From Hadesarchaea archaeon (GTDB lineage Archaea > Hadarchaeota > Hadarchaeia > Hadarchaeales > Hadarchaeaceae), in NCBI GenBank assembly GCA_029259175.1, contig JAPDJH010000002.1, positions 128,673-192,672 of the forward strand: 64,000 nucleotides of DNA, written 5' to 3'. The position numbers and the translations under genes are program-made. This document shows, piece after piece, positions 1 through 64,000 of this stretch. Positions within the stretch are counted from its first letter, which is position 1. Each line of letters starts with the position of its first letter. The notes below the pieces were generated by a model that had not been told where the DNA came from, did no database searches, and saw nothing but the letters and a program-made list of their open reading frames with translations.

Positions 1-953
1 TAAGCAAATCATTAGGCAACACTATAAATCCTGTTTATCTGGCTCAGAAGTACTCAACAGACGTTCTGAGGTATTTTTTTGCTCGTGAGATTTCTTTTGG
101 TCAAGACGGGGATTTCTCGGAAGAAAACCTGTGTAAACGTTTAAACGACGAACTCGCTGATATCTTGGGCAATTTTGTCCATCGGGTGCTCACATTCATA
201 AAGAATTATTTCGATGGGCGCGTGCCAGAAGGTGAAGTTGACGAAGAATTTTGGTCACAGGTGGTCTCGAAAATAGACAAGATAGACGAGCTGATGGAGA
301 GAGTAGCAATTACGCAGGCGGTGATGGAAATTCTGATGTTGGCCAAGATTGGAAACGAATACTTCCAAAAGCATTCTCCGTGGGAAACCGTGAAATCTGA
401 CCAGAAACGAGCCGCCATGTGCTTGTATAACGCGGTCAATTTGGTGAAATCGCTTTGCATTCTGATAACTCCTTTCATGCCTTCGACAGGCAAAGAATTA
501 GCTAATCAACTGAATTACGAAGTTACTTCTTTAGATCAAGCAAGGCAGCCAGACTTGAAGCCCGGACACGCTATAGGTCAACCGAAGCCGTTGTTCTCCA
601 AAGTAAAAGCGGTTAAAAAGGAAAACTCTCGGATTTCGCTTGAAGAATTCAAGAAGCTGGATTTGCGCGTGGCCAGAGTAGTCTCCGCTGAGCGCATATC
701 TGGCACCACACGTTTGCTTAAGCTGGAAATTGACTTGGGCGATGAATCACGAACGTTGGTCGCCGGGATCGGAGATCAGTATTCTCCGGAGGATTTAGTT
801 GGAAAAAACATAGTGGTTGTCGCCAACCTAAAACCTGCTAAAATCCGAGGAGTTGTTTCCGATGGGATGCTGTTAGCCGCTGAGGATGAGAAAGGTAAAA
901 TTGCGGTGCTTGTTTCCGATAAGGAGGTTAAGCCAGGGAGTAAGGTGAAGTAG
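1..953 (+). CDS. metG: Methionyl-tRNA synthetase, C-terminal portion (gene starts upstream of window); includes anticodon-binding region and C-terminal EMAP/Trbp111-like tRNA-binding domain
   Basis: The frame is open from position 3 (SKSLGNTINPVYLAQKYSTDVLRYFFAREISFGQDGDFSEENL...) and continues into the listed ORF 165..953. The C-terminus LDLRVARVVSAERISGTTRLLKLEIDLGDE...LKPAKIRGVVSDGML is a typical MetRS appended tRNA-binding domain. Confidence 0.85.
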   Translation, partial: SKSLGNTINPVYLAQKYSTDVLRYFFAREISFGQDGDFSEENLCKRLNDELADILGNFVHRVLTFIKNYFDGRVPEGEVDEEFWSQVVSKIDKIDELMERVAITQAVMEILMLAKIGNEYFQKHSPWETVKSDQKRAAMCLYNAVNLVKSLCILITPFMPSTGKELANQLNYEVTSLDQARQPDLKPGHAIGQPKPLFSKVKAVKKENSRISLEEFKKLDLRVARVVSAERISGTTRLLKLEIDLGDESRTLVAGIGDQYSPEDLVGKNIVVVANLKPAKIRGVVSDGMLLAAEDEKGKIAVLVSDKEVKPGSKVK

Positions 954-955
954 TT

Positions 956-1588
956 TTGATTAAGCTCGATCTCCATGTGCATTCCACATATTCTGTCGAT
1001 GGCCGGTGTGATATTAAGGATCTCGTCCGGATAGCAAAAAAGAAAGGTATCGATGGTTTTGCACTCACCGACCACAACACCATCGAGGGGCATAAAGTAC
1101 TTTCGAGATTTAGGAGGAATGACGTTCTCATAATTCCGGGCGTGGAAATAACTAGTTCCAAAGGTCACATTGTTGCACTGGGAATTCGAGATCTCATTCC
1201 TCGAGGTTTGGAGCCAGCCGAAGTGGTGGAGAGGATTAAAGAGCAAGGAGGTGTCGCAATAGCGGCGCACCCTTTTGTGCTTGGTCGGAATCCCAGCTTA
1301 GTTTTTTCAGCAAAATTTGACGCGGTGGAGGGGTTAAACGGGCGGGCGTTTTTTCCCGCTAACCAGCTTGCTCAGAAAGTAGCGCACAATCTGAAGCTAC
1401 CGATGGTTGCGGGTTCGGATGCCCACCGATGTGATGAGATCGGGTGTGTTTTTACGAAACTGAATGCGCACTTTTCCATAGATAGCGTGTTGGAGGAGAT
1501 TCGAAAGGGCAGAACAACCATTGGCGGCAAGCCCTTGTCATTTCCCAAAGTGCTCTGGAGAAGTCTGATAAAAGTATTCGGAAAATGA
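956..1588 (+). CDS. PHP-domain metal-dependent phosphoesterase
   Basis: N-terminal LDLHVHSTYSVDG and HNTIEG are PHP histidine motifs. There is an apparent TTG start 2 nt after the metG stop. Confidence 0.7.
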   Translation: MIKLDLHVHSTYSVDGRCDIKDLVRIAKKKGIDGFALTDHNTIEGHKVLSRFRRNDVLIIPGVEITSSKGHIVALGIRDLIPRGLEPAEVVERIKEQGGVAIAAHPFVLGRNPSLVFSAKFDAVEGLNGRAFFPANQLAQKVAHNLKLPMVAGSDAHRCDEIGCVFTKLNAHFSIDSVLEEIRKGRTTIGGKPLSFPKVLWRSLIKVFGK

Positions 1589-1592
1589 GCGC

Positions 1593-1618
1593 AAGGGCGG
1601 GGGAGAACCCCCGCCCTT
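1593..1618. terminator. GC-rich perfect hairpin (11-bp stem AAGGGCGGGGG / 4-nt loop AGAA) between convergent genes
   Basis: aagggcggggg-agaa-cccccgccctt was read directly. It lies between the PHP stop (1588) and the minus-strand RHH gene stop (1645). TTTT follows on the minus strand. Confidence 0.4.
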
Positions 1619-1644
1619 GAGGGAGGCTGGACCCGAGGCGATGG

Positions 1645-1830
1645 TTATCGTGATTTTCGGGCGTATTCCATCAGTCCTTTGTACCCTAACTCGCGCATCA
1701 CCCAATCGTGAATCATTTTTCGGACGACTTCACTCCGGTTGGTTCCAATACCTACTTTTATCAGATCATCGATGACCTTGAGATACAGGCCGTCTATAAA
1801 GACCCGGACTTCAGCCTTTTTTTCCACCAT
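1645..1830 (-). CDS. Small ribbon-helix-helix (CopG/NikR-like) DNA-binding protein
   Basis: The 61-aa product has a beta-strand then helix pattern (VRVFIDGLYLKVIDDLIKVG...RSEVVRKMIHDWV). A GGAGG sequence lies 7 nt upstream of the ATG. Confidence 0.5.
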   Translation of the reverse strand: MVEKKAEVRVFIDGLYLKVIDDLIKVGIGTNRSEVVRKMIHDWVMRELGYKGLMEYARKSR

Positions 1831-2012
1831 CTTGCCTCCTCTCCTGTTTCAACACCTTTGCTTTGAATTCGCGCTCGAGCTTGGACGGACGCAAGCGTGC
1901 AATTGTTTTCAGTTTTATCATCTCACCCTCCAGCTAGCATCCAGCTAACTTGCATCTATAATCCATCACGAAGGGTTAAAAAGGTTTCGGAGACGTAAAA
2001 AAACCGAGCCGA

Positions 2013-2777
2013 TTATTCTGTTGTTTTTCTGATTATGATTGATTTGTTTTTTCCAAGCCGGATCTCTTGCAGAGCTTTGCTCGCGAGATAAGCAGCTTCT
2101 ACGGGTTTTTTGGCTCCCCCTATCCCTGCCTTTAGCTCAACTCCTAAATCCCTCTTTATACGGGCGAATATCTCAACCATACAATCTTCGCCCAATCCAT
2201 TTGTGATCGCCATGAAGTTGTCACCCCCCATGTAGAAGGTGAGAGCACCCTCACGCAGGAGCTGACTTGCGAGTTCCTGATAGGTCCGCTGGATCAGAAC
2301 ATGTGTGTCGTAAATGGGCTTGGTGTCGGTGAAAAGTGTTGAGTGGTTGATGTCCGCATGTGCAATTTCAACCCAACTATCTCGAAGTTTGCCCAAGATC
2401 TTACCTACCACTACTCCTTTTCTTTCGGGAGATCTGGAACTCCCAGCGCTTTGAAGGGCCAGAGTGGCGTTTACTTGGGCTTCGTAAGCTTTTTCTCCAA
2501 TACCTACTCCCATGCTTGCCGTCAAAGGAAACTCTTGGGCAAACCCTCTCGCAATACTCTCGTGCTGTTCGAGGCTTATTCCGTTGGTTACCCCTATGAG
2601 GTTGTCTTGTCTCGTCTGGAATACCAGCCCACCAAGTTTCCAGAATTTGGCTTGAAAATACGCATACGCCTTGGCTTGTAGGATTTGGAGCTCTGGCTCC
2701 GGGCGAGGTTCTGGGGTGACGGTCCAGGGCCCGTAGTTGTCCAGCTGAATTACGGTGATTTGAAGCTTGGTCATCAA
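2013..2777 (-). CDS. arfA: GTP cyclohydrolase III (ArfA, MJ0145 family)
   Basis: N-terminal KLQITVIQLDNYGPWTVTP and internal YMGGDNFMA match the GGDEF-like archaeal GTP cyclohydrolase III. Confidence 0.75.
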   Translation of the reverse strand: MMTKLQITVIQLDNYGPWTVTPEPRPEPELQILQAKAYAYFQAKFWKLGGLVFQTRQDNLIGVTNGISLEQHESIARGFAQEFPLTASMGVGIGEKAYEAQVNATLALQSAGSSRSPERKGVVVGKILGKLRDSWVEIAHADINHSTLFTDTKPIYDTHVLIQRTYQELASQLLREGALTFYMGGDNFMAITNGLGEDCMVEIFARIKRDLGVELKAGIGGAKKPVEAAYLASKALQEIRLGKNKSIIIRKTTE

Positions 2778-2829
2778 GACAAATACGGGTACGATATAAA
2801 AATAGGTATATACGGAGAGGTGGCATGCA

Positions 2830-4176
2830 ATGAAAATATACTGCGAGACCTATGGGTGCACATCCAACAAAGTAGATGCGGAGATCCTGCGAGGGCTGAT
2901 AGTAGAGTGTGGCCACGAATTAACAGACGACATTCTCCAAGCCGATGTGGTCGTTGTGAATACTTGCGCGGTCAAGGGCACCACCTATAAAAGAATGTTA
3001 AAGCGATTATCTGAACTCAAAAAATCAGATAAACGAATAATCGTTGCCGGGTGCTTGCCCCTCATAGATTTACAAGCTATCAAACACGTCGGAGAGTTTG
3101 ATGGGATAATCGGATGCAAATCATTGAGCAAGTTCCCAGAAATGTTAGAACGTATCGGTCGAGGCGAACGAAATCTTACCTTTGTAGAACCCGTCGCTGA
3201 CAGCAAGCCCATAATGTGTAAGCGCAGATACAGCTCGGTCTGTGCGGCCATCCCCATAGCCGAGGGGTGCGTGTCAGCTTGCTCCTATTGTTCGGTTCGA
3301 TTTGCTCGAGGAAAACTGAGAAGTTTTGATCCTGAGCACATCGTGAATGAAGCTAAACAGTTAGTCCGGTCGGGCTATCGAGAGATTCAGCTGACAGCAC
3401 AAGACACGGCAGCATATGGGCTAGATATCGGAATGCGCTTACCAGAGCTCATTCTACACGTGGCGGAGATACCCGGGGATTTCAGGATCCGAGTAGGAAT
3501 GATGAATCCTCAAAACGTGTTGTCCATGGTTGATGAGCTGATCGACGCCTTTAGACACGAGCGTGTTTACAAGTTCCTTCATCTTCCAGTACAGTCTGGT
3601 TCAGATCGCATTCTGCACACGATGCGGAGAAACTACTCAGTAGACGAGTTCATACACATCGTTCAGGAATTTCAAAAAAAGATTCAAAATTTATTCTTGT
3701 GTACCGATGTGATCGTTGGATTTCCGGGCGAGTCTGAAGAAGACTTCGTTCAAACCAAAGAACTAATCCGGCTGATAGCTCCGGATAAAACCAACATTTC
3801 CAAATTTTACCCCATGCCTGGTACCGAGGCTGCACACATGCCTCAGCTGAACGGCCGGGTTGTTGCACACCGTTCTCGGGAGCTTTCAGCGCTCTGTCGT
3901 GAGATCGGTCGACAAAAGAACGAGTGCTATGTGGGGAAAAAGATGACTGGGTTCGTCATAGAACCGGGAGAAAAAGGTGGTTTTATCCTCAGAAGTGAAA
4001 ACTATAAACAAGTGATAGTGGAACAAGCAGAAGTTGGGGAATTTCTAAGGGTGAAAATCACTGAGGCTTTTCCTACCTATCTAAGAGGAGAACCGCTACA
4101 CAACAACTTTTTCGAAAAGTCAAAAAATCTCGATGGCGGACGACTACGCCGATGTGCTGAACCTGGACCACGATGA
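2830..4176 (+). CDS. mtaB: tRNA t6A37 methylthiotransferase (MiaB/MtaB/CDKAL1 family radical SAM enzyme with TRAM domain)
   Basis: It has an MTTase N-domain (YGCTSNKVDAE...VVVVNTCAV), a radical-SAM CSYCSVRFARG motif and a C-terminal TRAM domain. The last ~15 codons read into a GC-rich foreign segment, so the native stop has probably been replaced. Confidence 0.8.
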   Translation: MKIYCETYGCTSNKVDAEILRGLIVECGHELTDDILQADVVVVNTCAVKGTTYKRMLKRLSELKKSDKRIIVAGCLPLIDLQAIKHVGEFDGIIGCKSLSKFPEMLERIGRGERNLTFVEPVADSKPIMCKRRYSSVCAAIPIAEGCVSACSYCSVRFARGKLRSFDPEHIVNEAKQLVRSGYREIQLTAQDTAAYGLDIGMRLPELILHVAEIPGDFRIRVGMMNPQNVLSMVDELIDAFRHERVYKFLHLPVQSGSDRILHTMRRNYSVDEFIHIVQEFQKKIQNLFLCTDVIVGFPGESEEDFVQTKELIRLIAPDKTNISKFYPMPGTEAAHMPQLNGRVVAHRSRELSALCREIGRQKNECYVGKKMTGFVIEPGEKGGFILRSENYKQVIVEQAEVGEFLRVKITEAFPTYLRGEPLHNNFFEKSKNLDGGRLRRCAEPGPR

Positions 4177-4405
4177 GTCGGCTGAGTATCTGATCCTGGT
4201 GGGGGCGAAGGGCGCGCAGGTGCTCGTCCCGATCCCGAGCTTCTCGACGTACACGATAACCATCACGACCCTGCCCACCCAGCCGGTCGCGCAGCTCCCG
4301 CCGCTCAGGGTCGCGGTCTTCGACGGGATCGCTCTCGCCGCGGCGGTCGTGTTCATCGTGTGGAGAAATCTGAGAAAAGGGACGGGAGCAGGTTTACAGC
4401 CCTAG
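4128..4405. other. Abrupt GC-rich (~65% by eye) segment abutting the 3' end of mtaB
   Basis: The sequence changes from AT-rich tcgaaaagtcaaaaaatctcg to atggcggacgactacgccgatgtgctgaacctggac. ORF 4133..4405 encodes a C-terminal hydrophobic anchor followed by a basic tail (VAVFDGIALAAAVVFIVWRNLRK). Confidence 0.5.
4133..4405 (+). CDS. Hypothetical protein fragment with C-terminal membrane anchor (possible remnant of a surface protein gene)
   Basis: The 90-aa ORF ends with a TM helix followed by RNLRK. GC content is discordant with the neighbouring genes. Confidence 0.3.
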   Translation: MADDYADVLNLDHDESAEYLILVGAKGAQVLVPIPSFSTYTITITTLPTQPVAQLPPLRVAVFDGIALAAAVVFIVWRNLRKGTGAGLQP

Positions 4406-4529
4406 TTGCCGATTGTTCAGTTGTCGTTGCAAAGTGGGAGCTGAAAACGCAAAAAATTTTGAGCTTCAAAATTTGGTCTAACCAAATTTAAAGGCGAAGT
4501 CCTTCAAATCTTTTTGGGAGGCTGGACAA

Positions 4530-4739
4530 GTGAATCGAACTCTTGAGGACTCGGAAATCTCGTTTGGCGTCTCCAGCTACAGCTGGATCTTCAACAACCT
4601 TGAGAATACTGAGCCCTCCGAGTGGGCCGTGACTGGGCCGCTGACGATCGTGCCACCGGCTCCTCTCGTCTACTCCCCGACCCATCCGGTGCAGAGCGAG
4701 TACCAGGGCTTCTTCCTGAGTGGGGTAAGGACGCAGTAG
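4530..4739 (+). CDS. Hypothetical small ORF; its C-terminus shares a 41-bp repeat (VQSEYQGFFLSGV) with the 3' end of the large secreted protein gene
   Basis: The exact 41-bp match 4689-4729 = 9793-9833 was seen in the sequence. Confidence 0.25.
   Translation: MNRTLEDSEISFGVSSYSWIFNNLENTEPSEWAVTGPLTIVPPAPLVYSPTHPVQSEYQGFFLSGVRTQ
4689..4729 (+). repeat. 41-bp direct repeat, copy 1 (gtgcagagcgagtaccagggcttcttcctgagtggggtaag)
   Basis: It is identical to 9793-9833. Confidence 0.9.
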
Positions 4740-4790
4740 CTGTTGTAACCATGAGCACGAAATGGAATCGCGATGGACTTTATTATCGAG

Positions 4791-6160
4791 CTACCAAGTT
4801 CCAGGTTCTTTCGGGGGCGGAACCCCGAATCCCTTGGCCGCCGAACGCTTTCTGAAAAAGCTCATGACACCAGCCGCGGCACATATGAGTATGCCAAGTA
4901 TCAGGATCACAGGCAAATCGAGCTGCAGACTGGTGGGTTGCTCGGGGGGAGGGCCGAAGCAGTAGAGCGTGCCATGAGTCGAGCCCACATATACTCTATT
5001 ATAAGCAACAGCTGGAGATGACGAAATAACATTGACAGTATCATAGCTCCAGATTATCGAACCGTTCTCAACATTCAGCATGCAAAGTTTGCTCCCAGCG
5101 CCGATGATGACTTTCCCGTCCGCGACGGCGGGAGATGAATAAAACCACGTTTCGTCGATGAAGGTGCTCCACACCACCGAGCCGTCCCTTGCATCCAAAG
5201 CGTAAATGCAATTGTTGTATCTGGATCCGAAAATCACCTTGCCGTCAACGACGACGGGGGAATTTGTTATCATCACGTTTTCGGTGTCGAAGTGCCAGAG
5301 GAGTTCCCCGGTGCGTGCGTCGAGTGCCCACACTCCATCGCCAGACAGGTGTCCCATGAATCCAGCGCCGATGTAAAGGACGTTATCAACAACTACTGGC
5401 GAGGTAGGTATCTCATCTCCGATGTGAAACTTCCAGATTAGATTCCCGTTGTCGGCATCCAAAGCATAGACCCAACCAGTATATCCTATTCCTCCCGCTC
5501 CAGTCCCGAAGTACACAATACCATTCACAAATGCGGGTGCCTCCATAACATGTCCCATCGCGCCGCTACCATCGCTGTACTCCCAAATCAACTCACCCGT
5601 GTTTGCGTCTAAGCAATAAAACCACCCATCCCAAGAGCCGAAGTAAACCCGGTTATTCACCACAGCCGGAGCTGAGTCGACCCCGTGGAGCCCTTTACTT
5701 GGCCAAGGAACTTCGAAACGCCATTTCACTTCACCCGTCTCGGCATCGAAAGCGTAGAGATAGTTCTCATCGCCAACATAAACTGTGCCGTCAACAACAG
5801 TTGGAGAAGGGAGAAGACCCCCCCTGCATCCCGGCCAGCCTGATAGCTCCACACTAGCGAGCCGTCCTCGGCATCGAGAGCATAGATGTAAAGATGACCG
5901 TCCATCCTATTCAGCGCCGTGAAATAAACCTTGCCCTCGGCAACAGCGGGCGACGACCCGATGTCTGCGTATCGAGGAGAAAACCACCAGATGACTTCCA
6001 GCTCGTCAGGAATATTCGCTGAAACTAAACCTGTTCGTGCCCAATCGCGACGGAAGGTCGGCCACTCATCATCTATGCTCGGCTGCCCAGCAACGGTCGG
6101 AAGAACGAGGAAAGCCAACCCTAACAGCAAAACCGCTGCCGTTTTCAGACCTGTGTACAT
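4791..6160 (-). pseudogene. PQQ-like beta-propeller repeat membrane protein, frameshifted paralog of 6522..7841
   Basis: ORFs 5726..6331 and 4791..5852 overlap in different frames. Together they are collinear with the intact paralog (signal peptide, TFRRDWARTGL, YIYALD, ...DENYLYAFDAETGEVKWRFEV...). The frame break lies near a C7 run at about 5818-5824. The putative start is 6160. Confidence 0.7.
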
Positions 6161-6218
6161 CGATATCCTTTTGCTTTCAGAACTCTTAAAAAGATGAACA
6201 GCAATTATCAATGAGGGC

Positions 6219-6464
6219 ATGAGCTGGAGGCTGGCCTCTTCGCTCGTAATTTGCCTTGCACTACTTGGTTCGATCGTGCAACCCTTGATGTTGGTGGCTG
6301 TCCAAGAGTTACGGGCGGTGAGTTCTGACACCGATTATTTTAGCTCCCCTTCCTCAGACTCGGAGCAGCCACCGATCATCTCAAACACCGTTGAAGTCTC
6401 CGACGGCTTTCAAGATAACCAAATCTCGCCAGCGGCGCAATACTGGATCGAAAAAACTGAGTGA
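6219..6464 (+). pseudogene. Truncated N-terminal fragment (81 aa) of the secreted Ig/Fn3-like protein gene (paralog of 7903..9942)
   Basis: MSWRLASSLVICLALLGS... versus MGWRLASSVVVCLLLLSS... of the full-length gene. The upstream sequence (aactcttaaaa...) is also duplicated. Confidence 0.55.
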
Positions 6465-6521
6465 AATCAAGAGTGATTTGCTAACCTAAAATAAAACCCA
6501 AGTATCTATAAACCTAACATG

Positions 6522-7841
6522 TCAAAAGTGCCTTCGCTTACCTACAACTCTAGACGCGCCGAATGCAATTGTAACGATGATCACGAGAGAGATACCGAGG
6601 AGCTGGAACCAGTCGAACGAAGTGGTGGATGATAATTTTGGACCATAGCAAATGAGTTCGCCATTCCTATTACCCACAAATATTTTACCATATGCAATTG
6701 CCGGAGACGATGAAATAAGGCCACCAACATCTTGGCTCCAGATTATCGAACCATTCTCAACATCTAGAATGTAAAGTTCGCTCCCCCCCCCCCCGATGAT
6801 GACTTTCCCGCCCGCAACGGCGGGAGATGAATAAAAATATGTTTCGTTGTTGATGGAAGTGCTCCACACCACCGAGCCGTCCCCTGCATCCAAAGCGTAA
6901 ATGCAATTGTTGTATCTGGATCCGAAAATCACCTTGCCGTCAACGACGACGGGGGAATTTGTTATCATCACGTTTTCGGTGTCGAAGTGCCAGAGGAGTT
7001 CCCCGGTGCGCGCATCGAGTGCCCACACTCCATCACCAGATAAATCTCCCATGAAGCCAGCGCCGATGTAAAGGACATTATCAACAACTACTGGCGAGGT
7101 AGTTATCTCATCTCCGATGTGAAACTTCCAGATTAGATTCCCGTTGTCGGCATCTAATGCGTAGACCCAACCGGTGTATCCTACTCCTCCCGCTGCAGTC
7201 CCGAAGTACACGATATCATTCACAAATGCTGGTGCCTCCGTAACGTGTCCCATCGCGCCAACACCATCACTGTACTCCCAAATCAGCTCACCTGTGTTTA
7301 CGTCTACGCAATAAAACCACCCATCCCAAGAGCCGAAGTAAATGCGGTTGTTTACCACAACTGGAGCAGAGTCGACCCCGTGGAGCCCTTTCCTTGGCCA
7401 AGGAACTTCGAAACGCCATTTCACTTCACCCGTCTCGGCATCGAAAGCGTAGAGATAGTTCTCATCACCAACATAAATTGTACCATCAGCAAGAGTTGGG
7501 GAAGGATGACGTCCTCCTCCGGCATCCCGGTTGCCACGGTACTTCCACATAACCGAACCACTCTTAACGTCAAGCGCATAAATGTAAAGATAACCGTCTT
7601 TTCCTACCCCTGTGAAATAAACCTTATTCTCACCAACGGCGGGCGATGATTTAATATCAACTAGTTCCGAAGAAAACTTCCAGATAACTTCGAGTTCGCT
7701 AAGAATGTCTATCGAAGCCAAGCCTGTTCGTGCCCAATCGCGACGAAATGTTGGCCACTCCTCCTCAGTTTGTCCAGCAATTATAGGGACACCAAGCGCG
7801 ATTACTATGAGCAAGACGACCAAGGTGATACGATGTTTCAT
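6522..7841 (-). CDS. PQQ-like beta-propeller repeat protein with N-terminal signal/TM and C-terminal TM anchor
   Basis: There are repeated PQQ-type blades (YALDA.TGELLW, VYVGDENYLYAFDAETGEVKWRF...) and a C-terminal LLGISLVIIVTIAFGASRVVGKRRHF. The real start is probably MKHRITLVVLLIVIALG at 7841; the listed ORF to 8201 looks like an antisense extension. Confidence 0.8.
   Translation of the reverse strand: MKHRITLVVLLIVIALGVPIIAGQTEEEWPTFRRDWARTGLASIDILSELEVIWKFSSELVDIKSSPAVGENKVYFTGVGKDGYLYIYALDVKSGSVMWKYRGNRDAGGGRHPSPTLADGTIYVGDENYLYAFDAETGEVKWRFEVPWPRKGLHGVDSAPVVVNNRIYFGSWDGWFYCVDVNTGELIWEYSDGVGAMGHVTEAPAFVNDIVYFGTAAGGVGYTGWVYALDADNGNLIWKFHIGDEITTSPVVVDNVLYIGAGFMGDLSGDGVWALDARTGELLWHFDTENVMITNSPVVVDGKVIFGSRYNNCIYALDAGDGSVVWSTSINNETYFYSSPAVAGGKVIIGGGGSELYILDVENGSIIWSQDVGGLISSSPAIAYGKIFVGNRNGELICYGPKLSSTTSFDWFQLLGISLVIIVTIAFGASRVVGKRRHF
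6783..6794. repeat. Homopolymeric C12 tract (G12 on the coding strand, encoding GGGG) inside the PQQ-propeller gene
   Basis: ctcccccccccccgatgat was read directly. The paralog has gctcccagcgccgatg at the same site. Confidence 0.9.
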
Positions 7842-7902
7842 GCTTTCCGTACTTTCTTCCTCACAACTCTTAAAAGGTTTGCAAGCAAGCTTCAATGGTG
7901 GT

Positions 7903-9942
7903 ATGGGCTGGAGGCTGGCATCCTCGGTTGTGGTTTGTCTTCTGTTGCTAAGCTCGGTAACTTCATCCGTTGTGCTGGCGAACACGGTCGAAACACAAAT
8001 TTCTAGTTCAGATGATACCAACCTTAGTTTCCATTCCTTGGAGAACTCGCTGTCAATCCTCTCTTCAGACACGGTTGAAATCTCGGAGAACTCCCAAGTT
8101 TCGCCAACCGCGCGACCTTGGATAGACCAGCTAAATGAGTTCGAAAATGCCTTGGTGATGCTCAAGCGTGATTGTGAAAACCTAGATGAAGAACAACTCA
8201 ATCGTCTGGTCTATGAACTTCAGCTGAGTGCCGAGAACTTCGAGAGCGAGTTCTCAAGCACGCTCAGGGCCATTGGGGAGCTGGATAACACGTTGCTCGT
8301 GGTGCGCCCAGATGGGACGCGCTCGGTTGAGGCGACGGTCGGGCAGGACGAGAGGTTCCTGAGGTGGTGTGAAAACGTGTTACAATTAGTGCAAGAGTTC
8401 ACCGAGTGGACCGGCAGACTCCGGGAAAACCTTGAGAAAGTCGATACGGTTCTTGAATATCTTGGGGCGATTAGAGAGCTCATCGAAATGGCACCATCCG
8501 GAAACACCGTCGTCGTAGAAGACTTCTGGCTCGAGCGCTACGAATATGAAGTCGGGTGGGTTAGGATCGAGCCACGCGAGGCTCGCATAGGCGACTACGT
8601 GCGCGTCGGCATAAAGCTTCACAACACGGATTGGCTCGCACGCGGGCGCACGTGGCTGTGGTTCGGGGGATTTCTCGAAGGACTGGAGGGCTACGCCGAC
8701 CTGGGCGCGACCCAGACTTTAACCACATACGTGGACGAGTTCACGATTCCAAGATGGTATCGGGAGGACTACTTTGTCAGCGTTGAGGGTCGCTGGGAGT
8801 CCTGGGCGCTCATTTTCTTCGTCTGGACCAAGACTGGCGAGGGAGAGATATCGAAGCAGGAGCTTGTGATCAACAAACGTCCAAAATCATCTGTCCGACC
8901 TGTCGAACCCCAAGAACCCAGCCCTTGGGGCACCACCTTCACCTACTGGACCGACATCGACGACCCGGACGGCGAAACGGTCACGGTTACCCTTTACAAG
9001 GACGGCATCAAATACGGCGATTCAAAAACCGTCCACGGCTCTGGCTCCCCGAGCTGGACCTGGACTTCGACCGCGGACGACATCGGCGAGCACACCTACT
9101 ACTTCGAGATCACTGACGAGTACGGGGTCACCGTCTACGATCCTCCAACCGGTGTTCATTCCGGCCCCACCGTCACTAAGCGTTCCACAACCCTCACGAT
9201 AACCGTCAGCGACGACACCCCGGCCTTCGGTCAGCTCATAACCTTCACCGGGGAACTCCGCGACGAGTTCGGCGAGCCCGTTGCTGGGAAGACGATTAGG
9301 CTCTACAAGACCAAGATAAATGAAAACCCGGTGGACACGGGGCTGAGCGCCACGACGGACTCGCAGGGTCGCTACACGATTTCATTCGTCTACGAGGATA
9401 CGGAAGTTTTCGGCTACTTCGCTAGCTTCGAGGAGGACAATCTGTACTTCGGCTGCGAAAGCGGCAAAATCTGGATCGGGGACACCGAGCCCCCGCCAGC
9501 CCCCGAGGTCCAATCCGACACCCACCCCGACCCCAACGTGTGGTACGCGCGCTCCGAGGTGGTCTTCAGCTGGCCAACACCCCCGGACGACTCCGGGATC
9601 GTGGGGTACAGCTACGCCCTTGACTCGCTGCCCAACGAAACTATAGAGACGACCGGGAATTCGGTTCTCCTTCAGGATGTGCCGGACGGGGAGCATTGGT
9701 TTTATGTGAGGGCGCAGGATGGTGCCGGCAATTGGACTCCGGATGATGCCGTGGAGAGCAAGGCCTGCCGGGTGCGGATCGACACGAAGGCAGTGCAGAG
9801 CGAGTACCAGGGCTTCTTCCTGAGTGGGGTAAGCATGCCAAACAACTACTACTTCATTCCGCCATCTAATGTCACTGTCACCGGAGTGACCTTCAAGATG
9901 GGCGGTACTTCAGTCCCAGGTGAAAAAAATGAGCGGAGATAG
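7903..9942 (+). CDS. Secreted or surface protein with signal peptide, coiled N-terminal region and C-terminal prealbumin-like (Cna-B/CarbopepD_reg-like) and Fn3-like domains
   Basis: The signal peptide is MGWRLASSVVVCLLLLSSVTSSVVLA. GKTIRLYKTK...TTDSQGRYTISFVY is typical of a Cna-B/carboxypeptidase regulatory-like fold. GEHWFYVRAQDGAGNWTPDD is typical of an Fn3 C-terminal strand. GC rises sharply after about 8520. Confidence 0.65.
   Translation: MGWRLASSVVVCLLLLSSVTSSVVLANTVETQISSSDDTNLSFHSLENSLSILSSDTVEISENSQVSPTARPWIDQLNEFENALVMLKRDCENLDEEQLNRLVYELQLSAENFESEFSSTLRAIGELDNTLLVVRPDGTRSVEATVGQDERFLRWCENVLQLVQEFTEWTGRLRENLEKVDTVLEYLGAIRELIEMAPSGNTVVVEDFWLERYEYEVGWVRIEPREARIGDYVRVGIKLHNTDWLARGRTWLWFGGFLEGLEGYADLGATQTLTTYVDEFTIPRWYREDYFVSVEGRWESWALIFFVWTKTGEGEISKQELVINKRPKSSVRPVEPQEPSPWGTTFTYWTDIDDPDGETVTVTLYKDGIKYGDSKTVHGSGSPSWTWTSTADDIGEHTYYFEITDEYGVTVYDPPTGVHSGPTVTKRSTTLTITVSDDTPAFGQLITFTGELRDEFGEPVAGKTIRLYKTKINENPVDTGLSATTDSQGRYTISFVYEDTEVFGYFASFEEDNLYFGCESGKIWIGDTEPPPAPEVQSDTHPDPNVWYARSEVVFSWPTPPDDSGIVGYSYALDSLPNETIETTGNSVLLQDVPDGEHWFYVRAQDGAGNWTPDDAVESKACRVRIDTKAVQSEYQGFFLSGVSMPNNYYFIPPSNVTVTGVTFKMGGTSVPGEKNERR
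9793..9833 (+). repeat. 41-bp direct repeat, copy 2
   Basis: It is identical to 4689-4729. Confidence 0.9.
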
Positions 9943-11284
9943 ACCCCCGTGCGCTTTGACCATTGCTGGCTCTGATTCTGGCGGCGGTGCGGGAGTTCAG
10001 GCAGATCTTAAAACATTTGCAGCTTTGGGTGTCCATGGTTTGTGTGTTTTAACCTCTGTTACTGCTCAAAACACGCGCGGCGTGCTGGCTATTCATCCGT
10101 TGCCAGCTGGAGCAGTAAAGAAGCAGCTCGAAGCCGTGCTTTCCGATTTTGCTGTGCGTTTCGCGAAAACTGGGATGCTAGCCACGCCCGAGAACATTCG
10201 GGTGATAGAACGCGCTGTCACCCGACACAATTTGCAGTTGGTGGTCGATCCCGTAATGATTTCCACCACTGGTCACCGTCTGATTCAACAAGAAGCTGAA
10301 GAAGAGCTTCTCCGGCTCATTGAGCGCTCCACACTAGTTACCCCGAATGTTTTCGAAGCCCAATTTTTGTCTGGAATAAACATTCACACCGTTAAAGATT
10401 TAGAACGCGCCGCGCGCGAGATCAAACATCGTTTCGGACTTGGAGCAGTGCTAGTAAAAGGAGGCCATCTTTCAAATAGGAAGCTAGCGGTCGACGTGCT
10501 TTTGGTTGGCAGGAAAATCTACCGCTTTAGTTCACCGCGCATAGCTGGCAGATTCCACGGTGCCGGATGTGTGTACTCCGCAGCGATAACAGCGGAATTG
10601 GCAAAAGGTGCGCCCATGGATAGAGCTGTAGAACGCGCGAGAGAATTCATAATCCACGCTTTGGATTCAGCGCTCGAGATAGGAAAGGGTGGTCTCCGGA
10701 CGGTGAACCCACTGGCTCAGCTTTTCCGTCGATTAGCCCAATTGGAGGCAATCGAAGAAATCTGGACGACTGCGAATGAGCTGGTTTCGCACCCCGCGTT
10801 TGTCGATCTTATTCCCGAAGTGGGCACGAACATCGCTGTAGTGTTGCCGGGTGCCCACTCGCTTGAGGATACGGTTGGTTTATCAGGGCGCATAGTTCGA
10901 AGTGGAAGCAAAGCTGTGCTGACCGGCTTTCCACAGCTAGGTGGATCCCAACACGTTGCACGAGCAACACTTACCGCACACCACATCAACCCAGCGATCC
11001 GCGCTGGAATAAACATATGCTTTTCTGAGTCGTTTGTGAAAAAGCTCAAGCAAATGGGCCTATCGGTTTATTCATTCAATCGAAACGCGGAGCCGCCGGG
11101 AGTGAAGACCATGGAATGGGGAATCCGAACAGCACTTCCAAAAAATGTGAAGCCACCGGTGGTGGTGTACGATCGGGGAGGCAAGGGAAAGGAAGCAATG
11201 ATTCGCATTTTTGAAAGCTCTGTAACTCAACTCAAAGCCGTTTTACTCCGTTTGGCAAGCGCCGTTTATAAGCAGCAGAAGTAA
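9920..11284 (+). CDS. thiDN: Bifunctional hydroxymethylpyrimidine/phosphomethylpyrimidine kinase ThiD fused to archaeal ThiN-type thiamine-phosphate synthase domain (ThiDN)
   Basis: The N-terminus ALTIAGSDSGGGAGVQADLKTF is the ThiD signature. The C-terminal ~200 aa is typical of archaeal ThiN fusions. Confidence 0.8.
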   Translation: MKKMSGDRPPCALTIAGSDSGGGAGVQADLKTFAALGVHGLCVLTSVTAQNTRGVLAIHPLPAGAVKKQLEAVLSDFAVRFAKTGMLATPENIRVIERAVTRHNLQLVVDPVMISTTGHRLIQQEAEEELLRLIERSTLVTPNVFEAQFLSGINIHTVKDLERAAREIKHRFGLGAVLVKGGHLSNRKLAVDVLLVGRKIYRFSSPRIAGRFHGAGCVYSAAITAELAKGAPMDRAVERAREFIIHALDSALEIGKGGLRTVNPLAQLFRRLAQLEAIEEIWTTANELVSHPAFVDLIPEVGTNIAVVLPGAHSLEDTVGLSGRIVRSGSKAVLTGFPQLGGSQHVARATLTAHHINPAIRAGINICFSESFVKKLKQMGLSVYSFNRNAEPPGVKTMEWGIRTALPKNVKPPVVVYDRGGKGKEAMIRIFESSVTQLKAVLLRLASAVYKQQK

Positions 11285-11305
11285 TAATGGAAGAGAGGTG
11301 GGCAA

Positions 11306-11521
11306 ATGGGGCGCATCCGAACAGTTTTCGTCAAGCGCATCGCCAGGGAGCTCTTACAACGCTATTCGGATCGTTTTTCCTCAGATTTTGAAAATAACCG
11401 AAAACAAGTGGACGAACTTCTGCCCACTCTTTCGAAGTCAACCCGTAATCGAATCGCAGGCTATATAAGCTCCCTATGTAAACAATCACAGGTGAGCTCG
11501 AATGCCTCCGGTAGTGGATAA
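11306..11521 (+). CDS. rps17e: 30S ribosomal protein S17e (eS17)
   Basis: MGRIRTVFVKRIARELLQRYSDRFSSDFENNRKQVDEL...TRNRIAGYI matches the eS17 family. Confidence 0.8.
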   Translation: MGRIRTVFVKRIARELLQRYSDRFSSDFENNRKQVDELLPTLSKSTRNRIAGYISSLCKQSQVSSNASGSG

Positions 11522-11678
11522 GGAAAAGTGTACTGGATGTGGTTCCTGCGCTCAAGTGTGTCCGGCCAATGTTTTTGACATCGTGGACGGCAAGGCGGTT
11601 GTTGCGCGGTCTCAGGACTGCATCGAGTGCCGAGCGTGTGAAGCAGCGTGTCCTAACAACGCCATCAGCTTTCCATAA
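11502..11678 (+). CDS. Small 2x[4Fe-4S] ferredoxin (58 aa); below the 60-aa cutoff of the ORF track
   Basis: Hand translation gives MPPVVDKEKCTGCGSCAQVCPANVFDIVDGKAVVARSQDCIECRACEAACPNNAISFP*. It has two CxxCxxCxxxCP motifs and overlaps the eS17 tail by ~20 nt. Confidence 0.6.
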   Translation: MPPVVDKEKCTGCGSCAQVCPANVFDIVDGKAVVARSQDCIECRACEAACPNNAISFP

Positions 11679-11709
11679 AGGCAATAAACTCGAAATCCCA
11701 GAGTAGCTG

Positions 11710-12621
11710 TTGATGGGCTTCAAAAATAGGCTAGTGTGTCCGCTGGTTGTAGCTATCGCTATTGAGCTTTGGCTGATATGGCTGTCCTTCGGTGCTAGCA
11801 CCTTTCAAGAACAGATGGGCCTGATATTATTCTCGACTTCTTTTTTCCCGTTGGTTTTACTGATTCTTTTCATCCTTTATCCATCGGAATTCAAGGAGTT
11901 GATTGCTTCACTTCCGCTTCCTTCTCTTCCTCCCAAACCTTCGGTTCAGAGTTCTACACCTTCAGCTGAACCAACATCTCAATCAAAAGCCGCGACTCCA
12001 CGGCCGGGTTCCGTGCCTCCGGGTGCTCCAACCAAGAAGCTACCGGATCTCGCCTCGCAGATTCGCCGGAAACCCGAAATCATCAAGTTGGTTTCTGGTA
12101 GCCCAGAAAAGGACGCCTCTCTCCCAACTACGCGTTCACTTCCCACCATCGTTCCCAAGGGGCTTATCAAACCACCTGCTACTACCGGCCCGGAAAAGTT
12201 CACTACCATCGTTCCGAAACAAATTCTGGAAAAACCTCCTGCCACGCCCAAGCACAGACGATTGGACGCACCTCCGGAACGACCCATCGATCTTCAAACC
12301 CTGATTTCGAAGGCCAAAGGTATGAAGTACGATCTTGCAGGCTGGTGGCCTCTCGGATGGACCCGTGTCATACCCCGCCCCGATCTGCCGGCCCAGTTCT
12401 GGCGCATGAAGCGCGGGAAGCCCACCCATGGTTTGCTGATGGGTCAAGACCGGGAGACTGGAGAGTATGTGGCGTGGGTGGCGACGGTCCGGGATGGAGT
12501 GTTTCGCGGAATCTTCGAGGCTCTCCGGGCCAAGAGCCAGAAGGAGCTGGTGGAACGAGCAAAGGGATTAATGAAGCGAATCGACATGGAGCAAGCAGCG
12601 CTTGCAGAGGATCAATTTTGA
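11710..12621 (+). CDS. Hypothetical membrane protein: two N-terminal TM helices, Pro/Ser/Thr-rich low-complexity linker, conserved-looking C-terminal soluble domain
   Basis: It has LVCPLVVAIAIELWLIWLSF and LILFSTSFFPLVLLILFILY TM segments and a long PxxP-rich linker. No recognisable family. Confidence 0.45.
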   Translation: MMGFKNRLVCPLVVAIAIELWLIWLSFGASTFQEQMGLILFSTSFFPLVLLILFILYPSEFKELIASLPLPSLPPKPSVQSSTPSAEPTSQSKAATPRPGSVPPGAPTKKLPDLASQIRRKPEIIKLVSGSPEKDASLPTTRSLPTIVPKGLIKPPATTGPEKFTTIVPKQILEKPPATPKHRRLDAPPERPIDLQTLISKAKGMKYDLAGWWPLGWTRVIPRPDLPAQFWRMKRGKPTHGLLMGQDRETGEYVAWVATVRDGVFRGIFEALRAKSQKELVERAKGLMKRIDMEQAALAEDQF

Positions 12622-12624
12622 TGA

Positions 12625-12645
12625 GTTAAAAAAATGAAAAATCCC
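12625..12645 (-). terminator. Oligo-T transcription terminator immediately after the 23S rRNA 3' end
   Basis: The minus strand reads GGGATTTTTCATTTTTTTAAC. T-runs are the archaeal termination signal. Confidence 0.45.
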
Positions 12646-13623
12646 GCCGTGCAAAGTGGTGCCCCGGCACCGACGCGAAGGAGAACTTTCGAGCGATTAG
12701 TACCGGTGGGCTGAACGCCTCGCCGAAGCTCGGCGCTTACACCCCCGGCCTATCAACGGGGTCTTCTGGCCCCAGCTCGCGCCCCGACCACCCTTTCGGG
12801 CGATCGGAGCAGGGCGCCTAGTCTAGGGGGCTGCTTCGGCCTTAGATGCTTTCAGGCCTTATCAGCTGGCGCGTGGCTACCCGGCCTGCCCTGTCGGACA
12901 GCCGGTACACCAGAGGCGCCGGCCTCCTGTTCCTCTCGTACTAGGGAGACCTTCCCCGCAGGCGCCCTACGCCCCCGGAAGATAGCATCCGACCTGTCTC
13001 GCGACGGTCTAAACCCATCTCACGTTCCCCTTTAACGGGCGAACAACCCTACCCTTGGCCGCTGCTACACGGCCAGGATGGGAAGAGACGACATCGAGGT
13101 AGCAAACCGCGGGGTCGATGGGGACTCTCGCCCGCGACCACTCTGTTATCCCCGGGGTACCTTTTCTGTCATCCGAGGCCCTCACCAATAGGGCACTCGG
13201 GTTCGCTAGGCCCGGCTTTCGCCCCTGCGAGCCTTGGTAGTGAGCTCGCAGTCAGGCCGGCTTATGGCCTTGCCCTCTACGGCGGATTTCTGACCCGCCT
13301 GAGCCGACCTTTGGGCTCCCTTGTTACCTTTTCGAGGGACTGCCGCCCCAGCGAAACTGCCCACCTGCCGCTGTCCCCACTCCCGAGGAGCGGGTTAGAA
13401 ACACAGCACCGGATGGGCGGTGTTACATTGGCGCCTCCACCGGACCCGGAGGCCCGGCTTCGACGGCTCCCGCCTACGCTCTGCACCCGAGGCCGTGTTC
13501 CAACGACAGGCTGCAGTGAAGGTCCACGGGGTCTTCGCTTCCCTCCGGGGGTCCCCGGCATGTTCTGCCGGCCAGTGGGTTCACCGGGTTCCGGGCTGGG
13601 ACAGTGGGGGGCTCGTTGATCCC

Positions 13624-13655
<32 letters not shown>

Positions 13656-13660
13656 TTACG

Positions 13661-14362
13661 CTACCTTAAGCGCCCTTCTCTCGCGCGAGAAGGGTGGACC
13701 GTATCATCGTCCTCTCTCGAGGACGCCCGGCGTACGGTCTCTGAGGATCCTCCCTCAACGAGCCTTCGGAGTTTTTCCTTCTTCTCCGGATGGCGGAAAC
13801 CCACTACTTCTTGAAATCGTCGCACTCGCTGGAATCCTTTGACCACGAGCGACCACTGTGGGTGCTTTCCCCACCCGCGCGCTTTTTTCACCCGTATCGA
13901 ACTCTCGATTCCAGCCGTTCTCAGGATTCGCTGAACCTCTGTGATAACGGGCTTTGCTATCATGTCTATACCGACATAAGGATATGTGTACACCCGCGCG
14001 CCGTGAGTCTGGATGTCGATTCCGCAGTAGCCCTCCGTGTCGAAGAGTCCTCGCACGATTTCGAGTTCCGATTGCTGGTTTCCCAGAAATGCTTTTGGTA
14101 TCTTGGCGGTTGTCAGCTTCCGGCCCTTTGGATAGCCGAGCTTGCGTAGCAATCGGTGAATTTCGCGCTGGTTGGAGGTCACCGCCCAGCAATTGGGTGC
14201 CACTCGGCGCAGGTTTGGTTTTATTCCAAAGATTTGCTCCACCAGTTTTCCACACCGTTCCACGAACTCCCGGTTTCGATCTCTGCAGAACACGGTGTAG
14301 GAGTTCCCGTACACGCCGCCGTCACCGAGCATCACTCCGATCAGATAGGCCAGCGATCCCAT
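13661..14362 (-). CDS. LAGLIDADG homing endonuclease (double-motif, monomeric type)
   Basis: Two LAGLIDADG-like motifs were found, LAYLIGVMLGDGGV and VRGLFDTEGYCG. The ORF runs 3 codons into the downstream exon. Confidence 0.85.
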   Translation of the reverse strand: MGSLAYLIGVMLGDGGVYGNSYTVFCRDRNREFVERCGKLVEQIFGIKPNLRRVAPNCWAVTSNQREIHRLLRKLGYPKGRKLTTAKIPKAFLGNQQSELEIVRGLFDTEGYCGIDIQTHGARVYTYPYVGIDMIAKPVITEVQRILRTAGIESSIRVKKARGWGKHPQWSLVVKGFQRVRRFQEVVGFRHPEKKEKLRRLVEGGSSETVRRASSREDDDTVHPSRAREGRLR

Positions 14363-14531
14363 TGTCTCTCTTTAAGAGGGACTTTGTTACTATTTATGGA
14401 TTTCTCTGGCTCTCGGGAGTTTCCTGCGGGTCGACCTCATCGAGAACGGACCTTGTTACCTCCAACACGGAGGTAGTCCGTTCCCTATACGTCTTCCCCG
14501 CATACAGCCGGGTTTAACGACCCCCTTCGTC
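13670..14531 (-). mobile_element. 23S rRNA intron (archaeal BHB-spliced type) carrying a homing-endonuclease ORF. It is inserted between ...GGGGTAACTCTGACCCTC and TTAAGGTAGCG..., E. coli ~1927 region
   Basis: The exon junction sequences were identified at 14532-14549 and 13659-13669. The intervening ~860 nt contains the LAGLIDADG ORF plus a ~170-nt 5' leader. Confidence 0.65.
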
Positions 14532-16686
14532 GAGGGTCAGAGTTACCCCCGCCCCTTGGCGGCGCTTCGGCCGGCTGAACCCGGCTTTCACGTACCGCCG
14601 GTGGGCAGGATTCAGCTCCCGTACTCACCCTTTCGGGCTCGCGGGAACCTACGTTTTTATTAAACAGTCGGCCCCCCCTTGTCACTGCGACCTGCCTCTC
14701 GCGAGGCAGGCACCCCTTCTACCGAGGCTACGGGGCCAACTTGCCGAGTTCCCTAGCCCGGTGTATCCCGACACGCCTTAGGCTTCTCACCCAGGGGCAC
14801 CTGTGTCGGTTCTAGGTACGGTCACCTGGGATCCCATTTCCCAGCTCCCTTTTCACGGGCCCTAGGGCTCAGCCGAACCCGCCTTTCGGCAGGCCATTCC
14901 CGCCTTCGTCCGGTTCTCTCCGTTACGGAACTCCCCGGACTTGAGCGGTTAGATGGGGCGACGACCCCACTCGGCCTACCCCGAGGCGTCGGGAGCTAGG
15001 CCTTGCGTTGCCGCAGGTACCCAGGTGGCTCCGGAATATTAACCGGATTCCCTTTTGGGTGCCTCTGGTTGAGGGCACCCTTAGGACCGGCTAACCCTAG
15101 GCTGACGACCATTGCCTAGGAACCCGGGCCCCTTCGGCGGCCGGGATTCTCACCCGGCTCTGCTGTTACTACCGCCAGGATTTTCATTCCGACGCGGTCC
15201 ACCAGACCTCACGGCCTGGCTTCTCCCCACGCCGGACGCCCCCCTACCGGATCGGCCTACTATACTTCGGCCGCCCCGGGGTCTCGGTGGCCGGCTTAGC
15301 CCCGAGTATCTTCGGGGCCCCCTCCCTCGGCGGGTCCGCTGTTACGCGTTGTTTAAAGGATGGCTGCTTCTAAGCCTACCTCCCCGCTGTCTGAGGGAGA
15401 GGACGCCCTTTCCGGTAACACTTAGCCGGCACTTGGGGACCTTAACCCCGGTCTGGGTTTTTCCCCTCTCGGAGCGGGAGCTTACCCCCCGCATCCCGTC
15501 TCCGGCGGTCTACGGTGCTGGCGGCTTCGGAGTTCGACAGGCGAGGCGAGGGTTTCCCCCCGTCACTCGCCAATCGGTGCTCTACACCGCCAGCGACCTC
15601 GCGCCGGGCCTGACTGCGGCCAGCTTCGGGGGGAACCAGCTATCACCGGGCTTGATGGGTCTTTCGCCACTAGCCCGGGGTCATCCGACCGGATTGTACA
15701 CCAAGACCGGTTCGGCCCTCCACCGAGCGTACGCTCGGCTTCGGCCTACCCCGGACTAGATCGCCCGGTTTCGGGTCGCCATGCCGTGACTCCGGGCGCT
15801 CTTCACACCCGGCCCCTCGCCCTTTCGGGCTGCGGGCATCTCGCTTTCGCTCCGGCTCCGGGGATCCAACCCCCTTAGCCTCGCCACGGCAAGGCACTCC
15901 CTGGCCCGTGATTCCAGACGGACGGCACGACCCCGATTGGCCTCCCTCGTACTACCGCCTCGCGGCGGGTTCCTTCGGGAGGTCTCATCTCTTTCGAGCC
16001 GTGCCCAACTGTCCCCACCTGGTTTCAGGCTCTTTTCACCCCCCTTCCGGGGTGCTTTTCAGCTTTCCCTCGCGGTACTGTGTTCGCTATCGGTCTCGGG
16101 ACGTATTTAGGGTTGGAAGTTGATGCCTCCCAGCTTCGGACGGCATTTCTAAGCCGCCCTACTCAGGATACCTCTCCTCGTAGCCTGCCCAGTTACGCCT
16201 ACGGGGCTTTCACCCTCTACGGCGCGGCGTTCCAGCCGACTTCGGCTTCCCGGGCGAGGCATTGGGAGAGGTCCTACAACCCCACATCCGCACTCGGTTT
16301 CCCGAGCGCGTTCGGTTTGCCCTGTGCCCCTTTCACTCGCCGTTACTCAGGGCATCGCGATTGCTTTCTTTTCCTCCCGGTACTCCGATGTTTCGTTTCC
16401 CGGGGTTCCCGCTCGCTGCCGCGAGCGCCGGGGTATTGCCCCGGCAGGAGGTCCCATTCGGCGATCCCGGGATCAAAGGCTGCATGCGCCTACCCCGGGC
16501 GTTTCGCCGCTTGCCGCGACCTTCCTCGGCGCCCGAGCCGAGCCATCCCCCAGGTGGGTTCCGGTGTTCTCCCACGAGCCGGCACCGGGAACACTGCCTT
16601 TGCACGGCGGTCATTTCGCAAATGAGCGCGATCCGCCTTCAGTACACGAGCTTTCGGGCTCGCGCACCTCATCCCAAGTGGATATG

Positions 16687-16759
16687 TGGACCCGGCGGGA
16701 CTCGAACCCGCGACCTCCGGCTTGCAAAGCCGGCGCTCTACCAGCTGAGCTACAGGCCC
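16687..16759 (-). tRNA. tRNA-Ala (anticodon TGC) in the 16S-23S spacer
   Basis: The minus strand reads GGGCCTGTAGCTCAGCTGGTAGAGCGCCGGCTTTGCAAGCCGGAGGTCGCGGGTTCGAGTCCCGCCGGGTCCA. G3:U70 pair is present. CCA is not encoded. Confidence 0.9.
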
Positions 16760-16793
16760 TTCGAGGGTCCGGTGCTCCAAGGAAAGGAAACTC

Positions 16794-18289
<1,496 letters not shown>

Positions 18290-18507
18290 GGAAGACGACC
18301 GCAGCTTGCGTGGCGGGGTTTTTATAACCTTGGAGCACCGGACCTATCTCGGACCCGAGCTCTCCAGGAGCCCTGGTTTGTTCGGGCCCACATATCTGGG
18401 TCCACACCAAGAGAGCAGTCTCTCATCGCTGGACAGTTTTTGTCCAAAGCTCGGACCGACGCCCTCACCGCGCGGTGTGGACTGTATATCTTTTTGTTGG
18501 ATGAGGG

Positions 18508-18515
18508 ATTTAAAA
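18508..18515 (-). promoter_or_regulatory. Candidate rRNA operon promoter (BRE/TATA: gagtaagTTTTAAATccc on minus strand), ~200 nt upstream of mature 16S 5' end
   Basis: A TTTTAAAT box is preceded by a purine-rich BRE-like stretch, and it lies outside the processing stem. A closer TTATAAAAA at 18319-18327 lies between the stem half and the 16S 5' end, so it is unlikely to be the promoter. Confidence 0.35.
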
Positions 18516-18585
18516 CTTACTCTTGGTCTTCTCATAACATGGTTATACTATGCTGAGTGTTTTAAGGCACGACTTCTAAAGGAGA

Positions 18586-18915
18586 GTGATGTCGAATCGC
18601 TATGTGTTTCTCTATGTCACGGCCGGAGGTGCAAGAGAGGCGCAGCGAATAGGCGAGCGGCTGGTTCAGGAGCGCCTAGCCGCTTGTGTCAACATCTTTC
18701 CGGTTCGCTCGGTTTACCGGTGGAAGAGGAAGATTGAGCGAGCCAGAGAGGTCGTGATGATAGTCAAGACCCGGAGATCTTTGGTAGAGCGGGTGAAGCG
18801 GAGAATTCTCGAACTCCATTCTTACGAGCTCCCGTGCATTGGGGTGTTCAATATAGATGCTGGGCTTAAAGAGTTTCTGAGGTGGATCGATGAGTCTACC
18901 GGAACGCGTCACTAG
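18586..18915 (+). CDS. cutA: Divalent-cation tolerance protein CutA
   Basis: YVFLYVTAGGAREAQRIGERLVQERLAACVNIFP...SYELPCI matches the CutA1 family. Confidence 0.75.
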   Translation: MMSNRYVFLYVTAGGAREAQRIGERLVQERLAACVNIFPVRSVYRWKRKIERAREVVMIVKTRRSLVERVKRRILELHSYELPCIGVFNIDAGLKEFLRWIDESTGTRH

Positions 18916-19120
18916 GGAAACTAAGCTTGCTGAGGTCATGGAGATTCCGGGCGCTATGGAAGTGCTATCCAAGCATCGCCTTCCCTGTCTTTTCTGTCCA
19001 ATGGCCAGTCTCGAGATGTCCGAGCTGGAGATCGGTCGGGTTGCGGAGATGTACGGCATAGACGCCGATGCTCTGCTGCAGGAACTAAATGAAAAGCTTG
19101 CGGAAGCCAAGGGGGAATGA
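18890..19120 (+). CDS. DUF1858-type small redox/disulfide domain protein
   Basis: The signature is KLAEVMEIPGAMEVLSKHRLPCLFCPMA. Confidence 0.55.
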   Translation: MSLPERVTRETKLAEVMEIPGAMEVLSKHRLPCLFCPMASLEMSELEIGRVAEMYGIDADALLQELNEKLAEAKGE

Positions 19121-19124
19121 GGGA

Positions 19125-19409
19125 ATGGTAATCGTAAAGTTTTTTGCGAGCTTTAGGGAGCTTACGGGTGAGCCCAAAACGACTGTGGAAGGTGTGCGAA
19201 CGGTTGGAGAGTTGCTGGATCACTTGTCCGCAAAATATGGGCAGAAGTTTGTTCAAAGTGTTTTTGAAGATCCCGAAAGCAGGAGGCTGAGGTCCACCGT
19301 GAACATCTTGGTAAACGGGCGATCGATAGTGCTCATGGAGGGGCTAGAGACCAAGCTCTCGGATTCGGACTCGGTGGCCATCTTCCCTCCCATCTCCGGT
19401 GGCGAGTGA
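19125..19409 (+). CDS. moaD: MoaD/ThiS-family sulfur-carrier protein (beta-grasp), C-terminus ...PPISGGE
   Basis: MVIVKFFASFRELTGE...ILVNGRSIV...SDSVAIFPPISGG has the MoaD topology. A GGGGGAATGAGGGA-ATG Shine-Dalgarno-like sequence is present. One extra residue (E) follows the GG. Confidence 0.7.
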   Translation: MVIVKFFASFRELTGEPKTTVEGVRTVGELLDHLSAKYGQKFVQSVFEDPESRRLRSTVNILVNGRSIVLMEGLETKLSDSDSVAIFPPISGGE

Positions 19410-19837
19410 CGATTATGGCAGTGGGTCGTGTTCACAAAAAGGGTGAAGTGGATCTCTGCAAGCTTATGGAGGAAATAAGGCAAAACTTGGGGACTGAGGT
19501 GGGTGCCCTTGGATGTTTTGTGGGGATAGTTCGGGGCACGGCCAAAAGCGGCGAGAGGGTTGATTTGCTCCACTACGAAGCTGCTGAAGAAGCGGCGACG
19601 GTGCTCACCGAAATTGCGAAGGAGGTACAGGAGCGCTTTGGATTGGAGGAGCTTCAAATCCACCACATCATCGATGATCTAAAACCAGGTGAGGATGCGA
19701 TTTATGTCGTCGCCTGTGGAAAGCATCGGAAGGAAGTCTTCCAGGCGCTAGTTGAGGCGATGGAGCTGGTGAAGTCAAAAGCTCCTGTGTGGAAGAAAGA
19801 AATCACTCCCTCGGGTGGATACTGGGTGGAAGGATAG
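19406..19837 (+). CDS. moaE: Molybdopterin synthase catalytic subunit MoaE
   Basis: MoaE family sequence was seen (GALGCFVGIVRG..., HYEAAEE...). It begins at a GTG overlapping the moaD stop, or at an ATG 9 nt later. Confidence 0.75.
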   Translation: MTIMAVGRVHKKGEVDLCKLMEEIRQNLGTEVGALGCFVGIVRGTAKSGERVDLLHYEAAEEAATVLTEIAKEVQERFGLEELQIHHIIDDLKPGEDAIYVVACGKHRKEVFQALVEAMELVKSKAPVWKKEITPSGGYWVEG

Positions 19838-19846
19838 GGTGTTCCA

Positions 19847-20413
19847 ATGGTTCGTGCGTTCATCGCCATTCCAATCAACGAAGCCACTAGAGGTGAACTC
19901 GTAAGTGTTCAGTCAGAACTCCCCCGCACCGCAGGAAAAATGAAACTTGTCGAGCCACAAAATCTTCACCTCACGCTGAAATTTTTGGGCGAGGTTGAGG
20001 AGGAAAAAATTCCGGAGATTCACTCTGCAGTGTCTAGAACCCTCGAGGGGATGGAGGCCTTCACAATGAGAGTTGCTGGGATAGGGGCTTTTCCAAGTCC
20101 TCGCAACATCAGGGTGATCTGGGCCGGGGTGCGAGAAGGAGAAGCCCAAGTCAGGGCGGTTCAGCGCAGAATCGACGCTGCTCTGGTGGCGCTCGGTTTC
20201 TCTCCGGAGCGCAACTTCTACCCCCACGTGACCATAGCGAGAGTGAAATTTGTGCATAATCGAAGCGAACTTGCATCCTTTATCGACCTCAACCGGAACC
20301 GGGAATTCGGTGAAGTCCAAGTGACTCGAATCGAACTCATGCGGAGCACGCTCACTCCGCAAGGCCCGATCTATTCGAAGCTTGCGGAGGTCGAACTGAA
20401 ATCAACGCTCTAG
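19847..20413 (+). CDS. thpR: RNA 2',3'-cyclic phosphodiesterase (2H family, ThpR/LigT)
   Basis: Two H-x-T-x motifs were found, HLTLKF and HVTIAR. Confidence 0.8.
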   Translation: MVRAFIAIPINEATRGELVSVQSELPRTAGKMKLVEPQNLHLTLKFLGEVEEEKIPEIHSAVSRTLEGMEAFTMRVAGIGAFPSPRNIRVIWAGVREGEAQVRAVQRRIDAALVALGFSPERNFYPHVTIARVKFVHNRSELASFIDLNRNREFGEVQVTRIELMRSTLTPQGPIYSKLAEVELKSTL

Positions 20414-20423
20414 CTGTTTGCTT

Positions 20424-21194
20424 TCAAGCAGGTGATACCGCCGAAAGCTGCCGCCACGAAGCCGGAGCGTTACCCTGCCCGGTAGACGGATTGTAATAAT
20501 ACACGTCGTTGAAATATGCCCACACCTCCAGACCGGGATATTTGTGTTTGCGGAAATAACCGTACGGATAACCTGGGCTGTCATACAGCTTACCTTCTTC
20601 ATCGTCCCAGTACGGCCCAGATGTGGCTTCTAACTGAAGCCATTTGGTTCCATCCATTATTTCAACCCATGCGTGTCCGCCTATCTGTCCGCTGAAGTTC
20701 ACCTCTCCAACTACCACGCGCACATCCGTAGCGGGGATGCCCATGCTTCGGAGGATGGAGACTAGCGTATAGGCTTGGGATTCGCAGTCGCTCACGACCT
20801 TGCCCGGCACGGGATTCGTTGGGTAGTTCGGCGTTTGGGTGAGAAACTCATGGGGTGTCAGCCATTTTTCTTGCACGCCGTGTAAAGTCTGATCAGAAAC
20901 CCACACCCATTGGACGGCGACTTGGTATGCCTCCTGTGGGCTGGAAAGAGTGGATGCAATACTCTGAACGGCGGGATCAGCTGGAGTAACATATTGCTGG
21001 TAGCCGGAGAGCTGTTTGAAGTTTTCTTTTCTCAGCACCAATGGGCCTCTTCTCAGTATCCGCGGGAGGAACTTCTTTCTGATTTGTAAAATTTGTTGAT
21101 TCTCCCCTTCGAACGGCCAGATATCCCACACATAAAGGTTCACCAGGATAAGCACCACCACCAAGGAGGCTCCGGCGACTATTTGCCACTTCAT
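20424..21194 (-). CDS. Membrane-anchored transglutaminase-like cysteine protease superfamily protein
   Basis: There is an N-terminal TM helix. DCESQAY (Cys), GGHAWVE (His) and a downstream Asp fit the transglutaminase core. Confidence 0.6.
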   Translation of the reverse strand: MKWQIVAGASLVVVLILVNLYVWDIWPFEGENQQILQIRKKFLPRILRRGPLVLRKENFKQLSGYQQYVTPADPAVQSIASTLSSPQEAYQVAVQWVWVSDQTLHGVQEKWLTPHEFLTQTPNYPTNPVPGKVVSDCESQAYTLVSILRSMGIPATDVRVVVGEVNFSGQIGGHAWVEIMDGTKWLQLEATSGPYWDDEEGKLYDSPGYPYGYFRKHKYPGLEVWAYFNDVYYYNPSTGQGNAPASWRQLSAVSPA

Positions 21195-21388
21195 ACATTA
21201 CCATCCTCTTTGAGTTTTCAACCATTTTAACTGTGCTAGAGCTGTGAGGAGACCTTTCTCAACCGAAAGTGATTTACCTTGGCCCGGTAGAGTATTATCG
21301 CCCCGATGATGTCACGACATCGGCTGAGCGTACCGATGATTAGATGATGGGCGGACTGAGGGGCTCCTCAAAAACCGTTGTTCTTGAT

Positions 21389-21766
21389 TTAGATCCCATA
21401 CGTTACGGTTCGAGCCCCGTAGGCGCAGTACTTCAACTGTTTGCAGCTCCTGCACAGCCGGTAGAGTTCGTCGTACTTCCCAGCCTTCGCCAGCTGGAGC
21501 GCTTGCTCGCACGCATCCGTTCTGTACTGTTTGGCCAGTCCAAAAGCTATGAGAGTGAGCGTTTTGGATATCCCCGGGATCGTGTGTATTTTCTGCGGGA
21601 TCACCCGCACGAGCTTGTCGAAGCTATCGGTTTCCACTTTAGCCACTACGGAGTACGGTCCTGCTACAGAGTAGGCCTCGGTTACTTCTTCCACGTCCAA
21701 CAACCGTTGAAGCACATCCTCCACTTGACCGATTTCGGCAGATACCAGAACTATGGCAACAGGCAT
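21389..21766 (-). CDS. Stand-alone RAM (Lrp/AsnC C-terminal ligand-binding) domain protein with Cys-rich C-terminal tail
   Basis: The RAM domain reads VAIVLVSAEIGQVEDVLQRL...AYSVAGPYSVVAKVET. The tail C-x19-CRSC-x6-C is a possible Zn ribbon. Confidence 0.55.
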   Translation of the reverse strand: MPVAIVLVSAEIGQVEDVLQRLLDVEEVTEAYSVAGPYSVVAKVETDSFDKLVRVIPQKIHTIPGISKTLTLIAFGLAKQYRTDACEQALQLAKAGKYDELYRLCRSCKQLKYCAYGARTVTYGI

Positions 21767-21775
21767 TTGGTCCCC

Positions 21776-22006
21776 TCACTCGAACGCGAACAGCGTGAGC
21801 GTGTTGGCAATCCCCTGCAACCCGTGGATACGTTTAGTCACTACCTCCGCCACTTGTTCGAATCGCTCTGCCTGTACTTTCACCACTACATCGTAGGGTC
21901 CAGCAACCGAGTACGCTTCGGCTACTCCTTCGATCTCACGCAGTGCCTTTAGGAGTTCACCGATCCTTCCCACCTGCGCCTCGATCAGCACGTACGCAAT
22001 CGGCAT
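21776..22006 (-). CDS. Stand-alone RAM (Lrp/AsnC C-terminal) domain protein, 76 aa
   Basis: [47 protein letters not shown]. Its ATG overlaps the trpB2 TGA by 1 nt. Confidence 0.55.
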   Translation of the reverse strand: MPIAYVLIEAQVGRIGELLKALREIEGVAEAYSVAGPYDVVVKVQAERFEQVAEVVTKRIHGLQGIANTLTLFAFE

Positions 22007-23376
22007 CAGCTCCCACCTCCTGACTTCGGAAGCCGTTTTAGGGCCTCCTCGATCATTTTCTCTGGGAGTTCGTAGTCTATTAGTTTTTTCCTCAGAAAAG
22101 CATCCCACGCAGCTAGGTCAAGCAGTCCGTGACCGCTATTGTTGAACAGGATAACCTTTTCCTCCCCTGTTTGCTTGCACCTCAGTGCCTCGTCTACCAC
22201 TGCCTTGATCGCGTGAGCCGTTTCCGGCGCGACAACAAAACCTTCTGCGCGCGCGAAGAGCCTGGCTGCTTCGAACACTTCGTTCTGGTGATACGCAACT
22301 GCCTCCATGTAACCCTCTTTCGTGAGCTTGCACAGGAGTGGCGCGTCACCGTGATAGCGCAGCCCTCCGGCGTGGATGGGCGGCGGAACAAAGGTGTGTC
22401 CCAGCGTGTACATCTTCAGGAGAGGAGTCAATCCTGCTGCGTCTCCGTGGTCGTATGTATAAGGGCCGCGAGTCAGGGTGGGACACGCTTTCGGTTCGCA
22501 CGAGACAGCCCGGAGTTCTGGCCTTTTTCCCGTGAGCTTGTCAGCCAGAAATGGAAAGCACAGACCTGCGAAGTTGCTTCCCCCTCCCACGCAACCGAAG
22601 ATTACATCAGGGTACTCGTCCACCTGTTCCAGCTGTTTTTTGGCCTCCAGCCCCACGACCGTCTGATGCAGCAGCACATGGTTCAGCACGCTTCCAAGCG
22701 AGTACTTCGTGTCCTCATGTGTCGCTGCATCCTCGATGGCTTCCGAAATCGCAATCCCCAGACTGCCCGGACAGTTGGGATCCTCTTGCAACACTCGGCG
22801 TCCGTAGTTGGTGCGATCACTCGGACTCGGCAGGCATTCCGCTCCCCACGTTTCCATCAAGATTCGGCGGTAGGGCTTCTGCTCGTAGCTGACTTTGACC
22901 ATGTACACGGTGCACTTCAGGTCAAACAGCATGGTCGCGAACGCCAGCGAACTGCCCCACTGTCCTGCACCCGTTTCCGTGGTGAGCCGCTGCACCCCCT
23001 CCCGCATGTTGTAGTATGCTTGGGCAACAGCAGTATTTGGCTTGTGACTTCCAGGCGGACTCACTCCCTCCCACTTGAAATAGATCCGCGCAGGGGTTTT
23101 GAGAGCGCGCTCTAGGCGCACGGCACGGTAGAGAGGAGTAGGCCTCCACAATCGATAAACCTCTCTCACTTCTTCTGGGATGGGGATCCAGCGCTCTTGG
23201 CTGACTTCCTGCTTGATGAGCTCCATCGGAAAAATCGGAGCAAGCGCGTCCGGGCCTATAGGTTCTCCCGTTTGGGGATTGAGCGGGGGGTCAAGTGGGC
23301 TCGGAAGATCCGCTTGGATGTTGTACCAAGCCTTGGGGATTTCATCCTCCGGCAAGAGGATTTTTGTTTGCTCCAT
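22006..23376 (-). CDS. trpB2: Tryptophan synthase beta chain, TrpB2 type
   Basis: [25 protein letters not shown]... is the TrpB2 N-terminal extension. The PLP lysine region is HKPNTA. The track ORF start at 23646 is probably spurious. Confidence 0.85.
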
Positions 23377-23439
23377 CTGCCCACTCCTTTCTACCAGTCT
23401 ATATAAGGTTTTGCGAAAAATGTCCATCAGTGAACAAGA

Positions 23440-24066
23440 ATGCTGAATGCGCTCGTGCAGCTCCCCATCGGGTTCGTGGTGGCTCTTTCCGGCGCACTCA
23501 TCCCGGGCCCGCTTTTCACTTATATTGTAGCCAAGTCGCCTAGAGAGGGAGGGCTGGTGGGAGCTCGCGCGGTCGTTGGTCATGCTCTGGTTGAGGCCGT
23601 CATTCTCGTGCTCATCCTGGTCGGAGTCGGAACGATTCTCCAGCATGCGTTCATCCAGCGAGCAATTGGAATAATCGGCGGTGTTCTGCTTGTAGTACTC
23701 GGCGCGCTCAGCATCGCGCGGATGAGTTTTCAGTCAAGCACTCGCGGAATTTTTGTGAGCTATCATCCAATCGTAGGTGGAGCCATGTACAGCAGCGTGC
23801 TGAACCCTACAGTACCGTTGTGGTGGGCCACCATTGGGCTGGCGATGCTCGTGGAGGCCTACGCGGTAGGTGCAGCGCTCGGGGTGGTGTGCTGGCTCGT
23901 TGGCCACTACTTGGCGGATTTCGGCTGGTTCTCGCTAGTCTCCTTTTCGGCTGCCAAAGGAGGACGCGTGCTGAGCGAGCGCGGATATCGTCGACTCCTT
24001 TTAGGATGTGCTGTTTTTCTCATGGTTTTTGGTTTCTACCTGTTTGTCAAATATGCGTGGCTTTAA
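23440..24066 (+). CDS. LysE/RhtB-family amino-acid exporter
   Basis: There are six predicted TM helices, and the N-terminal motif is [12 protein letters not shown]. Confidence 0.7.
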
Positions 24067-24675
24067 AGAAGTGAGAAACTCGTAAGTCGCGGTGCCCATT
24101 CCCTCTGCCAGAACGCGGGCGATGTCGCTTGGTTCGTCCAAGTCGAACTCGACGTGTGGCGATCGGTATACCTTGAGATCGACACCAGCCCGCAGTGCTT
24201 TTTCACAGTGGACTGGAAAGCTTTCTCCTCCAAAACACAACGGGATGACGTCTGCGGGTCTGAGTAGAAGCGCATTTGTTCCGCTGGTTTTCGATGGCGC
24301 GATCACCACAGAGCGCGTGGTCGAGAGCTGAATGATGTGTTCAACATCAGGGCTCCGAAGCAAGGGGAGATCAGCTGGTATTATGAGCACGCTGGAAGGC
24401 TTCAACTGTTCGATTCCCCACCGCAAAGCGTCGTTCAGTTCTAGGCCCGGCTCGCGCAATCCTTTCGCCCCCATCGAGCGAGCGTGTTTCAGAACCGCCA
24501 GATCTGCAGACACCACATAGGGCTCCGCCAGCTCGCATCCGCACACAGCTCTTAGAACGTCGGTGAGCATTGCGAGCGTGAGCCCCTTCCGCTCTGTTGG
24601 GGAGAGCACGGAAGAGAACGAGGATTTCGCCAAGTTCAATGGCTTCACGGGGATAAGGACCGGCACCGTGCTCAT
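24001..24675 (-). CDS. cofC: 2-phospho-L-lactate guanylyltransferase (CofC, F420 biosynthesis)
   Basis: The N-terminus VPVLIPVKPLNLAKSSFSSVLS is the CofC/MobA-like fold signature. It is adjacent to cofG and cofH. Confidence 0.65.
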   Translation of the reverse strand: MSTVPVLIPVKPLNLAKSSFSSVLSPTERKGLTLAMLTDVLRAVCGCELAEPYVVSADLAVLKHARSMGAKGLREPGLELNDALRWGIEQLKPSSVLIIPADLPLLRSPDVEHIIQLSTTRSVVIAPSKTSGTNALLLRPADVIPLCFGGESFPVHCEKALRAGVDLKVYRSPHVEFDLDEPSDIARVLAEGMGTATYEFLTSLKPRIFDKQVETKNHEKNSTS

Positions 24676-24744
24676 GAAATCCTAATGAGTATTGCACGTT
24701 AACCTCTTTTGAATGTGTGTGGAATAAGTGGTTGAGGCCGCAAG

Positions 24745-25758
24745 ATGAGGCACGAAGATATCGTTACTTATTCCCGCAACGTTTTCCTCCCCGTCAGCAA
24801 CATCTGCCGAAACCGCTGCGCCTACTGTGGCTTCCGCGGTCGGCCGAACAATGGCGGCTGGCTGCTCACCACGTCAGAAGTGTTGAGCATGGCATGGGTC
24901 GGCAAATTGTGCGGCTGTACCGAGGCTCTGATAACCACCGGGGAGAGACCTGATTTCTTCTTATCGGTTAAGGAAAGGCTGCGCGAGTGGGGCTTCCGAG
25001 ACTTCACTCACTACGTTGAGCACCTCTGCAAATCACTTCTGAGGCTGGACATGCTTCCTCATGTGAATCTTGGAGTCCTAAGCAAGCACGAGCTGCGCAG
25101 ACTGAAGCGTTGGTGCGCCAGCATGGGGCTCATGCTCGAGTGCGCCACTCCCTTGCCAGCACATGCACATAGTCCTGGAAAGACTCCTGCGTTCAGGCTG
25201 GCAACAATCGAGGCGGCTGGAGAACTGAGGATTCCTTTCACCACCGGGATTCTTGTGGGTGTTGGCGAATCTGAAAGAGATCGCATGTTCTCCCTGCATC
25301 TCATCAGAGAACTCCACGACCGATATGGGCATATCCAAGAGGTGATAGTCCAGCCATTTGAGCCAAAACCAAATACGCCAATGCATGCCTGGAAACCACC
25401 TGCTTGGCGGACCGTGCTCCGAACCGTGCGGGCAGCGGCACGCATTTTGCCGGAAGTTCCCATCCAGTTCCCGCCTAATCTATTGCATCTCTACGGATTC
25501 TTCGAGAGACGGGTGAGAGAACTCCTGCGTGCAGGGGTGCGCGACTTCGGCGGAATTTCTCCTATTACTCCTGATTTTGTGAATCCCAGAGCCCCGTGGC
25601 CGAGCGCGGAGCAGCTCCGTGCCGCTATCCTGCGCGCGGGGTTCCAGCCACGTGAGAGACTTCCAGTTTATCCCTGTTACGTGGAGCGGCGGTGGATGTC
25701 CGCGGAGGTGAAGCGTATTGTGGACCGAATATCAGACGAGGCTGGATATCGAAACTAG
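24745..25758 (+). CDS. cofG: FO synthase subunit 1 (CofG, radical SAM)
   Basis: The radical-SAM motif is CRNRCAYCGF, a typical CofG variant. Confidence 0.85.
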   Translation: MRHEDIVTYSRNVFLPVSNICRNRCAYCGFRGRPNNGGWLLTTSEVLSMAWVGKLCGCTEALITTGERPDFFLSVKERLREWGFRDFTHYVEHLCKSLLRLDMLPHVNLGVLSKHELRRLKRWCASMGLMLECATPLPAHAHSPGKTPAFRLATIEAAGELRIPFTTGILVGVGESERDRMFSLHLIRELHDRYGHIQEVIVQPFEPKPNTPMHAWKPPAWRTVLRTVRAAARILPEVPIQFPPNLLHLYGFFERRVRELLRAGVRDFGGISPITPDFVNPRAPWPSAEQLRAAILRAGFQPRERLPVYPCYVERRWMSAEVKRIVDRISDEAGYRN

Positions 25759-26839
25759 CGAGCTTCGCGCATTGCTTTCGGCGGCGCTCGCCGGTGATGA
25801 GCTTGAAGTCCAAGACATCACACGTCTGCTCTCGGTCCGAGGATCGGACGTCTCCATCGTCATCCGCGCGGCTGACGAGCTACGCGAGCGACTCGTGGGA
25901 AACATTGTGACTTATGTTAAAAACCGCAATCTGAATTTCACCAATATCTGTACAGGTTCTTGCCGCTTCTGTGCCTTCAGAAGGTCTCTAGATGCTCCCG
26001 ATGCATATGTGTTGAGTGAGGCCCAGATTCGAACCAAGGTGCGTGAGGCCAGAGACGTGGGTGCCACCGAGGTTTGCGTTCAAGGAGGTCTCCATCCCGA
26101 CTTTGGCCTCCAAGACTACATCAAATTGCTACACATCATCCGCGAAGTCGCCCCTCAAATTCACATTCACGCCTTCTCCCCCGCCGAAATCGATCACATC
26201 TGCAAGCAGGAGGGGATGGAGGTGTCCGAAGTCTTAACAGAGCTACGCAACGCGGGTTTGGACTCGATGCCCGGAACCGCTGCCGAGATCCTTGTAGATC
26301 GTGTGCGCGCGCTCATTTGTCCCGAAAAAATATCGGCTAAGCGGTGGATCGAGATCATCCGCACCGCACACGAGCTGGGAATTCCCACCACCGCCACCGT
26401 TCTGTACGGGACTGTCGAGCGTCCTCCAGAACTCGCGCAACATCTCCAAATCATCAGGCGAATCCAACGGGACACTGGTGGTTTCACCGAGTTCGTTCCA
26501 CTTGCCTTTATTCCATTTCGAACTCATCTTTTTGCTACAGGCATCCATCATCCCCCTTCTCTGTCCTACAGCTTACTGGTTCACGCCGTCGCAAGATTGG
26601 TTTTTGCTGAGCTGATCCCGAACATCCAAGCTTCTTGGGTCAAGCTAGGTCCAGATGGGGCATCGCTCATGCTGCGCGCGGGAGCAAACGATCTCGGCGG
26701 CACTCTGATGGAAGAACATATCACGCGCGCAACCGGCGGAACTCGCACGAGCATGAGCGAGTCCCAACTCCGGCACCTGATCGTGCGTTCAGGACGTATT
26801 CCAAAGCAACGAACGACTCTTTACGGGATTCTGGACTAG
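25718..26839 (+). CDS. cofH: FO synthase subunit 2 (CofH, radical SAM)
   Basis: The radical-SAM motif is CTGSCRFCAF. Confidence 0.85.
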   Translation: MWTEYQTRLDIETSELRALLSAALAGDELEVQDITRLLSVRGSDVSIVIRAADELRERLVGNIVTYVKNRNLNFTNICTGSCRFCAFRRSLDAPDAYVLSEAQIRTKVREARDVGATEVCVQGGLHPDFGLQDYIKLLHIIREVAPQIHIHAFSPAEIDHICKQEGMEVSEVLTELRNAGLDSMPGTAAEILVDRVRALICPEKISAKRWIEIIRTAHELGIPTTATVLYGTVERPPELAQHLQIIRRIQRDTGGFTEFVPLAFIPFRTHLFATGIHHPPSLSYSLLVHAVARLVFAELIPNIQASWVKLGPDGASLMLRAGANDLGGTLMEEHITRATGGTRTSMSESQLRHLIVRSGRIPKQRTTLYGILD

Positions 26840-28164
26840 AGAACTGGTAACAGCTTTTCGATCTCCCAGTCGCTCACGTGCGCCGAGAACTCCTGCCATT
26901 CGCGCCCCTTGATGTATAGGAAGTGGTTGAAGAGATGATCTCCCAGGGCCTCCCGCATCAAGCGGCTGCGCTTCATCTCTCTCAACGCCTCACCCAGTGT
27001 TCCGGGCAGCGACCCGATCTTGAGCGCCTCTCTCTCCTCCGGGCTCATCCTGAAGATGTCTCGTTCGATGGGCTCCGGCGGATCAATCCGCTCTTCAATA
27101 CCTTTGAGTCCGGCCGCCAGCATAACCGCAAACTGGAGATAGGGATTGCCAGCGGGGTCGGGATTGCGCAGCTCTATTCTCGTCCGCTGTCCTCTACCCG
27201 CCGGCACCCGGATGTAAGCGCTGCGGTTGAGATTGGCCCACGAGATGTACACGGGGGCTTCGTATCCTGGAACCAAGCGCTTGTAGGAGTTGACCGAAGA
27301 TGCGAGCACAGCACAGATCTCACGCGCGTAGTGGATAAGCCCCCCAATGAAATAGAGCGCCTCTTTGCTGAGCTTGTACGGCCCGCGTGCGTCATAGAAC
27401 ACGTTTTTTCCCTGCTGGGTCATCAGGGACTGGTGCGTGTGCATTCCGCTTCCGTTCACACCGTAGATTGGCTTCGGCATGAAGGTCGCATACCATCCGT
27501 GTTGATCCGCTATGGTCTTAGTAGTATACTTCATCAGGGTCACACGATCGGCGGATGTGAGCGCATCGGCGTATTTCAGGTCTATCTCGTGCTGGCCTGG
27601 GGCCACTTCGTGGTGTGAAGCCTCGACCTCCAGGCCCATTGTGTTGAGGTAGTTGACGATCTGGTTTCTAATCGCCTCCCCTCTATCCCGCATGAGATCG
27701 AAGTAGTTCCCATAGTCGGTCGGTTTGGTGGTTGGATTCCCTTCCGCGTCCCGCATCAGCAGAAAGAACTCGTACTCGGGAGCAGTGTAGAAGACCCACC
27801 CGTGCTCTTTTGCCTTATCCATCATGCGCTCAAGCGCCCAGCGCGGGTCACCTTCGAATCTGTTGCCGTTGTGGTCGTACACCTCACACGCCAAGCGCGC
27901 CGTTTTCAGCTCACCCTCGGTCCACGGCAGAATCACAAAGGACTCGGGAACGGGTCTGAGCCTCATATCAGACTCCTCAATGGTTGCGTAACCCATTATG
28001 GAAGAACCATCGAAGAATATCCCTTCGTCCAAAGCCTTTGAAAACTGAGAGATTGGGATGGTTACACTCTTCACAGCCCCGAGGATGTCTGTGAACTGCA
28101 GCTGAACGAACTTGACGCCCTCCCGCTTTGCCAGTTGCAACACGTCTGTTTTGGTTCTTGTCAT
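26836..28164 (-). CDS. glnA: Glutamine synthetase type I
   Basis: The full-length GS shows strong family similarity (KFVQLQFTDILGAVK...). Confidence 0.9.
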   Translation of the reverse strand: MTRTKTDVLQLAKREGVKFVQLQFTDILGAVKSVTIPISQFSKALDEGIFFDGSSIMGYATIEESDMRLRPVPESFVILPWTEGELKTARLACEVYDHNGNRFEGDPRWALERMMDKAKEHGWVFYTAPEYEFFLLMRDAEGNPTTKPTDYGNYFDLMRDRGEAIRNQIVNYLNTMGLEVEASHHEVAPGQHEIDLKYADALTSADRVTLMKYTTKTIADQHGWYATFMPKPIYGVNGSGMHTHQSLMTQQGKNVFYDARGPYKLSKEALYFIGGLIHYAREICAVLASSVNSYKRLVPGYEAPVYISWANLNRSAYIRVPAGRGQRTRIELRNPDPAGNPYLQFAVMLAAGLKGIEERIDPPEPIERDIFRMSPEEREALKIGSLPGTLGEALREMKRSRLMREALGDHLFNHFLYIKGREWQEFSAHVSDWEIEKLLPVL

Positions 28165-28259
28165 CTATCTCTCATTTCCCGAGCAAGATTTAAGCGTTAG
28201 GATTTGCCAAACCCTTTTGTTCCCAAAAACCATTAAACGTTGTTCAACATTTAAGTTGA

Positions 28260-29132
28260 GTGATGCACAGCGACAGAAATGCTATAGTTTTAACTTCCGG
28301 TGGTGCAGACAGCATTCCTCTGCTCTACCACGTAGCGAAGAAAATCCGGCCCAGACACGTTATCGCCATCCACGCCGACTACGGTCAGCGGATGGCCGAA
28401 CTCGAGCGTCTCGGCGTTGAAAAGACTGTCGAGCTTTTGTCCAGTAAGGGATATCCAGTCGAGCTGAAAACGGTGAACATCCGGTGGCTCGGAGAGCTTT
28501 CCACCTCCAAGCTTGTTCGGGACGAACCACTGCCCGAAACACCCGTCAATGCCCTTCAAGATCCTGAGGCCGCTTCCAAGCGCATCCTGTGGTGGTGGGA
28601 TGTGGTCCGAAATCTCCAACTGGTCACCATAGGTCTGGCATTCGCGGAGAGTATCGATTTATCGTCCTATCTGCGCACGGGAAGGCGCAACATCTACGAT
28701 GTGTACATTGGGATAAGGCGGGAAACCCCAGTACCCATGAAAGACAACACTCCTGAGTTTGTTGAGCTGATGAATCGTGTTGCAGATCAAGCGACCCATT
28801 TTGGCGGGTACCGAGTTCTAGCTCCGTTCATAACCAAAGACAAAGACGCGGTTATCAAATATGGTGAGGAGCTCGGAGTGCGATGGGAGTTCACGTTCTC
28901 TTGTTATACCAACGTGCGGGTGTGGGAGCGTCACCCTCGGGCCAATATCGAACTACCATTGCACTGCGGATGGTGCTCTAACTGCCGGAGACGAGCTAAA
29001 GCCTTCGTGGATGCTGGTGTGCCGGATCCCACTCTCTATCAGACGCCACCCCTACGGAACACAGAATATGCTCAAATCGGCAAGGCCTACATCCAGCGCG
29101 TTTTCCTCTCAGCCCAGAACCCAGATCAATAG
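28260..29132 (+). CDS. queC: 7-cyano-7-deazaguanine synthase QueC (long form)
   Basis: The PP-loop is LTSGGADS. The C-terminal Zn site is HCGWCSNCRRR. Confidence 0.75.
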   Translation: MMHSDRNAIVLTSGGADSIPLLYHVAKKIRPRHVIAIHADYGQRMAELERLGVEKTVELLSSKGYPVELKTVNIRWLGELSTSKLVRDEPLPETPVNALQDPEAASKRILWWWDVVRNLQLVTIGLAFAESIDLSSYLRTGRRNIYDVYIGIRRETPVPMKDNTPEFVELMNRVADQATHFGGYRVLAPFITKDKDAVIKYGEELGVRWEFTFSCYTNVRVWERHPRANIELPLHCGWCSNCRRRAKAFVDAGVPDPTLYQTPPLRNTEYAQIGKAYIQRVFLSAQNPDQ

Positions 29133-31061
29133 TAAAGACGCGATCGTGAAAACCACACTCGAGAGCACCGCGGACTTTGCCACCAGCGACCACAATTCGA
29201 CACTGTCTCCCGGCGCCTTGATCACGGCGATATATCGGGCAATCACGGCCGAAAGCAATATGCTGGTCAGTCCCATAACTAAGCGCAGCAGAGAGAGTTC
29301 TGCGGCCTCCATCGCACCAATCATGAGCGGAACCCCTGCAACACCGGCAGCAGACATCTGAGCAGCGAGCGTGTACTTCATTCCCGACATGAAATTCATC
29401 ACCCACACAGCCATTGCACACACCACCGGAATGAGAACTACTGACACGAGCCAGAGATTGCTCATCGCCTCATCAATACGTTCTCTAAACCTGCGTTCCA
29501 CACGCTGCAGCGTTCGGAGAAACTCCGCCGCCAGCATGCAAGCTCTTCCGGCTGCGGCTTCGTTGTCTCGTCTTATTCGAGAAATTATGTGGAGAAACCC
29601 TGCTATGACCGGATTGTAACGCTGGCGATGCACGATGGCCTCTTTCATGTTCATGCCGAATTCGTTCATACGCGAGCTTGCACCTTTCAGTTCGCTGGCT
29701 AGCGGCGACCCCTCCATGAGTTCTGCAGCCTCCACCATCGCGACCTGAGCCGGCTTTCCATCTAGCATTCTGGATCCAATCGTATTCAGAGCGTTTGCCC
29801 AATCCGAGACTTTTCTTCGTTCCTCATCGCGCGCCGCTCGTCTGTTCCTCGCGTACGCGTATCCATACACTCCGAGAGCTGCTCCGACTCCCCATACTAG
29901 CCACATGGTGGAAAAGCTCAGTGCGATTTGTCCCACCACTCCTTCTCTCACTCCGACCAAGTAGAGGACCCCAGGCCACCCCAGCGCCAGAAAACACACA
30001 AGTAGGATCACCCAGCTCGGAAACACGCGCGTGCCTATTCGGAGCTTTCCCGGCGGTGGTAAGCGCGGGTCGTCCTTCCAGCTTTCTATGATCTGGACCG
30101 TGGCAGGCCTGTTTCGCTCCATGTAAAGCGTGAACGCCGCAAACGAGACCACGAGAGCAGCAGCGATACCCACGAAAAACTTTAGGTCAACCAGCTGGAC
30201 ACCAATCATGCTGAAAACTGGAGAAAGACCCACAGCTCCGATAATAGCCAGCGATCCAAAGGTTAGAAAGGCTAGAGTGGGCATCACAAGCGAGCCCAGC
30301 TTTTTTGTGAGTTGTTCTTCCGATCCCTCGAGCACACGGTTGGGCGCTTTAGCGATATCCATGATTCGCATGCTTTCGTCCTTTGTACCCGAGGATCGGA
30401 GAATGTCGAAGATGGCTTGGCGCACATTGTCATCAATCTCGCCCCATTCATTCGCTACAGACACCAACAAATGACGCACGGTTTCAAAGCGTCTCCGCTC
30501 ATCGAGTTCAAAAAGTCCCCGTTGCAAATCCTCCGCCAGTTTTCCTTCGCTGGCATCGGCAGCGTAGACCGTGGCTCCTCGGAGATCTGGTTTGTGGTAG
30601 AGGAAAAAGCTCAACAACATAACGGTGTTTATAGCCAGACTCTGTGCCTGTGCCCTGCGCGTAGAAGCCCGCACGGAGGGGTAGAGCTGAAAGACCAGCC
30701 CACTTAGACCTCCGAGCACCGACCCGAGTATTGGGAGATACAGAGTCTCTAACAGATCCCCTGATACGAGCCAGAGTATGAGAAAGGGGAGTATGGGCAG
30801 AAAAAAACTGAACAGCATCCCTGCTGCCCACTCTTCGTCACTCAGCTGCAGTCCTGAGTCTTTCAGATCTTTTTTCGTTCGTTCGCTAACTCGGTACTCG
30901 CGTACCAAAGCTCCAATGATTTTCCTCGCAAATCTGCAAAACTTCTCATAAAGGGTGTGTCGGCGTTTTGCTTTTTTTCTCTCGAAAACCCTGCGAACAT
31001 CCTCTGGTATCGGAAACTCTGTTGGAAGGGACTCTATTGTTTTTTCAGCCAAGCGCGCCAC
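29109..31061 (-). CDS. Type II secretion system F-domain polytopic membrane protein (FlaJ/TadC-like pilus-assembly platform)
   Basis: The 650-aa product has three TM clusters separated by two cytoplasmic domains of ~150-170 aa, which is FlaJ/TadC topology. It overlaps the upstream secretion ATPase gene. Confidence 0.55.
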   Translation of the reverse strand: MARLAEKTIESLPTEFPIPEDVRRVFERKKAKRRHTLYEKFCRFARKIIGALVREYRVSERTKKDLKDSGLQLSDEEWAAGMLFSFFLPILPFLILWLVSGDLLETLYLPILGSVLGGLSGLVFQLYPSVRASTRRAQAQSLAINTVMLLSFFLYHKPDLRGATVYAADASEGKLAEDLQRGLFELDERRRFETVRHLLVSVANEWGEIDDNVRQAIFDILRSSGTKDESMRIMDIAKAPNRVLEGSEEQLTKKLGSLVMPTLAFLTFGSLAIIGAVGLSPVFSMIGVQLVDLKFFVGIAAALVVSFAAFTLYMERNRPATVQIIESWKDDPRLPPPGKLRIGTRVFPSWVILLVCFLALGWPGVLYLVGVREGVVGQIALSFSTMWLVWGVGAALGVYGYAYARNRRAARDEERRKVSDWANALNTIGSRMLDGKPAQVAMVEAAELMEGSPLASELKGASSRMNEFGMNMKEAIVHRQRYNPVIAGFLHIISRIRRDNEAAAGRACMLAAEFLRTLQRVERRFRERIDEAMSNLWLVSVVLIPVVCAMAVWVMNFMSGMKYTLAAQMSAAGVAGVPLMIGAMEAAELSLLRLVMGLTSILLSAVIARYIAVIKAPGDSVELWSLVAKSAVLSSVVFTIASLLLIWVLG

Positions 31062-33226
31062 TCTCCGAGTACTCGCTTGATATGGGGACCGTGCTGTTTG
31101 AGCAACGTGAAGTACACACCGTAGGCTTTGCTAACAAACGGAAGCTCAAGCACTTCTGGTTTCTGTTTGGAAAGCTGAAGCAGGTCGGACTTCACCCGGG
31201 CTTCCAAGAGTAGTTGTTTCAAGAAGTCGTCATCCTTGATGCCCAGTCTTCTGCATAGCTCAGGGATCAGGTGACTACCACCACGGCTGGGTGGAGCGAA
31301 TCGCACTTTTTTCGCCGTTTTGGAGAGGTCAAGTTTGGAAAGGTCGAAGGAGTTGAGCTGTTTTATTAGCCGTCTATCTCCGACGAGCAAGTTTTTCACC
31401 AATAGCAAATCCCGGCTCCGATCGTCTGCGAATAGTTCTACGTAACGCGGCTCTTCTCTCCAGTCCTTCCGCACTTCTGCGATCTCAACGATACGCCTGA
31501 TGGTACCACTGGGCGTCGAGAACCGGGCCGTGCTGACAATCAAGTCGATATAACGAAAAGCGGCTTCGTGCAGGCCCATAATGTGCACAACGAGATCGAA
31601 AACCTCTCTCTTACTGCGCGCGTGAAAACTCGCCACCACAGGCTGGGAGCCTTGACGAGCAGCAGCACCGAGCGCTGCACGAACGGCAGATGCCTCCCGG
31701 ACTTCCGTGATGAGCCAGTAGCTGGCTCCTCCGCGCAAAAACGCGTTGATTTGCCTTTCCAAGTGCTCTGGATCAGATATTCTAACATTTGCGATTTTGT
31801 AGCCGTGTTGTAGGAACTCCTCCACATGGAGTTCTTCGGTATCTTGGAAGGTCACTATGCGGTGTTGAGGTCCGATTTCCGGAATGTATGTCTCGACTTG
31901 TGATGTTTTTGCCGTTCCCATCTCCCCGATAACGAACACGCTAGATCCAAGTCTTAACACATTGCTGAGAAACGAACTAGCCAAGGGGGTGAGCGTGCGT
32001 CGGGAAAGGAAAAGCGGCTGGGTCCAAGGATTCGATCTCCGCTTGCGAACTGCCAGCTCAACGCTGCGTGCCCATATGGCGGGGTATCGGCTGAGAAACA
32101 GCCTCATGCCCAGCTCCGGAATCTCGGCGTCAAGCTGCGGCCTCACTTCGTCGAAGGAACTGCCGAGTCTTGAGGCCAGCACCTCTCCCAAACCAAGCAC
32201 CGAGGGCGTGTCCCAGCGTATTCCGGTCTCTAGCTTGCCCCATCGCTCGTGCTCTACGTATATGGGTTGGAGCTCTGGCGGAGCCGAGACATAGATATCA
32301 GTGATATAATCGTCGTAAGCGAAGGGATCGAGCACACGATAGGTGAGCCACCGAGCGATCATGTTGGCGAGTCTCTCTATTTGGTCATTTGAAATTTGGA
32401 GTTTTTTCTCCTTCAGCAGATGGAGGAGCACCAAATACCAGTCCTGCGCAAATGAGAACATCCGGTCTGAATATGCAAAACGTGCATGACCCGGCGCCTC
32501 CTCGAGCTTGTAATTGAACGCACGATATAACAGAGCCAGCTGATCCGAAGGAAGCTTAAACTCTGGTAGCTCAAGCTCGTAGAATCCTACGGGGTTGTCA
32601 GGGCGCTCGTAGATCTTCACTATCCCGCGGTTTTCCCGGAGCTTGTAGCTATCGATCAGCTTCGCGTTTTTCGGCGGCGTGCTCCACACGCCTTCAACGA
32701 AAAAGGGCTTTTGTCTTTCCTCAAAAACTCTCGGGTAGGAGTCTTCGTTCAATTCTTTCAAAAACTTGAGGGGTGCAAAGAGACCGTTCAACACCCGCAA
32801 CAGTTTCGCCAAGTGTTTTTCAACACACTCTCTACATTTTTTCGTGTTTTCACGCGGTTTTAATCGCAACATTTGTTTAAGTTCTCTGGCCCGATGAGGA
32901 TTTCTCTCGATTTCGGCGAATACCCGGAGTAGCTTTTCCTTTTGTTCGCGAATACACTCCCGGCACCGTTTGGAGGGTGCTGATGGATAGTACGATTCGT
33001 CCAGCACCGTTCGCTTCGCTCGGGCTATGGTGTGGGCCAAGACGGATAGTCTCTCGGTGCAGAACACGTGTGTGACGGGAGCACGTAGGACTACTTGGTG
33101 AACGGGTGGCTGGGTTTCTAGCTCCTTCAGAACAGCTGCTCGAACATTTGGGTTTTCAAGCGAGGCTTCTACTCCTTCAAACACAGCAACTTTGAGAGGC
33201 CCAGAGTCCTTTATCTCGACGCGCAT
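31034..33226 (-). CDS. Type II/IV secretion-system ATPase (FlaI/VirB11/TadA family), unusually long with N-terminal Cys-repeat extension
   Basis: There is a P-loop-like GEMGTAKTS and an Asp box RIVTFQDTEEL. Duplicated KRCRECIREQKEKLLRV / KKCRECVEKHLAKLLRV modules lie near the N-terminus. Confidence 0.7.
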   Translation of the reverse strand: MRVEIKDSGPLKVAVFEGVEASLENPNVRAAVLKELETQPPVHQVVLRAPVTHVFCTERLSVLAHTIARAKRTVLDESYYPSAPSKRCRECIREQKEKLLRVFAEIERNPHRARELKQMLRLKPRENTKKCRECVEKHLAKLLRVLNGLFAPLKFLKELNEDSYPRVFEERQKPFFVEGVWSTPPKNAKLIDSYKLRENRGIVKIYERPDNPVGFYELELPEFKLPSDQLALLYRAFNYKLEEAPGHARFAYSDRMFSFAQDWYLVLLHLLKEKKLQISNDQIERLANMIARWLTYRVLDPFAYDDYITDIYVSAPPELQPIYVEHERWGKLETGIRWDTPSVLGLGEVLASRLGSSFDEVRPQLDAEIPELGMRLFLSRYPAIWARSVELAVRKRRSNPWTQPLFLSRRTLTPLASSFLSNVLRLGSSVFVIGEMGTAKTSQVETYIPEIGPQHRIVTFQDTEELHVEEFLQHGYKIANVRISDPEHLERQINAFLRGGASYWLITEVREASAVRAALGAAARQGSQPVVASFHARSKREVFDLVVHIMGLHEAAFRYIDLIVSTARFSTPSGTIRRIVEIAEVRKDWREEPRYVELFADDRSRDLLLVKNLLVGDRRLIKQLNSFDLSKLDLSKTAKKVRFAPPSRGGSHLIPELCRRLGIKDDDFLKQLLLEARVKSDLLQLSKQKPEVLELPFVSKAYGVYFTLLKQHGPHIKRVLGEWRAWLKKQ

Positions 33227-33280
33227 CCGAACTCAATACCTTGTGTTAGTGCGTTGTTAAAAGCTTCTGCCAGTAAAACA

Positions 33281-33553
33281 TTATCCTTCAGCAGGGGGAG
33301 AAATGGAAATCTCGTCTTTGTGTTTGAGCCTGGTGTGGATATCGCGCATGCGCCGACCATTCAATAAAATAGTGTAGTCCTGGCGGAGTTCGCCAGTCGT
33401 GGGATCCAACACGTACTCTACGAGCCGGGGGTATCGGCGGCTGATCTTCATCATCAGGGTATCGAGTGTTTCGAACTCCGAAATCTTGACTCTTATTTCC
33501 TCGGTTCCTATCTCGGACTTGAAACTCGGGTGTACGCGAATGATCACTTCCAT
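33281..33553 (-). CDS. MoaD/ThiS-like beta-grasp small protein ending ...ISPPAEG (single C-terminal Gly)
   Basis: EVIIRVHPSFKSEIGTEE...ILLNGRRM...DEISISPP matches the MoaD fold pattern. Confidence 0.5.
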   Translation of the reverse strand: MEVIIRVHPSFKSEIGTEEIRVKISEFETLDTLMMKISRRYPRLVEYVLDPTTGELRQDYTILLNGRRMRDIHTRLKHKDEISISPPAEG

Positions 33554-33621
33554 TCAAATCCCTGCTTTCGGAGCCTCACCCATAAACTACAGAGTTGCGG
33601 TAATAAATCCTAATGGTTCGC

Positions 33622-34041
33622 TTACGCCACATAGGACGGCTGCTCCTTGTCTTTAGGTGGCTGTTTTTGACCGATGTGAGGCAGGGGGATGGGTGGCGGA
33701 ATATTCAGAGAGCGGGAGAGAACCGTAGCCTCCACTAGCGAGGTCGTAGTGATAGCTTGAAGCAAATTCGGCGGCGGTGGGCGCTTTGCATCATAATCGG
33801 ACTTGAGTTGCTGGAGTTCTTCCGGTTTTCCGCTCACAAAGGCCTCCCCCTTGATGTTTATTTGAGCGACTGATGGGGAATACGTGATCGATACGACAAA
33901 CGGAACTATTAGGCCTGCTTCTTTTTCCTCCACACGCACCACATTCACGTTCGTCTGGATGTGGACTGGTCCTTGAGGGGCCTGTTGAATGAGGCGTTCG
34001 GCCGAGAGGTAGTTGAGTTGGATTTTTATCTGCATCAACAC
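33622..34041 (-). CDS. Hypothetical soluble protein (139 aa) with Pro-rich C-terminus
   Basis: This is an ORF only. It is co-oriented with, and immediately upstream of, the beta-grasp and ATPase genes. Confidence 0.4.
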   Translation of the reverse strand: MLMQIKIQLNYLSAERLIQQAPQGPVHIQTNVNVVRVEEKEAGLIVPFVVSITYSPSVAQINIKGEAFVSGKPEELQQLKSDYDAKRPPPPNLLQAITTTSLVEATVLSRSLNIPPPIPLPHIGQKQPPKDKEQPSYVA

Positions 34042-34074
34042 TCTCTATCATTTCCAACGACTTAAATCCGACGG

Positions 34075-35388
34075 TTAGAACTCTATTATGCTTTTGACCG
34101 CCAGCTCGCGTTGGAGCGGTTTCGCCAGATGTCTTCGTGCCCTTGGCGGCACCTCAAATTTGCCCACCCGGATCCCACGTGAAAGCTCCTCAATTGTAGC
34201 CGCGGTAGGCGGGGCCCGCTCCTTACATTTCTTGCACACATATCCTTTTCCGCGCCCTTCTGATTTCATTCTCTTACCACATTTTGGACACTTGGGATTT
34301 CGTTTAACCGTTTTCTTCGCCAATTCCAAGATTTCTATCTTTTCCAAGTTCAAGGTGAGAGGTAAGCTAGGTTTTTGTTTTACTCCTCCATGGACGATCA
34401 CTCGGTCCCCAGGGATCAACTGTTTTACCACCGTTCTGAAAATCCTAGTCGGCTCATAGGCTGCGCAGTGAATCGTGCCAGTCGAGTCGCGGATTTCTAC
34501 GATCACGTGGCCCCCAGCGATGATTCGCGGCTTTGAAGCGATTTCTCCCTCGATGGAGTAGGAGCGCAGCGGACTTACCTCAGCGATTTTTGCGGAAACC
34601 AAATGCTCGTCGGTTCCTTGGTTGGTCTTGAAAATTTGAACTCTTTCTATAGGTTCTCCCGTTTTCACCAACTGATGCGCCTTTTTCAAAACCGCTGGGG
34701 ATTCGCCTCTGATCCCATACAGCACGGGACAAGGAGTGTGGGGTGTTATCCGGATCTCGCCCGTCCATGGATCGAGGTTGTCAAAGGTAAGAGGGGACGT
34801 GAGTTTGTCCATCCGCTTGACCGAATCCGGATCCACTTTTCTTGGCTTCCCCCTATTTTCAGGGGTTCTATAAGCGACCAGCTCGTATGTGAAGTCGTTA
34901 GTTAGGGGGTGCCCGATGGCCGCTAGAGCTCCGATCACACCATTTCCCGCGCGAAACTTGTGGGTTTCAATCCCCAGCTTGTTCGCCATGCTTTCGGCCT
35001 CCTTCAAGTCGACGATATCCTTCACCACTCGATACGCAAACGTTACTAGTTCTTCCGGAGGAGTTTTCTTGGACATAAAAGCCACACCCGGGTTGGTTCG
35101 GTCATCCTTTTCTGCCAGCTCCTCAACGGTTTTCAGCACTATTTCTTTCACCTCCGACACCTGATCCGGTGGACAACCTACGAGAAATGCCACCGCACAG
35201 TTTCCACGAGTTTTCTGGGGCCAACACGGGTTCAATCGAATTAGTTTTGGAAAGTCGAGCAGAGCGCATCCTAGCCTTTGGAGACGTTGAATGGCGACGG
35301 CCCCCACGTAAGTGGTGCACATGCCACGTGGCGAGTCTGTATCATCGATTCCCGCATACAGAGGAACGGTGTTCACAGATACCACCAA
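34075..35388 (-). CDS. tiaS: tRNA(Ile2) 2-agmatinylcytidine synthetase TiaS
   Basis: GIDDTDSPRGMCTTY is the N-terminal kinase-like motif. The C-terminal zinc ribbon is CPKCGKRM...CKKC. Confidence 0.75.
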   Translation of the reverse strand: MVVSVNTVPLYAGIDDTDSPRGMCTTYVGAVAIQRLQRLGCALLDFPKLIRLNPCWPQKTRGNCAVAFLVGCPPDQVSEVKEIVLKTVEELAEKDDRTNPGVAFMSKKTPPEELVTFAYRVVKDIVDLKEAESMANKLGIETHKFRAGNGVIGALAAIGHPLTNDFTYELVAYRTPENRGKPRKVDPDSVKRMDKLTSPLTFDNLDPWTGEIRITPHTPCPVLYGIRGESPAVLKKAHQLVKTGEPIERVQIFKTNQGTDEHLVSAKIAEVSPLRSYSIEGEIASKPRIIAGGHVIVEIRDSTGTIHCAAYEPTRIFRTVVKQLIPGDRVIVHGGVKQKPSLPLTLNLEKIEILELAKKTVKRNPKCPKCGKRMKSEGRGKGYVCKKCKERAPPTAATIEELSRGIRVGKFEVPPRARRHLAKPLQRELAVKSIIEF

Positions 35389-35466
35389 GCGTTAGATTTG
35401 CGTGCCCAAATATCCTCGTTTTCCAAAAAACTTTTGAATACCGGGTGATAAGCATAAGAGAGCACC

Positions 35467-36747
35467 ATGCGCGCGTTGGTTGTCATATGCGACGGCATGT
35501 CCGACCGCCCAGTTCCGGAGCTTGCGAACAAGACTCCACTTGAGATCGCCCATACGCCAAATATGGATTGGCTCGCCAAGCACGGAATATGTGGTCAGAT
35601 GGATGCCATCGAGCCGGGAGTTCCGCCCGGGAGTGACACGGCGCACTTAGCCTTGCTGGGTTATAATCCCTATGAGGTGTACACTGGGCGTGGACCGTTT
35701 GAGGCAGCGGGAGCCGGCATAGAGCTCGAAGCTGGAGATGTGGCTTTCCGTGCCAACTTCGCTACTGTGGACAACTCGGGAGTGGTGGTCGATCGGCGTG
35801 CAGGACGAATCCAAGATACTGCGCCTTTGGAAAAGGCACTTCAGCAAATAAAGTTGAAAGGCGTACGCATGATATTCAGACGCACCGTGGGGCATCGTGG
35901 TGTGCTCGTGTTAAAGGGCTCTGGCCTCTCACATGAGGTTTCCGATTCCGATCCCCACGCAGAAGGAAAGAGACCGTTAGAAATTGTTCCGGCTTTGCGC
36001 GAACAAGAAACAGCGTTGCCCGGCTATCCCGTGATTGCTGGCGGGATGAGAAAATACGTGTTGCGCAGAAACAGAGCTGCCAAGACCGCCAAGCTCTTGA
36101 ACGAGTTTTCCAAAAAAGCGCACGAGATTTTGAAAAAACACGAACTGAACATGGAGCGAGAGCGTAAGGGGCTTCCTCCGGCCAATTACATCTTGTTACG
36201 CGGGGCCGGTGTAGTTCCCCACTTGGTTCCTTTGGAGAAACGATTGGGACTGAAAGGAGCGTGCGTCGCTGCTGCTGCCTTGGTGAAGGGGGTGTGCAGA
36301 CTAGCAGGGCTCACCGTAGTGGACGTTGCAGGTGCGACGGGAAACATTCACACCGATTTGAACGCAAAAGCCAAAGCATCGCTGAAACTGCTGGAAGATC
36401 ATGACTTTGTTCTCCTCCATATCAAAGGACTTGACGAAGCGGGGCATGACGGAAACGCGCGTGCCAAAGTCGAGTTCATTGAGCGCATCGATCAAATCCT
36501 GGCGCAGTTCTTGGACTCCGTGGATTATATAGTGGTCACCGCTGACCATTCAACACCTGTGAGTGTGAGAAACCATAGCGCTGATCCAGTTCCGGTGGTG
36601 ATTTATGGACCGGGGGTGCGTCGCGACGGAGTGGAGCGCTTCGGCGAGAGAGAAGTCGCAGGGGGAGGACTTGGCCGCATTCTGGGTCGTCATCTCCTCC
36701 CGATTCTGGCGGATCTTATGAACAAGAGTCACAAGTTCGGGGCCTGA
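35467..36747 (+). CDS. apgM: 2,3-bisphosphoglycerate-independent phosphoglycerate mutase, archaeal type (ApgM)
   Basis: [12 protein letters not shown]...HTPNMDWLA are ApgM signatures. Confidence 0.85.
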
Positions 36748-37763
36748 GATTTCAATTTTTTGAGCTGGGAAGGTTTCACCACTCCGCGCTCTGTTATAAT
36801 CCCCATTATCAGCTCGGCCGGAGTCACATCAAATGCCGGATTGATGGCGTCGACCCCTCTGGGCAACACTCTGGTGCCTCCTATCCGCTCGATCTCCTGC
36901 GAATCACGGAATTCAATCGGTATACGCGTGCCGCTCGAGATTGAAAAGTCGACGGTGCTGAGGGGCGCGGCAACATAGAAAGGAACGCGGTGCCGGTGGG
37001 CGAGCACGGCAATATTGTAAGTACCGATTTTGTTTACCGTATCTCCGTTTCTTGCAATTCTGTCTGCACCGACAACCACGACATCGATTTCCTTCTGCGC
37101 CATCATGAAGCCGACTGCGCTGTCAACGATCACGCGAACGGGAATTCCTTCGCGTTTCAATTCCCACGCCGTCAGTCGTGCGCCTTGGAGCAAAGGCCTT
37201 GTTTCGGTAGCGATCACCCGGATGTTCTTGCCCTTCTCGTGAGCCGCCCTAATCACACCGAGCGCGGTACCATAGCCAGCCGTAGCCAACGCGCCAGCAT
37301 TGCAGTGAGTGAGCACTGTCGCTCCACGCGGAATGACCTTGGCCCCGTGTTCACCAATTTTGCGGTTTATTGCAATGTCTTCTTCGGCAATCCGAATGGC
37401 TTCCTCGATTGCCGCTTCTCTCATCTCCCTCACTGTTTCGCATCGCTGTGCTGCTTTGAGGACTCGGCGGATACCCACAAAAAGATTTACTGCTGTTGGC
37501 CTTGTCCGCTCAAGCCGTCTAGCGGCGGTTTTCAACACGCGCAGGAGTTCTGACCTAGAACGGGCTTTTGACCTGACCGCGGCCAGAGCGAGACCCATCC
37601 CTCCAGCCACCGCTAGGGCAGGGGCGCCTCGGATTTTCATTTGTTCTATGGCTCGCGCCACGTCTTCAACACTCTTGCAGACAACCTTCTTTGTGCGGTG
37701 GGGGAGAAGAGTCTGATCGATCAGGACTACACAATTTTTTTTCCATTCGATTGTCTTCATCAA
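36729..37763 (-). CDS. eIF-2B alpha/beta/delta-like family protein; candidate ribose-1,5-bisphosphate isomerase (or MTR-1-P isomerase)
   Basis: Family signatures were seen (GAPALAVAGG, VIATETRP, VGADRIARNGD). A type III RuBisCO is in the same window, which is consistent with the AMP/R15P pathway. Confidence 0.6.
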   Translation of the reverse strand: MMKTIEWKKNCVVLIDQTLLPHRTKKVVCKSVEDVARAIEQMKIRGAPALAVAGGMGLALAAVRSKARSRSELLRVLKTAARRLERTRPTAVNLFVGIRRVLKAAQRCETVREMREAAIEEAIRIAEEDIAINRKIGEHGAKVIPRGATVLTHCNAGALATAGYGTALGVIRAAHEKGKNIRVIATETRPLLQGARLTAWELKREGIPVRVIVDSAVGFMMAQKEIDVVVVGADRIARNGDTVNKIGTYNIAVLAHRHRVPFYVAAPLSTVDFSISSGTRIPIEFRDSQEIERIGGTRVLPRGVDAINPAFDVTPAELIMGIITERGVVKPSQLKKLKSQAPNL

Positions 37764-37813
37764 AACACACCCGGTTTCAAGATTTGAAAATTTATCTATA
37801 TGGTGAGAAAAAT

Positions 37814-39241
37814 ATGGTGAGGTCAGGTATGAGTCTCTTACGCCGTATTGCGAATCGTGCTGCTCAGACTATTAGGGATTTCAGAAACCGGGAAGTTGAA
37901 GTCATCTCACACATGGATGCCGATGGTGTGGCTGCTGCGGCGGTCATTTCTTTAGCTCTAGACCGCGAGGGAATAGAGCACCGAGTCAAATTCGTACGCA
38001 TGCTTTATCGCGAGGTGGTCGAGGATCTGGAACCAGCTGAACTCACCATTTTTACAGATTTGGGGAGTTCCCAGCTGGAGAACTTGAGCAGGAAGTACAG
38101 TGGACATCACGTGATCATTGCGGACCACCATCTGCCCGATGCAGGCTTTGAGTGGCCCGAGCTGGTTCACTTCAATGCCCACCGGATGGGAATAGACGGA
38201 ATGCAGGACATTAGCGGAGCGGGAATGGCGTACTTCATAGCAAGGGAATTATCTGGAAAAAATAAGGATCTTGCATCAATCGCTCTGGTGGGGGCTCTAG
38301 GCGATGTTCAAAACGCTTGGGGTTCTCTTACTGGACTGAACACCGAGATAGCGTCCGATGCCATAGAGATGGGATTGGTGAAGAAAGAACATGATTTGCT
38401 TCTTTATGGAAGACACTCGCGTCCCCTCTTCAAAGCGCTGGAAAACTTCAATGACCCCCCCATCCCGGGTGTGAGCGGATCCCCCGCTGGGTGCGTGTCG
38501 ATGCTCAAACAGCTGGATATTCCACTGAAATCGGGAGATCGCTGGCGCCGCCTTGTGGATCTCAGTTTGGCGGAGAAACAAAAGCTTGCTTCCGAACTGA
38601 TCGCAAGGATATTCCTTACCGTTCCACCAGAACTGGCCAGCTATGTCCCACGCTCGATCATGGGAGAGGTATACTCCCTGACCCAGGAGGAAGACAACAG
38701 CTTGCTGAAAGACGCTGAAGAATTCGCAACGTGTTTGAACTCGACCGCACGCCATGAGCAACCTGTGCTGGGACTAGAGGTGGCCAAAGGAGATCGCGGC
38801 GTTTACTACCGGGCCATGCTAAGGCTGATTCGGTACCACAGGCGCCAGATAGCCCAAGGGCTGGAGTTCATCGAGAGCACGGGTCTCTCCGAGGGGCCAC
38901 GAAAGTATCTTCAGTATTTCGACGCCACCGGGGTGATCAAAGAGACGTTTGTTGGAACTCTCACAAGCATGGCTCTGGGGTACCAGTACTCCAACCCATT
39001 CCGTCCGATCGTGGGCTTGGTGCGGAGCGATGGGGTGGCCAAGATATCGGCGAGGTGTTCAAAACTGCTATTTTTGCGTGGGCTCAACATGGGTTTGGCC
39101 ATAAGGGAAGCTGCGAAAAAAGTAGGGGGAGAGGGTGGCGGACACGCCGTTGCCTGCGGGGCCCAAATCGAAGAAAAGTTTCTACCGGAGTTCTTGAGCA
39201 AATTTGAAGAAATAATGCTCAATCAGCTCGCTCAGCACTAG
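37814..39241 (+). CDS. DHH/DHHA1 phosphoesterase, archaeal RecJ/GAN-like
   Basis: The DHH motif is ISHMDADGVAAAAV. The C-terminal DHHA1 motif is GGGH. The likely start is the ATG at 37814. Confidence 0.7.
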   Translation: MVRSGMSLLRRIANRAAQTIRDFRNREVEVISHMDADGVAAAAVISLALDREGIEHRVKFVRMLYREVVEDLEPAELTIFTDLGSSQLENLSRKYSGHHVIIADHHLPDAGFEWPELVHFNAHRMGIDGMQDISGAGMAYFIARELSGKNKDLASIALVGALGDVQNAWGSLTGLNTEIASDAIEMGLVKKEHDLLLYGRHSRPLFKALENFNDPPIPGVSGSPAGCVSMLKQLDIPLKSGDRWRRLVDLSLAEKQKLASELIARIFLTVPPELASYVPRSIMGEVYSLTQEEDNSLLKDAEEFATCLNSTARHEQPVLGLEVAKGDRGVYYRAMLRLIRYHRRQIAQGLEFIESTGLSEGPRKYLQYFDATGVIKETFVGTLTSMALGYQYSNPFRPIVGLVRSDGVAKISARCSKLLFLRGLNMGLAIREAAKKVGGEGGGHAVACGAQIEEKFLPEFLSKFEEIMLNQLAQH

Positions 39242-40965
39242 ACGCGCTTACCCTTCTTCTGTTGTTGTTCCCGGTACAACTGCTCGATCTCGGTGATGGT
39301 GGTGGCCTCCTCTGGACGCTTGTCTTCTCGTATTCGGATAAAGCGCGGAAATCTTAGACCCATGCCGCTTGTGTGTTTTTCCTCGGGACTGCGCTGAATT
39401 TCTTCAAAACCCACTTCGAAGACCACTTCTGGCTTGAAGTACGCATCGGCCTCGATTTCTATCTCCACATCTGGATGCGGTTTTGGGATTTGGAGGGGCT
39501 TGAACAGCTGGGTCAGCTGCTCCAAATCTTCATCCGAATATCCCGTTCCGCACTTGGTGATGGTCTTATAGGTGTTGGTTGTTGCGTCTCTGGCCGCCAA
39601 GATATAGCTACCATAGACGCCTGCTCGTTTTCCCTTCCCGTAAAGAGCTCCGACCACTACCAAGTCCACGGTGTCTAGTGTGGGCTTGAGCTTCAACCAC
39701 ATGAACTCTCGTTTCCCGGCACGATAGGGGGACTTCAGGTCCTTAGCTAGGAGCCCCTCGTGACCTATTTTGACCGCGTATTCAGCGAACTCGCGGATCT
39801 CGGATGGAGAACCCAAAATGCGCTGTTCGACGATTTGGACGTGGTCGTTCGGCTTTACGATTTTTTCGAGGGTTTTCCTCCGTTCTGTGTATGGCTTGGA
39901 CATCAAAACCTTATCTCCCACCAAAAGCACGTCAAACAGATAAAGAACTACCGGGATTTCTTTCACAGCTTTGGAGATCCCGTACTTGCGCCGTCTTTTT
40001 AACACTTCTTGAAACGGCATGGGTCTGCCGGACTCTGGATTGATGGCGACCAGCTCTCCGTCCACTATGGCACGTGGCGTGGTGATGGCGTCGTGCACTG
40101 GCTTCACCAAATCGGGAAACATGTTGGTGTAGTCCTCCATTCGCCTAGTGAACAGCTTCACATCAGAATCGTTTTTGTGCGCCTGAATGCGAATACCATC
40201 TAATTTGATTTCGAAGGCGGCCTTTCCATTCATTCTTTTTAGAATCTCTTCCGGACTCTCTGCTCGTTGGGCCAGCATTGGGCTCACCGGGTGACCAATC
40301 GTTACGGTGACGCGCTTTAGCCCGGCCGCTCCGGAGCGCGCTACGGCTTCAGCGACGACGGAATAGTCCGAAGCCAGCATGTACGCGTGCTCGACTTCCT
40401 CAGGATTGACACCAAAGGCCGTGGCGATGGCGTCCCGCAACCTTCCTTCGGCCACACCGATTCTAAGGTCGCCTAGCACCGTGCGCACTATGAACTTGGC
40501 TTCAACGGGCTGTGCGCTCGTGAGCAGGCCGGCGACTAGTTCCAGTTTGCGGTCGGTTGATTTTGCCCCAGTTATCTCAGGTAGCCGTTTGATGGCGTTG
40601 AACACCTCATCTACCGTCAGCGGTTTTGCGAAGAGGGAGACCTGCTTTCGTTTGGTTATCAGCTGCTCGGCCACTTCTCCGAGATCTCCGATTTTGGTCA
40701 TCAGCTTGTCCACTTCGGTGGTTTCATAGCCGGATGCCATAGCGACAGCTTTCTTCAGTTGTTGGTGTGCGACACCAGTTTCTTTCGAAATATAGGTTGG
40801 CCAGGCCCTTCCGAGCATGAGGAGGACAACCTTTCCGATTTCCTGAGGGGGCGTCTTCTTCAGCAGGTCTGCAATGATTTTGTTTTTTTCCAAGTAGGAC
40901 GCTGTTTTTTCCAGCTTCTCGAAGGTCTGAGCCAATTCCAGATATTTCACTCTCTCCACCCCCAA
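39238..40965 (-). CDS. lig: ATP-dependent DNA ligase
   Basis: The active-site motif KLDGIRIQAH is present, and the product is full length. Confidence 0.9.
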   Translation of the reverse strand: MGVERVKYLELAQTFEKLEKTASYLEKNKIIADLLKKTPPQEIGKVVLLMLGRAWPTYISKETGVAHQQLKKAVAMASGYETTEVDKLMTKIGDLGEVAEQLITKRKQVSLFAKPLTVDEVFNAIKRLPEITGAKSTDRKLELVAGLLTSAQPVEAKFIVRTVLGDLRIGVAEGRLRDAIATAFGVNPEEVEHAYMLASDYSVVAEAVARSGAAGLKRVTVTIGHPVSPMLAQRAESPEEILKRMNGKAAFEIKLDGIRIQAHKNDSDVKLFTRRMEDYTNMFPDLVKPVHDAITTPRAIVDGELVAINPESGRPMPFQEVLKRRRKYGISKAVKEIPVVLYLFDVLLVGDKVLMSKPYTERRKTLEKIVKPNDHVQIVEQRILGSPSEIREFAEYAVKIGHEGLLAKDLKSPYRAGKREFMWLKLKPTLDTVDLVVVGALYGKGKRAGVYGSYILAARDATTNTYKTITKCGTGYSDEDLEQLTQLFKPLQIPKPHPDVEIEIEADAYFKPEVVFEVGFEEIQRSPEEKHTSGMGLRFPRFIRIREDKRPEEATTITEIEQLYREQQQKKGKRV

Positions 40966-41002
40966 GTCTAGTATTGGGAGAAAAGGCTAAAACGGTTGGT
41001 AC

Positions 41003-41869
41003 TCAGACATCCACGTGTTCGAGAATTGTTCCGCGCGGGTCCAGTTTGGCCACGATTTTTCCTCCACGGAAAACGCGAACCATCCGGTCCTCCTGGGAGA
41101 CCGTAACGCCAGTAGCGCTCGTTGCTGCCGTCATAGCTGCTACGGCGTGATGGCGAGTTCCCAACCCCTTGGGGATGTCAACGCGTCTGTTGGCGTCCAA
41201 TCTTCTGCAGGAGGCTTTTATGGTTCCATCCTCGGCCACCACGAATGCCCCGTCGAAGTTGGCTGCTATTTTCTTTATGATCTCCCACCCCTCTCGGTTC
41301 TTGAGATTCATGTTGTAGGCCGAAAGGGGATCGGGAAGCAGGGGATGGGAGTAGCGCAGCACTCTCTTCCAATCCCCGATGATGAAAGCGGCCCCGACCG
41401 GCTTTCCCTCTACCTCGGCGGATGCCAATTCAACTGCTAGGGTGACGGCCGAGCTGGTCGTCTCACCCCACTCGAACACTTTTTCTTCTCCGGTGACTCG
41501 CCAGACCTTGAGCACGTCGGTTGCGTCCGGAACTCCGTTGCCGACCAAACACAGAACGTTTTCCCCCACGCGCAGATAGCCTTTGTCCAGACATTTCGCG
41601 ATAACTTGAGGAATACGGGACAGCTGCCCCTTGTGCCAGTGCTTTACCGATACTAACCTCACGTGCAAATTTTTGGTAGAAACGATGTTTGAAAGGCGCT
41701 TGGGGTCATCGGAAGCCACAATCACTTTTACATGCGGATCCTTCAGGTGGTTGAGCAGCCATGCAAAATTTTTCCCAGACCCAGTGTGAAGCAGAATAGC
41801 ATCGATCTGCTTTGTTCTGCTAACAACAAGCGCAGCCGCCTCGGCCAGGGCTTCGGGGATTTCCACCAC
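41003..41869 (-). CDS. dacZ: Diadenylate cyclase (DAC domain, archaeal DacZ-type)
   Basis: DAC motifs were found: DGAFVV, DGTIKA, GTRHHAA. Confidence 0.8.
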   Translation of the reverse strand: MVEIPEALAEAAALVVSRTKQIDAILLHTGSGKNFAWLLNHLKDPHVKVIVASDDPKRLSNIVSTKNLHVRLVSVKHWHKGQLSRIPQVIAKCLDKGYLRVGENVLCLVGNGVPDATDVLKVWRVTGEEKVFEWGETTSSAVTLAVELASAEVEGKPVGAAFIIGDWKRVLRYSHPLLPDPLSAYNMNLKNREGWEIIKKIAANFDGAFVVAEDGTIKASCRRLDANRRVDIPKGLGTRHHAVAAMTAATSATGVTVSQEDRMVRVFRGGKIVAKLDPRGTILEHVDV

Positions 41870-41942
41870 TTCACCTCTCCGGCCCCATCGCCCCTGGCCC
41901 AGCCATAACTTTGTGTACGTGCTTCTTAATAAATCTTTGCCC

Positions 41943-42308
41943 TTATTTTTCCTCGATTTTCAGTTGCTGTCCCAGATGAAGGCCGAAAACGCTGGCATCG
42001 CCTGCAGGCAGCTCCAACAAATATTTGGCCTTGCTTTTTGGCCGGTAAAAGCGCCATGGGCGAAGATTTTCTTTTATTTCTACTATCTGCCCGTTGTCGT
42101 CCAGATAAACAAGATCTATGGCGAATCGCATAAAGCATGTGTGAATGAAGTGCCTGCCTTTCTTTCTAAATGCGAAAAGAAGACCGTACGAGCGGGCAGG
42201 ACGGGATTTGAGCATTAGTCCTTTGAACCGCTTCAAAAACGAATCTGCTAACACAACATTTTTTAAAACCACCTTTCCGGTCTTGACATCTCTCAGCTTC
42301 ATGAGCAA
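41943..42308 (-). CDS. DUF192 domain protein
   Basis: Family-like pattern was seen (GLMLKSRPARSYGLLF...IDLVYLDDNGQIVEI). Confidence 0.5.
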   Translation of the reverse strand: MLMKLRDVKTGKVVLKNVVLADSFLKRFKGLMLKSRPARSYGLLFAFRKKGRHFIHTCFMRFAIDLVYLDDNGQIVEIKENLRPWRFYRPKSKAKYLLELPAGDASVFGLHLGQQLKIEEK

Positions 42309-42325
42309 GCCCCTACTTATTTCAG

Positions 42326-43135
42326 ATGCCGAGAATAAGATATGTTTCGATGATTCGTCGAAAAAACAAGCTGGCCGTGTTGGAAGAGGGATTCAGAGGG
42401 AAGGTGTTGGTGGCTGGAGACATTCACGGGGACTTAGAAGCGTTTGAGAAGGCAAAAGCGATTTTTGAAAAAGAAGAAGGTGCTGTCTTGGTGTTCTTGG
42501 GGGATTACGCGGACAGAGGAGAAAACGGTCTGGAAGTGATTCGAGGAATATGCGAGCTCTTGGATAGGCACCCCGACCGCGTGGTGGCGTTGAAGGGGAA
42601 CCATGAGGACTACCGCGATGGGCGCCCGTGGTTTTCACCGTGGACACTGGGCTGGGAAGTTGAGGAAAAACTTGGAATCAGCTGGGAGCGCTTCTATCCA
42701 GAATTAGAGGCACGATTGCTAAACCGGTTGTGTCTCGGTTTTCTGATTCCGGGGTTTGCGCTGTGTGTTCACGGAGGAATATGTAGAGCAATAGCTGGTG
42801 AAGAGATGCTTGCCAATCCAACGCCCGAAATCGAAGAAGCCGTGCTCTGGAGCGACCCGGGAGAAAGCGAGGGCGAGAGAGCTAATCCGCGCGGCGCGGG
42901 GATTTTGTTCGGTCCAGACATCACGGGAGAAGTTGTACGAAATCTGAATGTTCGGTTCATCCTGCGCGGGCACGAGCCGCAAAAGGCACTTTTGGGCCCT
43001 TATGCCGAGCACGAAGGGCGCGTGATCACCACTAGTTGCACCGCGGTGTACGGCGGGCGCCCGTTCGTTTTGCGTGTTCGTCCTGAAAAGCACCGAACTC
43101 CGGAGGAACTCACAAACTCTGCTGTTTATTTGTAA
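42326..43135 (+). CDS. PPP-family Ser/Thr protein phosphatase (metallophosphoesterase)
   Basis: GDIHGD, GDYADRG and GNHE motifs are present. Confidence 0.75.
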   Translation: MPRIRYVSMIRRKNKLAVLEEGFRGKVLVAGDIHGDLEAFEKAKAIFEKEEGAVLVFLGDYADRGENGLEVIRGICELLDRHPDRVVALKGNHEDYRDGRPWFSPWTLGWEVEEKLGISWERFYPELEARLLNRLCLGFLIPGFALCVHGGICRAIAGEEMLANPTPEIEEAVLWSDPGESEGERANPRGAGILFGPDITGEVVRNLNVRFILRGHEPQKALLGPYAEHEGRVITTSCTAVYGGRPFVLRVRPEKHRTPEELTNSAVYL

Positions 43136-43668
43136 AATTCTTCGAGCCATGAGATTCTGCCAGGACGAAGAGAGAGTTTGCCCTTCAGCGCTTTTAGCAC
43201 CATGTTGACTACTCGTGAAGGTCTCTTTCCAGTTGTATCGATTTCTATCACCTTTTTCTCTCCGTGTTCCTTCACAGCCTCCCATAGGATGATGTCGAGG
43301 GCCTCGGACTCCAAGTTGTCCTGAAGCTTTTTACCGCTGTAACCCCTTCGCATTAGTCTGCGTTTCAAAACTTTTGGATGAGTTCGTAGGACCACCACGC
43401 GCGTGATGAGTTTTTTGCCGAGCAAGTGGGAGAGCAAACCGTCGATCACCACTGGGCCTCGCGTGTTGCGCAACCGCTTGGACACCTCTTGGCGCAGCGG
43501 TTTCAGATGGGCGACTTTAACCCCCTCACGATCCACGTGATAAAAACGCTTTTCAATGATCAGACGGTTTAGGTCCAGCAATTCGGCATTCAGGCGTTTA
43601 GCAAGTAATTTGCTTACAGCGGTCTTTCCTGTTCCGGGCGTGCCCGTTACAGCGATCACGGCTCGCAC
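43126..43668 (-). CDS. Fap7/adenylate-kinase-6-like nucleoside monophosphate kinase
   Basis: The P-loop is VTGTPGTGKT, and the product is ~180 aa. Confidence 0.7.
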   Translation of the reverse strand: MRAVIAVTGTPGTGKTAVSKLLAKRLNAELLDLNRLIIEKRFYHVDREGVKVAHLKPLRQEVSKRLRNTRGPVVIDGLLSHLLGKKLITRVVVLRTHPKVLKRRLMRRGYSGKKLQDNLESEALDIILWEAVKEHGEKKVIEIDTTGKRPSRVVNMVLKALKGKLSLRPGRISWLEEFYK

Positions 43669-43674
43669 TCGGTT

Positions 43675-44685
43675 CTACCCCTTCTCACGCCGATCGATGA
43701 TGTCGTTGATATTGGTGCCTGTGGAGATCAGAGTAACTGGAACTCCTGTCTCGCTCTCCACTCGCTCCACGAATTTTTTCGCGTCGTCGGGGAGGCCGTC
43801 CCATTCGCGTACTCCTGCTGCGTCTTTGAACAAGCGGTCGACGCACGTGATGGCGATCTGGGTTGCTCCGTTGATCATGGTGGAGCGCTTGGCGAGGTCG
43901 AAGTCAAACGTGCCTATTCGACGCCTTCGTCCGGTAACCGTTGCGTATTCAACGATTCCTAGACGCTCGGCTTCCTGCGGCGGGATCTCCGTGGGGAATG
44001 GACCACCTCCCACTCTTGACACATATGCTTTGAATACCAGGAGCACCTCGTCAATCTTGGTCGGCCCGAGACCCACATCGGCAGCGAAGGAGCTGGCTGT
44101 GGTGTCTTTGCTGGTGACATAGGGATAAGTGCCGTGGTAAAGAGAGAGTCCGAAGCCTTGGGAGCCCTCTACGAGGACCAGCTTGTTTTCACGGAGCGCT
44201 CGATTTATTTCGAGGGGCACGTCTGTGAGAAAGGGTTCGAGTTCTGACACGTCTTTGGCCAGCTTGGCCTGGCGTGCAACACGTGCCATGTTGGCGGGCC
44301 CGCAACCGGTTCCGGTGGTTCCTATCTTTCCTCGCAGATGGACGGACGATCGATCGGCCTCAATGTGCTGTGGCTCGATGATCGCGCACTGGCGATCCAC
44401 GCCGAGCCGGTTGCGAGTGTTGGTAAGCTCCACTTCCTTGAGCAGGACCTCCGGATTGATCAGCACGCCAGGTCCTATGAGCAAGCGTGCCTGTTCATAG
44501 ACGAAACCGCAGGGGATCTGTCGGAGGCCCAGCTTCTGGTTCTGGTAGTACACGGTGTGGCCAGCGTTGGGGCCCACTCCCGCGCGCGCTATGATGTGAG
44601 GCTTATCATGTAGGGCAAGATATGCGACTATCTTTCCCTTACCCTCGTCGCCCCATTGGCCTCCGGCTACTACTACCGTGGGCAA
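43675..44685 (-). CDS. purA: Adenylosuccinate synthetase (short archaeal form)
   Basis: [13 protein letters not shown] is the P-loop. The start is probably TTG at 44685 (giving [17 protein letters not shown]), not the upstream ATG. Confidence 0.85.
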
Positions 44686-44823
44686 ACCAACCGCCGGGAT
44701 TACCTTGTTTGACAAATATTTATAAATGCGAATTGAAGATTTCGAGAAATAAGAGATAATACCGCACAAAAAGTTTAAATACGGCAGAATTGAGGTGGAT
44801 TGTCGAAAAGGAGGTAGAATTGG

Positions 44824-45030
44824 ATGGTGGAGCTACCAATAGCGGCTGTGGATCGAATTATCCGGAAGGCGACGGGAAAACGTGTTAGTGAAACGGCTGC
44901 GGAGGCGCTCGCAGAGATTTTAGAAGATATTGGATCTCAGATCGCGCGCGAGGCTGCAACGCTTGCGGAGCACGCTGGTAGGCGAACCGTTCGGGATGTA
45001 GACATTCGTCTTGCAGCCAAGCGTCTTTAA
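44824..45030 (+). CDS. Archaeal histone (HMf family)
   Basis: [37 protein letters not shown]...[26 protein letters not shown] box lies ~50 nt upstream. Confidence 0.9.
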
Positions 45031-45046
45031 ACACCGGGGCGTCTGA

Positions 45047-45985
45047 ATGGGTCTTCTGCGGGGTGCTCGCAAGGCGGTTAGAGAGTGTCTCAACGTAAAG
45101 CGGAATGAAAGGGTGCTTGTAGTAACAGACCCTCTGCGGCTGGAAATCGGAATGGCTCTTTTTCGCGCCGCCCAAGAAGTGAGCAAAGATGTTTTGCTGG
45201 CCGTGATGCCAACACTTGAGAAGCACGGACAGGAGCCTCCAGCTCAGATAGCTCGTTTGATGCGGGAATCAGACGTCGTGCTTGCTCCCACCACCTATTC
45301 GATAACCCACACGAGGGCAAGGCTCGGGGCGTGTATGGCTGGTGCGCGGGTTGCCACGATGCCAGGGATTACGAGAGATATTATGAGCAGAGGTGCGATG
45401 CTTGCGGATTACCGGAAAGTAAAGAAGCTCACGCTTCGGGTGGCGCGAATCCTCGACCGGGGCTCTCGGGTGAGGATAACCAGCGCGCGAGGAACCGATT
45501 TGAGGTTCGAGATAGGTGGTAGAAAATCGCATCCGGATACGGGAATCATGCACGAAGCGGGCGATTTTGGAAATCTACCAGCGGGCGAGGCGTTCATTGC
45601 ACCAGTAGAAGAAAGCGCAGAAGGGATAGTGGTGATAGACGGCCCTTTTGCTGGAATTCCTGAGTCGCCAGTGCTCATCGAGTTCAGAAATGGTTTTGCA
45701 TGTCGGATTCAAGGAAGTCGCAAGCTGTTGCGGATGCTGGCGGCGGAAGGAAAACATGCGAGACAGCTCGCAGAGTTTGGTATCGGCACCAATCCCCGAG
45801 CTAGGCTTGTGAACAATGTATTGGAGAGCGAGAAAGTGCTGGGGACGTGTCACATCGCGCTTGGAGACAATTCCACGTTTGGTGGCAAGATCGAGGCCAA
45901 TATCCATGTGGATGGGATTGTGCGAAGGCCCACGGTCGAGATCGATGGGCGCGTGGTTCTGGATCGGGGACGGCTCAGGGTGTGA
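45047..45985 (+). CDS. M29-family (aminopeptidase T/AmpS-like) aminopeptidase
   Basis: A C-terminal HIALG motif was seen, with family-like overall pattern. Confidence 0.65.
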   Translation: MGLLRGARKAVRECLNVKRNERVLVVTDPLRLEIGMALFRAAQEVSKDVLLAVMPTLEKHGQEPPAQIARLMRESDVVLAPTTYSITHTRARLGACMAGARVATMPGITRDIMSRGAMLADYRKVKKLTLRVARILDRGSRVRITSARGTDLRFEIGGRKSHPDTGIMHEAGDFGNLPAGEAFIAPVEESAEGIVVIDGPFAGIPESPVLIEFRNGFACRIQGSRKLLRMLAAEGKHARQLAEFGIGTNPRARLVNNVLESEKVLGTCHIALGDNSTFGGKIEANIHVDGIVRRPTVEIDGRVVLDRGRLRV

Positions 45986-45991
45986 AATCAA

Positions 45992-47815
45992 TCATTCTAC
46001 TGTTACTGACTTGGCCAGCGATCGAGGACGGTCTGGGTCTTGTCCTCGGAGCACTGTGGTGTGATAGGCAAGGAGCTGGAGAGGTGTGATGTAGAGAAGG
46101 GGTGAGAAGAGCTCTCGGGTGCGCGGCAGGGTTATGAGCCAATCTACGTGGGCCCCGACATCGGCGTCAGCGTCTGTTAATCCAATCACCCACGCGCCTC
46201 GGGCCTTCACCTCTTCCACATTTCCGATCATACGAGAGCGGGCGTCTCCGGGCGGGATAAGGGCGATAACGGCCGTTCCGGGCTCGATGAGAGCAAGGGT
46301 CCCATGTTTCAGTTCACCGGCCGGGAGGGCTTCGGAGTGGATATAGGTGATTTCTTTGAGTTTGAGTGCGCCTTCGAGGACTGTGGGATATCCAATTCCG
46401 CGGCTGATCAGATAAATATGCTCCACATCTTTGAGTTTTTGGGCGAGTTCTCGAACGGGTCTTTCGGTGGATCGAAGCACGCGTTCAACAACTTTCGGAA
46501 GTTCCTGAAGTTCCACCATCAGTTGGCGCGCTTGAGAACTCGTAATCGTTCGTTTGCACCTAGCAGTTTCGATGGCGAGTCTCAGCAAAAATGCCACTTG
46601 GGCAGCAAATGTTTTCGTGGCTACCACGCTGATCTCGGGCCCCGCGTGGGTGTGACACACGACATCGCTTTCTCTGGTTATAGAACTGCCGATCACGTTG
46701 GTGAGACACGCGATTTTTGCTCCGCTGGCTTTGGCGACCCTCACGGCCTTTAGAGTGTCTGCAGTCTCACCTGACTGAGTGATGGCGAGAACTGTGGTTC
46801 CAGCGGATGCGCGGCAACTTTCCTGGAACTCTGAGGAAATCACGACCTCGGACTGGTAATCTGCCAGCTTGGCTAGGGCATACTTTCCAACGAGGGCAGC
46901 GTGGTAGGAGGTGCCGCACGCGACCATGTAAAAACGCTTAGAACGGAGTAACAAGGCGGCTAAACGTGAGATCTCTGCAGGACTGCTCCGAAGCGTTTCG
47001 CGGATAGCAGCTGGCTGTTCGTAGATCTCTTTGATTGTGAAGTGAGGATAGCCCCCCTTCTCGGCCATCTCGAGAGTCCACTTCACCAGAGTCGGTTTGC
47101 GCACGGTTCGGCGCCAGCTCTTAAGATTGCGAATGATTAGTGCACGGGAAAAAAGAACTGCGAGATCCTCGTCGTGCATCACGATTACGCGCTTGGTGTA
47201 AGGCAGAATGGCGGGGATATCAGAAGCTATGAACATCTCGTTTTTTCCCAGACCTACGATCAGCGGGCTCTCCTTTCTAGCCGCTATGAGCTTGTCGGGA
47301 TTATCACGGATGAGGATGCCCAAGGCAAAACTCCCTTCGAGCTGGCTGAGTGCTCTTCGAACAGCTTGTTCTGGGGAGAGCTTTCGGGAAAGATAGAAAG
47401 AGATGAGATTGGGGATTACCTCGGTGTCGGTGTCAGAACGAAAAGTGAAACCGCGTTTCTTGAGTTCTTGCTTGATCTCCAGATAGTTCTCTATTATCCC
47501 GTTGTGGACCACGGCGACCCGACCAAAGGAATCCACATGGGGGTGAGCGTTTCGCTGCGAGGGCTTTCCGTGGGTTGCCCACCGCGTGTGGCCCAAGCCA
47601 CAGGTTCCGGGCAAGTCCGCTAGATCCAAGCGGGAGTCGATCTCGGCGATTTTCCCGCTGTCCTTTTTCACGTTGAACTTGTCGGTGAGGGTGACAATGC
47701 CGGCCGAATCGTAGCCCCGATACTCCAGTCGCTTTAATGCGTCGAGCAGGAGAGGCGCGGCGGGCCGAGATCCGATGTATCCGACGATTCCACACATTTT
47801 CAGAGCCCCGCTCAC
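45992..47815 (-). CDS. glmS: Glutamine--fructose-6-phosphate aminotransferase
   Basis: The N-terminal nucleophile is MCGIVGY. Two SIS domains are present. Confidence 0.9.
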   Translation of the reverse strand: MSGALKMCGIVGYIGSRPAAPLLLDALKRLEYRGYDSAGIVTLTDKFNVKKDSGKIAEIDSRLDLADLPGTCGLGHTRWATHGKPSQRNAHPHVDSFGRVAVVHNGIIENYLEIKQELKKRGFTFRSDTDTEVIPNLISFYLSRKLSPEQAVRRALSQLEGSFALGILIRDNPDKLIAARKESPLIVGLGKNEMFIASDIPAILPYTKRVIVMHDEDLAVLFSRALIIRNLKSWRRTVRKPTLVKWTLEMAEKGGYPHFTIKEIYEQPAAIRETLRSSPAEISRLAALLLRSKRFYMVACGTSYHAALVGKYALAKLADYQSEVVISSEFQESCRASAGTTVLAITQSGETADTLKAVRVAKASGAKIACLTNVIGSSITRESDVVCHTHAGPEISVVATKTFAAQVAFLLRLAIETARCKRTITSSQARQLMVELQELPKVVERVLRSTERPVRELAQKLKDVEHIYLISRGIGYPTVLEGALKLKEITYIHSEALPAGELKHGTLALIEPGTAVIALIPPGDARSRMIGNVEEVKARGAWVIGLTDADADVGAHVDWLITLPRTRELFSPLLYITPLQLLAYHTTVLRGQDPDRPRSLAKSVTVE

Positions 47816-47831
47816 TTCATCGTCGAGTTTC

Positions 47832-49736
47832 TTAAGGATTGGGGAGAGAAGAATTCAGAAATCGCTTCAGCTCTTGTAAAAGGATGCTGTGAACGGTCTT
47901 TCCATCGATTCTGCCCCGGACCTCCGCCATGACTACTCCCATTAGGGGTTTGAGAGCCGATTCGCCGCGCTCGCGCACAAACTCCTCGCGCTCTTTCAGG
48001 ACACGCTGGACGAGAGCCCGCAGCTCATCCTCTGAAAAAGCGGTTATCTTGAGTTCCTCGATGGCTTGGTCAACGGTTTGCCCTTCGGCCAACTTGGAAA
48101 GCAAATCGGGAATGGCCTCCTTCGCGATATTGCCCGAGGCCTGTCTTTTGAAGAGCTCCAATAAGGCGGAATCCTGGATTCGGTCGACTGGGATTCCCTC
48201 GCGCCTCAGACTGGTGAGGGTCTCGGTGAGCGTGGTCACCACAAGGGTGGGGTCTGCGCCCGTTTCACGCACGATGGACTCGAAGAGATCGGAAAAATCT
48301 GAGCTGACTATGCGGTGGGCGAGTTCAGGATTGAGGTTGAAGAGCTTCTGGTATCGCTCCATCTTTTGTTCCGGAAGTTCGGGCAAAGTTTTCTTTAGTT
48401 TCCGAATGCGAGCAGGGGTGATTGGTCTCGGTGGAATGTCGGTTTCAGGATACATTCGGGCGGCTCCGGGAAGAGGACGCATAAACTCCGTGTTTCCGTC
48501 GGGGAGGGCACGGCGGGTTTCCTCGGGCACTCCCGCGATTGCTTGGTTGGCGCGCGCGACCACGGCCTCGAGGGCACGTCTAGCGTTTTCTGCTTGATCG
48601 GCCACGAGCACCACTGCGTCGAGTTCTCCCGCTCCCAGCGCTTCTCGGAGCTTGCTGGTTTCCTCCTCCGATACGCCGTAGGCCGGGAGTTCGTCGGTGT
48701 GGAATATGCCGCGGACCTTGCCGTAAAGCTTGGCGTGGTCTGCGAATTCGGTTCCGAGACGGCGGCCCGGCTGGATCTCCTTTCCGACCAAACCGGCGAA
48801 CCGTGGAAGCACGACTGCAAGAACTCGGCCCCCCCGGCGGAGTGCCTCTCGGATAATTTTGCACTCGGTTGAAGAGAAAACATCGCTTACGTCACGGATG
48901 TCGGGACGGATTTGAACTGCTCCACGCTTGCGGAGTTCGTTCGCGATTTCGATCAGACCGAGTTGGCGCTGGACTTCGCGGCGAATGACTTCGGAAATGA
49001 GTTCGAGTTCCTGGATGCCCTTGATTTCTTGGCGGGCCCCCTTGGCGATCGAGATGTTGATGTCCTGCCGAATCGTCCCGAGTCCGCGCTTCACTTTTCC
49101 TGTCGCACGCATGAGTTGTCCAATGTAGAAGGCCACCCGAGCAGGGGTCTCGGGATCGGAGAACTCGGCCCCGGTGGCGACCTCGACAAGCGGGATTCCC
49201 AAGCGATCCAGTCTGTAGTCGACGAACTCTGCAAATTCTTTCACCTTGCGGGCGGCGTCTTCTTCGAGACACACGGTCTGGATGGTGTAGCGCTTGCCGT
49301 CGACCTCGACCCAGCCGTCAGTGGCGATCAGCGCTGTGCGCTGGAAGCCGCTGGTGTTGCTCCCATCGATCACGATTTTTCGCATCACGTGGATCTCGTC
49401 GACGGGTTTCGCGTTGAGGAGCAGACAGATTTGAAGAGCGGTGTCGAGGATCTCGTCGTCGATGGGGTGGGGTGGCTCCTCGTCCATCTCTACCAGACAC
49501 ACGGTGTCGGGGTAAAGCTGGTAGTGGAACGACTTCCCTTTGAGGGCCTCGGCCATAGCCGCCCGATCGACCTCACCCATCTCGCTTTGAGTGGGTCTGA
49601 GCCGGCGCGTGATGGTCATGGGCGGGTTCTCATCGCGGAGTACGGAGGGACAGCTGCAGAAGAGCTTGTGGGTTTTAAGTTCTTGGTGGATCTCGAGCCC
49701 GACTTTGAGGCCGAGGGCGCGATAATCGAGATCCAT
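47832..49736 (-). CDS. gatE: Glu-tRNA(Gln) amidotransferase subunit E
   Basis: MDLDYRALGLKVGLEIHQ... is the GatE family. Its start lies 1 nt after the gatD stop. Confidence 0.9.
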   Translation of the reverse strand: MDLDYRALGLKVGLEIHQELKTHKLFCSCPSVLRDENPPMTITRRLRPTQSEMGEVDRAAMAEALKGKSFHYQLYPDTVCLVEMDEEPPHPIDDEILDTALQICLLLNAKPVDEIHVMRKIVIDGSNTSGFQRTALIATDGWVEVDGKRYTIQTVCLEEDAARKVKEFAEFVDYRLDRLGIPLVEVATGAEFSDPETPARVAFYIGQLMRATGKVKRGLGTIRQDINISIAKGARQEIKGIQELELISEVIRREVQRQLGLIEIANELRKRGAVQIRPDIRDVSDVFSSTECKIIREALRRGGRVLAVVLPRFAGLVGKEIQPGRRLGTEFADHAKLYGKVRGIFHTDELPAYGVSEEETSKLREALGAGELDAVVLVADQAENARRALEAVVARANQAIAGVPEETRRALPDGNTEFMRPLPGAARMYPETDIPPRPITPARIRKLKKTLPELPEQKMERYQKLFNLNPELAHRIVSSDFSDLFESIVRETGADPTLVVTTLTETLTSLRREGIPVDRIQDSALLELFKRQASGNIAKEAIPDLLSKLAEGQTVDQAIEELKITAFSEDELRALVQRVLKEREEFVRERGESALKPLMGVVMAEVRGRIDGKTVHSILLQELKRFLNSSLPNP

Positions 49737-49737
49737 C

Positions 49738-51072
49738 TCACTCCCTCCAAGGGGGCGGATATGTGTCGGCACGTGTCCGCTCAGAGATCTCACCAGCCAC
49801 GTTTTGGCGCATGAGCTGAGCCACCTTCTCCATTCGCCGGGTGTGGCCCAGAACCCACATGAGCTTCACGTAGGCGGTTTCGGGCAACATATCATCGGCC
49901 GGGATCACGCCCAAACTCAGCAAATCGCGCCCGGTCGAGTACACGTTCATGTTTATGCGCCCCCAGAGGCACTGAGAAGTCATGACCACAGGAATGCCGG
50001 CAGAGATGGCGTGTTTGATGCCGTCGAACATGGAGCTGGGCGCGTGGCCCAGACCGGTTCCTTCTAGCACTATTCCGTGATAGCCGCGATCGACGGCAGC
50101 TCGAATTAGGTCAGCGCTGGCACCGGGAGTGGCTTTGATCAGGACCACGCGGGGGTCGAACTTGGCGTCGACGCGAACGCGGCCTTTCTCGGCGGCCCGG
50201 CGGTAATCCGTGCGCAGGAGGCGGATCTCAGATCCACGGACTACGGCGAGAGGCAGGTCATTTATTGAGTGAAAAGCATCGCGGCGGCTGGTGTGGCACT
50301 TTCGGACGCGGGTGCCGCGGTGGACCAAGCAGTAGTCATCGCTGGTGGATCCGTGCATTACCACGGTGACCTCTGCGATGTCGGATGTGGATGCGACGCT
50401 GACTGCTGAGATCAAATTGAGGGCTGCGTCGCTGCTGGGGCGGTCGGAGGAGCGCTGGGAGCCCACCAGGACCACGGGGCGGAAAAGACCGATCAGCATA
50501 AAGCTCAGTGCCGCAGCGGTGTAGCCCATCGTGTCGGTCCCATGTGCGATCACGACTCCGCGCGCTCCGCGGTTGAGCTCATGCGCGGCGGCCCGACCGA
50601 TTCGCGTCCAGAGCGCAGGGGTCATGTGCTCGCTGAACACATTGCAGACTTCGCGGACACGGATGTTTGCGATGTCTGCGAGTTCGGGGACTGCGCTGTA
50701 TATCTCCTCAGGAGTGAAAGCCGGAAAAACTGCTCCGGTGCGATAGTCGACGCGGCTGGCGATGGTTCCACCGGTGCCCAGAATCGCCACGGTGGGTTTG
50801 GATGGGTCGGGACGAACGGGCAGTGAGGGAATGGAGAGCTTGGGAGGACGGCCGCGCTCGAGGACACGCACGCGAGTCTGGGAATCGACGCGCACACCGA
50901 TGTTGTAGCCATTGGGCAGTTTCAGCACGAGGTGGCGGTCGTCGCCGAGTTCGGAGCGTGGCATGAGGATTCCCTCATAGACCCGGCCGGCGCTTTCGAT
51001 GCGCACACGATCCCCGACGCGTGCACGGGCAGAAGCGAGCACGCGCTTGGCGATTCCGCAGTATCCGGTCAT
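49738..51072 (-). CDS. gatD: Glu-tRNA(Gln) amidotransferase subunit D
   Basis: The asparaginase-like motif is TGGTIAS. The track ORF extension to 51246 runs antisense across tRNA-Phe and is rejected. Confidence 0.9.
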   Translation of the reverse strand: MTGYCGIAKRVLASARARVGDRVRIESAGRVYEGILMPRSELGDDRHLVLKLPNGYNIGVRVDSQTRVRVLERGRPPKLSIPSLPVRPDPSKPTVAILGTGGTIASRVDYRTGAVFPAFTPEEIYSAVPELADIANIRVREVCNVFSEHMTPALWTRIGRAAAHELNRGARGVVIAHGTDTMGYTAAALSFMLIGLFRPVVLVGSQRSSDRPSSDAALNLISAVSVASTSDIAEVTVVMHGSTSDDYCLVHRGTRVRKCHTSRRDAFHSINDLPLAVVRGSEIRLLRTDYRRAAEKGRVRVDAKFDPRVVLIKATPGASADLIRAAVDRGYHGIVLEGTGLGHAPSSMFDGIKHAISAGIPVVMTSQCLWGRINMNVYSTGRDLLSLGVIPADDMLPETAYVKLMWVLGHTRRMEKVAQLMRQNVAGEISERTRADTYPPPWRE

Positions 51073-51168
51073 TCCACCAGCTAACCTATTGTGGGCTTCC
51101 TTAAATGACTCGCTCCCGGGTTCTAAGCCAAAAAATCTAATAAAAACAAAGGTTGGAAACATATCGGG

Positions 51169-51245
51169 GCGGAGGTAGCTCAGGCTGGGAGAGCGTCGGA
51201 CTGAAGATCCGAGTGTCGGGGGTTCAAATCCCCCCCTCCGCACCA
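51169..51245 (+). tRNA. tRNA-Phe (anticodon GAA), CCA encoded
   Basis: GCGGAGGTAGCTCAGGCTGGGAGAGCGTCGGACTGAAGATCCGAGTGTCGGGGGTTCAAATCCCCCCCTCCGCACCA. The cloverleaf was checked by hand. Confidence 0.9.
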
Positions 51246-51256
51246 CCTAAAAAGTG

Positions 51257-51297
51257 ATTAAGTGCCCCCTCCCGCACTAATTTACCGGTAAAATGAG
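51257..51297. repeat. Left copy of ~40-bp imperfect direct repeat flanking hicBA; resembles tRNA-Phe 3' end and contains palindrome TTTACCGGTAAA
   Basis: The left copy reads agtgccccctcccgcactaatttaccggtaaaatgag. The right copy at 51825-51868 reads agtgactctcccctttcacaccaatttacctgtaaaatggag. Confidence 0.6.
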
Positions 51298-51311
51298 TTT
51301 TGTCTGGATGA

Positions 51312-51530
51312 TCAGAGCAGTTCTACGAACTCTTCCACGGTTATTCCAGCTGCCTTGAGAGTGAGATGCAAGGTCTTCTTTTTCAACGTCCGGTGAAGCG
51401 GCACCGTTAGCTTGATGACGCCCTCCGGAGTCTCTTTTTCCAGCCTCACATGACTGCCTTTTACGACAACAAAACCCGCCCGAGTAAGAGCTTTCACCGT
51501 TTCTGCTCCAGAAACAACTGGTAGCTTCAT
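51312..51530 (-). CDS. hicA: HicA-family toxin (mRNA interferase)
   Basis: MKLPVVSGAETVKALTRAGFVVVKGSHVRLEK... has the HicA fold signature (K-x-L...G...KGSH). Confidence 0.7.
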   Translation of the reverse strand: MKLPVVSGAETVKALTRAGFVVVKGSHVRLEKETPEGVIKLTVPLHRTLKKKTLHLTLKAAGITVEEFVELL

Positions 51531-51548
51531 CCAAATCCTCTGATATCG

Positions 51549-51749
51549 CTACACCGAGATCTCGGCGATCTCCACACCAGCTTTGGGCAACGGCTCCTTG
51601 ATATCCTCCAAATAGAGTTCGATAGCCTCCTTTATGTTGCGAAGCGCCTCCTCACGCGTTTCACCCTGCGACACGCATCCAGGCAGGCTCGGCACGTAAA
51701 CGACGTAACCTTCCTCCTTCGCCCGCTCCAAAACTACCTTGAGCTTCAT
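51549..51749 (-). CDS. hicB: HicB-family antitoxin (UPF0150-like)
   Basis: MKLKVVLERAKEEGYVVYVPSLPGCVSQGETREEALRNIKEAIELYLE matches the HicB N-domain. Confidence 0.65.
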   Translation of the reverse strand: MKLKVVLERAKEEGYVVYVPSLPGCVSQGETREEALRNIKEAIELYLEDIKEPLPKAGVEIAEISV

Positions 51750-51824
51750 ACTCCCAGATAACTTTTAGAAAGGCCGTTATAACTACTTCCTGTCAGCGCT
51801 GGTTCTTTACGCTCTTAACCGCAT

Positions 51825-51868
51825 CGAGTGACTCTCCCCTTTCACACCAATTTACCTGTAAAATGGAG
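51825..51868. repeat. Right copy of direct repeat flanking hicBA
   Basis: See the left copy at 51257-51297. Confidence 0.6.
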
Positions 51869-52052
51869 TCTTCATCATGGTTCTCGTTTTTTGGCCAACC
51901 TGCTCAGAATGAAAAACTACGACCTACTCCTGTTCTTTAATTTTTACCGTTTTCTTCAACCTTGGTAGCTTTCGTGCCAACTTGATAACTTTCAACGCCT
52001 TGGAAGTCTTGCCAGCCCAACCATAAGCCAGTCGATTGGAGCCACCCCAGGT

Positions 52053-52757
52053 TCACTCTTCAGCGATCGCTCTTCCACCATATGCGTCGATCACCCGCAC
52101 CACAACGGATCCGTCCTGCTGCCTGATTTCAAAGCGCAACCACTCGCACGCGAAGTTCTCGTTTAGCTCGCGCTCGAACCCCTCCAAGTCGGCAACGCTT
52201 TGAGCCAAGTCGTACACCCGGTAGGCGATGTGGTGCAGCCTCCCGTAGCGCGGAACCACGCCCGCGTCCAGCTGGATGCCAAACGCTCGCACACCGCTCG
52301 CGTGCTCGAACTCCGCCGGCAGATAGCCGTAGGCCCTGAGCCCCCCATCGGGGAGCCACTCGAAGCGAAGCGTGTTCTCGGAGGTGAGCGGCACGCTGAT
52401 GTCGAAACCCGTGTACTCCCACCCCATCGCGATGCGCTCGTTGATGTACTGGCGGGCACGCACTTCCACCTGGGCCTTGTCCTCTCCGCGGCGCCCGCTC
52501 TCATACATGGCGGCTTGGATCACGGTGCGGAGGGCCTCGTTGAGTTCCGTCTGGACGGCCGATGCCATGGCTTTGGTCGTGTCGGTCACCATCGCCTGGT
52601 GCAGAATGGAGAGTTCGGACTCGTACCCGCGAGCGAAGGTCTGGACCGCCAAGTAGGAGGACAAGATAACGAAGACCGTGAAAACAGCAAGAGACGCAGC
52701 AGCACCGCGTTGCTCAGAGAGGGTAGAGTGAGACACGCGCTTCCACCTGCGCCACAT
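52053..52757 (-). CDS. Pilin-like protein E: N-terminal ...SEQRG|AAASLAVFTVFVILSSYLAV (candidate class III signal peptide) plus ~200-aa extracellular domain
   Basis: An [DE][EQ]RG motif immediately precedes a hydrophobic helix. This gene is last in a five-gene co-oriented GC-rich cluster. Confidence 0.45.
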   Translation of the reverse strand: MWRRWKRVSHSTLSEQRGAAASLAVFTVFVILSSYLAVQTFARGYESELSILHQAMVTDTTKAMASAVQTELNEALRTVIQAAMYESGRRGEDKAQVEVRARQYINERIAMGWEYTGFDISVPLTSENTLRFEWLPDGGLRAYGYLPAEFEHASGVRAFGIQLDAGVVPRYGRLHHIAYRVYDLAQSVADLEGFERELNENFACEWLRFEIRQQDGSVVVRVIDAYGGRAIAEE

Positions 52758-53202
52758 GGTTTTCGGCCTCCGCTATCACCAAGGTCACGGTTCCACTAAA
52801 CACGTATTCGTCTCCCGAGGGTGCCGAGTTCTCCGGAACCGTCTGGACCCACAAGCGGTTCTCAAACCGGAGCTCGACACGCGCCCCGTGCTCAGGCGGG
52901 CAAAGGAAGTCCAGAGCCCTGGAAAGTTCTTCGCGTATAACGGATCCCGGGACTGCCGGCTCCCCGATGTCCAGGAGGTTCTCGGCGATGGCACGGAAGA
53001 AAGACACCGAGTAGTTCTCCGGCTGGGCCAGCTCCAGCGCGTGGTAGAGATAGGACGTCTGCAGCTGCAGCTGGCGAGAAGCGACTGCGGGGAGCGCGGT
53101 GAAGCCGAAGCTGTGCAGATAGGCTCCGGCGAGCACCAAGAGCACCAGCATGAGAGTAACCGCGATCGCGTCTGATACCCCGCGCTGGTCTACGCTCGCC
53201 AC
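52714..53202 (-). CDS. Pilin-like protein D: GTG start giving (M)ASVDQRG|VSDAIAVTLMLVLLVLAGAYL
   Basis: It carries the same DQRG-hydrophobic pattern. The track ORF (to 53319) has a spurious N-terminal extension. Confidence 0.45.
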   Translation of the reverse strand: MASVDQRGVSDAIAVTLMLVLLVLAGAYLHSFGFTALPAVASRQLQLQTSYLYHALELAQPENYSVSFFRAIAENLLDIGEPAVPGSVIREELSRALDFLCPPEHGARVELRFENRLWVQTVPENSAPSGDEYVFSGTVTLVIAEAENHVAQVEARVSLYPL

Positions 53203-53612
53203 ACCTGCACCTCCAGCACTCCGGGAACCAGTTTCGTGTTGTCGAAGACCGCAACGGGGAGCGAGAGCGCTGCTACAGGCGTATCGGGCGGAACAGAATC
53301 CCCGTGGCTCGCCGACCACCCATCCAGCGTGCTTATCTGGACACAGAAACTGTAGTTCTCCTGACCCACGCCAACGAGTTCCGGGAGCTGGTCGAGGCGG
53401 GAGGGATCCACGGCGTACTCAACCGTGTTTCCGCCAGCGGTGTACGCCAGCTCGTTGAGAGCCAAATGGTTGGCAATGCTGGAACACGCGTCGGCGAGTT
53501 TAGCGGTGGAGAGCCCCACCCGATAGCTGGAATAAGCGGACACGAGCAGCGCTAAGAAGACCACCACGAGCAGAGCGACCACAATTGAACGGAAGATGCG
53601 CACTAGGTCCAC
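53190..53612 (-). CDS. Small membrane-anchored protein C (N-terminal TM RIFRSIVVALLVVVFLALLVSA, no RG motif)
   Basis: There is a candidate GTG start at 53612 overlapping the upstream gene's stop by 10 nt. The long N-terminal extension in the track (Ser/Arg-rich) is probably not real. Confidence 0.4.
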   Translation of the reverse strand: MDLVRIFRSIVVALLVVVFLALLVSAYSSYRVGLSTAKLADACSSIANHLALNELAYTAGGNTVEYAVDPSRLDQLPELVGVGQENYSFCVQISTLDGWSASHGDSVPPDTPVAALSLPVAVFDNTKLVPGVLEVQVWRA

Positions 53613-53956
53613 GTGACCACCAGCCGGTTGGCTTGGAGTTCCACCTTCAGCTCGTGCTGACCAGCGGGTACGGGCGCGAGATTGTCGGCGAAGGGCAGAG
53701 GCACTTCGGCTTGTTTGTGATCGATCAGAATGAGGTTGTCGACGAAGTGCATGGTGTAGCCGGACGGGACGGTGATGTTTTCGGTGCGGGAGCCCCCGAA
53801 ATCCGCCACTTGCTGGCAGAGCTCCGACACCCGAAGTAGTGCTTCGGTAGCTGCCTGATCGGCCATCAGAGACTGAAAAACCAAGACTCCGAAGGAGCCC
53901 ACAGACACCGCAAAGAGCGAGAGAACCACCAGAGCCAAGGTTTTGAGGGCTGGCAT
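53603..53956 (-). CDS. Small membrane-anchored protein B (MPALKTLALVVLSLFAVSVGSFGVLVF...)
   Basis: There is one TM helix plus a ~90-aa domain. The start lies 5 nt after gene A's stop. Confidence 0.45.
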   Translation of the reverse strand: MPALKTLALVVLSLFAVSVGSFGVLVFQSLMADQAATEALLRVSELCQQVADFGGSRTENITVPSGYTMHFVDNLILIDHKQAEVPLPFADNLAPVPAGQHELKVELQANRLVVTWT

Positions 53957-53961
53957 GGAAA

Positions 53962-54417
53962 CTACTCAAGGGTAAGCTGTAGTTTTGCGAATGACTCGGT
54001 TCCGTCTGCTCCAGTTGCCTTAATGGTGATTGTGGTTGGACCGGAGAGTGCGGTGTTGTCCACACGTATGATAAGAGTGGATCCAAATGGAGGATCGCCG
54101 CTGGCCGGAGAGAAGCCAACGCTTACTCCAGAGGGTGTGCCGCTTGCAGAGAGAGTCACTGTTTGGTCGTAATCGCCAATTTCCTCCACGCTGACTTCGA
54201 GGTTCACCTCATTCTCACCCGAGTCCGGGATGCCCACGACCAAGCTATAGGAGGTCTGACCCTCGATCGATACGCTGAAGGAGAGAAGCTGCCGGGCCCC
54301 CTTGGAAGCCCACCCGTACACGCCGTAAGCGATTCCCAGTCCGATAACGAGCAGAACGATTCCGGCGAAGAGCTTCATGGCTAGGGGCTCGACTCCGCGC
54401 TCGTCCACGAAGAACAC
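53962..54417 (-). CDS. Pilin-like protein A: (GTG start) MFFVDERG|VEPLAMKLFAGIVLLVIGLGIAY plus C-terminal Ig-like/CARDB-like beta domain
   Basis: A DERG motif is present. The C-terminus reads TVTLSASGTPSGVSVGFSPASG...TTITIKATGADGTESFAKLQLTL, an Ig-like pattern. A TTTTAAA TATA lies ~25 nt upstream on the minus strand. Confidence 0.5.
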   Translation of the reverse strand: MFFVDERGVEPLAMKLFAGIVLLVIGLGIAYGVYGWASKGARQLLSFSVSIEGQTSYSLVVGIPDSGENEVNLEVSVEEIGDYDQTVTLSASGTPSGVSVGFSPASGDPPFGSTLIIRVDNTALSGPTTITIKATGADGTESFAKLQLTLE

Positions 54418-54461
54418 CTGTAGAATTTTGGCTGCGTGGGTTTAAAACTGGAGCGGTCGGG

Positions 54462-54483
54462 AACTACACACCCCTGTGTAGCT
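54462..54483. repeat. 22-bp hairpin inverted repeat, copy 1 (AACTACACA-CCCC-TGTGTAGCT; 1 mismatch), ~15 bp upstream of the pilin-operon TATA
   Basis: This was read directly from the sequence. It lies between the HTH gene stop (54493) and the gene A promoter. Confidence 0.85.
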
Positions 54484-54492
54484 GACCTGCCG

Positions 54493-54789
54493 CTAGAGCC
54501 GAATCCCGAGCTTTCTGAGATCTGAGATGTGGCGGCGCATTTCGAATCGAAGGATTTCCTTCACCCTTTCTGGGCCTAAGCGCCATGCCTCCTCGAGTAG
54601 CTTGACCGCGGCGGTGTTGCTGGGGGTGTGCAGATCGCTCCGAATCCAATTCACGACGGCTTGAACGCTGACACCGCAGAGGCCAGCAATTTCAGAAGGC
54701 CTGTATTTTTCCAGCAGGAGTTGCAACAGAGACATCCGGGCCCAGCGGCTGAGGCGCTCCGCTGCCGGGAACCATTTGGCGGGCTTCAC
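54493..54789 (-). CDS. Small helix-turn-helix DNA-binding protein (98 aa), candidate regulator
   Basis: The HTH reads LLLEKYRPSEIAGLCGVSVQAVVNWIRS, with a GTG start. A TTTAAAAG TATA sits ~30 nt upstream on the minus strand, with IR copy 2 ~16 bp beyond it. Confidence 0.5.
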   Translation of the reverse strand: MKPAKWFPAAERLSRWARMSLLQLLLEKYRPSEIAGLCGVSVQAVVNWIRSDLHTPSNTAAVKLLEEAWRLGPERVKEILRFEMRRHISDLRKLGIRL

Positions 54790-54844
54790 GGTTCTCGCCT
54801 CTCCTTTAGATGGGGGTTGCTTTTAAACGGAAAAACGGGAGCAT

Positions 54845-55202
54845 AACTACACACCCCTGTGTAGTTCCAAAGCGAAAACAACCGCAGTTCTATCTGCTCC
54901 GAGGGGTTGAAGCCAGCTACGCGCTTCCGCATAGTAACTACACACCCCTGTGTAGTTCAGGGAGAAACAACAGCAATTTTATTCTCCTCCGAGGGGAACC
55001 AGCTACGCGCTTCCGCATAGTCTGCAAAAACCTTCTGGCTTCACCATGTGATGTACAACTACACACCCCTGTGTAGTTCCAAGACGTAACCAACCGTAGC
55101 TCTATTCTCATTTAGCTAAAGTCAGCTACACACCCCTGTGTAGCCAGCAGGGGCCGACCTCGCTCCACTGCGCGAATCTGCAACTACACACCCCTGTGTA
55201 GT
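54845..55202. repeat. Array of five further copies of the 22-bp hairpin repeat AACTACACACCCCTGTGTAGTT (54845-54866, 54936-54957, 55056-55077, 55123-55144 [variant AGCTACACACCCCTGTGTAGCC], 55181-55202), all same orientation, with partially conserved ~30-nt sequence after each
   Basis: The copies were counted by eye. Spacings are 69, 98, 45 and 36 nt. The flank after copies 2 and 3 shares ctcctccgagggg...ccagctacgcgcttccgcatagt. The array ends 43 nt before the nrdJ ATG. Confidence 0.85.
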
Positions 55203-55245
55203 TCCACCAAGCAAAACTCTGAAATCCGCGCGCGTCGAAGAAATC

Positions 55246-57348
55246 TTGGACCCCATGCCTATTGAGAAAGTGCAAAAAAGAGACGGCCGAATTGTCGATT
55301 TCGACCAGCGCCTGATCACCGACGCCATCCACCGCGCCTTCATAGCAGCCCAACAGCCCGACAGAAAGCGTGTCAAAAAGCTCTCCGACCGCGTCGTGCG
55401 TGCCCTCGAGCGCAAATTCCGCAACCGCGTACCGAGCGTCGAGCAGATCCAAGACACCGTCGTCCAAGTCCTCCAGCGCTCCGGCTATCCAGAGATAGCC
55501 CGCGAGTACCAGCGTTACCGCAAGCAGAAGGCCGAGCTCCGCCGCCTTCGCCACCAGTTCGGCCTCGACGCTGAGCCAAAACTAACCGCAAACGCCCTCG
55601 AGGTCCTCCGCCGCCGCTACCTAAGACGCGACGAGCGCGGAAAAATCGTAGAGACCCCTGCCCAGCTCTTCAGCCGAGTAGCCAAGGCGATCGCATCCGT
55701 GGAGCGTCGCTACGGCCAGAAACCCCAGCCCCTCTACGAGCGCTTTTTCCGAGTCCTCAGCCGCCTCGAGTTTCTCCCCAACTCTCCCACCCTCTTCAAC
55801 GCTGGGACCCCGCTCGGCCAGCTCAGCGCTTGCTTCGTCCTGCCCGTGGAGGACAGCCTCACAAGCATCTTCGATACTGTCAAACACACCGCTTTAATCG
55901 AGCAGACCGGCGGGGGTGTGGGCTTCAGCTTCTCACGCCTGCGCCCAGCCGGCGATGTGGTGCGCTCCACCAGCGGTGTTGCATCGGGACCGCTCTCCTT
56001 CATGCGCGTTTTCGACACGGTGACCGATGTAATCAAAGCCGGCGGAAAGCGCAGGGGTGCCATGATGGGTGTGCTCAGCATCGATCATCCGGACGTGGAG
56101 CAGTTCATCACCGCCAAATCCGATCCCCAGAACCTCACCAACTTCAACCTCTCCGTCGCTGTCACCGACCGCTTCATGCGCGCAGTGCTCCGCGGATCGA
56201 CTCACTCGCTTGTGAACCCCCGCACTGGCCGAACCGTGCGCCGCGTCCAGGCCCGCAAGCTCTGGAACCTCATCGTCCGCAGCGCCTGGCGCACCGGGGA
56301 CCCGGGCCTGCTCTTCATCGACGAGATCAACCGGCACAATCCCACCCCTGCGCTCGGCCGCATCGAGGCCACCAACCCGTGTGGCGAAATCCCCCTCCTC
56401 CCCTACGAGTCATGCAACCTCGGAAGCATCAACCTGAGCCGGATGGCCGCTCCCGTGCGCGACGGGTGGGAGCTCGACTGGGACAAGCTCAGAGAGACCG
56501 TGCGCCTCGGCGCCCACTTCCTCGACAACGTCATCGATGCCAACCGCTACCCGCTCCCCCAGATCGAGCGCGCCACGCGCGCCACCCGCAAGATAGGTCT
56601 TGGAGTGATGGGATGGGCCGAACTCCTCATCAAGCTCGGAATCCCCTACGATTCGCCCCAGGCCGTCCGCCTTGCTTCCCGCCTCATGCGCTTCGTCTCT
56701 CGCCATGCCCGCGAGCGGTCCCGCGAGCTGGGCGAGGAGCGCGGCTCTTTTCCCGCTTTCTCCCAGAGCCGCTGGGCGTCCCGCTTCTCAGCGCTCCGGA
56801 ACGCCACAGTTACCGCTATCGCCCCCACTGGCAGCATCTCGATCATCGCCGGGTGCTCGTCCGGAATCGAGCCGCTCTTCGCGGTGGTCTTCATGCGGCG
56901 CGTTTTGGACGGGAGCCGCCTGCTCGAAATCAACCCCCTCTTCGAGCTCACCGCAAAGAGGCGCGGTTTTTACAGCGCCGAGCTGCTCCGGCGCATCGCT
57001 CGCAGGGGATCCATTCGCGGAGTCCGAGAGATCCCTTCCGATGTGCAGGAGCTCTTCGCGACCGCCCTAGACATCGACTCGAAATGGCACGTCCGAATGC
57101 AAGCGGCCTTTCAGCGCTATACGGACAACGCCGTATCTAAAACCATCAACCTCCCGCCAGATGCGGCGCCCTCCGATGTGGAGCGTGCCTTCATGCTCGC
57201 GTGGCGGCTCAAGTGCAAGGGCATCACCGTGTACCGCTACGGGAGCAAGCCGCAACAAGTCCTCTACGTGGGAGGTCCGGGTTATCTCGAGGCAGAAGCG
57301 GAGTACGCTGGGGGGTGCATGACGGGTACGTGTCCCTTCCCAGGGTGA
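55246..57348 (+). CDS. nrdJ: Class II (adenosylcobalamin-dependent) ribonucleotide reductase with N-terminal ATP-cone
   Basis: The ATP-cone reads KVQKRDGRIVDFDQRLITDAI. The active-site region is NPCGEIPL, and the C-terminal tail is CMTGTCPFPG. Confidence 0.85.
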   Translation: MDPMPIEKVQKRDGRIVDFDQRLITDAIHRAFIAAQQPDRKRVKKLSDRVVRALERKFRNRVPSVEQIQDTVVQVLQRSGYPEIAREYQRYRKQKAELRRLRHQFGLDAEPKLTANALEVLRRRYLRRDERGKIVETPAQLFSRVAKAIASVERRYGQKPQPLYERFFRVLSRLEFLPNSPTLFNAGTPLGQLSACFVLPVEDSLTSIFDTVKHTALIEQTGGGVGFSFSRLRPAGDVVRSTSGVASGPLSFMRVFDTVTDVIKAGGKRRGAMMGVLSIDHPDVEQFITAKSDPQNLTNFNLSVAVTDRFMRAVLRGSTHSLVNPRTGRTVRRVQARKLWNLIVRSAWRTGDPGLLFIDEINRHNPTPALGRIEATNPCGEIPLLPYESCNLGSINLSRMAAPVRDGWELDWDKLRETVRLGAHFLDNVIDANRYPLPQIERATRATRKIGLGVMGWAELLIKLGIPYDSPQAVRLASRLMRFVSRHARERSRELGEERGSFPAFSQSRWASRFSALRNATVTAIAPTGSISIIAGCSSGIEPLFAVVFMRRVLDGSRLLEINPLFELTAKRRGFYSAELLRRIARRGSIRGVREIPSDVQELFATALDIDSKWHVRMQAAFQRYTDNAVSKTINLPPDAAPSDVERAFMLAWRLKCKGITVYRYGSKPQQVLYVGGPGYLEAEAEYAGGCMTGTCPFPG

Positions 57349-57860
57349 TGCGCGTGGTGGTCGTCCTCTTCACCGGCACGGGACCCGGCAAAACCACGGC
57401 TGCTCTGGGCATCGCGCTGCGAGCGCTGGGGCACCGCAAGCGGGTGGTGATCGTCCAGTTCATAAAGTGGTGGAAACAGACAGGTGAGTACAGAATCGCC
57501 AAGCACCTGAGACCCCAGTACACCATCCGCCAGTTCGGCAGAAAAGGGTGGATCGGTTTGCGAAACCTCACCGAAGCCGACCGCCAGCTGGCCCTCAAAG
57601 GCCTGCGATTCGCCGAGCGCGTGCTGGAGAAAAACCCGGATGTCCTGGTGCTTGACGAAATCAACTTAGCCGTGCACTGCGGGCTGATAAAACCCGCGGA
57701 ACTCACTCGTCTGCTCAAACGCGTGCCGCGATCCACCGTGGTGGTGCTCACGGGACGGCACGCCCCGAAAGCGCTCATGCGCTTAGCCGACGTGGTCGTA
57801 GAGATGGTGCCGCGCAAGCTTCCGCGGGAATCTAAGCCCGTCGAAGGACTGAACTTTTAA
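57348..57860 (+). CDS. cobA: Cob(I)yrinic acid a,c-diamide / cob(I)alamin adenosyltransferase (CobA/CobO/BtuR family)
   Basis: The P-loop is FTGTGPGKTTAALG, and the DEIN motif is LVLDEINLA. Its ATG overlaps the nrdJ TGA (GTGATGC). Confidence 0.75.
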   Translation: MRVVVVLFTGTGPGKTTAALGIALRALGHRKRVVIVQFIKWWKQTGEYRIAKHLRPQYTIRQFGRKGWIGLRNLTEADRQLALKGLRFAERVLEKNPDVLVLDEINLAVHCGLIKPAELTRLLKRVPRSTVVVLTGRHAPKALMRLADVVVEMVPRKLPRESKPVEGLNF

Positions 57861-57921
57861 TTTTTGCCCAGAATAGGTTTAAGAAGCCAGCCGACAAAGA
57901 TAAGCGGTCGGAGGGAATCGG

Positions 57922-58287
57922 GTGCCAAAACGGACTGGACCCACTAACCCCGTGCTGCGCAAGCTAATTCGGGATGTGCGCAAACTAGGAAAGCGCAAAA
58001 ACGTGCGCGTGTGGCTGGCTGTTGCCGAACACTTGGAATCACCGCGGCGCCAGCGCGTGGAAGTAAATCTGAGCCAGATCAACCGGTACACCGTGGACGG
58101 TGAGACGGTGATTGTTCCCGGAAAAGTTCTTGCTGCCGGTGCGCTGACCCATCCTGTGACCGTTGCTGCGTTCAAGTTCTCTAAGACCGCGATTAAAAAA
58201 ATCCAGAGCGCGGGCGGGCGGGCGATAACGATTAAACAGCTCCTCGAGGAGAACCCCTCGGGCTCCGGTGTGAGGCTGATGGCATGA
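57922..58287 (+). CDS. rpl18e: 50S ribosomal protein L18e (eL18)
   Basis: The family signature is MPKRTGPTNPVLRKLIRDVRK... Confidence 0.85.
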   Translation: MPKRTGPTNPVLRKLIRDVRKLGKRKNVRVWLAVAEHLESPRRQRVEVNLSQINRYTVDGETVIVPGKVLAAGALTHPVTVAAFKFSKTAIKKIQSAGGRAITIKQLLEENPSGSGVRLMA

Positions 58288-58721
58288 CCGAGGAACTCGT
58301 GGTGAATGCTGAAAACGCGATAATGGGGCGCTTGGCCAGCTGGGTGGCAAAACGCCTGCTCGAAGGAAAGCGGGTTCACGTGGTAAACGCGGAGCGAGCG
58401 GTGATCAGCGGAAGGCGCGAAGCAATATTCGAGGAGTGGGACCGGTGGATGGAGACGCGTACCCTCACCAATCCGCGCAAGGGCCCGTTCCACCACCGGT
58501 ATCCCGAAGACATCCTGCGCTATGCGATTCGCGGCATGTTGCCCTACAAGAAGGCCAAGGGGCGAGCTGCGTTCAAGCGCCTGCGCGTTCACCGCGGGAT
58601 TCCGGAAAAACTGAAAAATCGCGAGATCGTAACCGTTCCAGAAGCGAGTGTAAAGCGTCTCAAAACCATGCGCCGGATAACTCTCGCGGAGTTGAGCAAA
58701 CATCTGGGGGCGAAGCTGTGA
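58284..58721 (+). CDS. rpl13: 50S ribosomal protein L13 (uL13)
   Basis: uL13 family sequence; its ATG overlaps the rpl18e stop. Confidence 0.9.
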   Translation: MTEELVVNAENAIMGRLASWVAKRLLEGKRVHVVNAERAVISGRREAIFEEWDRWMETRTLTNPRKGPFHHRYPEDILRYAIRGMLPYKKAKGRAAFKRLRVHRGIPEKLKNREIVTVPEASVKRLKTMRRITLAELSKHLGAKL

Positions 58722-59116
58722 AGACGGTAATCGGAGTCGGTCGAAGGAAAACGGCGTTGGCCCGAGCAGTTATCAAATCGGGCAGCGGACGCGTCAGCAT
58801 AAACCGGAAGGCCCTTGAGGTCATTGAGCCCGAGCTCGCCCGGTTGAAAATAATGGAGCCCCTTTTGCTCGCTGGCGACTTGGCGAAAAAAGTCGACATC
58901 GAAGTGAAAGTCAGCGGCGGCGGCATCATGGGGCAGGCTGAAGCCGTGCGGACGGCGATCGCGCGTGGACTCATCGAGTACAGCGGCGATCCCCAGCTGC
59001 GTGAACGCTTCAAGCAGTACGACTGGACCTTGGTGAAAAGCGACACGCGCTTCAAGGAGCCGAAGAAGCCGGGCGGGCCCGGAGCAAGGGCTAAATACCA
59101 GAAGAGCTATCGGTGA
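58718..59116 (+). CDS. rps9: 30S ribosomal protein S9 (uS9)
   Basis: VKTVIGVGRRKTALARAVIKSGSG... ends in ...KYQKSYR. The GTG start overlaps the rpl13 stop. Confidence 0.85.
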   Translation: MKTVIGVGRRKTALARAVIKSGSGRVSINRKALEVIEPELARLKIMEPLLLAGDLAKKVDIEVKVSGGGIMGQAEAVRTAIARGLIEYSGDPQLRERFKQYDWTLVKSDTRFKEPKKPGGPGARAKYQKSYR

Positions 59117-59121
59117 ACTGG

Positions 59122-59313
59122 ATGCGGCCCATACGCTGTTTTACGTGCGGAAAGCTGCTCGGCGACAAGTTCGAGGAGTTCGACAAGCGCGTGAAGGAGG
59201 GACAGGACCCCAAGCAAGTGCTCGATGATCTCGGCCTGAAGCGCTACTGCTGCCGGACGGTCATGCTCACAAGCATCGATGCGACGGACGAAATCGCAAA
59301 ATTCAAGCGGTAG
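59122..59313 (+). CDS. rpoN: DNA-directed RNA polymerase subunit N (Rpb10 homolog)
   Basis: The zinc motif is MRPIRCFTCGK...RYCCR. Confidence 0.85.
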   Translation: MRPIRCFTCGKLLGDKFEEFDKRVKEGQDPKQVLDDLGLKRYCCRTVMLTSIDATDEIAKFKR

Positions 59314-59315
59314 AT

Positions 59316-59906
59316 ATGCGACACGCGATTTTTGTATGCATAGCCGTGGGAGTAGTGGCGGTCGGTGCTCTTCTTCTTTATCCGCCGAAAGAACCAAGAG
59401 AAAAGGAGGGAATGCGAATAACTAGCTCAGCGTTCTCTAGCGGCGGACAGATTCCAACCAAGTATACTGCCGATGGGGAGAACATCTCTCCGCCACTCAC
59501 CATCGAAAACATTCCGGACAACACGGCCTCTTTGGTGATCATTATGGACGATCCGGATGCGCCCGGAAGCACTTTCACCCACTGGCTCCTCTGGAACATC
59601 GTCCCTCCACTTGTAGGTGTTCCAGAAGTCGAACCAGTTACTAGCATCAACATCCCCGAAAACATCCCTCCGGCGGAAATCGTTGAAGTGTTAGACACAG
59701 CGCGACAGGGAACTAACGATTTTGGTGAGATCGGCTACGGAGGACCGAGCCCGCCGCCCGGGTCTCCCCACCACTATCACTTTACTGCTTATGCCCTAGA
59801 CACATTGCTCGACTTAGAGCCCGGAGCTACGAGAGACCAGTTAGAAGCTGCCATGAAAGGCCACGTGTTGGATCAAGCGGTTCTCGTCGGGGTCTACCAG
59901 CGGTAG
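59316..59906 (+). CDS. YbhB/YbcL (PEBP/RKIP-like) family protein with signal peptide
   Basis: The PEBP motif reads DDPDAPGSTFTHWLLWNI...GYGGPSPPPGSPHHYHF. Confidence 0.7.
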   Translation: MRHAIFVCIAVGVVAVGALLLYPPKEPREKEGMRITSSAFSSGGQIPTKYTADGENISPPLTIENIPDNTASLVIIMDDPDAPGSTFTHWLLWNIVPPLVGVPEVEPVTSINIPENIPPAEIVEVLDTARQGTNDFGEIGYGGPSPPPGSPHHYHFTAYALDTLLDLEPGATRDQLEAAMKGHVLDQAVLVGVYQR

Positions 59907-59937
59907 GTTTATCCACTCCCAAGGTCTAGGAGTAGCG

Positions 59938-61239
59938 ATGGCAGCCGAATGGTACTTGGATTTTGTTGATTTGAAGCACAGACCCCGAGCCGACGAAATC
60001 TTGGCGCTGTTCAAGGTCGAGCCCGCGAGCGGGATGAGCATCCGAGAAGCCGCAGGGCGTGTTGCCTCGGAAAGTTCGATTGGGACGTGGACTAAGCTCA
60101 CGACGCTGAAGCCCCGCATGCGCAGGCTGATGGCGCACGTCTATGAGATTGAGGGCCCCTGGGTCAAGGTCGCCTACCCGCTGGAGCTCTTCGAGGAGGG
60201 CTCCGTGCCAGGACTGGCGAGCGCGATCGCGGGAAATATCTTCGGGATGAAGGCGCTAAAAAATCTAAGGCTGGTGGATGTGCAACTTCCACGGAAGTAT
60301 TTGCGGAGCTTCAAGGGACCGCTCTTTGGTAGGCAAGTGATCAAGAAGATTTTCAGACGGAAGTCCGGACCGATAACCGCAGTGGTCCCAAAGCCCAAGG
60401 TCGGGTTCACCTCGCGGGAGCACGCCGCCGAAATCGGCTATGCGCTCTGGCGCGGAGGAATCGACTGCGTGAAGGACGATGAAAACCTGACGAGCCAGCG
60501 CTTCAATCGGTTCGAGCGCAGGGTGAAGCTGCTCGCGAAGTTCCGGGACAAGGCAGAGCGGGAGACAGGCGAGGTCAAAGACGCCTTCATCAATGTCACG
60601 GCTCCGAATCTCAGAGAGCTCGAGCGCAGGGTCAAACTGGTTCACGAGCACGGATTCAGGTACTTCATGATCGACGTGGTGGTCAGCGGCTTCACGGCGG
60701 TGCAAACGGCCACAGACCTCGCGCGCGACTACGGGATGGCCATCCACGGGCACCGCGCCATGCACGCGGCGTTCACGCGCAACCCTAGGCACGGGATTTC
60801 GATGCTCTGCCTAGCAAAGCTCATGCGCGTGATGGGCGTGGACCAGCTCCACATAGGAACGGTCATCGGGAAGCTCGCCGGGGCAAAAAGAGAAGTGCTC
60901 GCCATCAAGGAGCTGATCACCCAGCAGGAGGTCGAGGAGATCCCGGGCCTGCGGATGCCCCAGCGCTGGGGCGAGATAAAGCCCATGCTCCCCGTTGCCT
61001 CGGGAGGGCTTCACCCCGGAATCCTGCCGGAAGTCTTTGACATCTACGGGACCACGGATCTCGTGATCCAGGTTGGTGGCGGGACGCTGGGTCACCCGAT
61101 GGGTGCCCAAGCTGGAGCGAGGGCGGTTGTTCAGGCGATCGAGGCATACAAGGCTGGTGTAAGCTTGGAGGAATACGCCAAGACCCACCAAGAACTCAGG
61201 GCCGCTCTGAAGCACTGGGGACGGACGAAACCGGTATAA
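59938..61239 (+). CDS. rbcL: Ribulose-1,5-bisphosphate carboxylase/oxygenase large subunit, archaeal type III
   Basis: GGIDCVKDDENL and the catalytic Lys region are present. The ~430-aa product is the type III length. Confidence 0.9.
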   Translation: MAAEWYLDFVDLKHRPRADEILALFKVEPASGMSIREAAGRVASESSIGTWTKLTTLKPRMRRLMAHVYEIEGPWVKVAYPLELFEEGSVPGLASAIAGNIFGMKALKNLRLVDVQLPRKYLRSFKGPLFGRQVIKKIFRRKSGPITAVVPKPKVGFTSREHAAEIGYALWRGGIDCVKDDENLTSQRFNRFERRVKLLAKFRDKAERETGEVKDAFINVTAPNLRELERRVKLVHEHGFRYFMIDVVVSGFTAVQTATDLARDYGMAIHGHRAMHAAFTRNPRHGISMLCLAKLMRVMGVDQLHIGTVIGKLAGAKREVLAIKELITQQEVEEIPGLRMPQRWGEIKPMLPVASGGLHPGILPEVFDIYGTTDLVIQVGGGTLGHPMGAQAGARAVVQAIEAYKAGVSLEEYAKTHQELRAALKHWGRTKPV

Positions 61240-61292
61240 AACCGCCGCACGGGAAGCGAGATTGTTTTTTATTTGCCGTCCCTAATCTTAGC

Positions 61293-61370
61293 GGGGCCGT
61301 GGGGTAGCTTGGTCTAGCCTACCAGCTTGGGGTGCTGGCGACCCGAGTTCAAATCTCGGCGGCCCCACCA
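61293..61370 (+). tRNA. tRNA-Pro (anticodon GGG), CCA encoded
   Basis: The acceptor is GGGGCCG/CGGCCCC. The anticodon arm is CCAGC-TTGGGGT-GCTGG, and the T-arm is CCGAG-TTCAAAT-CTCGG. Confidence 0.8.
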
Positions 61371-61397
61371 TTGGGATTGCTTTAGAAATCTGCTGAA

Positions 61398-61691
61398 ATG
61401 AACGTAGCCGTATTTTATGAGACCTTTTATCAAAGTGAATTTGGGGGGAAAAGCTTGAAGAAAAATCATCCTATTTCAGAAGGAAGCATTGTAAAAACAG
61501 CACCGAAAACAAAAGCACTTTATGACGGAAAGCTGTTTATTCCCTGCCCTGCTTGCACTGCGATAATCCCTGAGGATACCATAAGAAACATTGTTGAAAC
61601 AGTGCTGCAAGAAGCCAACCCCGAACTGCTCAAGAAGCTGAAATCGAGAAAACAGGGCACGACAAAAAGTGCATACGCGAATGAGAAATAG
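61398..61691 (+). CDS. Hypothetical small protein in AT-rich inter-tRNA segment (CPAC motif)
   Basis: This is an ORF only; GC in the segment is low (~38% by eye). Confidence 0.3.
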   Translation: MNVAVFYETFYQSEFGGKSLKKNHPISEGSIVKTAPKTKALYDGKLFIPCPACTAIIPEDTIRNIVETVLQEANPELLKKLKSRKQGTTKSAYANEK

Positions 61692-62000
61692 TACCTTCCA
61701 AGAAAGAAAAATAGACAAAATTCTCGCCAAATGGTTGAAACGGCGGGAATACATGATAATCCGCGGCCTATGCCAGAGTGGAAAAAAGGACAACACTGCT
61801 GCACCTCAAAGAAACACTGCCCGGTGTGGAGTATATCACGCTGGAAGATCCGGAATGAAAAAACGCACTCGTGTTCACCTCTGACACAGCGGGTGTCCGG
61901 CAGATCGGCCGACCAAGGTCATCTTTGTTCCGCACTACCTAGCATGAACGGCATATCCGATGGGACCACGATGTTTTGAAAACCAAAGGAGATTTTAACG
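61669..62000 (+). pseudogene. Degraded N-terminal fragment of a COG1373/DUF4143-type AAA+ ATPase gene (frameshifted, truncated)
   Basis: ...KRREYMIIRGLCQSGKKD reads like a Walker A motif. After a frameshift, TTLLHLKETLPGVEYITLEDPE* follows. This matches the N-terminal block of archaeal COG1373 ATPases. No C-terminal remainder was found. Confidence 0.4.
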
Positions 62001-62021
62001 GAGCAGTATTAGTCAACTTGA

Positions 62022-62099
62022 GCCCCGGTGGTGTAGCCCGGTCAATCATACTGGCCTTTCGAGCCAGCGACGCGGGTTCGAATCCCGCCCGGGGCACCA
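62022..62099 (+). tRNA. tRNA-Glu (anticodon TTC), CCA encoded
   Basis: GCCCCGGTGGTGTAGCCCGGTCAATCATACTGGCCTTTCGAGCCAGCGACGCGGGTTCGAATCCCGCCCGGGGCACCA. The anticodon stem is CTGGC/GCCAG with loop CTTTCGA. Confidence 0.8.
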
Positions 62100-62195
62100 C
62101 TTAGATGCTATCAACTCTGCTTCCAAACACAGCGGGGCGAAAAAGCCCGCGCGATGTTCCAACAAGAACGCATATTTAGCGTCAAATCATAGAAT

Positions 62196-62396
62196 TTGCT
62201 GATGAAACCGTGGGAAGATAAAAAAACGGTTGAATGCTTCCGCCGCATGAGTGGTTCGGAGAGTGTAAGGCTGACCATTGCTCTGAGCGAGGAGTATGCC
62301 ACCATATTTGCAAACTCGCTTGGAAAGAACAAACCCGATGCCGACGTTTATGATCTGATAAGAGGTGAGCGGGCACGCCGATCGAAGAAGTCTTAA
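62196..62396 (+). CDS. Small ribbon-helix-helix-like protein (candidate antitoxin/regulator)
   Basis: SVRLTIALSEEYATIFAN fits an RHH beta-strand followed by a helix. Confidence 0.4.
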   Translation: MLMKPWEDKKTVECFRRMSGSESVRLTIALSEEYATIFANSLGKNKPDADVYDLIRGERARRSKKS

Positions 62397-62932
62397 AACG
62401 GATAATAAAGATTCTCAAGCGAGCGAGCATACCCTACGCCCTCACCGGCGGAATTGCTGTCGGTTTCTACGGCTTTCCACGAGCCACATACGATGTCGAT
62501 GTGGTGATAGGGGGCCCCAGCCGAGACCTTCCCAAACTCGTCCAAATGCTCAAAAGAGCAGGATTTGAACTTAACCCCAACGAAGCAAAACTTATGATAG
62601 AAAAAGGAAACCGTTTTGTCTGCTACTTGGGCTCGTGCAGAGTTGATTTCTGGTTGGCAAAAACGCCTCGGGAACGGGCGGAGTTGAGGCGAGCAAAACC
62701 TGCAAAAATACTCGGCATGCGAACGCGTCTGCTCGCGCCCGAAGATGTGATTCTCCACAAGTTGAGTTCAGGCAGAGGAAAAGACTTCGAGGACGCTCTC
62801 GGCATACTCATTAGGCAAAAAGGAAAGCTCGACCTCCCATACCTAAAGTCTCGGGCTTCTGCTTTGTGGCTGGAACGAGCCATCACCAAGTTGTTTAGAG
62901 AGGCCGAGCGTGTGGAAGCCACGCAACTCTGA
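62393..62932 (+). CDS. Pol-beta-superfamily (MNT-type) nucleotidyltransferase lacking a canonical start codon in its open frame
   Basis: The frame is open from 62369. LKRIIKILKRASIPYALTGGIAVGFYGFPRATYDVDVVIGG carries the GG...DxD nucleotidyltransferase motif. The first ATG/GTG is at 62501, inside the conserved domain. The frame is offset by 1 from the upstream RHH ORF, whose TAA overlaps. Confidence 0.5.
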   Translation, partial: LKRIIKILKRASIPYALTGGIAVGFYGFPRATYDVDVVIGGPSRDLPKLVQMLKRAGFELNPNEAKLMIEKGNRFVCYLGSCRVDFWLAKTPRERAELRRAKPAKILGMRTRLLAPEDVILHKLSSGRGKDFEDALGILIRQKGKLDLPYLKSRASALWLERAITKLFREAERVEATQL

Positions 62933-62973
62933 GCGATGGATTTTAATCACCTTGTGGATAGGGATTTGGTATT

Positions 62974-63525
62974 ATGAAAGCCGATATCGATCTGGCCAAA
63001 TCCTACCGCCTGCTCTACCCAAAGCTCGTCGTGCTGGTGGGCTGCTACGATCCAGACACGAACAAGCCAAACGCAATCACCGTCGCATGGGCGGTGCCCC
63101 TTTCCATGTCTCCCCCCATGGCTGGCGTGTCCATCGCCCCCAGCCGCTACTCCCACGGCTTGATCGAACGCACGAAAGAGTTCACCATCAACGTGCCAAC
63201 AGCGGAACTGGCGGAAAAAGTGAGCCAGTGCGGAACCGCCTCCGGGAAGGAAGTGAACAAGTTTGAAGCATTCGGCCTGACTGCCAAGAAAGGAAAGGCC
63301 ATCTCAGCCCCCATCATCGAGGAGTGTGTGGCTCACCTCGAGTGCAAGCTGGCGGACGCGGTGCGCACCGGCGACCACACCCTCTTCGTGGGAAAAGTGG
63401 TCGCGGCCTATGTTGAGGAAGAGCTCTTCCGCAGCCAGCGTATGGACCCGACCAAGTTCAAGGGCCTCTACCAGATAGGGGGCACCACCTACACCACCCT
63501 GTCCGGAGAAATCATCCGGGGATGA
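62974..63525 (+). CDS. Flavin reductase-like FMN-binding domain protein (flavoredoxin family)
   Basis: The family pattern is LVVLVGCYDPDTNKPNAITVAWAVPLS... Confidence 0.7.
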   Translation: MKADIDLAKSYRLLYPKLVVLVGCYDPDTNKPNAITVAWAVPLSMSPPMAGVSIAPSRYSHGLIERTKEFTINVPTAELAEKVSQCGTASGKEVNKFEAFGLTAKKGKAISAPIIEECVAHLECKLADAVRTGDHTLFVGKVVAAYVEEELFRSQRMDPTKFKGLYQIGGTTYTTLSGEIIRG

Positions 63526-63681
63526 ACTCGTGCTTCCGCCCCAGCTGCGCCTGGTTGTCGAATACCTGCAAAACGCCGAGTTCTGCTTGGGCCTCTCGTC
63601 CGCCCTCGTGCTCCTAGTGAGAAGCATAGTCTTGGCGAGCGGAAACGTCAACGACGCGTCCTATTTGGTAACGGGGGGCTG

Positions 63682-63912
63682 ATGCTGGTCAGCGTGTTGC
63701 TCGCTCGAGGCTACCTCACCATAAGACGGCTGGACGAGATCCTGCCGGTTGTTCCAGTTTCAGGAATCACCGGGATACTCCTCTTGTCCAGCTCCGTGAT
63801 CTCGCTGGTGGTTGGAGGCAACTGGTGGACCACGTGGGTGATTCTGATAGCGGGAGTGCTGGCGCTCTACTCGGCCTACCTGCGCCTGCGGAGACCATCC
63901 CCACTCCTCTGA
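63682..63912 (+). CDS. Small hypothetical membrane protein (two TM helices)
   Basis: This is an ORF only, with hydrophobic segments. Confidence 0.3.
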   Translation: MLVSVLLARGYLTIRRLDEILPVVPVSGITGILLLSSSVISLVVGGNWWTTWVILIAGVLALYSAYLRLRRPSPLL

Positions 63913-64000
63913 CCGATGCTGTTCAAATAACGCTTTAGGTCTCTCCTCATAGAACGATTGGGGGCTAGGACCCGAGGGGATGGGAAACAACTCCAAGGAG

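Follow-up and report, generated by a model that had tools for sequence, protein, structure and literature searches.

The 5.8-kb stretch between two housekeeping genes at positions 4108-9919 of the 64-kb DNA segment analyzed here (the window) is a strain-variable cell-surface gene island. It contains a tandem duplication with copies of mosaic identity, as well as frameshifts and truncated genes; it occurs as two haplotypes among near-identical strains and coincides with a synteny gap in a relative. As a whole, these features are probably best accounted for by a duplicated and decaying surface island that varies between strains through gene conversion, hybrid-forming recombination and allelic exchange. 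Such turnover of surface genes is ordinary, and a single hint points to on/off switching by slippage. The host is an uncultured archaeon of a probably Hadarchaeota-related lineage. When we rechecked the ORF layout, all coordinates of a preliminary description of this DNA held, and its view of the region as an evolving surface-protein locus is borne out by the duplicated, broken and recombining surface genes (Table 1).

Table 1. Features of the island and its flanks (window positions).
Feature	Positions	Strand	Basis or remark
Left flank: archaeal MiaB-like-B (e-MtaB type) radical-SAM methylthiotransferase	2830-4176	+	Pfam UPF0004, Radical_SAM, TRAM
Relic 1: last ~90 aa of a large Fn3-repeat surface protein	4133-4405	+	5' side lost at the MiaB-like junction
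Relic 2 ("frag0"): Fn3-like repeat end and inter-repeat linker PPAPLVYSPTHP joined to VQSEYQGFFLSGV motif	4530-4739	+	tblastn
41-nt exact direct repeat, copy 1	4689-4729	+	Copy 2 at 9793-9833; 100%, E ~1e-14; both in frame, encoding VQSEYQGFFLSGV
PQQ_A, single-lesion pseudogene of a predicted membrane-anchored 8-bladed propeller	4791-6160	-	Split into ORFs 4791-5852 and 5726-6160+ in different frames
126-nt tract identical to 6885-7010	5190-5315		Core of the homogenized center; place of the crossover in the single-copy haplotype
G7 run on the coding strand (C7 on +)	5818-5824	-	G8 needed for an open frame (-1 frameshift)
Divergent intergenic region, unit A	6161-6218		TATA-like AT-rich element TCTTAAAAAG at 6184-6193, 29-30 nt from both start codons
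Sec1N, 81-aa 5' fragment (signal peptide and Ser-rich linker)	6219-6464	+	ORF; hydrophobic N-terminus
PQQ_B, propeller, intact in the window (439 aa)	6522-7841	-	Pfam PQQ_2, 2.8e-45
G12 tract on the coding strand (C12 on +), codons 350-353 (GGGG)	6783-6794	-	Length-polymorphic
Divergent intergenic region, unit B	7842-7902		Matching TCTTAAAA element at 7868-7875, 30-31 nt from both start codons
Sec2, 679-aa 3'-truncated N-terminal part of a giant-surface-protein family	7903-9942	+	Weak Pfam Ig-like matches; colinear homologues
Sec2 allelic mosaic segment	7927-9089	+	117 differences in haplotype II (~10%)
Right flank: ThiD-ThiN fusion gene (thiDN)	9929-11284	+	Pfam; synteny with L005

Borders of the island

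The product of the MiaB-like gene matches NCBIfam TIGR01578 with 454 bits over aa 2-421. Its homology stops near 4107, the last ~22 codons running into the island, and the orthologue in the Hadarchaeota relative L005 ends at query residue 426. On the other side, thiDN is followed by the genes for S17e and ferredoxin. In L005, the whole 4108-9919 block is missing: the MiaB-like gene and thiDN abut, and a synteny comparison found the identical three other genes flanking this pair. This empty site is known from a single outgroup with ~47% amino acid identity, and insertion here versus deletion there is not polarized. No mobile-element, glycosylation or S-layer biosynthesis genes were found in the 5.8-kb island. 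Both borders appear to be scars, with the 3' relic of another surface-protein gene joined to the end of the MiaB-like gene and Sec2 cut short against thiDN.

A divergent pair of predicted surface-protein genes

The working unit of the island would be a divergent pair of genes, encoding a membrane-anchored propeller and the N-terminal part of a giant secreted Ig/Fn3-repeat protein. Motif and hydropathy analysis of PQQ_B placed a signal or anchor helix at the N-terminus and a transmembrane helix at the C-terminus, and assigned seven LDxxxGxxxW motifs to the eight blades. Its AlphaFold model (pLDDT 84.9) was matched by Foldseek to Cake8 (TM-score 0.91) and BamB (~0.8), and phmmer linked the sequence to BamB at 1e-23. 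The gene product is predicted to be a type-I membrane-anchored, 8-bladed BamB/PQQ-like beta-propeller, in line with the match of its fold and repeat motif to BamB/PQQ_2 (PF13360) and to the designer protein Cake8. Unlike BamB, PQQ_B belongs to an archaeal host, which has no outer membrane. Orthology to BamB was ruled out by a score of 123 bits against the TIGR03300 cut-off of 285, by the missing lipobox and by the C-terminal transmembrane anchor. A quinoprotein dehydrogenase was likewise ruled out: the score is 112 bits where the cut-off is 480, and the propeller has ~370 aa compared to ~570-600 aa.

The partner, Sec2, consists of a signal peptide, a helical N-module, a WGTTFTYW Ig-like domain, a CarboxypepD_reg/Big-like domain, one Fn3-like repeat and a QSEYQGFFL motif, in this order. 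Its structure model is poor (pLDDT 46.7), and no relative of the N-module was found in Pfam, NCBIfam or PDB. Sec2 is colinear with P0002 (919 aa, aa 4-667), P0132 (2333 aa, aa 2-544), P0142 (2031 aa, aa 2-531) and P0135 (2814 aa), all of which share the architecture and a QSxYxGFFL motif. Although it had been described as full-length, the protein is truncated at its 3' end: relatives extend 190 to more than 1600 residues further, the family reaches 2000-2800 aa, and the ORF closes only by entering thiDN, with its stop codon 14 nt within that gene. The N-termini of giant Ig/Fn3-repeat surface proteins of archaea and bacteria (P0130-P0135, P0142; 1700-5800 aa) are colinear with Sec2 aa 2-544. 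In contrast to these giants, in which the unit corresponding to the Fn3-like domain (aa 527-630) is repeated up to 39 times, Sec2 has a single such repeat and lacks the C-terminal parts and the anchor.

The pair is known from two lineages only. In L002, a propeller gene (-) and a gene for a 919-aa Sec homologue (+) lie 69 bp apart, with 36-55% amino acid identity to the proteins described here, while L015 has a propeller orthologue without a Sec partner. The two proteins may act together at the cell surface, with the propeller as a membrane-bound docking partner.

An old tandem duplication with a homogenized center

Self-BLAST aligned 4984-6073 with 6673-7766 (84.3% over 1100 nt, E=0) and 6177-6257 with 7861-7941 (74%, E=1e-7); the tandem period is 1684-1695 nt. 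This highly significant alignment substantiates the tandem duplication with a frameshifted copy and a truncated partner copy that the preliminary description had proposed, and the ACTCTTAAAA motif and the signal peptides MSWRLASS and MGWRLASS noted there indeed occur in both units. Duplication of the whole gene pair, as assumed at the time, is not needed. A single 1.7-kb segment, made up of the propeller gene, the ~60-bp divergent promoter region and the first ~90 codons of the gene for the secreted Ig/Fn3 protein, gives the layout with its end near codon 90 of the partner gene; similarity between Sec1N and Sec2 has faded by ~6495. The AT-rich element of the intergenic region is conserved between units A and B (repeat family D6) and represents a putative shared promoter of the divergent pair.

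Divergence between the propeller copies is mosaic. Synonymous divergence (pS) amounts to 0.58-0.79 in codons 0-120 and 400-474, compared to 0.08-0.26 in codons 120-360, and the identity of A and B steps from 0.98 to 0.67 at ~5775. The central ~800 bp are 86-100% identical, and the longest exact run comprises 126 nt, compared to a maximum of 55 in 2000 shuffles. The duplication appears to be old because both ends of the gene have reached saturation at synonymous sites and would have diverged since, while the low central pS and the identical tract indicate gene conversion, which would have acted repeatedly and kept the center similar.

A frameshift in copy A and a length-variable G tract in copy B

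PQQ_A, which is nearer to the propeller of the outgroup L002 than PQQ_B is, is split into two frames at the C7 run, as had been noted. Adding one G to the G7 run yields a 456-aa ORF that is colinear with PQQ_B and free of further lesions. Of the two readings offered earlier, pseudogene or sequencing slip, the former stands: the frameshift is not a sequencing error because the lesion is common to four assemblies (the window and the ENA assemblies L012, L008 and L009). All close assemblies may stem from a single study or site and would then be samples of one population. No intact copy A was found in its 90%-identity cluster of a 15-billion-protein collection. Copy A would thus have been killed lately by a -1 slip in its G-run.

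Apart from the G12 tract of PQQ_B, no homopolymer in the 64 kb exceeds 8 nt (0.017 expected), and no other was found in related loci totaling ~130 kb. In the sister assembly L012, the tract is C10 instead of C12, a 2-nt deletion that is the sole difference from the window inside the 5.8-kb island; this difference in length is known from two Illumina assemblies only. Owing to the resulting frameshift, the last blades are lost together with the membrane anchor, and P0006 has the C-terminal end ...VIIGGGERTLHSRC*. Copy B would be slippage-prone and already out of frame in the sister strain.

In bacteria such as Campylobacter, Neisseria and Haemophilus, contingency loci are surface genes that contain poly-G/C tracts and are phase-variable. 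Like these, the island has a long poly-G tract within the ORF of a predicted surface protein; near-clonal relatives differ in the length of this tract, and the frame switches with it. This raises the question of an adaptive contingency locus, in which the G tracts and recombination between the copies would serve selected, reversible on/off switching or swapping of the ends of the propeller. The singular occurrence of the G12 tract is in favor of such a function, as is the finding that A and B each evolved a G-run of their own, with mixed sequence at the corresponding site of the other copy. Gene integrity also predicts three expression states among near-identical strains: B on, both off, and, in haplotype II described below, hybrid on. 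However, only two tract lengths are known, the G12 tract lies at 80% of the ORF rather than close to the 5' end, and the G7 run of A is invariant, none of the four assemblies showing G8. A 2-nt change and a fixed frameshift are equally compatible with one-way decay. In its available text, a homopolymer survey of 18 archaeal genomes, which is statistical only, reports no archaeal switching case (PMC2831843). Selected switching is consequently rather unlikely in our view, and we do not assign this archaeal locus, with its tract near the 3' end, to the contingency-locus class.

A single-copy haplotype with a hybrid propeller gene

Haplotype II, represented by L014 and L011, contains one intact propeller gene composed of the 5' part of B and the 3' part of A, joined within the 126-nt tract. 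L011 follows A as far as 5315 and B from 6885 on, with 100% identity in each part; L014, a 30-kb SPAdes contig, is joined in the same way and contains no SNPs in either 4108-5315 or 7011-7926. The hybrid gene has neither the G7 nor the G12 lesion. While the SPAdes contigs L001, L004 and L008 all break 55 nt into the 126-nt tract, L011, a k=31 contig, breaks at the 41-nt repeat and not at this tract, and the loop is therefore absent from its sample.

Derivation of haplotype II from the duplicated state by deletion, in which homologous recombination across the 126-nt tract would have removed one unit in another strain, is favored by parsimony only, and Campbell-type insertion of a 1.7-kb circle would yield identical haplotype sequences. 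For this converse event, the single hybrid gene would be ancestral, and a circle with a diverged propeller (A 5' end, center, B 3' end) and promoter would have integrated recently by a single crossover. Indeed, the extra 1695 bp, when circularized, contain exactly one complete propeller gene with promoter and Sec 5' end, and the flanks, counted as 100% identical between the haplotypes, point to a recent event. Yet integration requires an external donor with an 86-100% identical center and saturated ends, which pop-out from a duplicated locus would itself produce, and deletion between 126-nt direct repeats takes one step. The segment was not found as a free copy or integrated at another site, and cluster 1 of the protein collection has three members only. 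We regard circle integration as improbable.

Tandem paralogues are known to be homogenized by gene conversion, and unequal or homologous recombination collapses such arrays. The saturated ends, the near-identical center and a single-copy recombinant joined inside an exact tract fit this pattern of concerted evolution; it is unusual only in that the recombinant loses both inactivating lesions at once.

All data stem from short-read metagenome assemblies, in which long poly-G tracts are error-prone as a recognized weak spot of Illumina sequencing. Repeat collapse or expansion, binning or homopolymer miscalls could in principle have generated the duplication, the frameshifts or the hybrid, and contigs do break at the repeat in two samples and show error-like mismatches at the tips of L008 and L001. 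Against this, the copies, with their unique ends and a difference at 16% of positions, cannot have arisen by expansion of one copy. The whole array is spanned by a 200-kb contig at 15.6x and by the window, the unique junction of Sec1N with the 3' end of B was confirmed in L008, and the hybrid is linked to a distinct Sec allele in two assemblers and two samples. An artifact is thus extremely unlikely.

Allelic exchange and composition of the partner gene

The haplotypes differ by ~10% in 7927-9089, compared to 0.17% in the flanks and about 0 in 9090-9822. Sec2 would exchange mosaic segments with diverged alleles: its allelic patches have pS values of 0.3-0.66 with dN/dS of 0.2-0.4, and the allele of haplotype II is AT-richer (AT bias 54 vs 31).

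The compositional step within the secreted protein that had been described earlier is real, with a GC3 of 0.55-0.57 in the first 120 codons of Sec2 and 0.62-0.80 beyond; it lies near 8260 (0.55 to 0.75), ~90 nt beyond the end of the duplicated unit. Its former explanation, capture of GC-rich Ig/Fn3 C-terminal domains by horizontal transfer onto an AT-rich native N-terminus, fits this step and the equally high GC3 of the relics at 4133-4739 (0.85 in relic 1, 0.77 in relic 2). However, the Sec2 architecture appears to be ancestral because it is colinear in the homologues P0002, P0132, P0135 and P0142 of other lineages. The Sec homologue of L002 shows a similar, weaker GC3 trend, and both GC3 levels of Sec2 lie within the 0.49-0.79 covered by the other genes of the window. 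Homologous allelic recombination with compositional bias, directly observed as mosaic patches between the two haplotypes, explains the step better, and we consider domain capture very improbable.

The island resembles the flexible ("metagenomic") genomic islands with surface genes in populations of archaea and bacteria. An example is the cell-wall-associated island of Haloquadratum walsbyi, where, according to the available part of the report, surface genes at a fixed site differ between co-occurring, near-identical strains, homologous recombination generates the diversity and purifying selection acts on the genes (PMC4535781). Likewise, the present island has two haplotypes, a mosaic Sec allele with a dN/dS of ~0.3 and flanks diverging by 0.1-0.2%. 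In contrast to what that part describes, it is much smaller, lacks glycosylation, S-layer biosynthesis and mobile-element genes, belongs to a probable Hadarchaeota lineage and is dominated by relics and a tandem duplicate. Its turnover may be driven by selection on surface structures, for example virus avoidance.

Relics of further surface-protein genes

Relic 1 contains a conserved ADDYxDxL...EYLIL...GAQxLVxIPxFSxxTITI module, a C-terminal transmembrane helix (hydrophobic aa 55-80) and a basic tail. It matches the C-terminal anchor module of one of the giant surface proteins and is 58% identical over 45 aa to residues 695-739 of P0258 (776 aa), which also ends in a transmembrane helix. In tblastn, relic 2 matched two separate places of Sec2 (aa 42-53 and 44-66) as well as a repeat end and linker in P0258; it lacks the ~95-aa domain that separates the linker from VQSEYQGFFLSGV in Sec2. 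Both haplotypes have the 41-nt repeat, which forms the two ends of contig L011 and marks a third relic of the secreted-protein gene.

An island of surface-protein genes between conserved neighbours

In the archaeal window, whose rRNA operon lies at 12678-18288, 5.8 kb (4108-9919) separates the MiaB-like gene from ThiDN. An ORF map of this segment reproduced the gene layout of the preliminary description, and two relics of surface-protein genes were additionally identified at its left end (see table). A ThiDN-based GTDB scan yielded a single useful relative, the Hadarchaeota MAG contig L005, which is also the best available one. It shares the gene order of the window (GTP cyclohydrolase III, MiaB-like, ThiDN, S17e, ferredoxin) at 46-63% amino acid identity, and the gap between MiaB-like and ThiDN measures ~20 nt, with no island there. 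The window hence has surface genes where L005 has none, between syntenic flanks that are conserved, as in a flexible cell-surface island.

Features of the island and the evidence on which they were placed
Feature	Position	Strand	Basis
Relic 1: last ~90 aa of a surface protein, conserved module and transmembrane anchor	4133-4405
Relic 2 (frag0): end of a Fn3-like repeat, linker PPAPLVYSPTHP, then directly the VQSEYQGFFLSGV motif	4530-4739
PQQ_A (copy A), in two frames	4791-5852 and 5726-6160	-	ORF map
Sec1N, 81-aa ORF	6219-6464	+	ORF map
PQQ_B (copy B), intact propeller gene	6522-7841	-	ORF map
Sec2, 679 aa, ATG at 7903	7903-9942	+	ORF map

Both borders of the island are scars. On the left, the MiaB-like ORF gains ~22 unrelated codons from the island (4108-4176). 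Relic 1 aligns with the C-terminus of P0258, an Fn3-repeat protein, at 58% identity over 45 aa, and the VQSEYQGFFLSGV motif of relic 2 is encoded by 41 nt that recur identically at 9793-9833 in Sec2. The relics are separated by a non-coding, AT-rich spacer of ~125 nt (4406-4529; GC ~0.40), which contains AAAATTTTGAGCTTCAAAATTT. On the right, the stop codon of Sec2 lies 14 nt inside thiDN (9929-9942), which now lies immediately 3' of Sec2 in the same orientation, whereas in L005 its direct upstream neighbour is the MiaB-like gene.

The best att-like repeat at the two borders had a local score of 17 compared to a shuffled mean of 14.3, which was reached in 70 of 500 shuffles and is not significant. 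No integrase-like ORF was present among the window ORFs and their Pfam matches, no tRNA is nearby, and the island had no match among viral contigs. An integrated mobile element or site-specific insertion was therefore rejected. We also rejected the idea that the relics at the left end represent the C-terminus that Sec2 lacks, separated from it by a circle integrated within the gene, as relic 2 repeats a motif that Sec2 already has. The anchor relic, which lies upstream of relic 2 and matches a different protein type, also speaks against such a circular permutation.

An old tandem duplication with a gene-converted centre

The proposed duplication of the propeller and the start of its partner gene hinged on similarity between the two units, which a pairwise self-comparison found: 4984-6073 and 6673-7766 are 84.3% identical over 1100 nt, in the same orientation and adjacent. 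A second match at 74% identity (6177-6257 and 7861-7941) takes in the ACTCTTAAAA element between the genes together with the MSWRLASS/MGWRLASS signal peptides. The two units repeat with a period of 1684-1695 nt. Codon-wise comparison of the repaired copy A with copy B gave saturated pS values at both ends, of 0.58-0.79 in codons 0-120 and of 0.78-0.79 in codons 400-474, but of only 0.08-0.26 in codons 120-360. The identity of the copies drops sharply from 0.98 to 0.67 at ~5775, and they share an exact tract of 126 nt (5190-5315 = 6885-7010), compared to a longest run of 55 nt in 2000 shuffles. The saturated ends and the homogenised centre imply that the duplication is old and that its centre was later and repeatedly gene-converted. 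The arrangement is thus a tandem duplication with gene conversion. In the 5' third, copy A is nearer than copy B to the propeller of the outgroup pair L002 (pN 0.23-0.43 versus 0.34-0.54).

On its right side, unit A ends near codon 90 of the partner gene, with similarity fading out by ~6495. A single 1.7-kb duplication ending there therefore explains the 81-aa fragment Sec1N, and no later deletion is needed. Duplication of the whole pair followed by deletion was dropped as unnecessary, since the single event gives the layout.

The frameshift in copy A is real

The frame of copy A breaks at the C7 run 5818-5824; the corresponding site of copy B reads GGAGGAGGA. Insertion of one G yields an ORF of 456 aa with no other defect. 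The preliminary description had left undecided whether the break is a pseudogene lesion or a sequencing slip. The same run, G7 on the coding strand, also occurs in L012, a 200-kb contig assembled from a third sample, and the exact 144-aa N-terminal product of copy A is recorded in two further ENA assemblies (L008 and L009). This recurrence in the window and three other assemblies shows that the frameshift is real, and as far as the lesion itself is concerned, it bears out the description of PQQ_A as a pseudogene. Because there is only one lesion, we consider the inactivation recent. An intact copy A was found neither in its protein cluster (three members) nor among the 120 matches listed, and the available strains carry no polymorphism inside the gene.

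Apparent strain variation in L008 was rejected: all 15 mismatches lie in the last 140 nt of a contig of 4.9x coverage and are C-biased, as expected for contig-tip errors. Three contigs (L001, L004 and L008) all end exactly 55 nt into the 126-nt tract, the mark of a k=55 assembly graph branching at a genuine repeat.

A single-copy haplotype and a mosaic partner allele

Two contigs contain a single propeller gene instead of the pair, namely L014 (30 kb, SPAdes, also deposited at NCBI) and L011 (Logan, k=31, another run). This gene is a hybrid of 451 aa, its 5' part being 100% identical to copy B and its 3' part 100% identical to copy A, with the switch inside the 126-nt tract; it has neither the G7 lesion nor the G12 tract of copy B described below. 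L011 breaks at the 41-nt repeat, yet it passes through the 126-nt tract. The intervening loop must therefore be missing from that sample, and the hybrid is not an assembly collapse. The flanks of the duplicated haplotype (I; window and L012) and of the hybrid haplotype (II; L014 and L011) diverge by 0.12-0.17%; the island accordingly exists in different versions among co-occurring strains of one species.

The Sec gene of haplotype II shows 117 differences within 7927-9089 (~10%, compared to 0.17% in the flanks) and is essentially identical in 9090-9822. These differences are patchy, with pS values of up to 0.66 and identical stretches in between, at a dN/dS of 0.2-0.4, and the haplotype II allele is the AT-richer one (54 versus 31 sites, p=0.017). 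This pattern is that of allelic mosaic recombination.

A poly-G tract in copy B

L012 is 99.87% identical to window positions 1-18072, with none of the 22 SNPs falling within the island. The sole difference within the island is the homopolymer at 6783-6794, which is C12 in the window and C10 in L012; this rests on two assemblies, both from short reads, so that the difference may be an assembly error. On the coding strand, the G12 tract forms codons 350-353 of PQQ_B, a simple repeat within the gene of a membrane-anchored surface propeller as in contingency loci. No other homopolymer exceeds 8 nt in the 64-kb window, where 0.017 such runs would be expected, or in ~130 kb of related loci. In L012, C10 frameshifts PQQ_B, whose product P0006 ends in ...VIIGGGERTLHSRC* and loses the last blades and the anchor. 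Together with the G7 lesion in copy A, both propeller copies are therefore broken in the L012 assembly.

The poly-G polymorphism resembles that of bacterial contingency loci; here, however, there are only two tract lengths, both from short-read assemblies, and we do not assign the locus to that class. An archaeal contingency locus would combine poly-G slippage (12 to 10 nt) that switches the surface propeller on and off with a frameshifted paralogue as sequence reservoir, from which recombination across the conversion-maintained core rebuilds an intact, tract-free hybrid. We regard this reading as rather unlikely, although if it were true, the locus would represent a two-tier surface-variation system, slippage plus cassette-like recombination, in an uncultured subsurface or thermophilic archaeon. 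To our knowledge, there is no well-documented example of phase variation in Archaea, and a polymorphism that proved real and reversible would be a concrete candidate. A homopolymer-tract survey including 18 archaeal genomes handles the archaeal tracts statistically only (PMC2831843).

As a separate observation, the segment 3870-10611 is free of SNPs relative to L012; the 22 SNPs are held by the 11.3 kb on either side, and ~12 would be expected in the segment at the mean rate. This suggests a recent exchange or sweep of the segment between strains.

The propeller protein

PQQ_B matches Pfam PQQ_2 (PF13360) with an E-value of 2.8e-45 and 155 bits (cut-off 27.6), and related propeller models match as well. 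Hydrophobic segments lie at both termini of the protein, and the LDxxxGxxxW motif occurs seven times. An AlphaFold model from a 23-sequence alignment (pLDDT 84.9, ~33 strands) places eight blades at residues ~40-401, between an N-terminal helix and a C-terminal one (411-437); in Foldseek, its TM-score was 0.91 with Cake8, a designed eight-bladed protein, and ~0.8 with BamB. By sequence and model, PQQ_B is a PQQ_2/BamB-like eight-bladed propeller. BamB itself was rejected, since TIGR03300 scored 122.9 bits compared to a curated NCBIfam cut-off of 285.2; also against it are the absence of Cys from the N-terminal 27 aa (no lipobox), the C-terminal transmembrane helix and the archaeal genome. A PQQ-dependent dehydrogenase was likewise rejected (TIGR03075, 112 bits, cut-off 480), as the propeller covers only residues ~40-401 compared to ~570-600 aa in a full-size enzyme. 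Fold and topology point to a type-I membrane-anchored, non-enzymatic surface docking propeller.

The secreted partner is a truncated stump

Sec2 has weak Ig-like Pfam matches and no PDB relative by sequence, and its AlphaFold model (3-sequence alignment, pLDDT 46.7) was too poor for a fold search. Exhaustive HMMER searches with Sec2 retrieved 1432 proteins; a word-index search with the full protein had shown only 4, which understated the family. Over residues 2-544, Sec2 aligns colinearly with the N-terminal parts of giant proteins, namely P0132 (2333 aa), P0135 (2814 aa) and P0142 (2031 aa), while residues 527-630 form a Fn3-like unit that is repeated up to 39 times in the giant proteins. The closest full homologue, P0002 (919 aa), runs ~190 aa past the end of Sec2, whose homology reaches ~9903 in the window. 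As Sec2 ends short of its homologues and its ORF stops inside thiDN, it is a 3'-truncated stump of a giant-protein family whose members continue for ~190 aa or more, and not the full-length protein it had been taken for. A JGI metagenome scan for Sec loci returned one weak, domain-only locus (L010).

Sec2 had also been described as a compositional chimera with a horizontally acquired domain. The step exists: GC3 is ~0.55 across the propeller genes and up to codon 120 of Sec, and 0.62-0.80 in the remainder of Sec (0.77-0.85 in the relics). However, both Sec2 levels fall within the host range, distant homologues have the same order of domains, and the Sec gene of L002 shows a weaker version of the same trend. 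These sequence features lend no support to the capture of a foreign domain. Homologous exchange with compositionally different relatives is the simpler explanation for the step, and we favour it because the allelic mosaic in Sec is observed directly.

In public gene calls, the start of PQQ_B is placed 77 codons too far upstream (P0127, 516 aa, and P0006), antisense to the 5' end of Sec2 (7842-8072 on the minus strand, 7903-8151 on the plus strand). Sec2 is consequently called from an internal Met in public records (P0129, 594 aa; P0001, 596 aa), and its signal peptide is lost. Annotations of such loci should thus be read with caution: a spurious 77-aa N-terminal extension of PQQ_B hides the signal peptide of its partner, and the "679-aa secreted protein" is a stump.

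Pairing, proposed course of events and meaning

The propeller and Sec genes form a divergent pair ~60 bp apart, and the second lineage L002 has such a pair with a 69-bp spacer at 36-55% amino acid identity. An AT-rich TCTTAAAA element, which in both units lies 29-31 nt from either start codon, is a putative shared archaeal TATA-type promoter. Scans for sigma-70 promoters and terminators gave counts at or below the shuffled expectation, the sigma-70 model being uninformative for an archaeon. The membrane-anchored propeller may dock or organise the secreted Ig/Fn3 protein at the cell surface. The pairing is not universal, as a propeller in L015 (63% identical, 7045-8349) has no Sec partner and lies amid NTP_transf_2/HepT and MazE/PIN toxin-antitoxin genes. 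Moreover, L013 (JGI 3300045482, 328-3079) carries two tandem propeller paralogues on the same strand, which share 70% identity with the L002 type and 61% with that of the window. Beside the single-copy pair of L002, large basic ORFs of 490 and 472 aa (518-3699) have no Pfam match and no relative in the window; their context may be mobile or plasmid-like.

We propose that an old 1.7-kb duplication was followed by ongoing gene conversion of its centre and by the recent, real frameshift in copy A. Later events would have been the slippage-prone tract in copy B, the recombinant single-copy haplotype, the mosaic Sec allele and the truncation of genes at both borders. Selection on surface structures may drive this turnover.

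Overall, the duplication-and-decay reading is correct, and the copies, the frameshift, the haplotypes and the truncations support an evolving surface-protein locus. The closest concept is that of the flexible cell-surface genomic islands of microbial populations; the cell-wall island of Haloquadratum walsbyi, for example, is described as diversified by homologous recombination, with purifying selection (PMC4535781). The phenomenon is thus of a known kind, and its interest rests mainly on the possible archaeal phase-variable tract. The locus offers a base-by-base view of cell-surface remodelling in an uncultured archaeon, with duplication, gene conversion, slippage, recombinational collapse and allelic exchange within 6 kb of strains that are otherwise ~0.1-0.2% apart.

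Neighbouring features

The stretch from the ferredoxin gene to the 23S rRNA 3' end contains a 303-aa ORF rich in Pro, Ser and Thr (11710-12621, plus strand), which has an N-terminal hydrophobic region and no Pfam match in the L012 gene table. The 23S rRNA gene itself (12678-16574, minus strand) spans 3897 nt compared to 2987 nt in the Rfam model. GC falls from ~0.65 to 0.53 around 13650-14400, where a 233-aa ORF (13661-14362, minus strand) is assigned LAGLIDADG_3 in the near-identical L012 gene table; an rRNA intron carrying a homing endonuclease is the probable explanation.

What the first reader, a model, noticed from the sequence alone, without database searches (positions are those of the whole stretch)
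29109..34041. Oversized T4P/T2SS-family ATPase with duplicated CxxC modules and a Walker A variant (GEMGTAKT), paired with a FlaJ/TadC-like platform and preceded by a GG-less MoaD-like beta-grasp gene
The ATPase is 730 aa, whereas FlaI/VirB11-type enzymes are usually ~500-560 aa. The extra N-terminal region carries two near-identical K(R/K)CREC(I/V)(R/E)...(K/H)L(L/A)KLLRV modules, which give four Cys and a possible zinc site.

The P-loop has Ala at the position of the normally invariant second Gly (GxxGxAKT). The Asp box (RIVTFQDTEEL) is intact.

The ATPase gene overlaps a 650-aa membrane protein with three TM clusters and two cytoplasmic domains, which is FlaJ/TadC topology.

Immediately upstream and co-oriented are a 139-aa unknown protein and a 90-aa MoaD/ThiS-fold protein ending ...PPAEG. 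The beta-grasp protein lacks the C-terminal diglycine needed for sulfur-carrier or SAMP chemistry.

No pilin genes are adjacent. The arrangement of a non-conjugatable beta-grasp, an unknown protein, an atypical ATPase and a platform is not a locus layout I recognise.
Basis: partly seen in the sequence, partly recalled or inferred. Interest (0 to 1): 0.6.

Follow-up and report, generated by a model that had tools for sequence, protein, structure and literature searches.

The report
Divergent archaeal pilus-type motor, split locus
This is the ATPase-plus-membrane-platform core of a very divergent type IV pilus-like machine found across the archaeal phylum Hadarchaeota; its odd ATP-binding motif is real and conserved, but the neighbouring ubiquitin-fold gene belongs to a separate gene block.

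Summary
The described ORFs and motifs are all present. The window is a Hadarchaeota genome.

**ATPase.** The 730-aa protein is a distant FlaI/GspE2-type secretion ATPase. Its Walker A, GxxGxAKT, is not a sequencing error: 116 of 120 homologues carry it. The Asp box is also non-canonical, QDTEE instead of EDxxE, in 120 of 120. The Walker A Lys, Walker B Glu and His-box His are conserved.

**Membrane protein.** The 650-aa protein has no direct Pfam hit. Three lines make it a diverged double-T2SSF (TadC/FlaJ-like) platform:
- Its profile reaches T2SSF-bearing relatives.
- Its predicted cytoplasmic domains match the EpsF/PilC fold.
- It has 9 TM segments in three clusters.

**Pairing and missing pilins.** ATPase and platform are adjacent in every informative locus among 49 Hadarchaeota loci. 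About 20 relatives have five small pilin-like genes directly downstream. In this window that cluster sits 19 kb away, at 52053-54417.

**Upstream genes.** The GG-less beta-grasp and the 139-aa gene belong to a separate conserved TiaS-linked block. That block abuts the ATPase only in this sublineage, so the four-gene layout is a juxtaposition.

**Wider context.** A non-Hadarchaeota relative has the same oversized architecture with canonical motifs.

**Verdict.** This is a new variant of a known kind, of moderate interest.

The parts
31034..33226 (-). 730-aa secretion ATPase of a Hadarchaeota-wide divergent FlaI/GspE2-like family. Regions: N-terminal small alpha/beta domain (aa 1-55); helical hairpin with a Cys4 site (C88, C91, C130, C133); FlaI-like N-domain plus RecA-like core (about aa 170-610); C-terminal helical domain (about 610-730). 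Motifs: Walker A GEMGTAKT (434-441), Asp box FQDTEEL (460-466), Walker B ITEVRE (E508), His box SFHA (H535).
   Evidence: NCBIfam FlaI 6.8e-25, below the equivalog cut-off; PDB FlaI 1.2e-16; AF2 pLDDT 83; Foldseek 2oap 3e-21, TMt 0.74; FlaI 1e-20.
29109..31061 (-). 650-aa polytopic platform protein, a diverged TadC/FlaJ-like double T2SSF. It has 9 TM segments and two cytoplasmic helical-bundle domains (125-258, 398-528). Its start overlaps the ATPase stop by 28 nt.
   Evidence: no direct family hit; adjacent to the ATPase in all informative loci; AF2 pLDDT 81.7; EpsF/OutF/PilC-N/SpoIIIAB domain matches, prob 1.0, TMt 0.65-0.78; 24/44 remote homologues carry Pfam T2SSF.
33256..33265 (-). TATA-box-like element AGCTTTTAAC. 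It ends 29 nt upstream of the ATPase ATG, inside the 54-nt gap after the beta-grasp gene. It is the candidate promoter of the ATPase-platform unit.
   Evidence: Relatives with unrelated upstream genes have GTAGCTTTATTTTA at the same distance (L002, L006, L009, L045). Inference only; no transcript data.
53962..54417 (-). c3: 151-aa pilin-like protein. Class III-type leader ...DERG|VEPLAMKLFAGIVLLVIG, followed by a beta-rich (Ig-like) domain. Directly follows the platform gene in about 20 relatives.
   Evidence: 61% identity to L007 c3, 2.7e-55; about 15 of 19 family members have the [KR]G leader, by reading the listed N-termini.
53603..53956 (-). c2: 117-aa protein with an N-terminal TM anchor (MPALKTLALVVLSLFAV...). 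It is the second gene of the conserved small-protein cluster.
   Evidence: and 85 (the c2 HMM also hits the second gene after the platform in remote DPANN-like loci, E 5e-11 to 1e-8).
53190..53612 (-). c7: 140-aa protein with an N-terminal TM anchor. Weak match to Pfam DUF7285.
   Evidence: (DUF7285 1.1e-5, 26.4 bits against a cut-off of 27).
52714..53202 (-). c8: about 162-aa pilin-like protein with leader ...DQRG|VSDAIAVTLMLVLLVLAG. Probable GTG start at 53202, overlapping the c7 stop.
   Evidence: Pilin_N E=0.022, below cut-off; 9 of 13 members have the [KR]G|V/I leader by reading the listed N-termini; the script's '10' includes two mis-anchored hits.
52053..52757 (-). c4: 234-aa protein with leader ...EQRG|AAASLAVFTVFVILSS, then a helical domain. 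It is the last gene of the cluster.
   Evidence: (60% identity to L003 c4, 1.7e-89).
33281..33553 (-). 90-aa MoaD/ThiS-fold beta-grasp protein ending PPAEG, with no GG. It belongs to the separate TiaS-linked block, not to the pilus-type machine.
   Evidence: (TIGR01687 51.8 bits against a cut-off of 49.5).
33622..34041 (-). 139-aa conserved Hadarchaeota protein of unknown function (p139). It lies immediately downstream of TiaS in all six genomes examined and is part of the TiaS-linked block.
   Evidence: no family or PDB match; 58-79% identity to TiaS-adjacent genes in L051-L056.
34075..35388 (-). tRNA(Ile2) agmatidine synthetase TiaS, the anchor of the conserved block TiaS-p139-(p105)-beta-grasp.
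   Evidence: (NF040849 1.6e-150).

Best explanation
**What it is.** The 730-aa and 650-aa genes are the motor ATPase and the inner-membrane platform of a highly divergent archaeal type IV filament (T4P/Tad-like) machine. The machine is conserved across Hadarchaeota.

**Mechanism, by analogy with FlaI/FlaJ, TadA/TadBC and PilB/PilC (inferred, not shown).**
- A hexamer of the ATPase docks on the two cytoplasmic helical-bundle domains of the 9-TM platform.
- Nucleotide-driven domain movements are passed to the platform.
- The platform extracts processed pilin-like subunits from the membrane and adds them to a surface filament or a short pseudopilus.
- The cognate subunits are the five small N-terminally anchored proteins c3, c2, c7, c8 and c4. 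Three of them have class III-type [KR]G leaders.

**Gene order.** The ancestral order is ATPase-platform-c3-c2-c7-c8-c4-glnA. In this lineage the five-gene cluster moved 19 kb away (52053-54417). The motor pair came to lie next to an unrelated conserved block, TiaS-p139-beta-grasp, and appears to keep its own promoter.

**Active site.** GxxGxAKT plus QDTEE is a fixed, lineage-specific remodelling of a still-functional active site, not decay. The oversized architecture (Cys-rich N-terminal extension plus C-terminal helical domain) predates Hadarchaeota. The Cys4 sites are most likely dispensable structural zinc sites.
For: **ATPase identity.**
- NCBIfam FlaI 6.8e-25, TadA 6.5e-14, BasE 1.2e-10.
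- PDB sequence search: FlaI 1.2e-16, AfGspE2 1.1e-11, CpaF 2.2e-9.
- Foldseek on an AF2 model (pLDDT 83.2): 2oap 3e-21 with TMt 0.74, FlaI 1e-20, CpaF 1e-14.

**Conservation of the active site.**
- GxxGxAKT in 116/120 homologues.
- G434, G437, A439, K440, T441, Q461, D462, T463, E465, E508, R510 and H535 are invariant in 27 sequences at 44-69% identity.
- QDT in 120/120.
- MCM helicases work with GDPGTAKSQ or GDPSTSKSQ (PMC2952866 Table 1).

**Platform.**
- The family profile finds 625 cluster representatives.
- 24 of 44 sampled carry Pfam T2SSF. Examples are P0211 at 33 bits (aa 106-236) and P0214 with its second domain (aa 394-519).
- The AF2 model (pLDDT 81.7) matches EpsF, OutF, PilC-N and SpoIIIAB cytoplasmic domains, prob 1.0, TMt 0.65-0.78.
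- 9-TM topology with K/R-rich cytoplasmic domains.

**Pairing.** ATPase and platform are adjacent or overlapping in all 49 Hadarchaeota loci that hold enough sequence.

**Pilin-like cluster.**
- c3-c2-c7-c8-c4 lies directly after the platform in about 20 loci, then glnA.
- The same five genes are at 52053-54417 in the window.
- [KR]G leaders occur in c3 and c8 (about 15/19 and 9/13 by reading the N-termini), and in the window's c4.

**Independence of the upstream genes.**, plus the TATA-like element conserved in position.

**Wider clade.**
- The L065 ATPase (684 aa) matches the family HMM end to end (2.7e-66). It has T2SSE at 76.7 bits and canonical GPRSSGKTS, IEDTPE and GEVRG.
- Remote loci share the platform-plus-small-proteins layout, and c2 homologues sit in the same position.

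**Precedent for split loci.** Separation of ATPase/TadC modules from pilin loci is common in archaea (PMC4858521).
Against: - No filament, transcript or enzymatic data exist.
- The window ATPase does not reach Pfam T2SSE at E<0.1, and the platform has no direct family hit. Membership therefore rests on NCBIfam, PDB, fold and transitive evidence.
- Two residues of the nucleotide pocket are non-canonical. The AF2 model has low confidence exactly at 441-445 and 499-511.
- The small proteins have only sub-threshold matches to pilin families: Pilin_N at 0.022 and DUF7285 just under its cut-off.
- c2 and c7 lack a recognisable leader.
- No prepilin peptidase was seen in the window (only a crude screen).
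- No obvious short, abundant major pilin was identified.
- A study of cultured Hadarchaeota reported no PilA-type pilin (PMC11297162).
Confidence: 0.7

Rival explanations
1. One reading: the GG-less beta-grasp, the 139-aa protein, the atypical ATPase and the platform form one novel four-component system. For example, the beta-grasp protein would be a substrate, adaptor or regulator of the motor.
For: The genes are co-oriented with short gaps of 33, 68 and 54 nt. The same order is kept in the closest relatives L050, L051 and L052, at about 69% ATPase identity.
Against: - None of 49 species-representative loci has either small gene near the ATPase, even at tblastn E<1.
- In L053, L054 and L056 the beta-grasp ends a TiaS-p139-p105-beta-grasp block and is followed by Lhr, ArsR/thioredoxins or POR.
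- The ATPase-platform pair of the same assemblies lies on other contigs: L032 with L053, and L001 with L056.
- A TATA-like element sits between the beta-grasp gene and the ATPase.
Confidence: 0.06
2. The ATPase is a catalytically dead or nucleotide-binding-only pseudo-enzyme. It would serve as a scaffold or regulator, with the real motor supplied by a canonical PilB-like paralogue.
For: - Gly-to-Ala at the P-loop position preceding Lys and Glu-to-Gln in the Asp box both touch the nucleotide/Mg pocket.
- AF2 confidence is low at 441-445 and 499-511.
- At least one Hadarchaeota genome also has a canonical PilB3-like ATPase and a T2SSF platform (L025).
Against: - Lys, Thr, the Walker B Glu, the His-box His and several Arg are invariant over 44-69% sequence divergence.
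- The substitutions themselves are fixed rather than drifting, which indicates selection on a working site.
- MCM proteins hydrolyse ATP with Ala or Ser before the Lys.
- The protein keeps its own dedicated platform in every genome.
- The canonical paralogue was seen in only one of the fetched loci.
Confidence: 0.12
3. The machine is of the same kind but does not build an adhesive pilus. It would be a pseudopilus-type export or assembly device (a bindosome/T2SS-like role), or a DNA-uptake or other surface-organising device.
For: - No short, multi-copy major pilin gene was found.
- The five partners are single-copy and 117-234 aa, and two lack leaders.
- NCBIfam also gives a BasE (bindosome ATPase) match at 1.2e-10.
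- The system is near-universal in the phylum, which suggests a housekeeping role.
Against: Sequence alone cannot separate these outputs. FlaI and GspE2 score better than BasE. c3 has an Ig-like surface domain of the kind typical of archaeal pilins and adhesins.
Confidence: 0.2

Closest known systems
Archaellum motor pair FlaI/FlaJ (Sulfolobus acidocaldarius FlaI, PDB 4ii7/4ihq)
   Same: Best sequence match among solved structures (1.2e-16, aa 295-609) and best NCBIfam match. The N-domain plus RecA-like core fold is shared (Foldseek 1e-20). The platform has FlaJ-like 9-TM topology with two cytoplasmic domains, and the ATPase and platform genes are adjacent.
   Different: - Only about 20% identity.
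- 87.8 bits against the 550-bit equivalog cut-off.
- About 170 extra N-terminal residues with Cys4 site(s) and about 120 extra C-terminal helical residues.
- Walker A is AKT rather than GKT, and the Asp box is QDTEE rather than EDTPE.
- No archaellin or FlaG/F/H/X genes are present. It is not an archaellum.
Archaeoglobus fulgidus secretion ATPase GspE2 (PDB 2oap) and euryarchaeal PilB/PilC-type T4P modules (Makarova, Koonin and Albers 2016, PMC4858521)
   Same: Top structural match (3e-21, TMt 0.74). The ATPase/TadC two-gene module plus several class III signal-peptide proteins is the same general plan. Pilin genes are often encoded in trans from the ATPase/TadC module, as in this window.
   Different: - The family falls below Pfam T2SSE and T2SSF detection in this genome.
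- It is distinct from the canonical PilB3-like pair that one Hadarchaeota genome also carries (23% identity).
- The pilin-like partners belong to no described pilin family.
- Hadarchaeota were not in the 2016 census, so the clade assignment was not tested.
Bacterial Tad pilus motor CpaF/TadA with TadB/TadC (PDB 8rkd, 9e24)
   Same: Significant sequence and fold similarity of the ATPase core (2.2e-9; Foldseek 1e-14). The platform has T2SSF-type cytoplasmic domains.
   Different: It is more distant than the archaeal enzymes. Here there is a single fused double-T2SSF platform instead of two proteins, and none of the other Tad genes.
Uncharacterised DPANN-like/metagenomic relatives (L057-L069; P0210, annotated Candidatus Micrarchaeota)
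   Same: - Platform homologues at E 1e-67 to 1e-30.
- The layout is the same: platform followed by about six small N-terminally anchored proteins.
- The first small protein has a KRG|VEALPL leader like c3.
- The second is homologous to c2.
- The L065 ATPase has the same oversized N- and C-terminal architecture.
   Different: Their ATPase (L065) keeps canonical GKT, EDT and GEVRG motifs. In most of those loci the ATPase is not adjacent. None is characterised or named.
MoaD/ThiS/SAMP beta-grasp sulfur carriers (for the 90-aa gene)
   Same: TIGR01687 (archaeal MoaD family) is matched above its cut-off. Length and fold class are the same.
   Different: - There is no C-terminal Gly-Gly, here or in 23 of the 24 homologues read.
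- It is not next to MoaE or an E1-like enzyme. The window has a separate MoaD (ending SGGE) and MoaE pair at 19125-19837.
- It is linked to TiaS and p139 instead.

Membership tests
T2SS/T4P/T4SS secretion ATPase superfamily (PF00437 T2SSE; FlaI/GspE/TadA/VirB11) | Significant sequence and fold similarity of the N2 domain plus RecA-like C-terminal domain to known members | tested here: met
   - NCBIfam FlaI 6.8e-25.
- PDB FlaI 1.2e-16 and GspE2 1.1e-11.
- Foldseek 2oap 3e-21, TMt 0.74.
- The window protein itself gave no Pfam T2SSE hit at E<0.1.
- Many family members and the L065 relative (76.7 bits) do hit T2SSE.
T2SS/T4P/T4SS secretion ATPase superfamily | Canonical Walker A GxxGxGK[ST] | tested here: not met
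   The motif is GEMGTAKT, with Ala at the Gly preceding Lys. This is conserved in 116/120 homologues. Lys and Thr are retained and invariant.
T2SS/T4P/T4SS secretion ATPase superfamily | Asp box E-D-x-x-E | tested here: not met
   The motif is FQDTEEL, with the first Glu replaced by Gln in 120/120. FlaI has IEDTPEL at the aligned position.
T2SS/T4P/T4SS secretion ATPase superfamily | Walker B catalytic Glu and His-box His | tested here: met
   ITEVRE aligns with FlaI VGEIRD, and SFHA with TFHA. E508 and H535 are invariant.
T2SS/T4P/T4SS secretion ATPase superfamily | ATP hydrolysis by a hexameric ring | not testable with these tools
   This needs purified protein.
Archaellum FlaI (NCBIfam NF058587 equivalog) | Score above the equivalog cut-off, and an archaellum gene context (archaellins, FlaF/G/H/X/CDE) | tested here: not met
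   The score is 87.8 bits against a cut-off of 550. No archaellum genes appear in the window or in 49 related loci.
T2SSF / TadC / FlaJ / PilC platform proteins (PF00482) | Direct match to the T2SSF domain model | tested here: not met
   There was no Pfam or NCBIfam hit at E<0.1 for the window protein, and none was precomputed for 82 homologues.
T2SSF / TadC / FlaJ / PilC platform proteins (PF00482) | Homology to T2SSF-bearing proteins by profile search (transitive) | tested here: met
   The family profile hits 625 representatives. Of 44 sampled, 24 carry T2SSF, with a best E of 6.6e-10. The domains map to both cytoplasmic regions.
T2SSF / TadC / FlaJ / PilC platform proteins (PF00482) | Cytoplasmic helical-bundle fold of GspF/PilC, and a polytopic topology with two such domains | tested here: met
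   Foldseek domain matches to EpsF 2vmb/3c1q, OutF 5nbg and PilC 2whn have prob 1.0, TMt 0.70-0.78 and rmsd 2.4-3.5 A. Whole-chain E-values are weak (0.8-2) because the targets are single domains.
T2SSF / TadC / FlaJ / PilC platform proteins (PF00482) | Encoded next to its cognate secretion ATPase | tested here: met
   The genes overlap by 28 nt in the window, and are adjacent in all informative loci among 49.
Archaeal type IV pilins (class III signal peptide proteins; PF07790 Pilin_N) | Short charged leader ending in [KR]G, followed by a hydrophobic N-terminal helix | tested here: met
   In the window, c3 has DERG|VEPLAM..., c8 has DQRG|VSDAIAV... and c4 has EQRG|AAASLAV.... The leader is conserved in most c3 and c8 relatives. 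c2 and c7 have an anchor but no leader.
Archaeal type IV pilins (class III signal peptide proteins; PF07790 Pilin_N) | Match to a curated pilin family model | tested here: inconclusive
   c8 matches Pilin_N at E=0.022, 16.1 bits against a cut-off of 25.2. c7 matches DUF7285 at 26.4 bits against 27. Only scattered hits were found among 99 relatives.
Archaeal type IV pilins (class III signal peptide proteins; PF07790 Pilin_N) | Processing by a prepilin peptidase (PibD/FlaK/EppA) encoded in the genome | not tested
   Only the 64-kb window is available. No obvious candidate appeared in a crude ORF and TM screen.
MoaD/ThiS/SAMP sulfur-carrier beta-grasp proteins | Beta-grasp family match | tested here: met
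   TIGR01687 51.8 bits (cut-off 49.5) and Pfam ThiS 22.8 bits (cut-off 22.5).
MoaD/ThiS/SAMP sulfur-carrier beta-grasp proteins | C-terminal Gly-Gly for adenylation or thiocarboxylation | tested here: not met
   The protein ends PPAEG. Of the 24 homologues whose sequences were read, 23 also lack a terminal GG, and only P0373 ends in GG.
MoaD/ThiS/SAMP sulfur-carrier beta-grasp proteins | Linkage to MoaE, ThiF/MoeB-like E1 or ThiG | tested here: not met
   The neighbours are TiaS, p139 and (in other genomes) p105. MoaE at 19406-19837 pairs with a different MoaD.

The most novel reading that the evidence does not exclude
Hadarchaeota have fixed a remodelled nucleotide pocket (GxxGxAKT plus QDTEE) in the motor of an otherwise conserved, still undescribed clade of archaeal type IV filament machines, a clade shared with DPANN-like archaea. 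The remodelling would reflect a real change in how the motor works, such as much slower or tightly gated hydrolysis, or altered nucleotide or metal use suited to energy-starved subsurface life. The machine would build a surface structure from five pilin-like proteins that current annotation cannot recognise. Separately, the TiaS-p139-beta-grasp block could be a new non-conjugating beta-grasp partner system for tRNA modification.
Probability: 0.15. Interest if true: 0.6.

Novelty: new variant of a known kind. Interest (0 to 1): 0.4.

Why it matters
- It gives Hadarchaeota, a widespread and mostly uncultured subsurface phylum, a phylum-wide surface-filament or secretion machine that standard annotation largely misses. 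The platform and all five partner proteins are annotated 'hypothetical'. One study of cultured members reported no type IV pilin.
- It provides a natural, strongly conserved example of a secretion-superfamily ATPase with Ala in place of the P-loop Gly and Gln in place of the Asp-box Glu. A close-architecture relative with canonical motifs is available for comparison, which makes the roles of these residues directly testable.
- It is a cautionary case. An apparently novel four-gene 'locus' dissolves into two independent conserved modules once relatives are compared.

Tried and rejected
- **Sequencing error in Walker A.** Rejected; the variant is family-wide.
- **Tandem duplication of the CxxC module.** No DNA repeat was found, and the two modules are dissimilar in relatives.
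- **Direct Pfam/NCBIfam assignment of the platform.** No hit. hhalign of the platform profile against a single canonical short TadC (L025) was not significant. I relied instead on the profile search plus Pfam on the hits, and on fold.
- **Family assignment of the five small proteins and the 335-aa c9.** Pfam on 99 relatives gave only scattered sub-threshold hits. No papers mention DUF7285 or DUF7266.
- **p139.** No Pfam, NCBIfam or PDB sequence match.
- **Neighbourhood of the remote platform homologues.** The first alignment was too diverse for a metagenome scan. A closer subset worked.
- **Literature on Hadarchaeota pili or type IV systems.** Nothing describes this system.
- **Phylogenetic placement among the Makarova et al. 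clades.** Not done, because no reference sequence set was available.

Full report
**1. Observation**

The four co-oriented minus-strand ORFs exist exactly as described:
- a 139-aa ORF at 34041..33622
- a 90-aa ORF at 33553..33281, ending PPAEG
- a 730-aa ORF at 33226..31034
- a 650-aa ORF at 31061..29109, overlapping the previous gene by 28 nt

TiaS lies upstream (35388..34075). A QueC-like gene converges on the 3' end, followed by glnA. An archaeal rRNA operon is in the window, and every homologue is annotated Hadarchaeota, Hadesarchaea or MSBL1. The window is therefore a Hadarchaeota genome.

**2. The ATPase**

Sequence and structure evidence:
- It gives no Pfam T2SSE hit at E<0.1.
- It matches NCBIfam FlaI (6.8e-25, 87.8 bits against a 550-bit cut-off), TadA, BasE, TrbB and VirB11.
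- Among solved structures it matches FlaI (1.2e-16), A. fulgidus GspE2 and CpaF.
- An AlphaFold2 model (pLDDT 83.2) matches 2oap (3e-21, TMt 0.74) and FlaI (1e-20).

The homologous core spans roughly aa 170-610. There are two additions. The first is an N-terminal region of about 170 aa, made of a small alpha/beta domain and a helical hairpin. The second is a C-terminal helical domain of about 120 aa.

The Walker A variant GxxGxAKT is present in 116 of 120 homologues, so it is a family trait and not an error.

The Asp box is also altered. Where FlaI has IEDTPEL, this protein has FQDTEEL, and the Gln is present in 120/120.

K440, T441, the Walker B Glu (E508), R510, the His-box His (H535) and several Arg are invariant across 27 sequences at 44-69% identity. 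That pattern indicates selection on a working site. MCM helicases are active with GDPGTAKSQ or GDPSTSKSQ (PMC2952866 Table 1), so Ala before the Lys need not kill activity.

They are kept in 78 of 104 full-length homologues. Most relatives have a further N-terminal CxxC-x(6-16)-CxxC (79 of 104) that this protein has lost. There is no DNA repeat. Either site can be absent, so they look like dispensable structural zinc sites. This is an inference.

**3. The membrane protein**

It has no direct family hit, and its 82 homologues are all 'hypothetical' and from Hadarchaeota.

A profile of 27 members searched against 1.84 billion representatives finds 625 proteins. Of these, 164 have E<=1e-30, and many are full-length at 600-750 aa. 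Of 44 sampled, 24 carry Pfam T2SSF. P0211 scores 33 bits at aa 106-236, and P0214 has the second domain at aa 394-519.

The AF2 model (pLDDT 81.7) has cytoplasmic helical bundles that match EpsF, OutF, PilC-N and SpoIIIAB, with prob 1.0, TMt 0.65-0.78 and rmsd 2.4-3.5 A.

Hydropathy gives 9 TM segments in three clusters and two K/R-rich cytoplasmic domains.

It is a diverged double-T2SSF platform of the TadC/FlaJ type.

**4. Neighbourhood**

A scan of one genome per GTDB species returned 49 loci, all Hadarchaeota.
- The ATPase and platform are adjacent or overlapping wherever the contig allows.
- Neither the beta-grasp gene, nor p139, nor TiaS is near them in any of the 49 loci, even at tblastn E<1.
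- Instead, about 20 loci have five small genes right after the platform, then glnA: c3 (~145 aa), c2 (~120), c7 (~134), c8 (~170) and c4 (~228). Other loci have a c4-c9-c2 set nearby.

In the window these five genes lie at 54417..52053 on the same strand, 19 kb from the motor pair. glnA still follows the platform. The cluster was therefore moved out of its ancestral position.

c3, c8 and c4 have class III-type leaders: DERG|VEPLAM, DQRG|VSDAIAV and EQRG|AAASLAV. c2 and c7 have plain N-terminal anchors. Curated pilin models match only below threshold.

**5. The upstream genes**

The beta-grasp protein matches the archaeal MoaD family above its cut-off. It has 29 homologues, all apparently from Hadarchaeota. 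Of the 24 whose sequences were read, 23 lack a terminal GG.

In three genomes it closes a block, apgM(-)|TiaS-p139-p105-beta-grasp. Lhr, ArsR/thioredoxins or POR follow that block. Two of those assemblies carry their ATPase-platform pair on another contig: L032 with L053, and L001 with L056.

Only the closest relatives (ATPase about 69% identical) share the window's order. p139 is 58-79% identical to the TiaS-adjacent genes elsewhere, and p105 is missing here.

A TATA-like AGCTTTTAAC ends 29 nt before the ATPase ATG. Relatives with unrelated upstream genes have GTAGCTTTATTTTA at the same place. The four-gene layout is therefore two independent modules brought together in one sublineage.

**6. 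Wider relatives**

Metagenome loci encoding remote platform homologues show the following:
- The platform is followed by about six small anchored proteins.
- The first has a KRG|VEALPL leader.
- The second is homologous to c2 (E 5e-11 to 1e-8).

One named relative is annotated Micrarchaeota.

In L065 a 684-aa ATPase overlaps the platform gene. It matches the Hadarchaeota family HMM end to end (2.7e-66), including the Cys-rich N-terminus and the C-terminal domain. It carries canonical GPRSSGKTS, IEDTPE and GEVRG, and Pfam T2SSE at 76.7 bits. The oversized architecture is thus older than the phylum. The AKT/QDT pocket is the Hadarchaeota-specific derived state.

One Hadarchaeota genome also carries a canonical PilB3-like ATPase with a T2SSF platform (L025). 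It is only 23% identical to the window ATPase.

**7. Mechanism**

Shown:
- homology and fold of both proteins
- their strict pairing
- the linked pilin-like cluster
- conservation of the catalytic residues

Inferred by analogy with FlaI/FlaJ, PilB/PilC and TadA/TadBC:
- A hexameric ATPase docks on the platform's cytoplasmic domains.
- It drives insertion of processed pilin-like subunits into a surface filament or pseudopilus.

Pilus, pseudopilus or another output cannot be separated from sequence alone.

**8. Comparison, novelty and score**

The general plan matches the archaeal T4P systems catalogued by Makarova et al. (PMC4858521), including pilins encoded in trans. I found no description of this Hadarchaeota family. 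A paper on cultured Hadarchaeota reports no PilA.

I classify it as a new variant of a known kind. It is a divergent, phylum-wide type IV filament system with a fixed non-canonical nucleotide pocket.

Interest is 0.4. The features are real and testable, but the striking 'novel four-gene locus' reading does not hold.

Noticed in passing
window 34075-35388, 33622-34041, 33281-33553; L053:3766-6300, L054:3765-6306, L056:3747-6273: TiaS is followed by p139, a ~105-aa membrane protein (p105, lost in the window lineage) and a GG-less MoaD-like beta-grasp protein. This block is conserved in all six Hadarchaeota genomes examined. The beta-grasp family has variable tails after PP, and only 1 of the 24 sequences read ends in GG. 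Function is unknown; a link to tRNA modification is speculation.
   Followed up: partly
window 13661-14362 (-), inside the 23S rRNA match 12678-16574: A 233-aa LAGLIDADG homing-endonuclease ORF (Pfam LAGLIDADG_3, 3.2e-16) lies within the LSU rRNA gene. The rRNA match spans 3897 nt for a 2987-nt model, which implies an rRNA intron.
   Followed up: partly
window 19125-19409 and 19406-19837 (+): A regular MoaD (ThiS family, 5.8e-19) ending ...PPISGGE, with one residue after the GG, overlaps a MoaE gene. The genome therefore has a conventional molybdopterin synthase pair besides the GG-less paralogue.
   Followed up: partly
window 28260-29132 (+): A QueC-like PP-loop protein (290 aa; Pfam QueC 2.8e-29, but only 73.9 bits against the 150-bit TIGR00364 cut-off) converges on the platform gene and overlaps its 3' end by 24 nt. 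It occupies the position where relatives have the pilin-like cluster. The same arrangement is seen in L050 and L052.
   Followed up: no
window 54493-54789 (-): A 98-aa HTH_23 protein (3.4e-6) lies immediately upstream of the relocated pilin-like cluster. It may be a local regulator acquired with the new position.
   Followed up: no
L025:14744-17624: One Hadarchaeota genome carries, 5 kb from the divergent pair, a canonical PilB3-like ATPase (T2SSE 2.1e-34, GGTASGKTS, IVTIEDTREL) and a 392-aa T2SSF platform. In the same locus the divergent ATPase appears split into two ORFs (349 and 477 aa), which may be a frameshift or an assembly error.
   Followed up: partly
L023, L026, L028, L031, L046 (upstream, divergent); L016, L040, L042 (downstream): A second small-protein set lies near the ATPase-platform pair in several genomes: c4, c9 (~335 aa, N-terminal anchor) and a c2 paralogue. 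Sometimes it occurs in addition to the c3-c2-c7-c8 set. No c9 homologue was found in the window.
   Followed up: no
L057:4091-4720, L061:4068-4696, L064:4133-4710, L066:4134-4711: In the DPANN-like relatives the platform gene is preceded by a conserved 93-aa double-zinc-ribbon-like protein (MVEVTVRVCDVCKERIAIGTCPTCNRD...) and a ~95-aa single-TM protein rather than by the ATPase.
   Followed up: no
window 31034-33226, protein residues 441-445 and 499-511: The AlphaFold2 model is confident overall (pLDDT 83) but drops below 50 just after the P-loop and across the Walker B strand. These are the parts of the pocket next to the two non-canonical residues.
   Followed up: no

Follow-up and report, generated by a model that had tools for sequence, protein, structure and literature searches.

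In described archaeal type IV pili loci an ATPase and a TadC-like protein accompany several pilins, with encoding in trans in some cases (PMC4858521), and such loci have been re-modelled by Sivabalasarma and Albers 2026 (bioRxiv 10.64898/2026.04.22.720090). The systems closest to the locus analysed here are the archaeal 'clade 4' loci, notably 4C and 4F, and the euryarchaeal PilB4-type pili loci (PMC4858521), which likewise hold one ATPase, one polytopic platform protein and several small proteins with class III signals in one operon, and in which the ATPase/platform module and the pilin set are likewise separable in the genome. Moreover, 4F ATPases often have an extra N-terminal Cys-rich region, and the Hadarchaeota ATPase carries four conserved Cys, while proteins C and D of the locus have a weak tie to DUF7285/DUF7289. 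Conversely, the Hadarchaeota ATPase and platform escape Pfam T2SSE and T2SSF, and the five small-protein families A-E have been seen only on Hadarchaeota-type contigs. Neither Makarova, Koonin and Albers 2016 (PMC4858521) nor Sivabalasarma and Albers 2026 mentions Hadarchaeota, and a study of cultured Hadarchaeota states that no type IV pilin is encoded (PMC11297162). The present analysis covers a stretch of 64,000 nucleotides from a Hadesarchaea archaeon (contig JAPDJH010000002.1), hereafter the window, in which the five-gene cassette A-E is a conserved, previously unannotated set of pilin-like subunits. We put at about three in four the probability that A-E supply the filament and its assembly with subunits in a type IV filament (TFF) machine specific to Hadarchaeota. 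These archaea are widespread in the subsurface and for the most part uncultured, and the 2016 census of Makarova, Koonin and Albers reportedly predates their genomes.

The first-pass annotation of this DNA had described five co-oriented minus-strand genes for proteins of 117-234 aa, each with one N-terminal hydrophobic helix, and both statements held: the ORFs are present and conserved in homologues, their boundaries are identical in gene calls on near-identical public contigs, and the single helix was confirmed in all five proteins. Specifically, on the minus strand, gene A (53962-54408/54417) codes for 148 aa from GTG 54408 or 151 aa from GTG 54417, gene B (53603-53956) for 117 aa from an ATG start, gene C (53190-53612) for 140 aa, gene D (52714-53202) for 162 aa from a GTG start with GGAGGTG 5 nt upstream, and gene E (52053-52757) for 234 aa from ATG or 227 aa from GTG 52736. 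The genes had also been said to overlap, which is the case for B/C (10 nt), C/D (13 nt) and D/E (44 nt, or 23 nt if E starts at GTG 52736) but not for A/B, which are separated by a 5-nt gap. All five proteins have homologues at 40-70% identity; no paralogues were found within the window, and C and D show no profile similarity to each other. The cluster lies, as described, between tRNA-Phe (51169-51245) with hicAB (51312-51749) on one side and the HTH gene (54493-54789) on the other. Its GC content of 60.4% does exceed the 53.7% of the 20-48 kb stretch, but the flanking housekeeping genes are equally or more GC-rich (GatD 62.2%, ribonucleotide reductase 63.5%), so that the GC level is regional rather than specific to the cluster.

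Archaeal class III leaders are short, position -1 being taken by Gly or Ala, in some cases Ser, and position -2 by a positively charged residue, and criteria for the site emphasise positions -2, -1 and +1 (PMC3387779); these -1 and -2 features are found in the A, C, D and E families and not in B. Gene A begins (MFFV)DERG followed by VEPLAMKLFAGIVLLVIGL, gene D MASVDQRG followed by VSDAIAVTLMLVLLV, and gene E ...SEQRG followed by AAASLAVFTVFVIL. The [DE][EQ]RG arrangement reported ahead of the helix is present in these three proteins, but three sites are too few, as gene C (MDLVRIFRS followed by IVVALLVVVF) has a class III-type site directly before the hydrophobic stretch, of the form RIF[KR][AS]. 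Gly occupies -1 in every homologue of A (30/30) and D (16/16) and in every E sequence with an intact N-terminus (21/21), and Ala or Ser in the C homologues; Lys or Arg stands at -2 in 22 of 30 A, 14 of 16 D and 14 of 16 C, but in only 10 of 21 E sequences. G[VI]SD is kept in 14 close D homologues, and diverged cassettes retain K-G/IEPLA (A), ME[RG]G/[IL]A[ED]V (D) and MKG/S (E), the slash marking the site. Since the leaders of A and D are conserved at the protein level and the leader codons of A-E homologues vary synonymously, the GTG starts on which the motif depends in these two genes are argued to be used. Gene B, starting MPALKTLALVVL..., has no Gly/Ala/Ser cleavage-type site, and its start ATG and MPA[LM][RK] are kept in 14 close homologues; its product probably escapes cleavage and serves as an accessory protein anchored in the membrane.

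The sites exceed what chance would give: a relaxed class III rule applied to the six frames of the window returned A, C, D, E and two other sources only, a LysE transporter, hit in its internal helices, and a single antisense ORF. In these four proteins a run of roughly 20 hydrophobic residues follows the site, and the highest Kyte-Doolittle mean over 18 residues, taken no more than 8 residues from it, is 2.2-3.0; in gene A the hydrophobic run begins at +8, after VEPLAMK, with Glu +2 and Lys +7 ahead of it. The strict FlaFind motif, [KRDE][GA][ALIFQMVED][ILMVTAS]x3, fits E alone; the mismatched residues are Glu and Pro at +2/+3 in A, Asp at +3 in D and Ser at -1 in C. No prepilin peptidase gene was found in the window, nor by a crude motif scan in 442 kb of window plus related loci. 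The suggested likeness to haloarchaeal PilA stands at the motif level: as in Haloferax volcanii PilA1-6 (Pilin_N, formerly DUF1628), whose N-terminal motif is R-[GA]-V-S-P, an acidic/basic leader ends in R-G/A and a conserved hydrophobic helix follows the site, D having V-S at +1/+2 and A having Pro at +3. It does not extend to the family level, where only D touches Pilin_N (PF07790), at 16 bits and E=0.023 against a gathering cut-off of 25.2 bits, with no match for A, B, C or E and a match at E<=0.1 for 1 of 16 D homologues. Moreover, the PilA paralogues are encoded singly and have one hydrophobic domain in common, whereas A-E are five unrelated single-copy families in fixed order.

Every match of A-E to Pfam pilin families lies under its cut-off. 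Gene C comes slightly under that of DUF7285 (PF23956; 26.4 bits, E=1.1e-5, cut-off 27 bits), a family matched at E<=0.1 by 5 of 16 C and 2 of 16 D homologues and assigned in a precomputed table to P0148, a protein identical to C; we take DUF7285 and DUF7289 to be haloarchaeal families. Gene B matched nothing in Pfam, NCBIfam or the PDB. Archaeal type IV pilins take the first four places when the C family profile is compared with the PDB (6w8x, E=0.033; 8fjs, 0.043; 6nav, 0.52; 8tib, 0.75), and the A profile matches 8fk7 weakly along its full length. Both profiles find crenarchaeal pilins first among PDB sequences, at E-values of only 0.03-0.7. These are presumably the pilins of Pyrobaculum arsenaticum (6w8x), Saccharolobus (8fjs/8fk7) and S. 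islandicus (6nav), and they are similar in length, ~130-145 aa, and share with the A model an N-terminal helix followed by a beta-sandwich. The model of A (pLDDT 86) has a helix at 8-41 and a C-terminal 8-strand Ig-like beta-sandwich, bearing out the Ig-like end that had been proposed for it; in fold searches, however, it retrieves generic Ig-like domains first, ahead of the crenarchaeal pilins. The model of E (pLDDT 84) has a helix of 80 residues (11-90) and a mixed alpha/beta domain with no close structural match. On these two models the proteins fit the pilin layout, an N-terminal helix and then a beta-rich globular domain. Because A consists of a helix and one Ig-like domain, is encoded first and is duplicated in some relatives, it is a candidate for the major filament subunit and possibly not a minor one; of the minor-pilin operon first proposed, synteny (below) upholds the pilin-like subunits, but the label may not suit A.

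A resemblance to bacterial minor (pseudo)pilins (GspH-I-J-K; FimU-PilV-W-X) lies in a fixed group of about four different low-copy pilin-like proteins whose genes stand together beside those of the machinery and, for E, mostly in the long helix, but there is no sequence homology and the A-E leaders are of archaeal type, without Glu +5. The long helix of E also bears on another reading, in which A-E are not filament subunits but a membrane-anchored scaffold or stator of the same ATPase machine, comparable to archaellum FlaF/FlaG or bacterial PilN/PilO/GspL/GspM, with the true pilin encoded elsewhere. A membrane helix extended to 80 residues and then an alpha/beta domain is the general PilN/PilO-type layout, B is devoid of a cleavage-type site, archaeal major pilins are often stand-alone genes (PMC4858521), and no Pfam pilin family reaches its cut-off. 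We nevertheless consider a scaffold improbable, as four of the five proteins keep Gly or Ala/Ser exactly where the hydrophobic stretch begins, a conserved site behind a short, mostly basic leader is needless for scaffold proteins, A shows the typical archaeal pilin layout, and archaeal pilins head the profile matches of C.

The filament-subunit reading draws strong support from synteny. In 10 non-redundant Hadarchaeota loci the order is ATPase-platform-A-B-C-D-E, usually with glutamine synthetase next; the ATPase gene is directly upstream of the platform gene and A-E in nine of them, and the tenth (L016) covers the platform end only. The platform gene invariably lies between the ATPase gene and gene A in the relatives, and the A-E proteins are only 40-60% identical across these motor-linked loci. 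In the window the ATPase, platform and glutamine synthetase genes are likewise present but have no cassette between them, and the ATPase/platform pair, placed 20 kb away in the first-pass annotation, was confirmed at a distance of ~19 kb. The cassette is detached from the motor genes in the window and in L005, L006, L009, L018, L024 and L025, and it always moves as a block of five; its families were seen only in Hadarchaeota or metagenome contigs. Its ancestral state is a single operon shared with the genes of a FlaI/TadA-family ATPase and of a polytopic membrane protein. The recurrence of the same five genes, in the same order, directly after homologues of exactly the ATPase and platform genes of the window strongly supports the proposal that pilin-like filament subunits work with the distant pair. 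That A-E are instead ordinary anchored or secreted surface proteins unrelated to type IV machinery, with an incidental ATPase adjacency, could draw on the lack of significant matches to curated pilin families and on the solitary cassettes found here and at six or more further loci; it is very unlikely given the same order and tight spacing behind ATPase and platform in 10 loci at 40-60% identity and the joint travel of all five genes, and it leaves the conserved leader sites unexplained.

The presumed motor of the window is encoded on the minus strand by a secretion ATPase gene of the FlaI/TadA/VirB11 family (31034-33226, 730 aa), assigned by sequence matches and synteny, and its end is overlapped by the gene of a polytopic membrane protein (29109-31061, minus strand, 650 aa), the presumed platform with a TadC/FlaJ-like role, assigned by position and topology; the homologues in the related loci are ~740 and ~660 aa long. 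In phmmer searches of the PDB the ATPase matches FlaI 4ii7 (E=1.2e-16, residues 295-609), GspE-like 2oap (afGspE, 1.1e-11), CpaF (2.2e-9) and also VirB11, and among NCBIfam models FlaI (E=6.8e-25), the TadA family (6.5e-14) and BasE (1.2e-10); in Pfam it has no match, T2SSE included. Its Walker A is GEMG[TS]AKTS, with Ala replacing the second Gly in all 9 homologues, a Walker B-like LITEVR and a His-box FHA are present, and an extra N-terminal region of ~290 residues holds the four conserved Cys. By these sequence features it is a member of the secretion ATPase superfamily (FlaI/TadA/GspE/VirB11). The platform protein has ~10 hydrophobic segments by hydropathy; neither it nor a 9-sequence profile matches Pfam, NCBIfam or the PDB, no T2SSF/TadC/FlaJ similarity is detectable, and since no similarity to known families was found, its role is deduced from position and topology. 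The T2SSF domain is usually present twice in platform proteins (PilC/TadC/FlaJ), and hhalign revealed no internal repeat in this one. An archaellum, to which the ATPase might point by matching FlaI best in both the PDB and NCBIfam, is hardly credible, as the FlaI model scores 87.8 bits against a cut-off of 550, no FlaH/KaiC-like ATPase, archaellin, FlaF or FlaG was called in or beside any locus, the order ATPase, platform, small genes is the reverse of that in the archaellum operon, and the ATPase has its large Cys-bearing N-terminal extension. The Sulfolobus bindosome (BasEF + BasABC) is similar in that its ATPase is FlaI-like and is accompanied by a membrane protein and by a few small proteins with class III signals, which may form a short structure rather than a long pilus; however, the BasE match is far weaker than that of FlaI and far under cut-off, and near the related loci no substrate-binding protein bearing a class III signal was seen.

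If A-E are filament and assembly subunits, the precursors of A, C, D and E would insert into the membrane via the N-terminal hydrophobic helix, and a class III signal (prepilin) peptidase encoded elsewhere would cut after Gly/Ala/Ser. The ATPase, acting via the platform, would lift the processed subunits from the membrane into a helical filament with a core built of the N-terminal helices, in which A would likely be the main subunit and C, D and E low-copy subunits that start or cap the filament, whereas B, an accessory protein, would escape cleavage and remain in the membrane. A long adhesive pilus and a short pseudopilus are both conceivable forms of the filament; to our knowledge, none has ever been observed in any Hadarchaeota. 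In this lineage the cassette has been relocated away from the motor genes, and an HTH protein would bind a palindrome upstream of both the HTH gene promoter and that of gene A.

Control by the adjacent HTH protein, as first suggested, is plausible for this sub-lineage. The HTH gene (minus strand, 98 aa), a candidate regulator of itself and of A-E, matches HTH_23 at E=3.4e-6 and 27.1 bits, over the cut-off of 24.6, and the relative L006 has a homologue of it, at 65% identity, immediately upstream of its own gene A. The TATA-box-like TTTTAAA read at 54441-54447 on the minus strand is a putative promoter of gene A, centred ~27 nt ahead of GTG 54417, a spacing that a leaderless or near-leaderless transcript would fit, and gene A of L006 is preceded by an equivalent TTTTTAA. 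A palindrome and candidate operator, CTACACA-GGGG-TGTGTAG in minus-strand reading (54464-54481), lies 16 nt upstream of this box, just past the HTH stop codon; in the promoter region of the HTH gene (54821-54864, minus strand) a copy at 54847-54864 lies 19 nt upstream of TTTAAAA (54821-54827). The palindrome occurs in 6 exact copies against 0 expected by chance, and nowhere else in the window. L006 carries CTAAACAGGGGTGTTTAG at the corresponding places upstream of both TATA-like boxes, a form with a compensatory change, and the palindrome-to-box arrangement is alike at gene A, at the HTH gene and in L006. Most relatives, however, have no HTH gene at the operon. Here the cassette is probably transcribed from its own TATA-like promoter under the adjacent HTH protein. 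The four remaining palindromes (54938-54955, 55059-55076, 55126-55143 and 55184-55201) sit in degenerate repeats between the HTH and ribonucleotide reductase genes.

A further reading, which we hold as tentative and rather doubtful, is that the seven genes form a compact subtype of type IV filament that none of the archaeal classes modelled at present includes. If true, the motor would have a non-canonical Walker A (GxxxxAKT) and the platform no recognisable T2SSF domain, four leaders would be acidic at -3/-4 and often without a basic -2, which would point to a peptidase of unusual specificity, the large subunit E would have an alpha/beta domain without structural relative, and the function (adhesion, uptake or contact with a syntrophic partner) would be specific to these subsurface archaea. 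Under this reading, translation of gene C may in most genomes begin from ACG, a non-canonical start codon.

With no Pfam match above threshold in cassette or motor, routine annotation leaves all seven genes hypothetical. Recognising a filament system here overturns nothing, as type IV filament systems are already known as near-universal and fast-evolving in archaea, but it would add new families to archaeal filament models (MacSyFinder, arCOG, Pfam). The cassette would also be a natural example of pilin genes that have parted from their motor genes and gained a regulator of their own, and the system would be a concrete candidate for attachment or cell-cell contact in Hadarchaeota.

The minus strand of the window carries five tightly packed genes at 52053-54417, namely A (53962-54408/54417), B (53603-53956), C (53190-53612), D (52714-53202) and E (52053-52757), for which gene callers on near-identical public contigs place the same boundaries and give products of 148, 117, 140, 162 and 234 aa, respectively. 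A and B are separated by 5 nt, and the other neighbours overlap by 10 nt (B/C), 13 nt (C/D) and 44 nt (D/E), a tight packing that suggests a single transcription unit for A-E. Each gene is single-copy in the window. Homologues number 46 for A, 34 for C and 38 for E, and tblastn recovers A-E complete and in identical order in every compared locus with enough sequence, in agreement with the five-gene operon proposed by the first-pass annotation. Where a taxon is named, homologues of the studied genes all belong to Hadarchaeota, as do the taxon-named ones among the 41 proteins that the E HMM retrieves from 1.84 billion representative proteins; the window is archaeal by its other content too, with GatD/GatE, TiaS and an rRNA operon of archaeal type whose spacer contains tRNA-Ala. 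The 23S rRNA gene (12678-16574, minus strand) extends over 3897 nt against the 2987 positions of the Rfam model, and an internal ORF (13661-14362, minus strand) matches LAGLIDADG_3 (E=3e-16); the insert looks like an rRNA intron with a homing endonuclease.

The cluster had been described as GC-rich, which holds against the 20-48 kb stretch (60.4% vs 53.7%) but not against the housekeeping neighbours (62-64%); since the GC content of these flanking genes is equal or higher, the idea of a horizontal-transfer island that composition had raised is rejected. Between tRNA-Phe (51169-51245, plus strand) and the cassette, a lower-GC stretch (52%) harbours a hicB/hicA toxin-antitoxin pair (51312-51749, minus strand), also found in the near-identical contigs; no HicA or HicB family is listed among the called genes downstream of E in two relatives' loci, L005 and L006.

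A single hydrophobic helix opens each of the five proteins, and class III-type N-termini are conserved in four of them. The [DE][EQ]RG motif reported for A, D and E is confirmed, and position -1 is Gly in all A, D and E sequences with an intact N-terminus. The initial count of three sites has to be extended to C, which has its own (MDLVRIFRS/IVVALLVVVF, the slash marking the site); the B N-terminus (MPALKTLALVVL) has no class III-type site. Lys or Arg occupies position -2 in 22/30 sequences of A, 14/16 of C, 14/16 of D and 10/21 of E, and the more diverged cassettes keep the sites of A (MEKIG/IEPLA, MENKG/IEPLA), D (ME[RG]G/[IL]A[ED]V) and E (MKG/S, AKG/S). A six-frame scan of the window with a loosened class III criterion asked for [KR][GAS] among the first 32 residues and, no more than 8 residues further on, for 18 consecutive residues averaging at least 2.0 in hydropathy. 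Apart from internal helices of a LysE transporter and a single antisense ORF, A, C, D and E alone satisfy it. A crude motif scan of the window and related loci finds no A24 peptidase. At L006 (1240-1290), the hydrophobic helix of A is mostly lost through a short frame-shifting deletion (MKIFSE, then stop), and this copy is a pseudogene unless the assembly is at fault.

The motifs of A and D depend on GTG starts, for which comparative evidence is favourable. In A, the block G-V-E-P precedes the internal ATG and is the same in all 30 sequences compared, and the codons for Gly, Val, Glu and Pro differ synonymously between genomes. The internal ATG (54381) is rejected as the start of A, because the upstream GVEPLA is invariant as protein amid synonymous codon changes and the ATG itself is replaced by TTG in one genome (L013); hence, on codon-level comparison, the upstream start is the one used. 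The upstream block G[VI]SD of D shows the same pattern, and the GTG start of this gene has GGAGGTG 5 nt upstream. Similarly, RIF[KR][AS] is conserved in C with synonymous variation in its R, I, F and K codons, and the C leader is therefore translated. The C start position (53610-53612) reads GTG in the window and L006, ATG in L019 and ACG in 11/14 homologues (L001, L003, L007-L010, L012-L014, L016 and L018), and in L001 and L003 gene callers place the start downstream of the conserved position. This pattern suggests that C is translated either from a non-canonical ACG start or by re-initiation linked to the stop codon of B, which overlaps C.

The AF2 model of A (pLDDT 86) consists of a helix (residues 8-41) and an eight-strand Ig-like sandwich, as the Ig-like end recognized in the first-pass annotation anticipated. 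Archaeal pilins and archaellins are likewise built, in general, as a helix joined to such a sandwich, and A is pilin-like in this respect; fold searches with the model return generic Ig-like domains and not pilins. At the profile level, A matches over its full length the 144-residue archaeal filament subunit 8fk7 (E=0.06), and the best four matches of the C family profile among PDB sequences are all archaeal type IV pilins (E 0.03-0.75); the B, D and E profiles give nothing meaningful there. The expected hit to an archaeal pilin N-terminal family did not materialize, with D scoring 16 bits for Pilin_N against a cut-off of 25.2; C reaches 26.4 bits for DUF7285 against 27, and none of A-E exceeds a cut-off in Pfam or NCBIfam, so that membership of Pilin_N or DUF7285 is not assigned. 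A search with the C family profile aimed at haloarchaeal DUF7285 proteins returns only Hadarchaeota-type proteins, and a literature search with the DUF names found no paper. The five families show no detectable paralogy in the pair compared, C and D, whose relation as paralogues is dropped (hhalign probability 5%). An extra paralogue of the Ig-like domain of A (about 32% identity) immediately precedes the ATPase gene in L007 (3416-3658) and L008 (3870-4088); duplication is habitual for major pilin genes (PMC4858521).

In relatives, the cassette lies immediately downstream of two large genes without Pfam annotation, which are 57-64% identical to the ATPase (31034-33226, minus strand) and the candidate platform protein (29109-31061, minus strand) of the window. 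Ten non-redundant loci share the order ATPase-platform-A-B-C-D-E, usually with glutamine synthetase next (L010 has a partial ATPase, and of the motor genes L016 shows just the platform gene's end), which upholds the suggested tie to this pair and makes A-E a conserved cassette, ancestrally co-operonic with an ATPase of the FlaI/TadA family and a polytopic membrane protein. In the window itself, the genes for the ATPase, the platform and glutamine synthetase still adjoin, and a QueC-like gene on the opposite strand (28260-29132, plus strand), whose 3' end runs 24 nt into the platform gene, fills the slot between the latter two that the cassette has in most relatives; from this retained neighbourhood, it is deduced that the cassette has relocated in the lineage of the window. 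The cassette is also detached from the motor genes in L005, L006, L009, L018, L024 and L025. At L020 (10001-10354), only the C-terminal half of E lies beside glutamine synthetase, A-D and the cognate ATPase are absent nearby, and the sole ATPase match there is 23% identical; the fragment looks like the remnant of a lost cassette.

Homology places the 730-aa protein among the secretion ATPases of the FlaI/TadA/VirB11 family. By phmmer against the PDB, it matches FlaI (1.2e-16), the A. fulgidus GspE-like protein (1.1e-11), CpaF (2.2e-9) and VirB11 (1.5e-5). Its NCBIfam matches, to FlaI (6.8e-25), the TadA family (6.5e-14) and BasE (1.2e-10), each fall far short of the equivalog cut-off. It thereby belongs to the secretion-ATPase superfamily, with no Pfam match and no T2SSE assignment at the curated threshold. 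The Walker A motif (residues 434-441) reads GEMG[TS]AKTS in 9/9 Hadarchaeota homologues, Ala replacing the usual second Gly, and the N-terminal extension (residues 88-134) has four Cys as two CxxC pairs, conserved in 8/9. The 650-aa protein has about ten hydrophobic segments, finds nothing in Pfam (T2SSF included), NCBIfam, PDB sequence or PDB profile searches, and is negative for internal repeats by hhalign; its platform role is inferred from position.

Upstream of A, a 98-aa gene (54493-54789, minus strand) scores above the cut-off for HTH_23. An 18-nt palindrome, CTACACA-GGGG-TGTGTAG (CTACACAGGGGTGTGTAG), occurs in six copies, all within 54464-55201 and in one orientation, and nowhere else in the window (chance expectation 0). 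One copy is followed 16 nt downstream by a TTTTAAA box, whose centre is some 27 nt ahead of the first GTG of A; a second copy precedes, by 19 nt, a TTTAAAA box in front of the HTH gene. L006 has an HTH gene (65% identical) in the same place and three copies of CTAAACA-GGGG-TGTTTAG at corresponding positions, each followed after 15-21 nt by a TATA-like box. Since the change from C:G to A:T affects both arms and leaves the palindrome intact, the element fits a candidate dimeric operator changing together with its regulator. The palindrome could conceivably act as an RNA hairpin. It is unlikely to be the terminator of the HTH gene, as it has no T-run and the same element and spacing precede the TATA-like box of that gene. 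The remaining four of the six copies (CTACACACCCCTGTGTAG, 54938-55201) lie between the HTH gene and a ribonucleotide reductase gene (55246-57348, plus strand), embedded in degenerate 58-121-nt repeats with a second common motif, CCAGCTACGCGCTTCCGCATAGT (x2), and the reductase start follows some 45 nt after the last copy. In most Hadarchaeota that have the seven-gene operon, such an HTH gene is missing, so HTH control is probably a local addition that accompanied the relocation.

In the general plan of archaeal type IV pili, several pilins accompany an ATPase and a TadC-like protein, and the pilin sets and motor modules are separable in the genome (PMC4858521). The architecture of the window genes matches this plan. 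With its Cys-bearing N-terminal extension, the ATPase is reminiscent of subclade 4F, a likeness and not a phylogenetic placement, and the complex layout of clade 1 (two TadC proteins, EppA, MinD and adhesins) is absent. An archaellum is rejected, as neither FlaH nor an archaellin is called in or beside any of the loci and the gene order is wrong.

Overall, the pilin-type interpretation of the first-pass annotation is supported with the corrections described, and the reading of the cassette as filament subunits is given a probability of roughly three in four. The N-terminal helix would insert the precursors into the membrane, a prepilin-type peptidase encoded elsewhere would remove the leader, and the ATPase and platform would assemble the subunits into a filament. 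A may be the main subunit, with C, D and E as low-copy priming or tip subunits and B as an uncleaved membrane accessory protein. The product would be either a long pilus for adhesion or a short pseudopilus like those of bindosome or secretion systems. Hadarchaeota go unmentioned in a 2026 survey of archaeal filament systems (bioRxiv 10.64898/2026.04.22.720090), and cultured members are described in a 2024 paper as having no type IV pilin (PMC11297162), which shows that routine annotation misses such genes. The cassette and its motor represent a well-known type of system in a very divergent form specific to this lineage and, unsurprising in principle, are relevant to archaeal surfaces and to the biology of Hadarchaeota.
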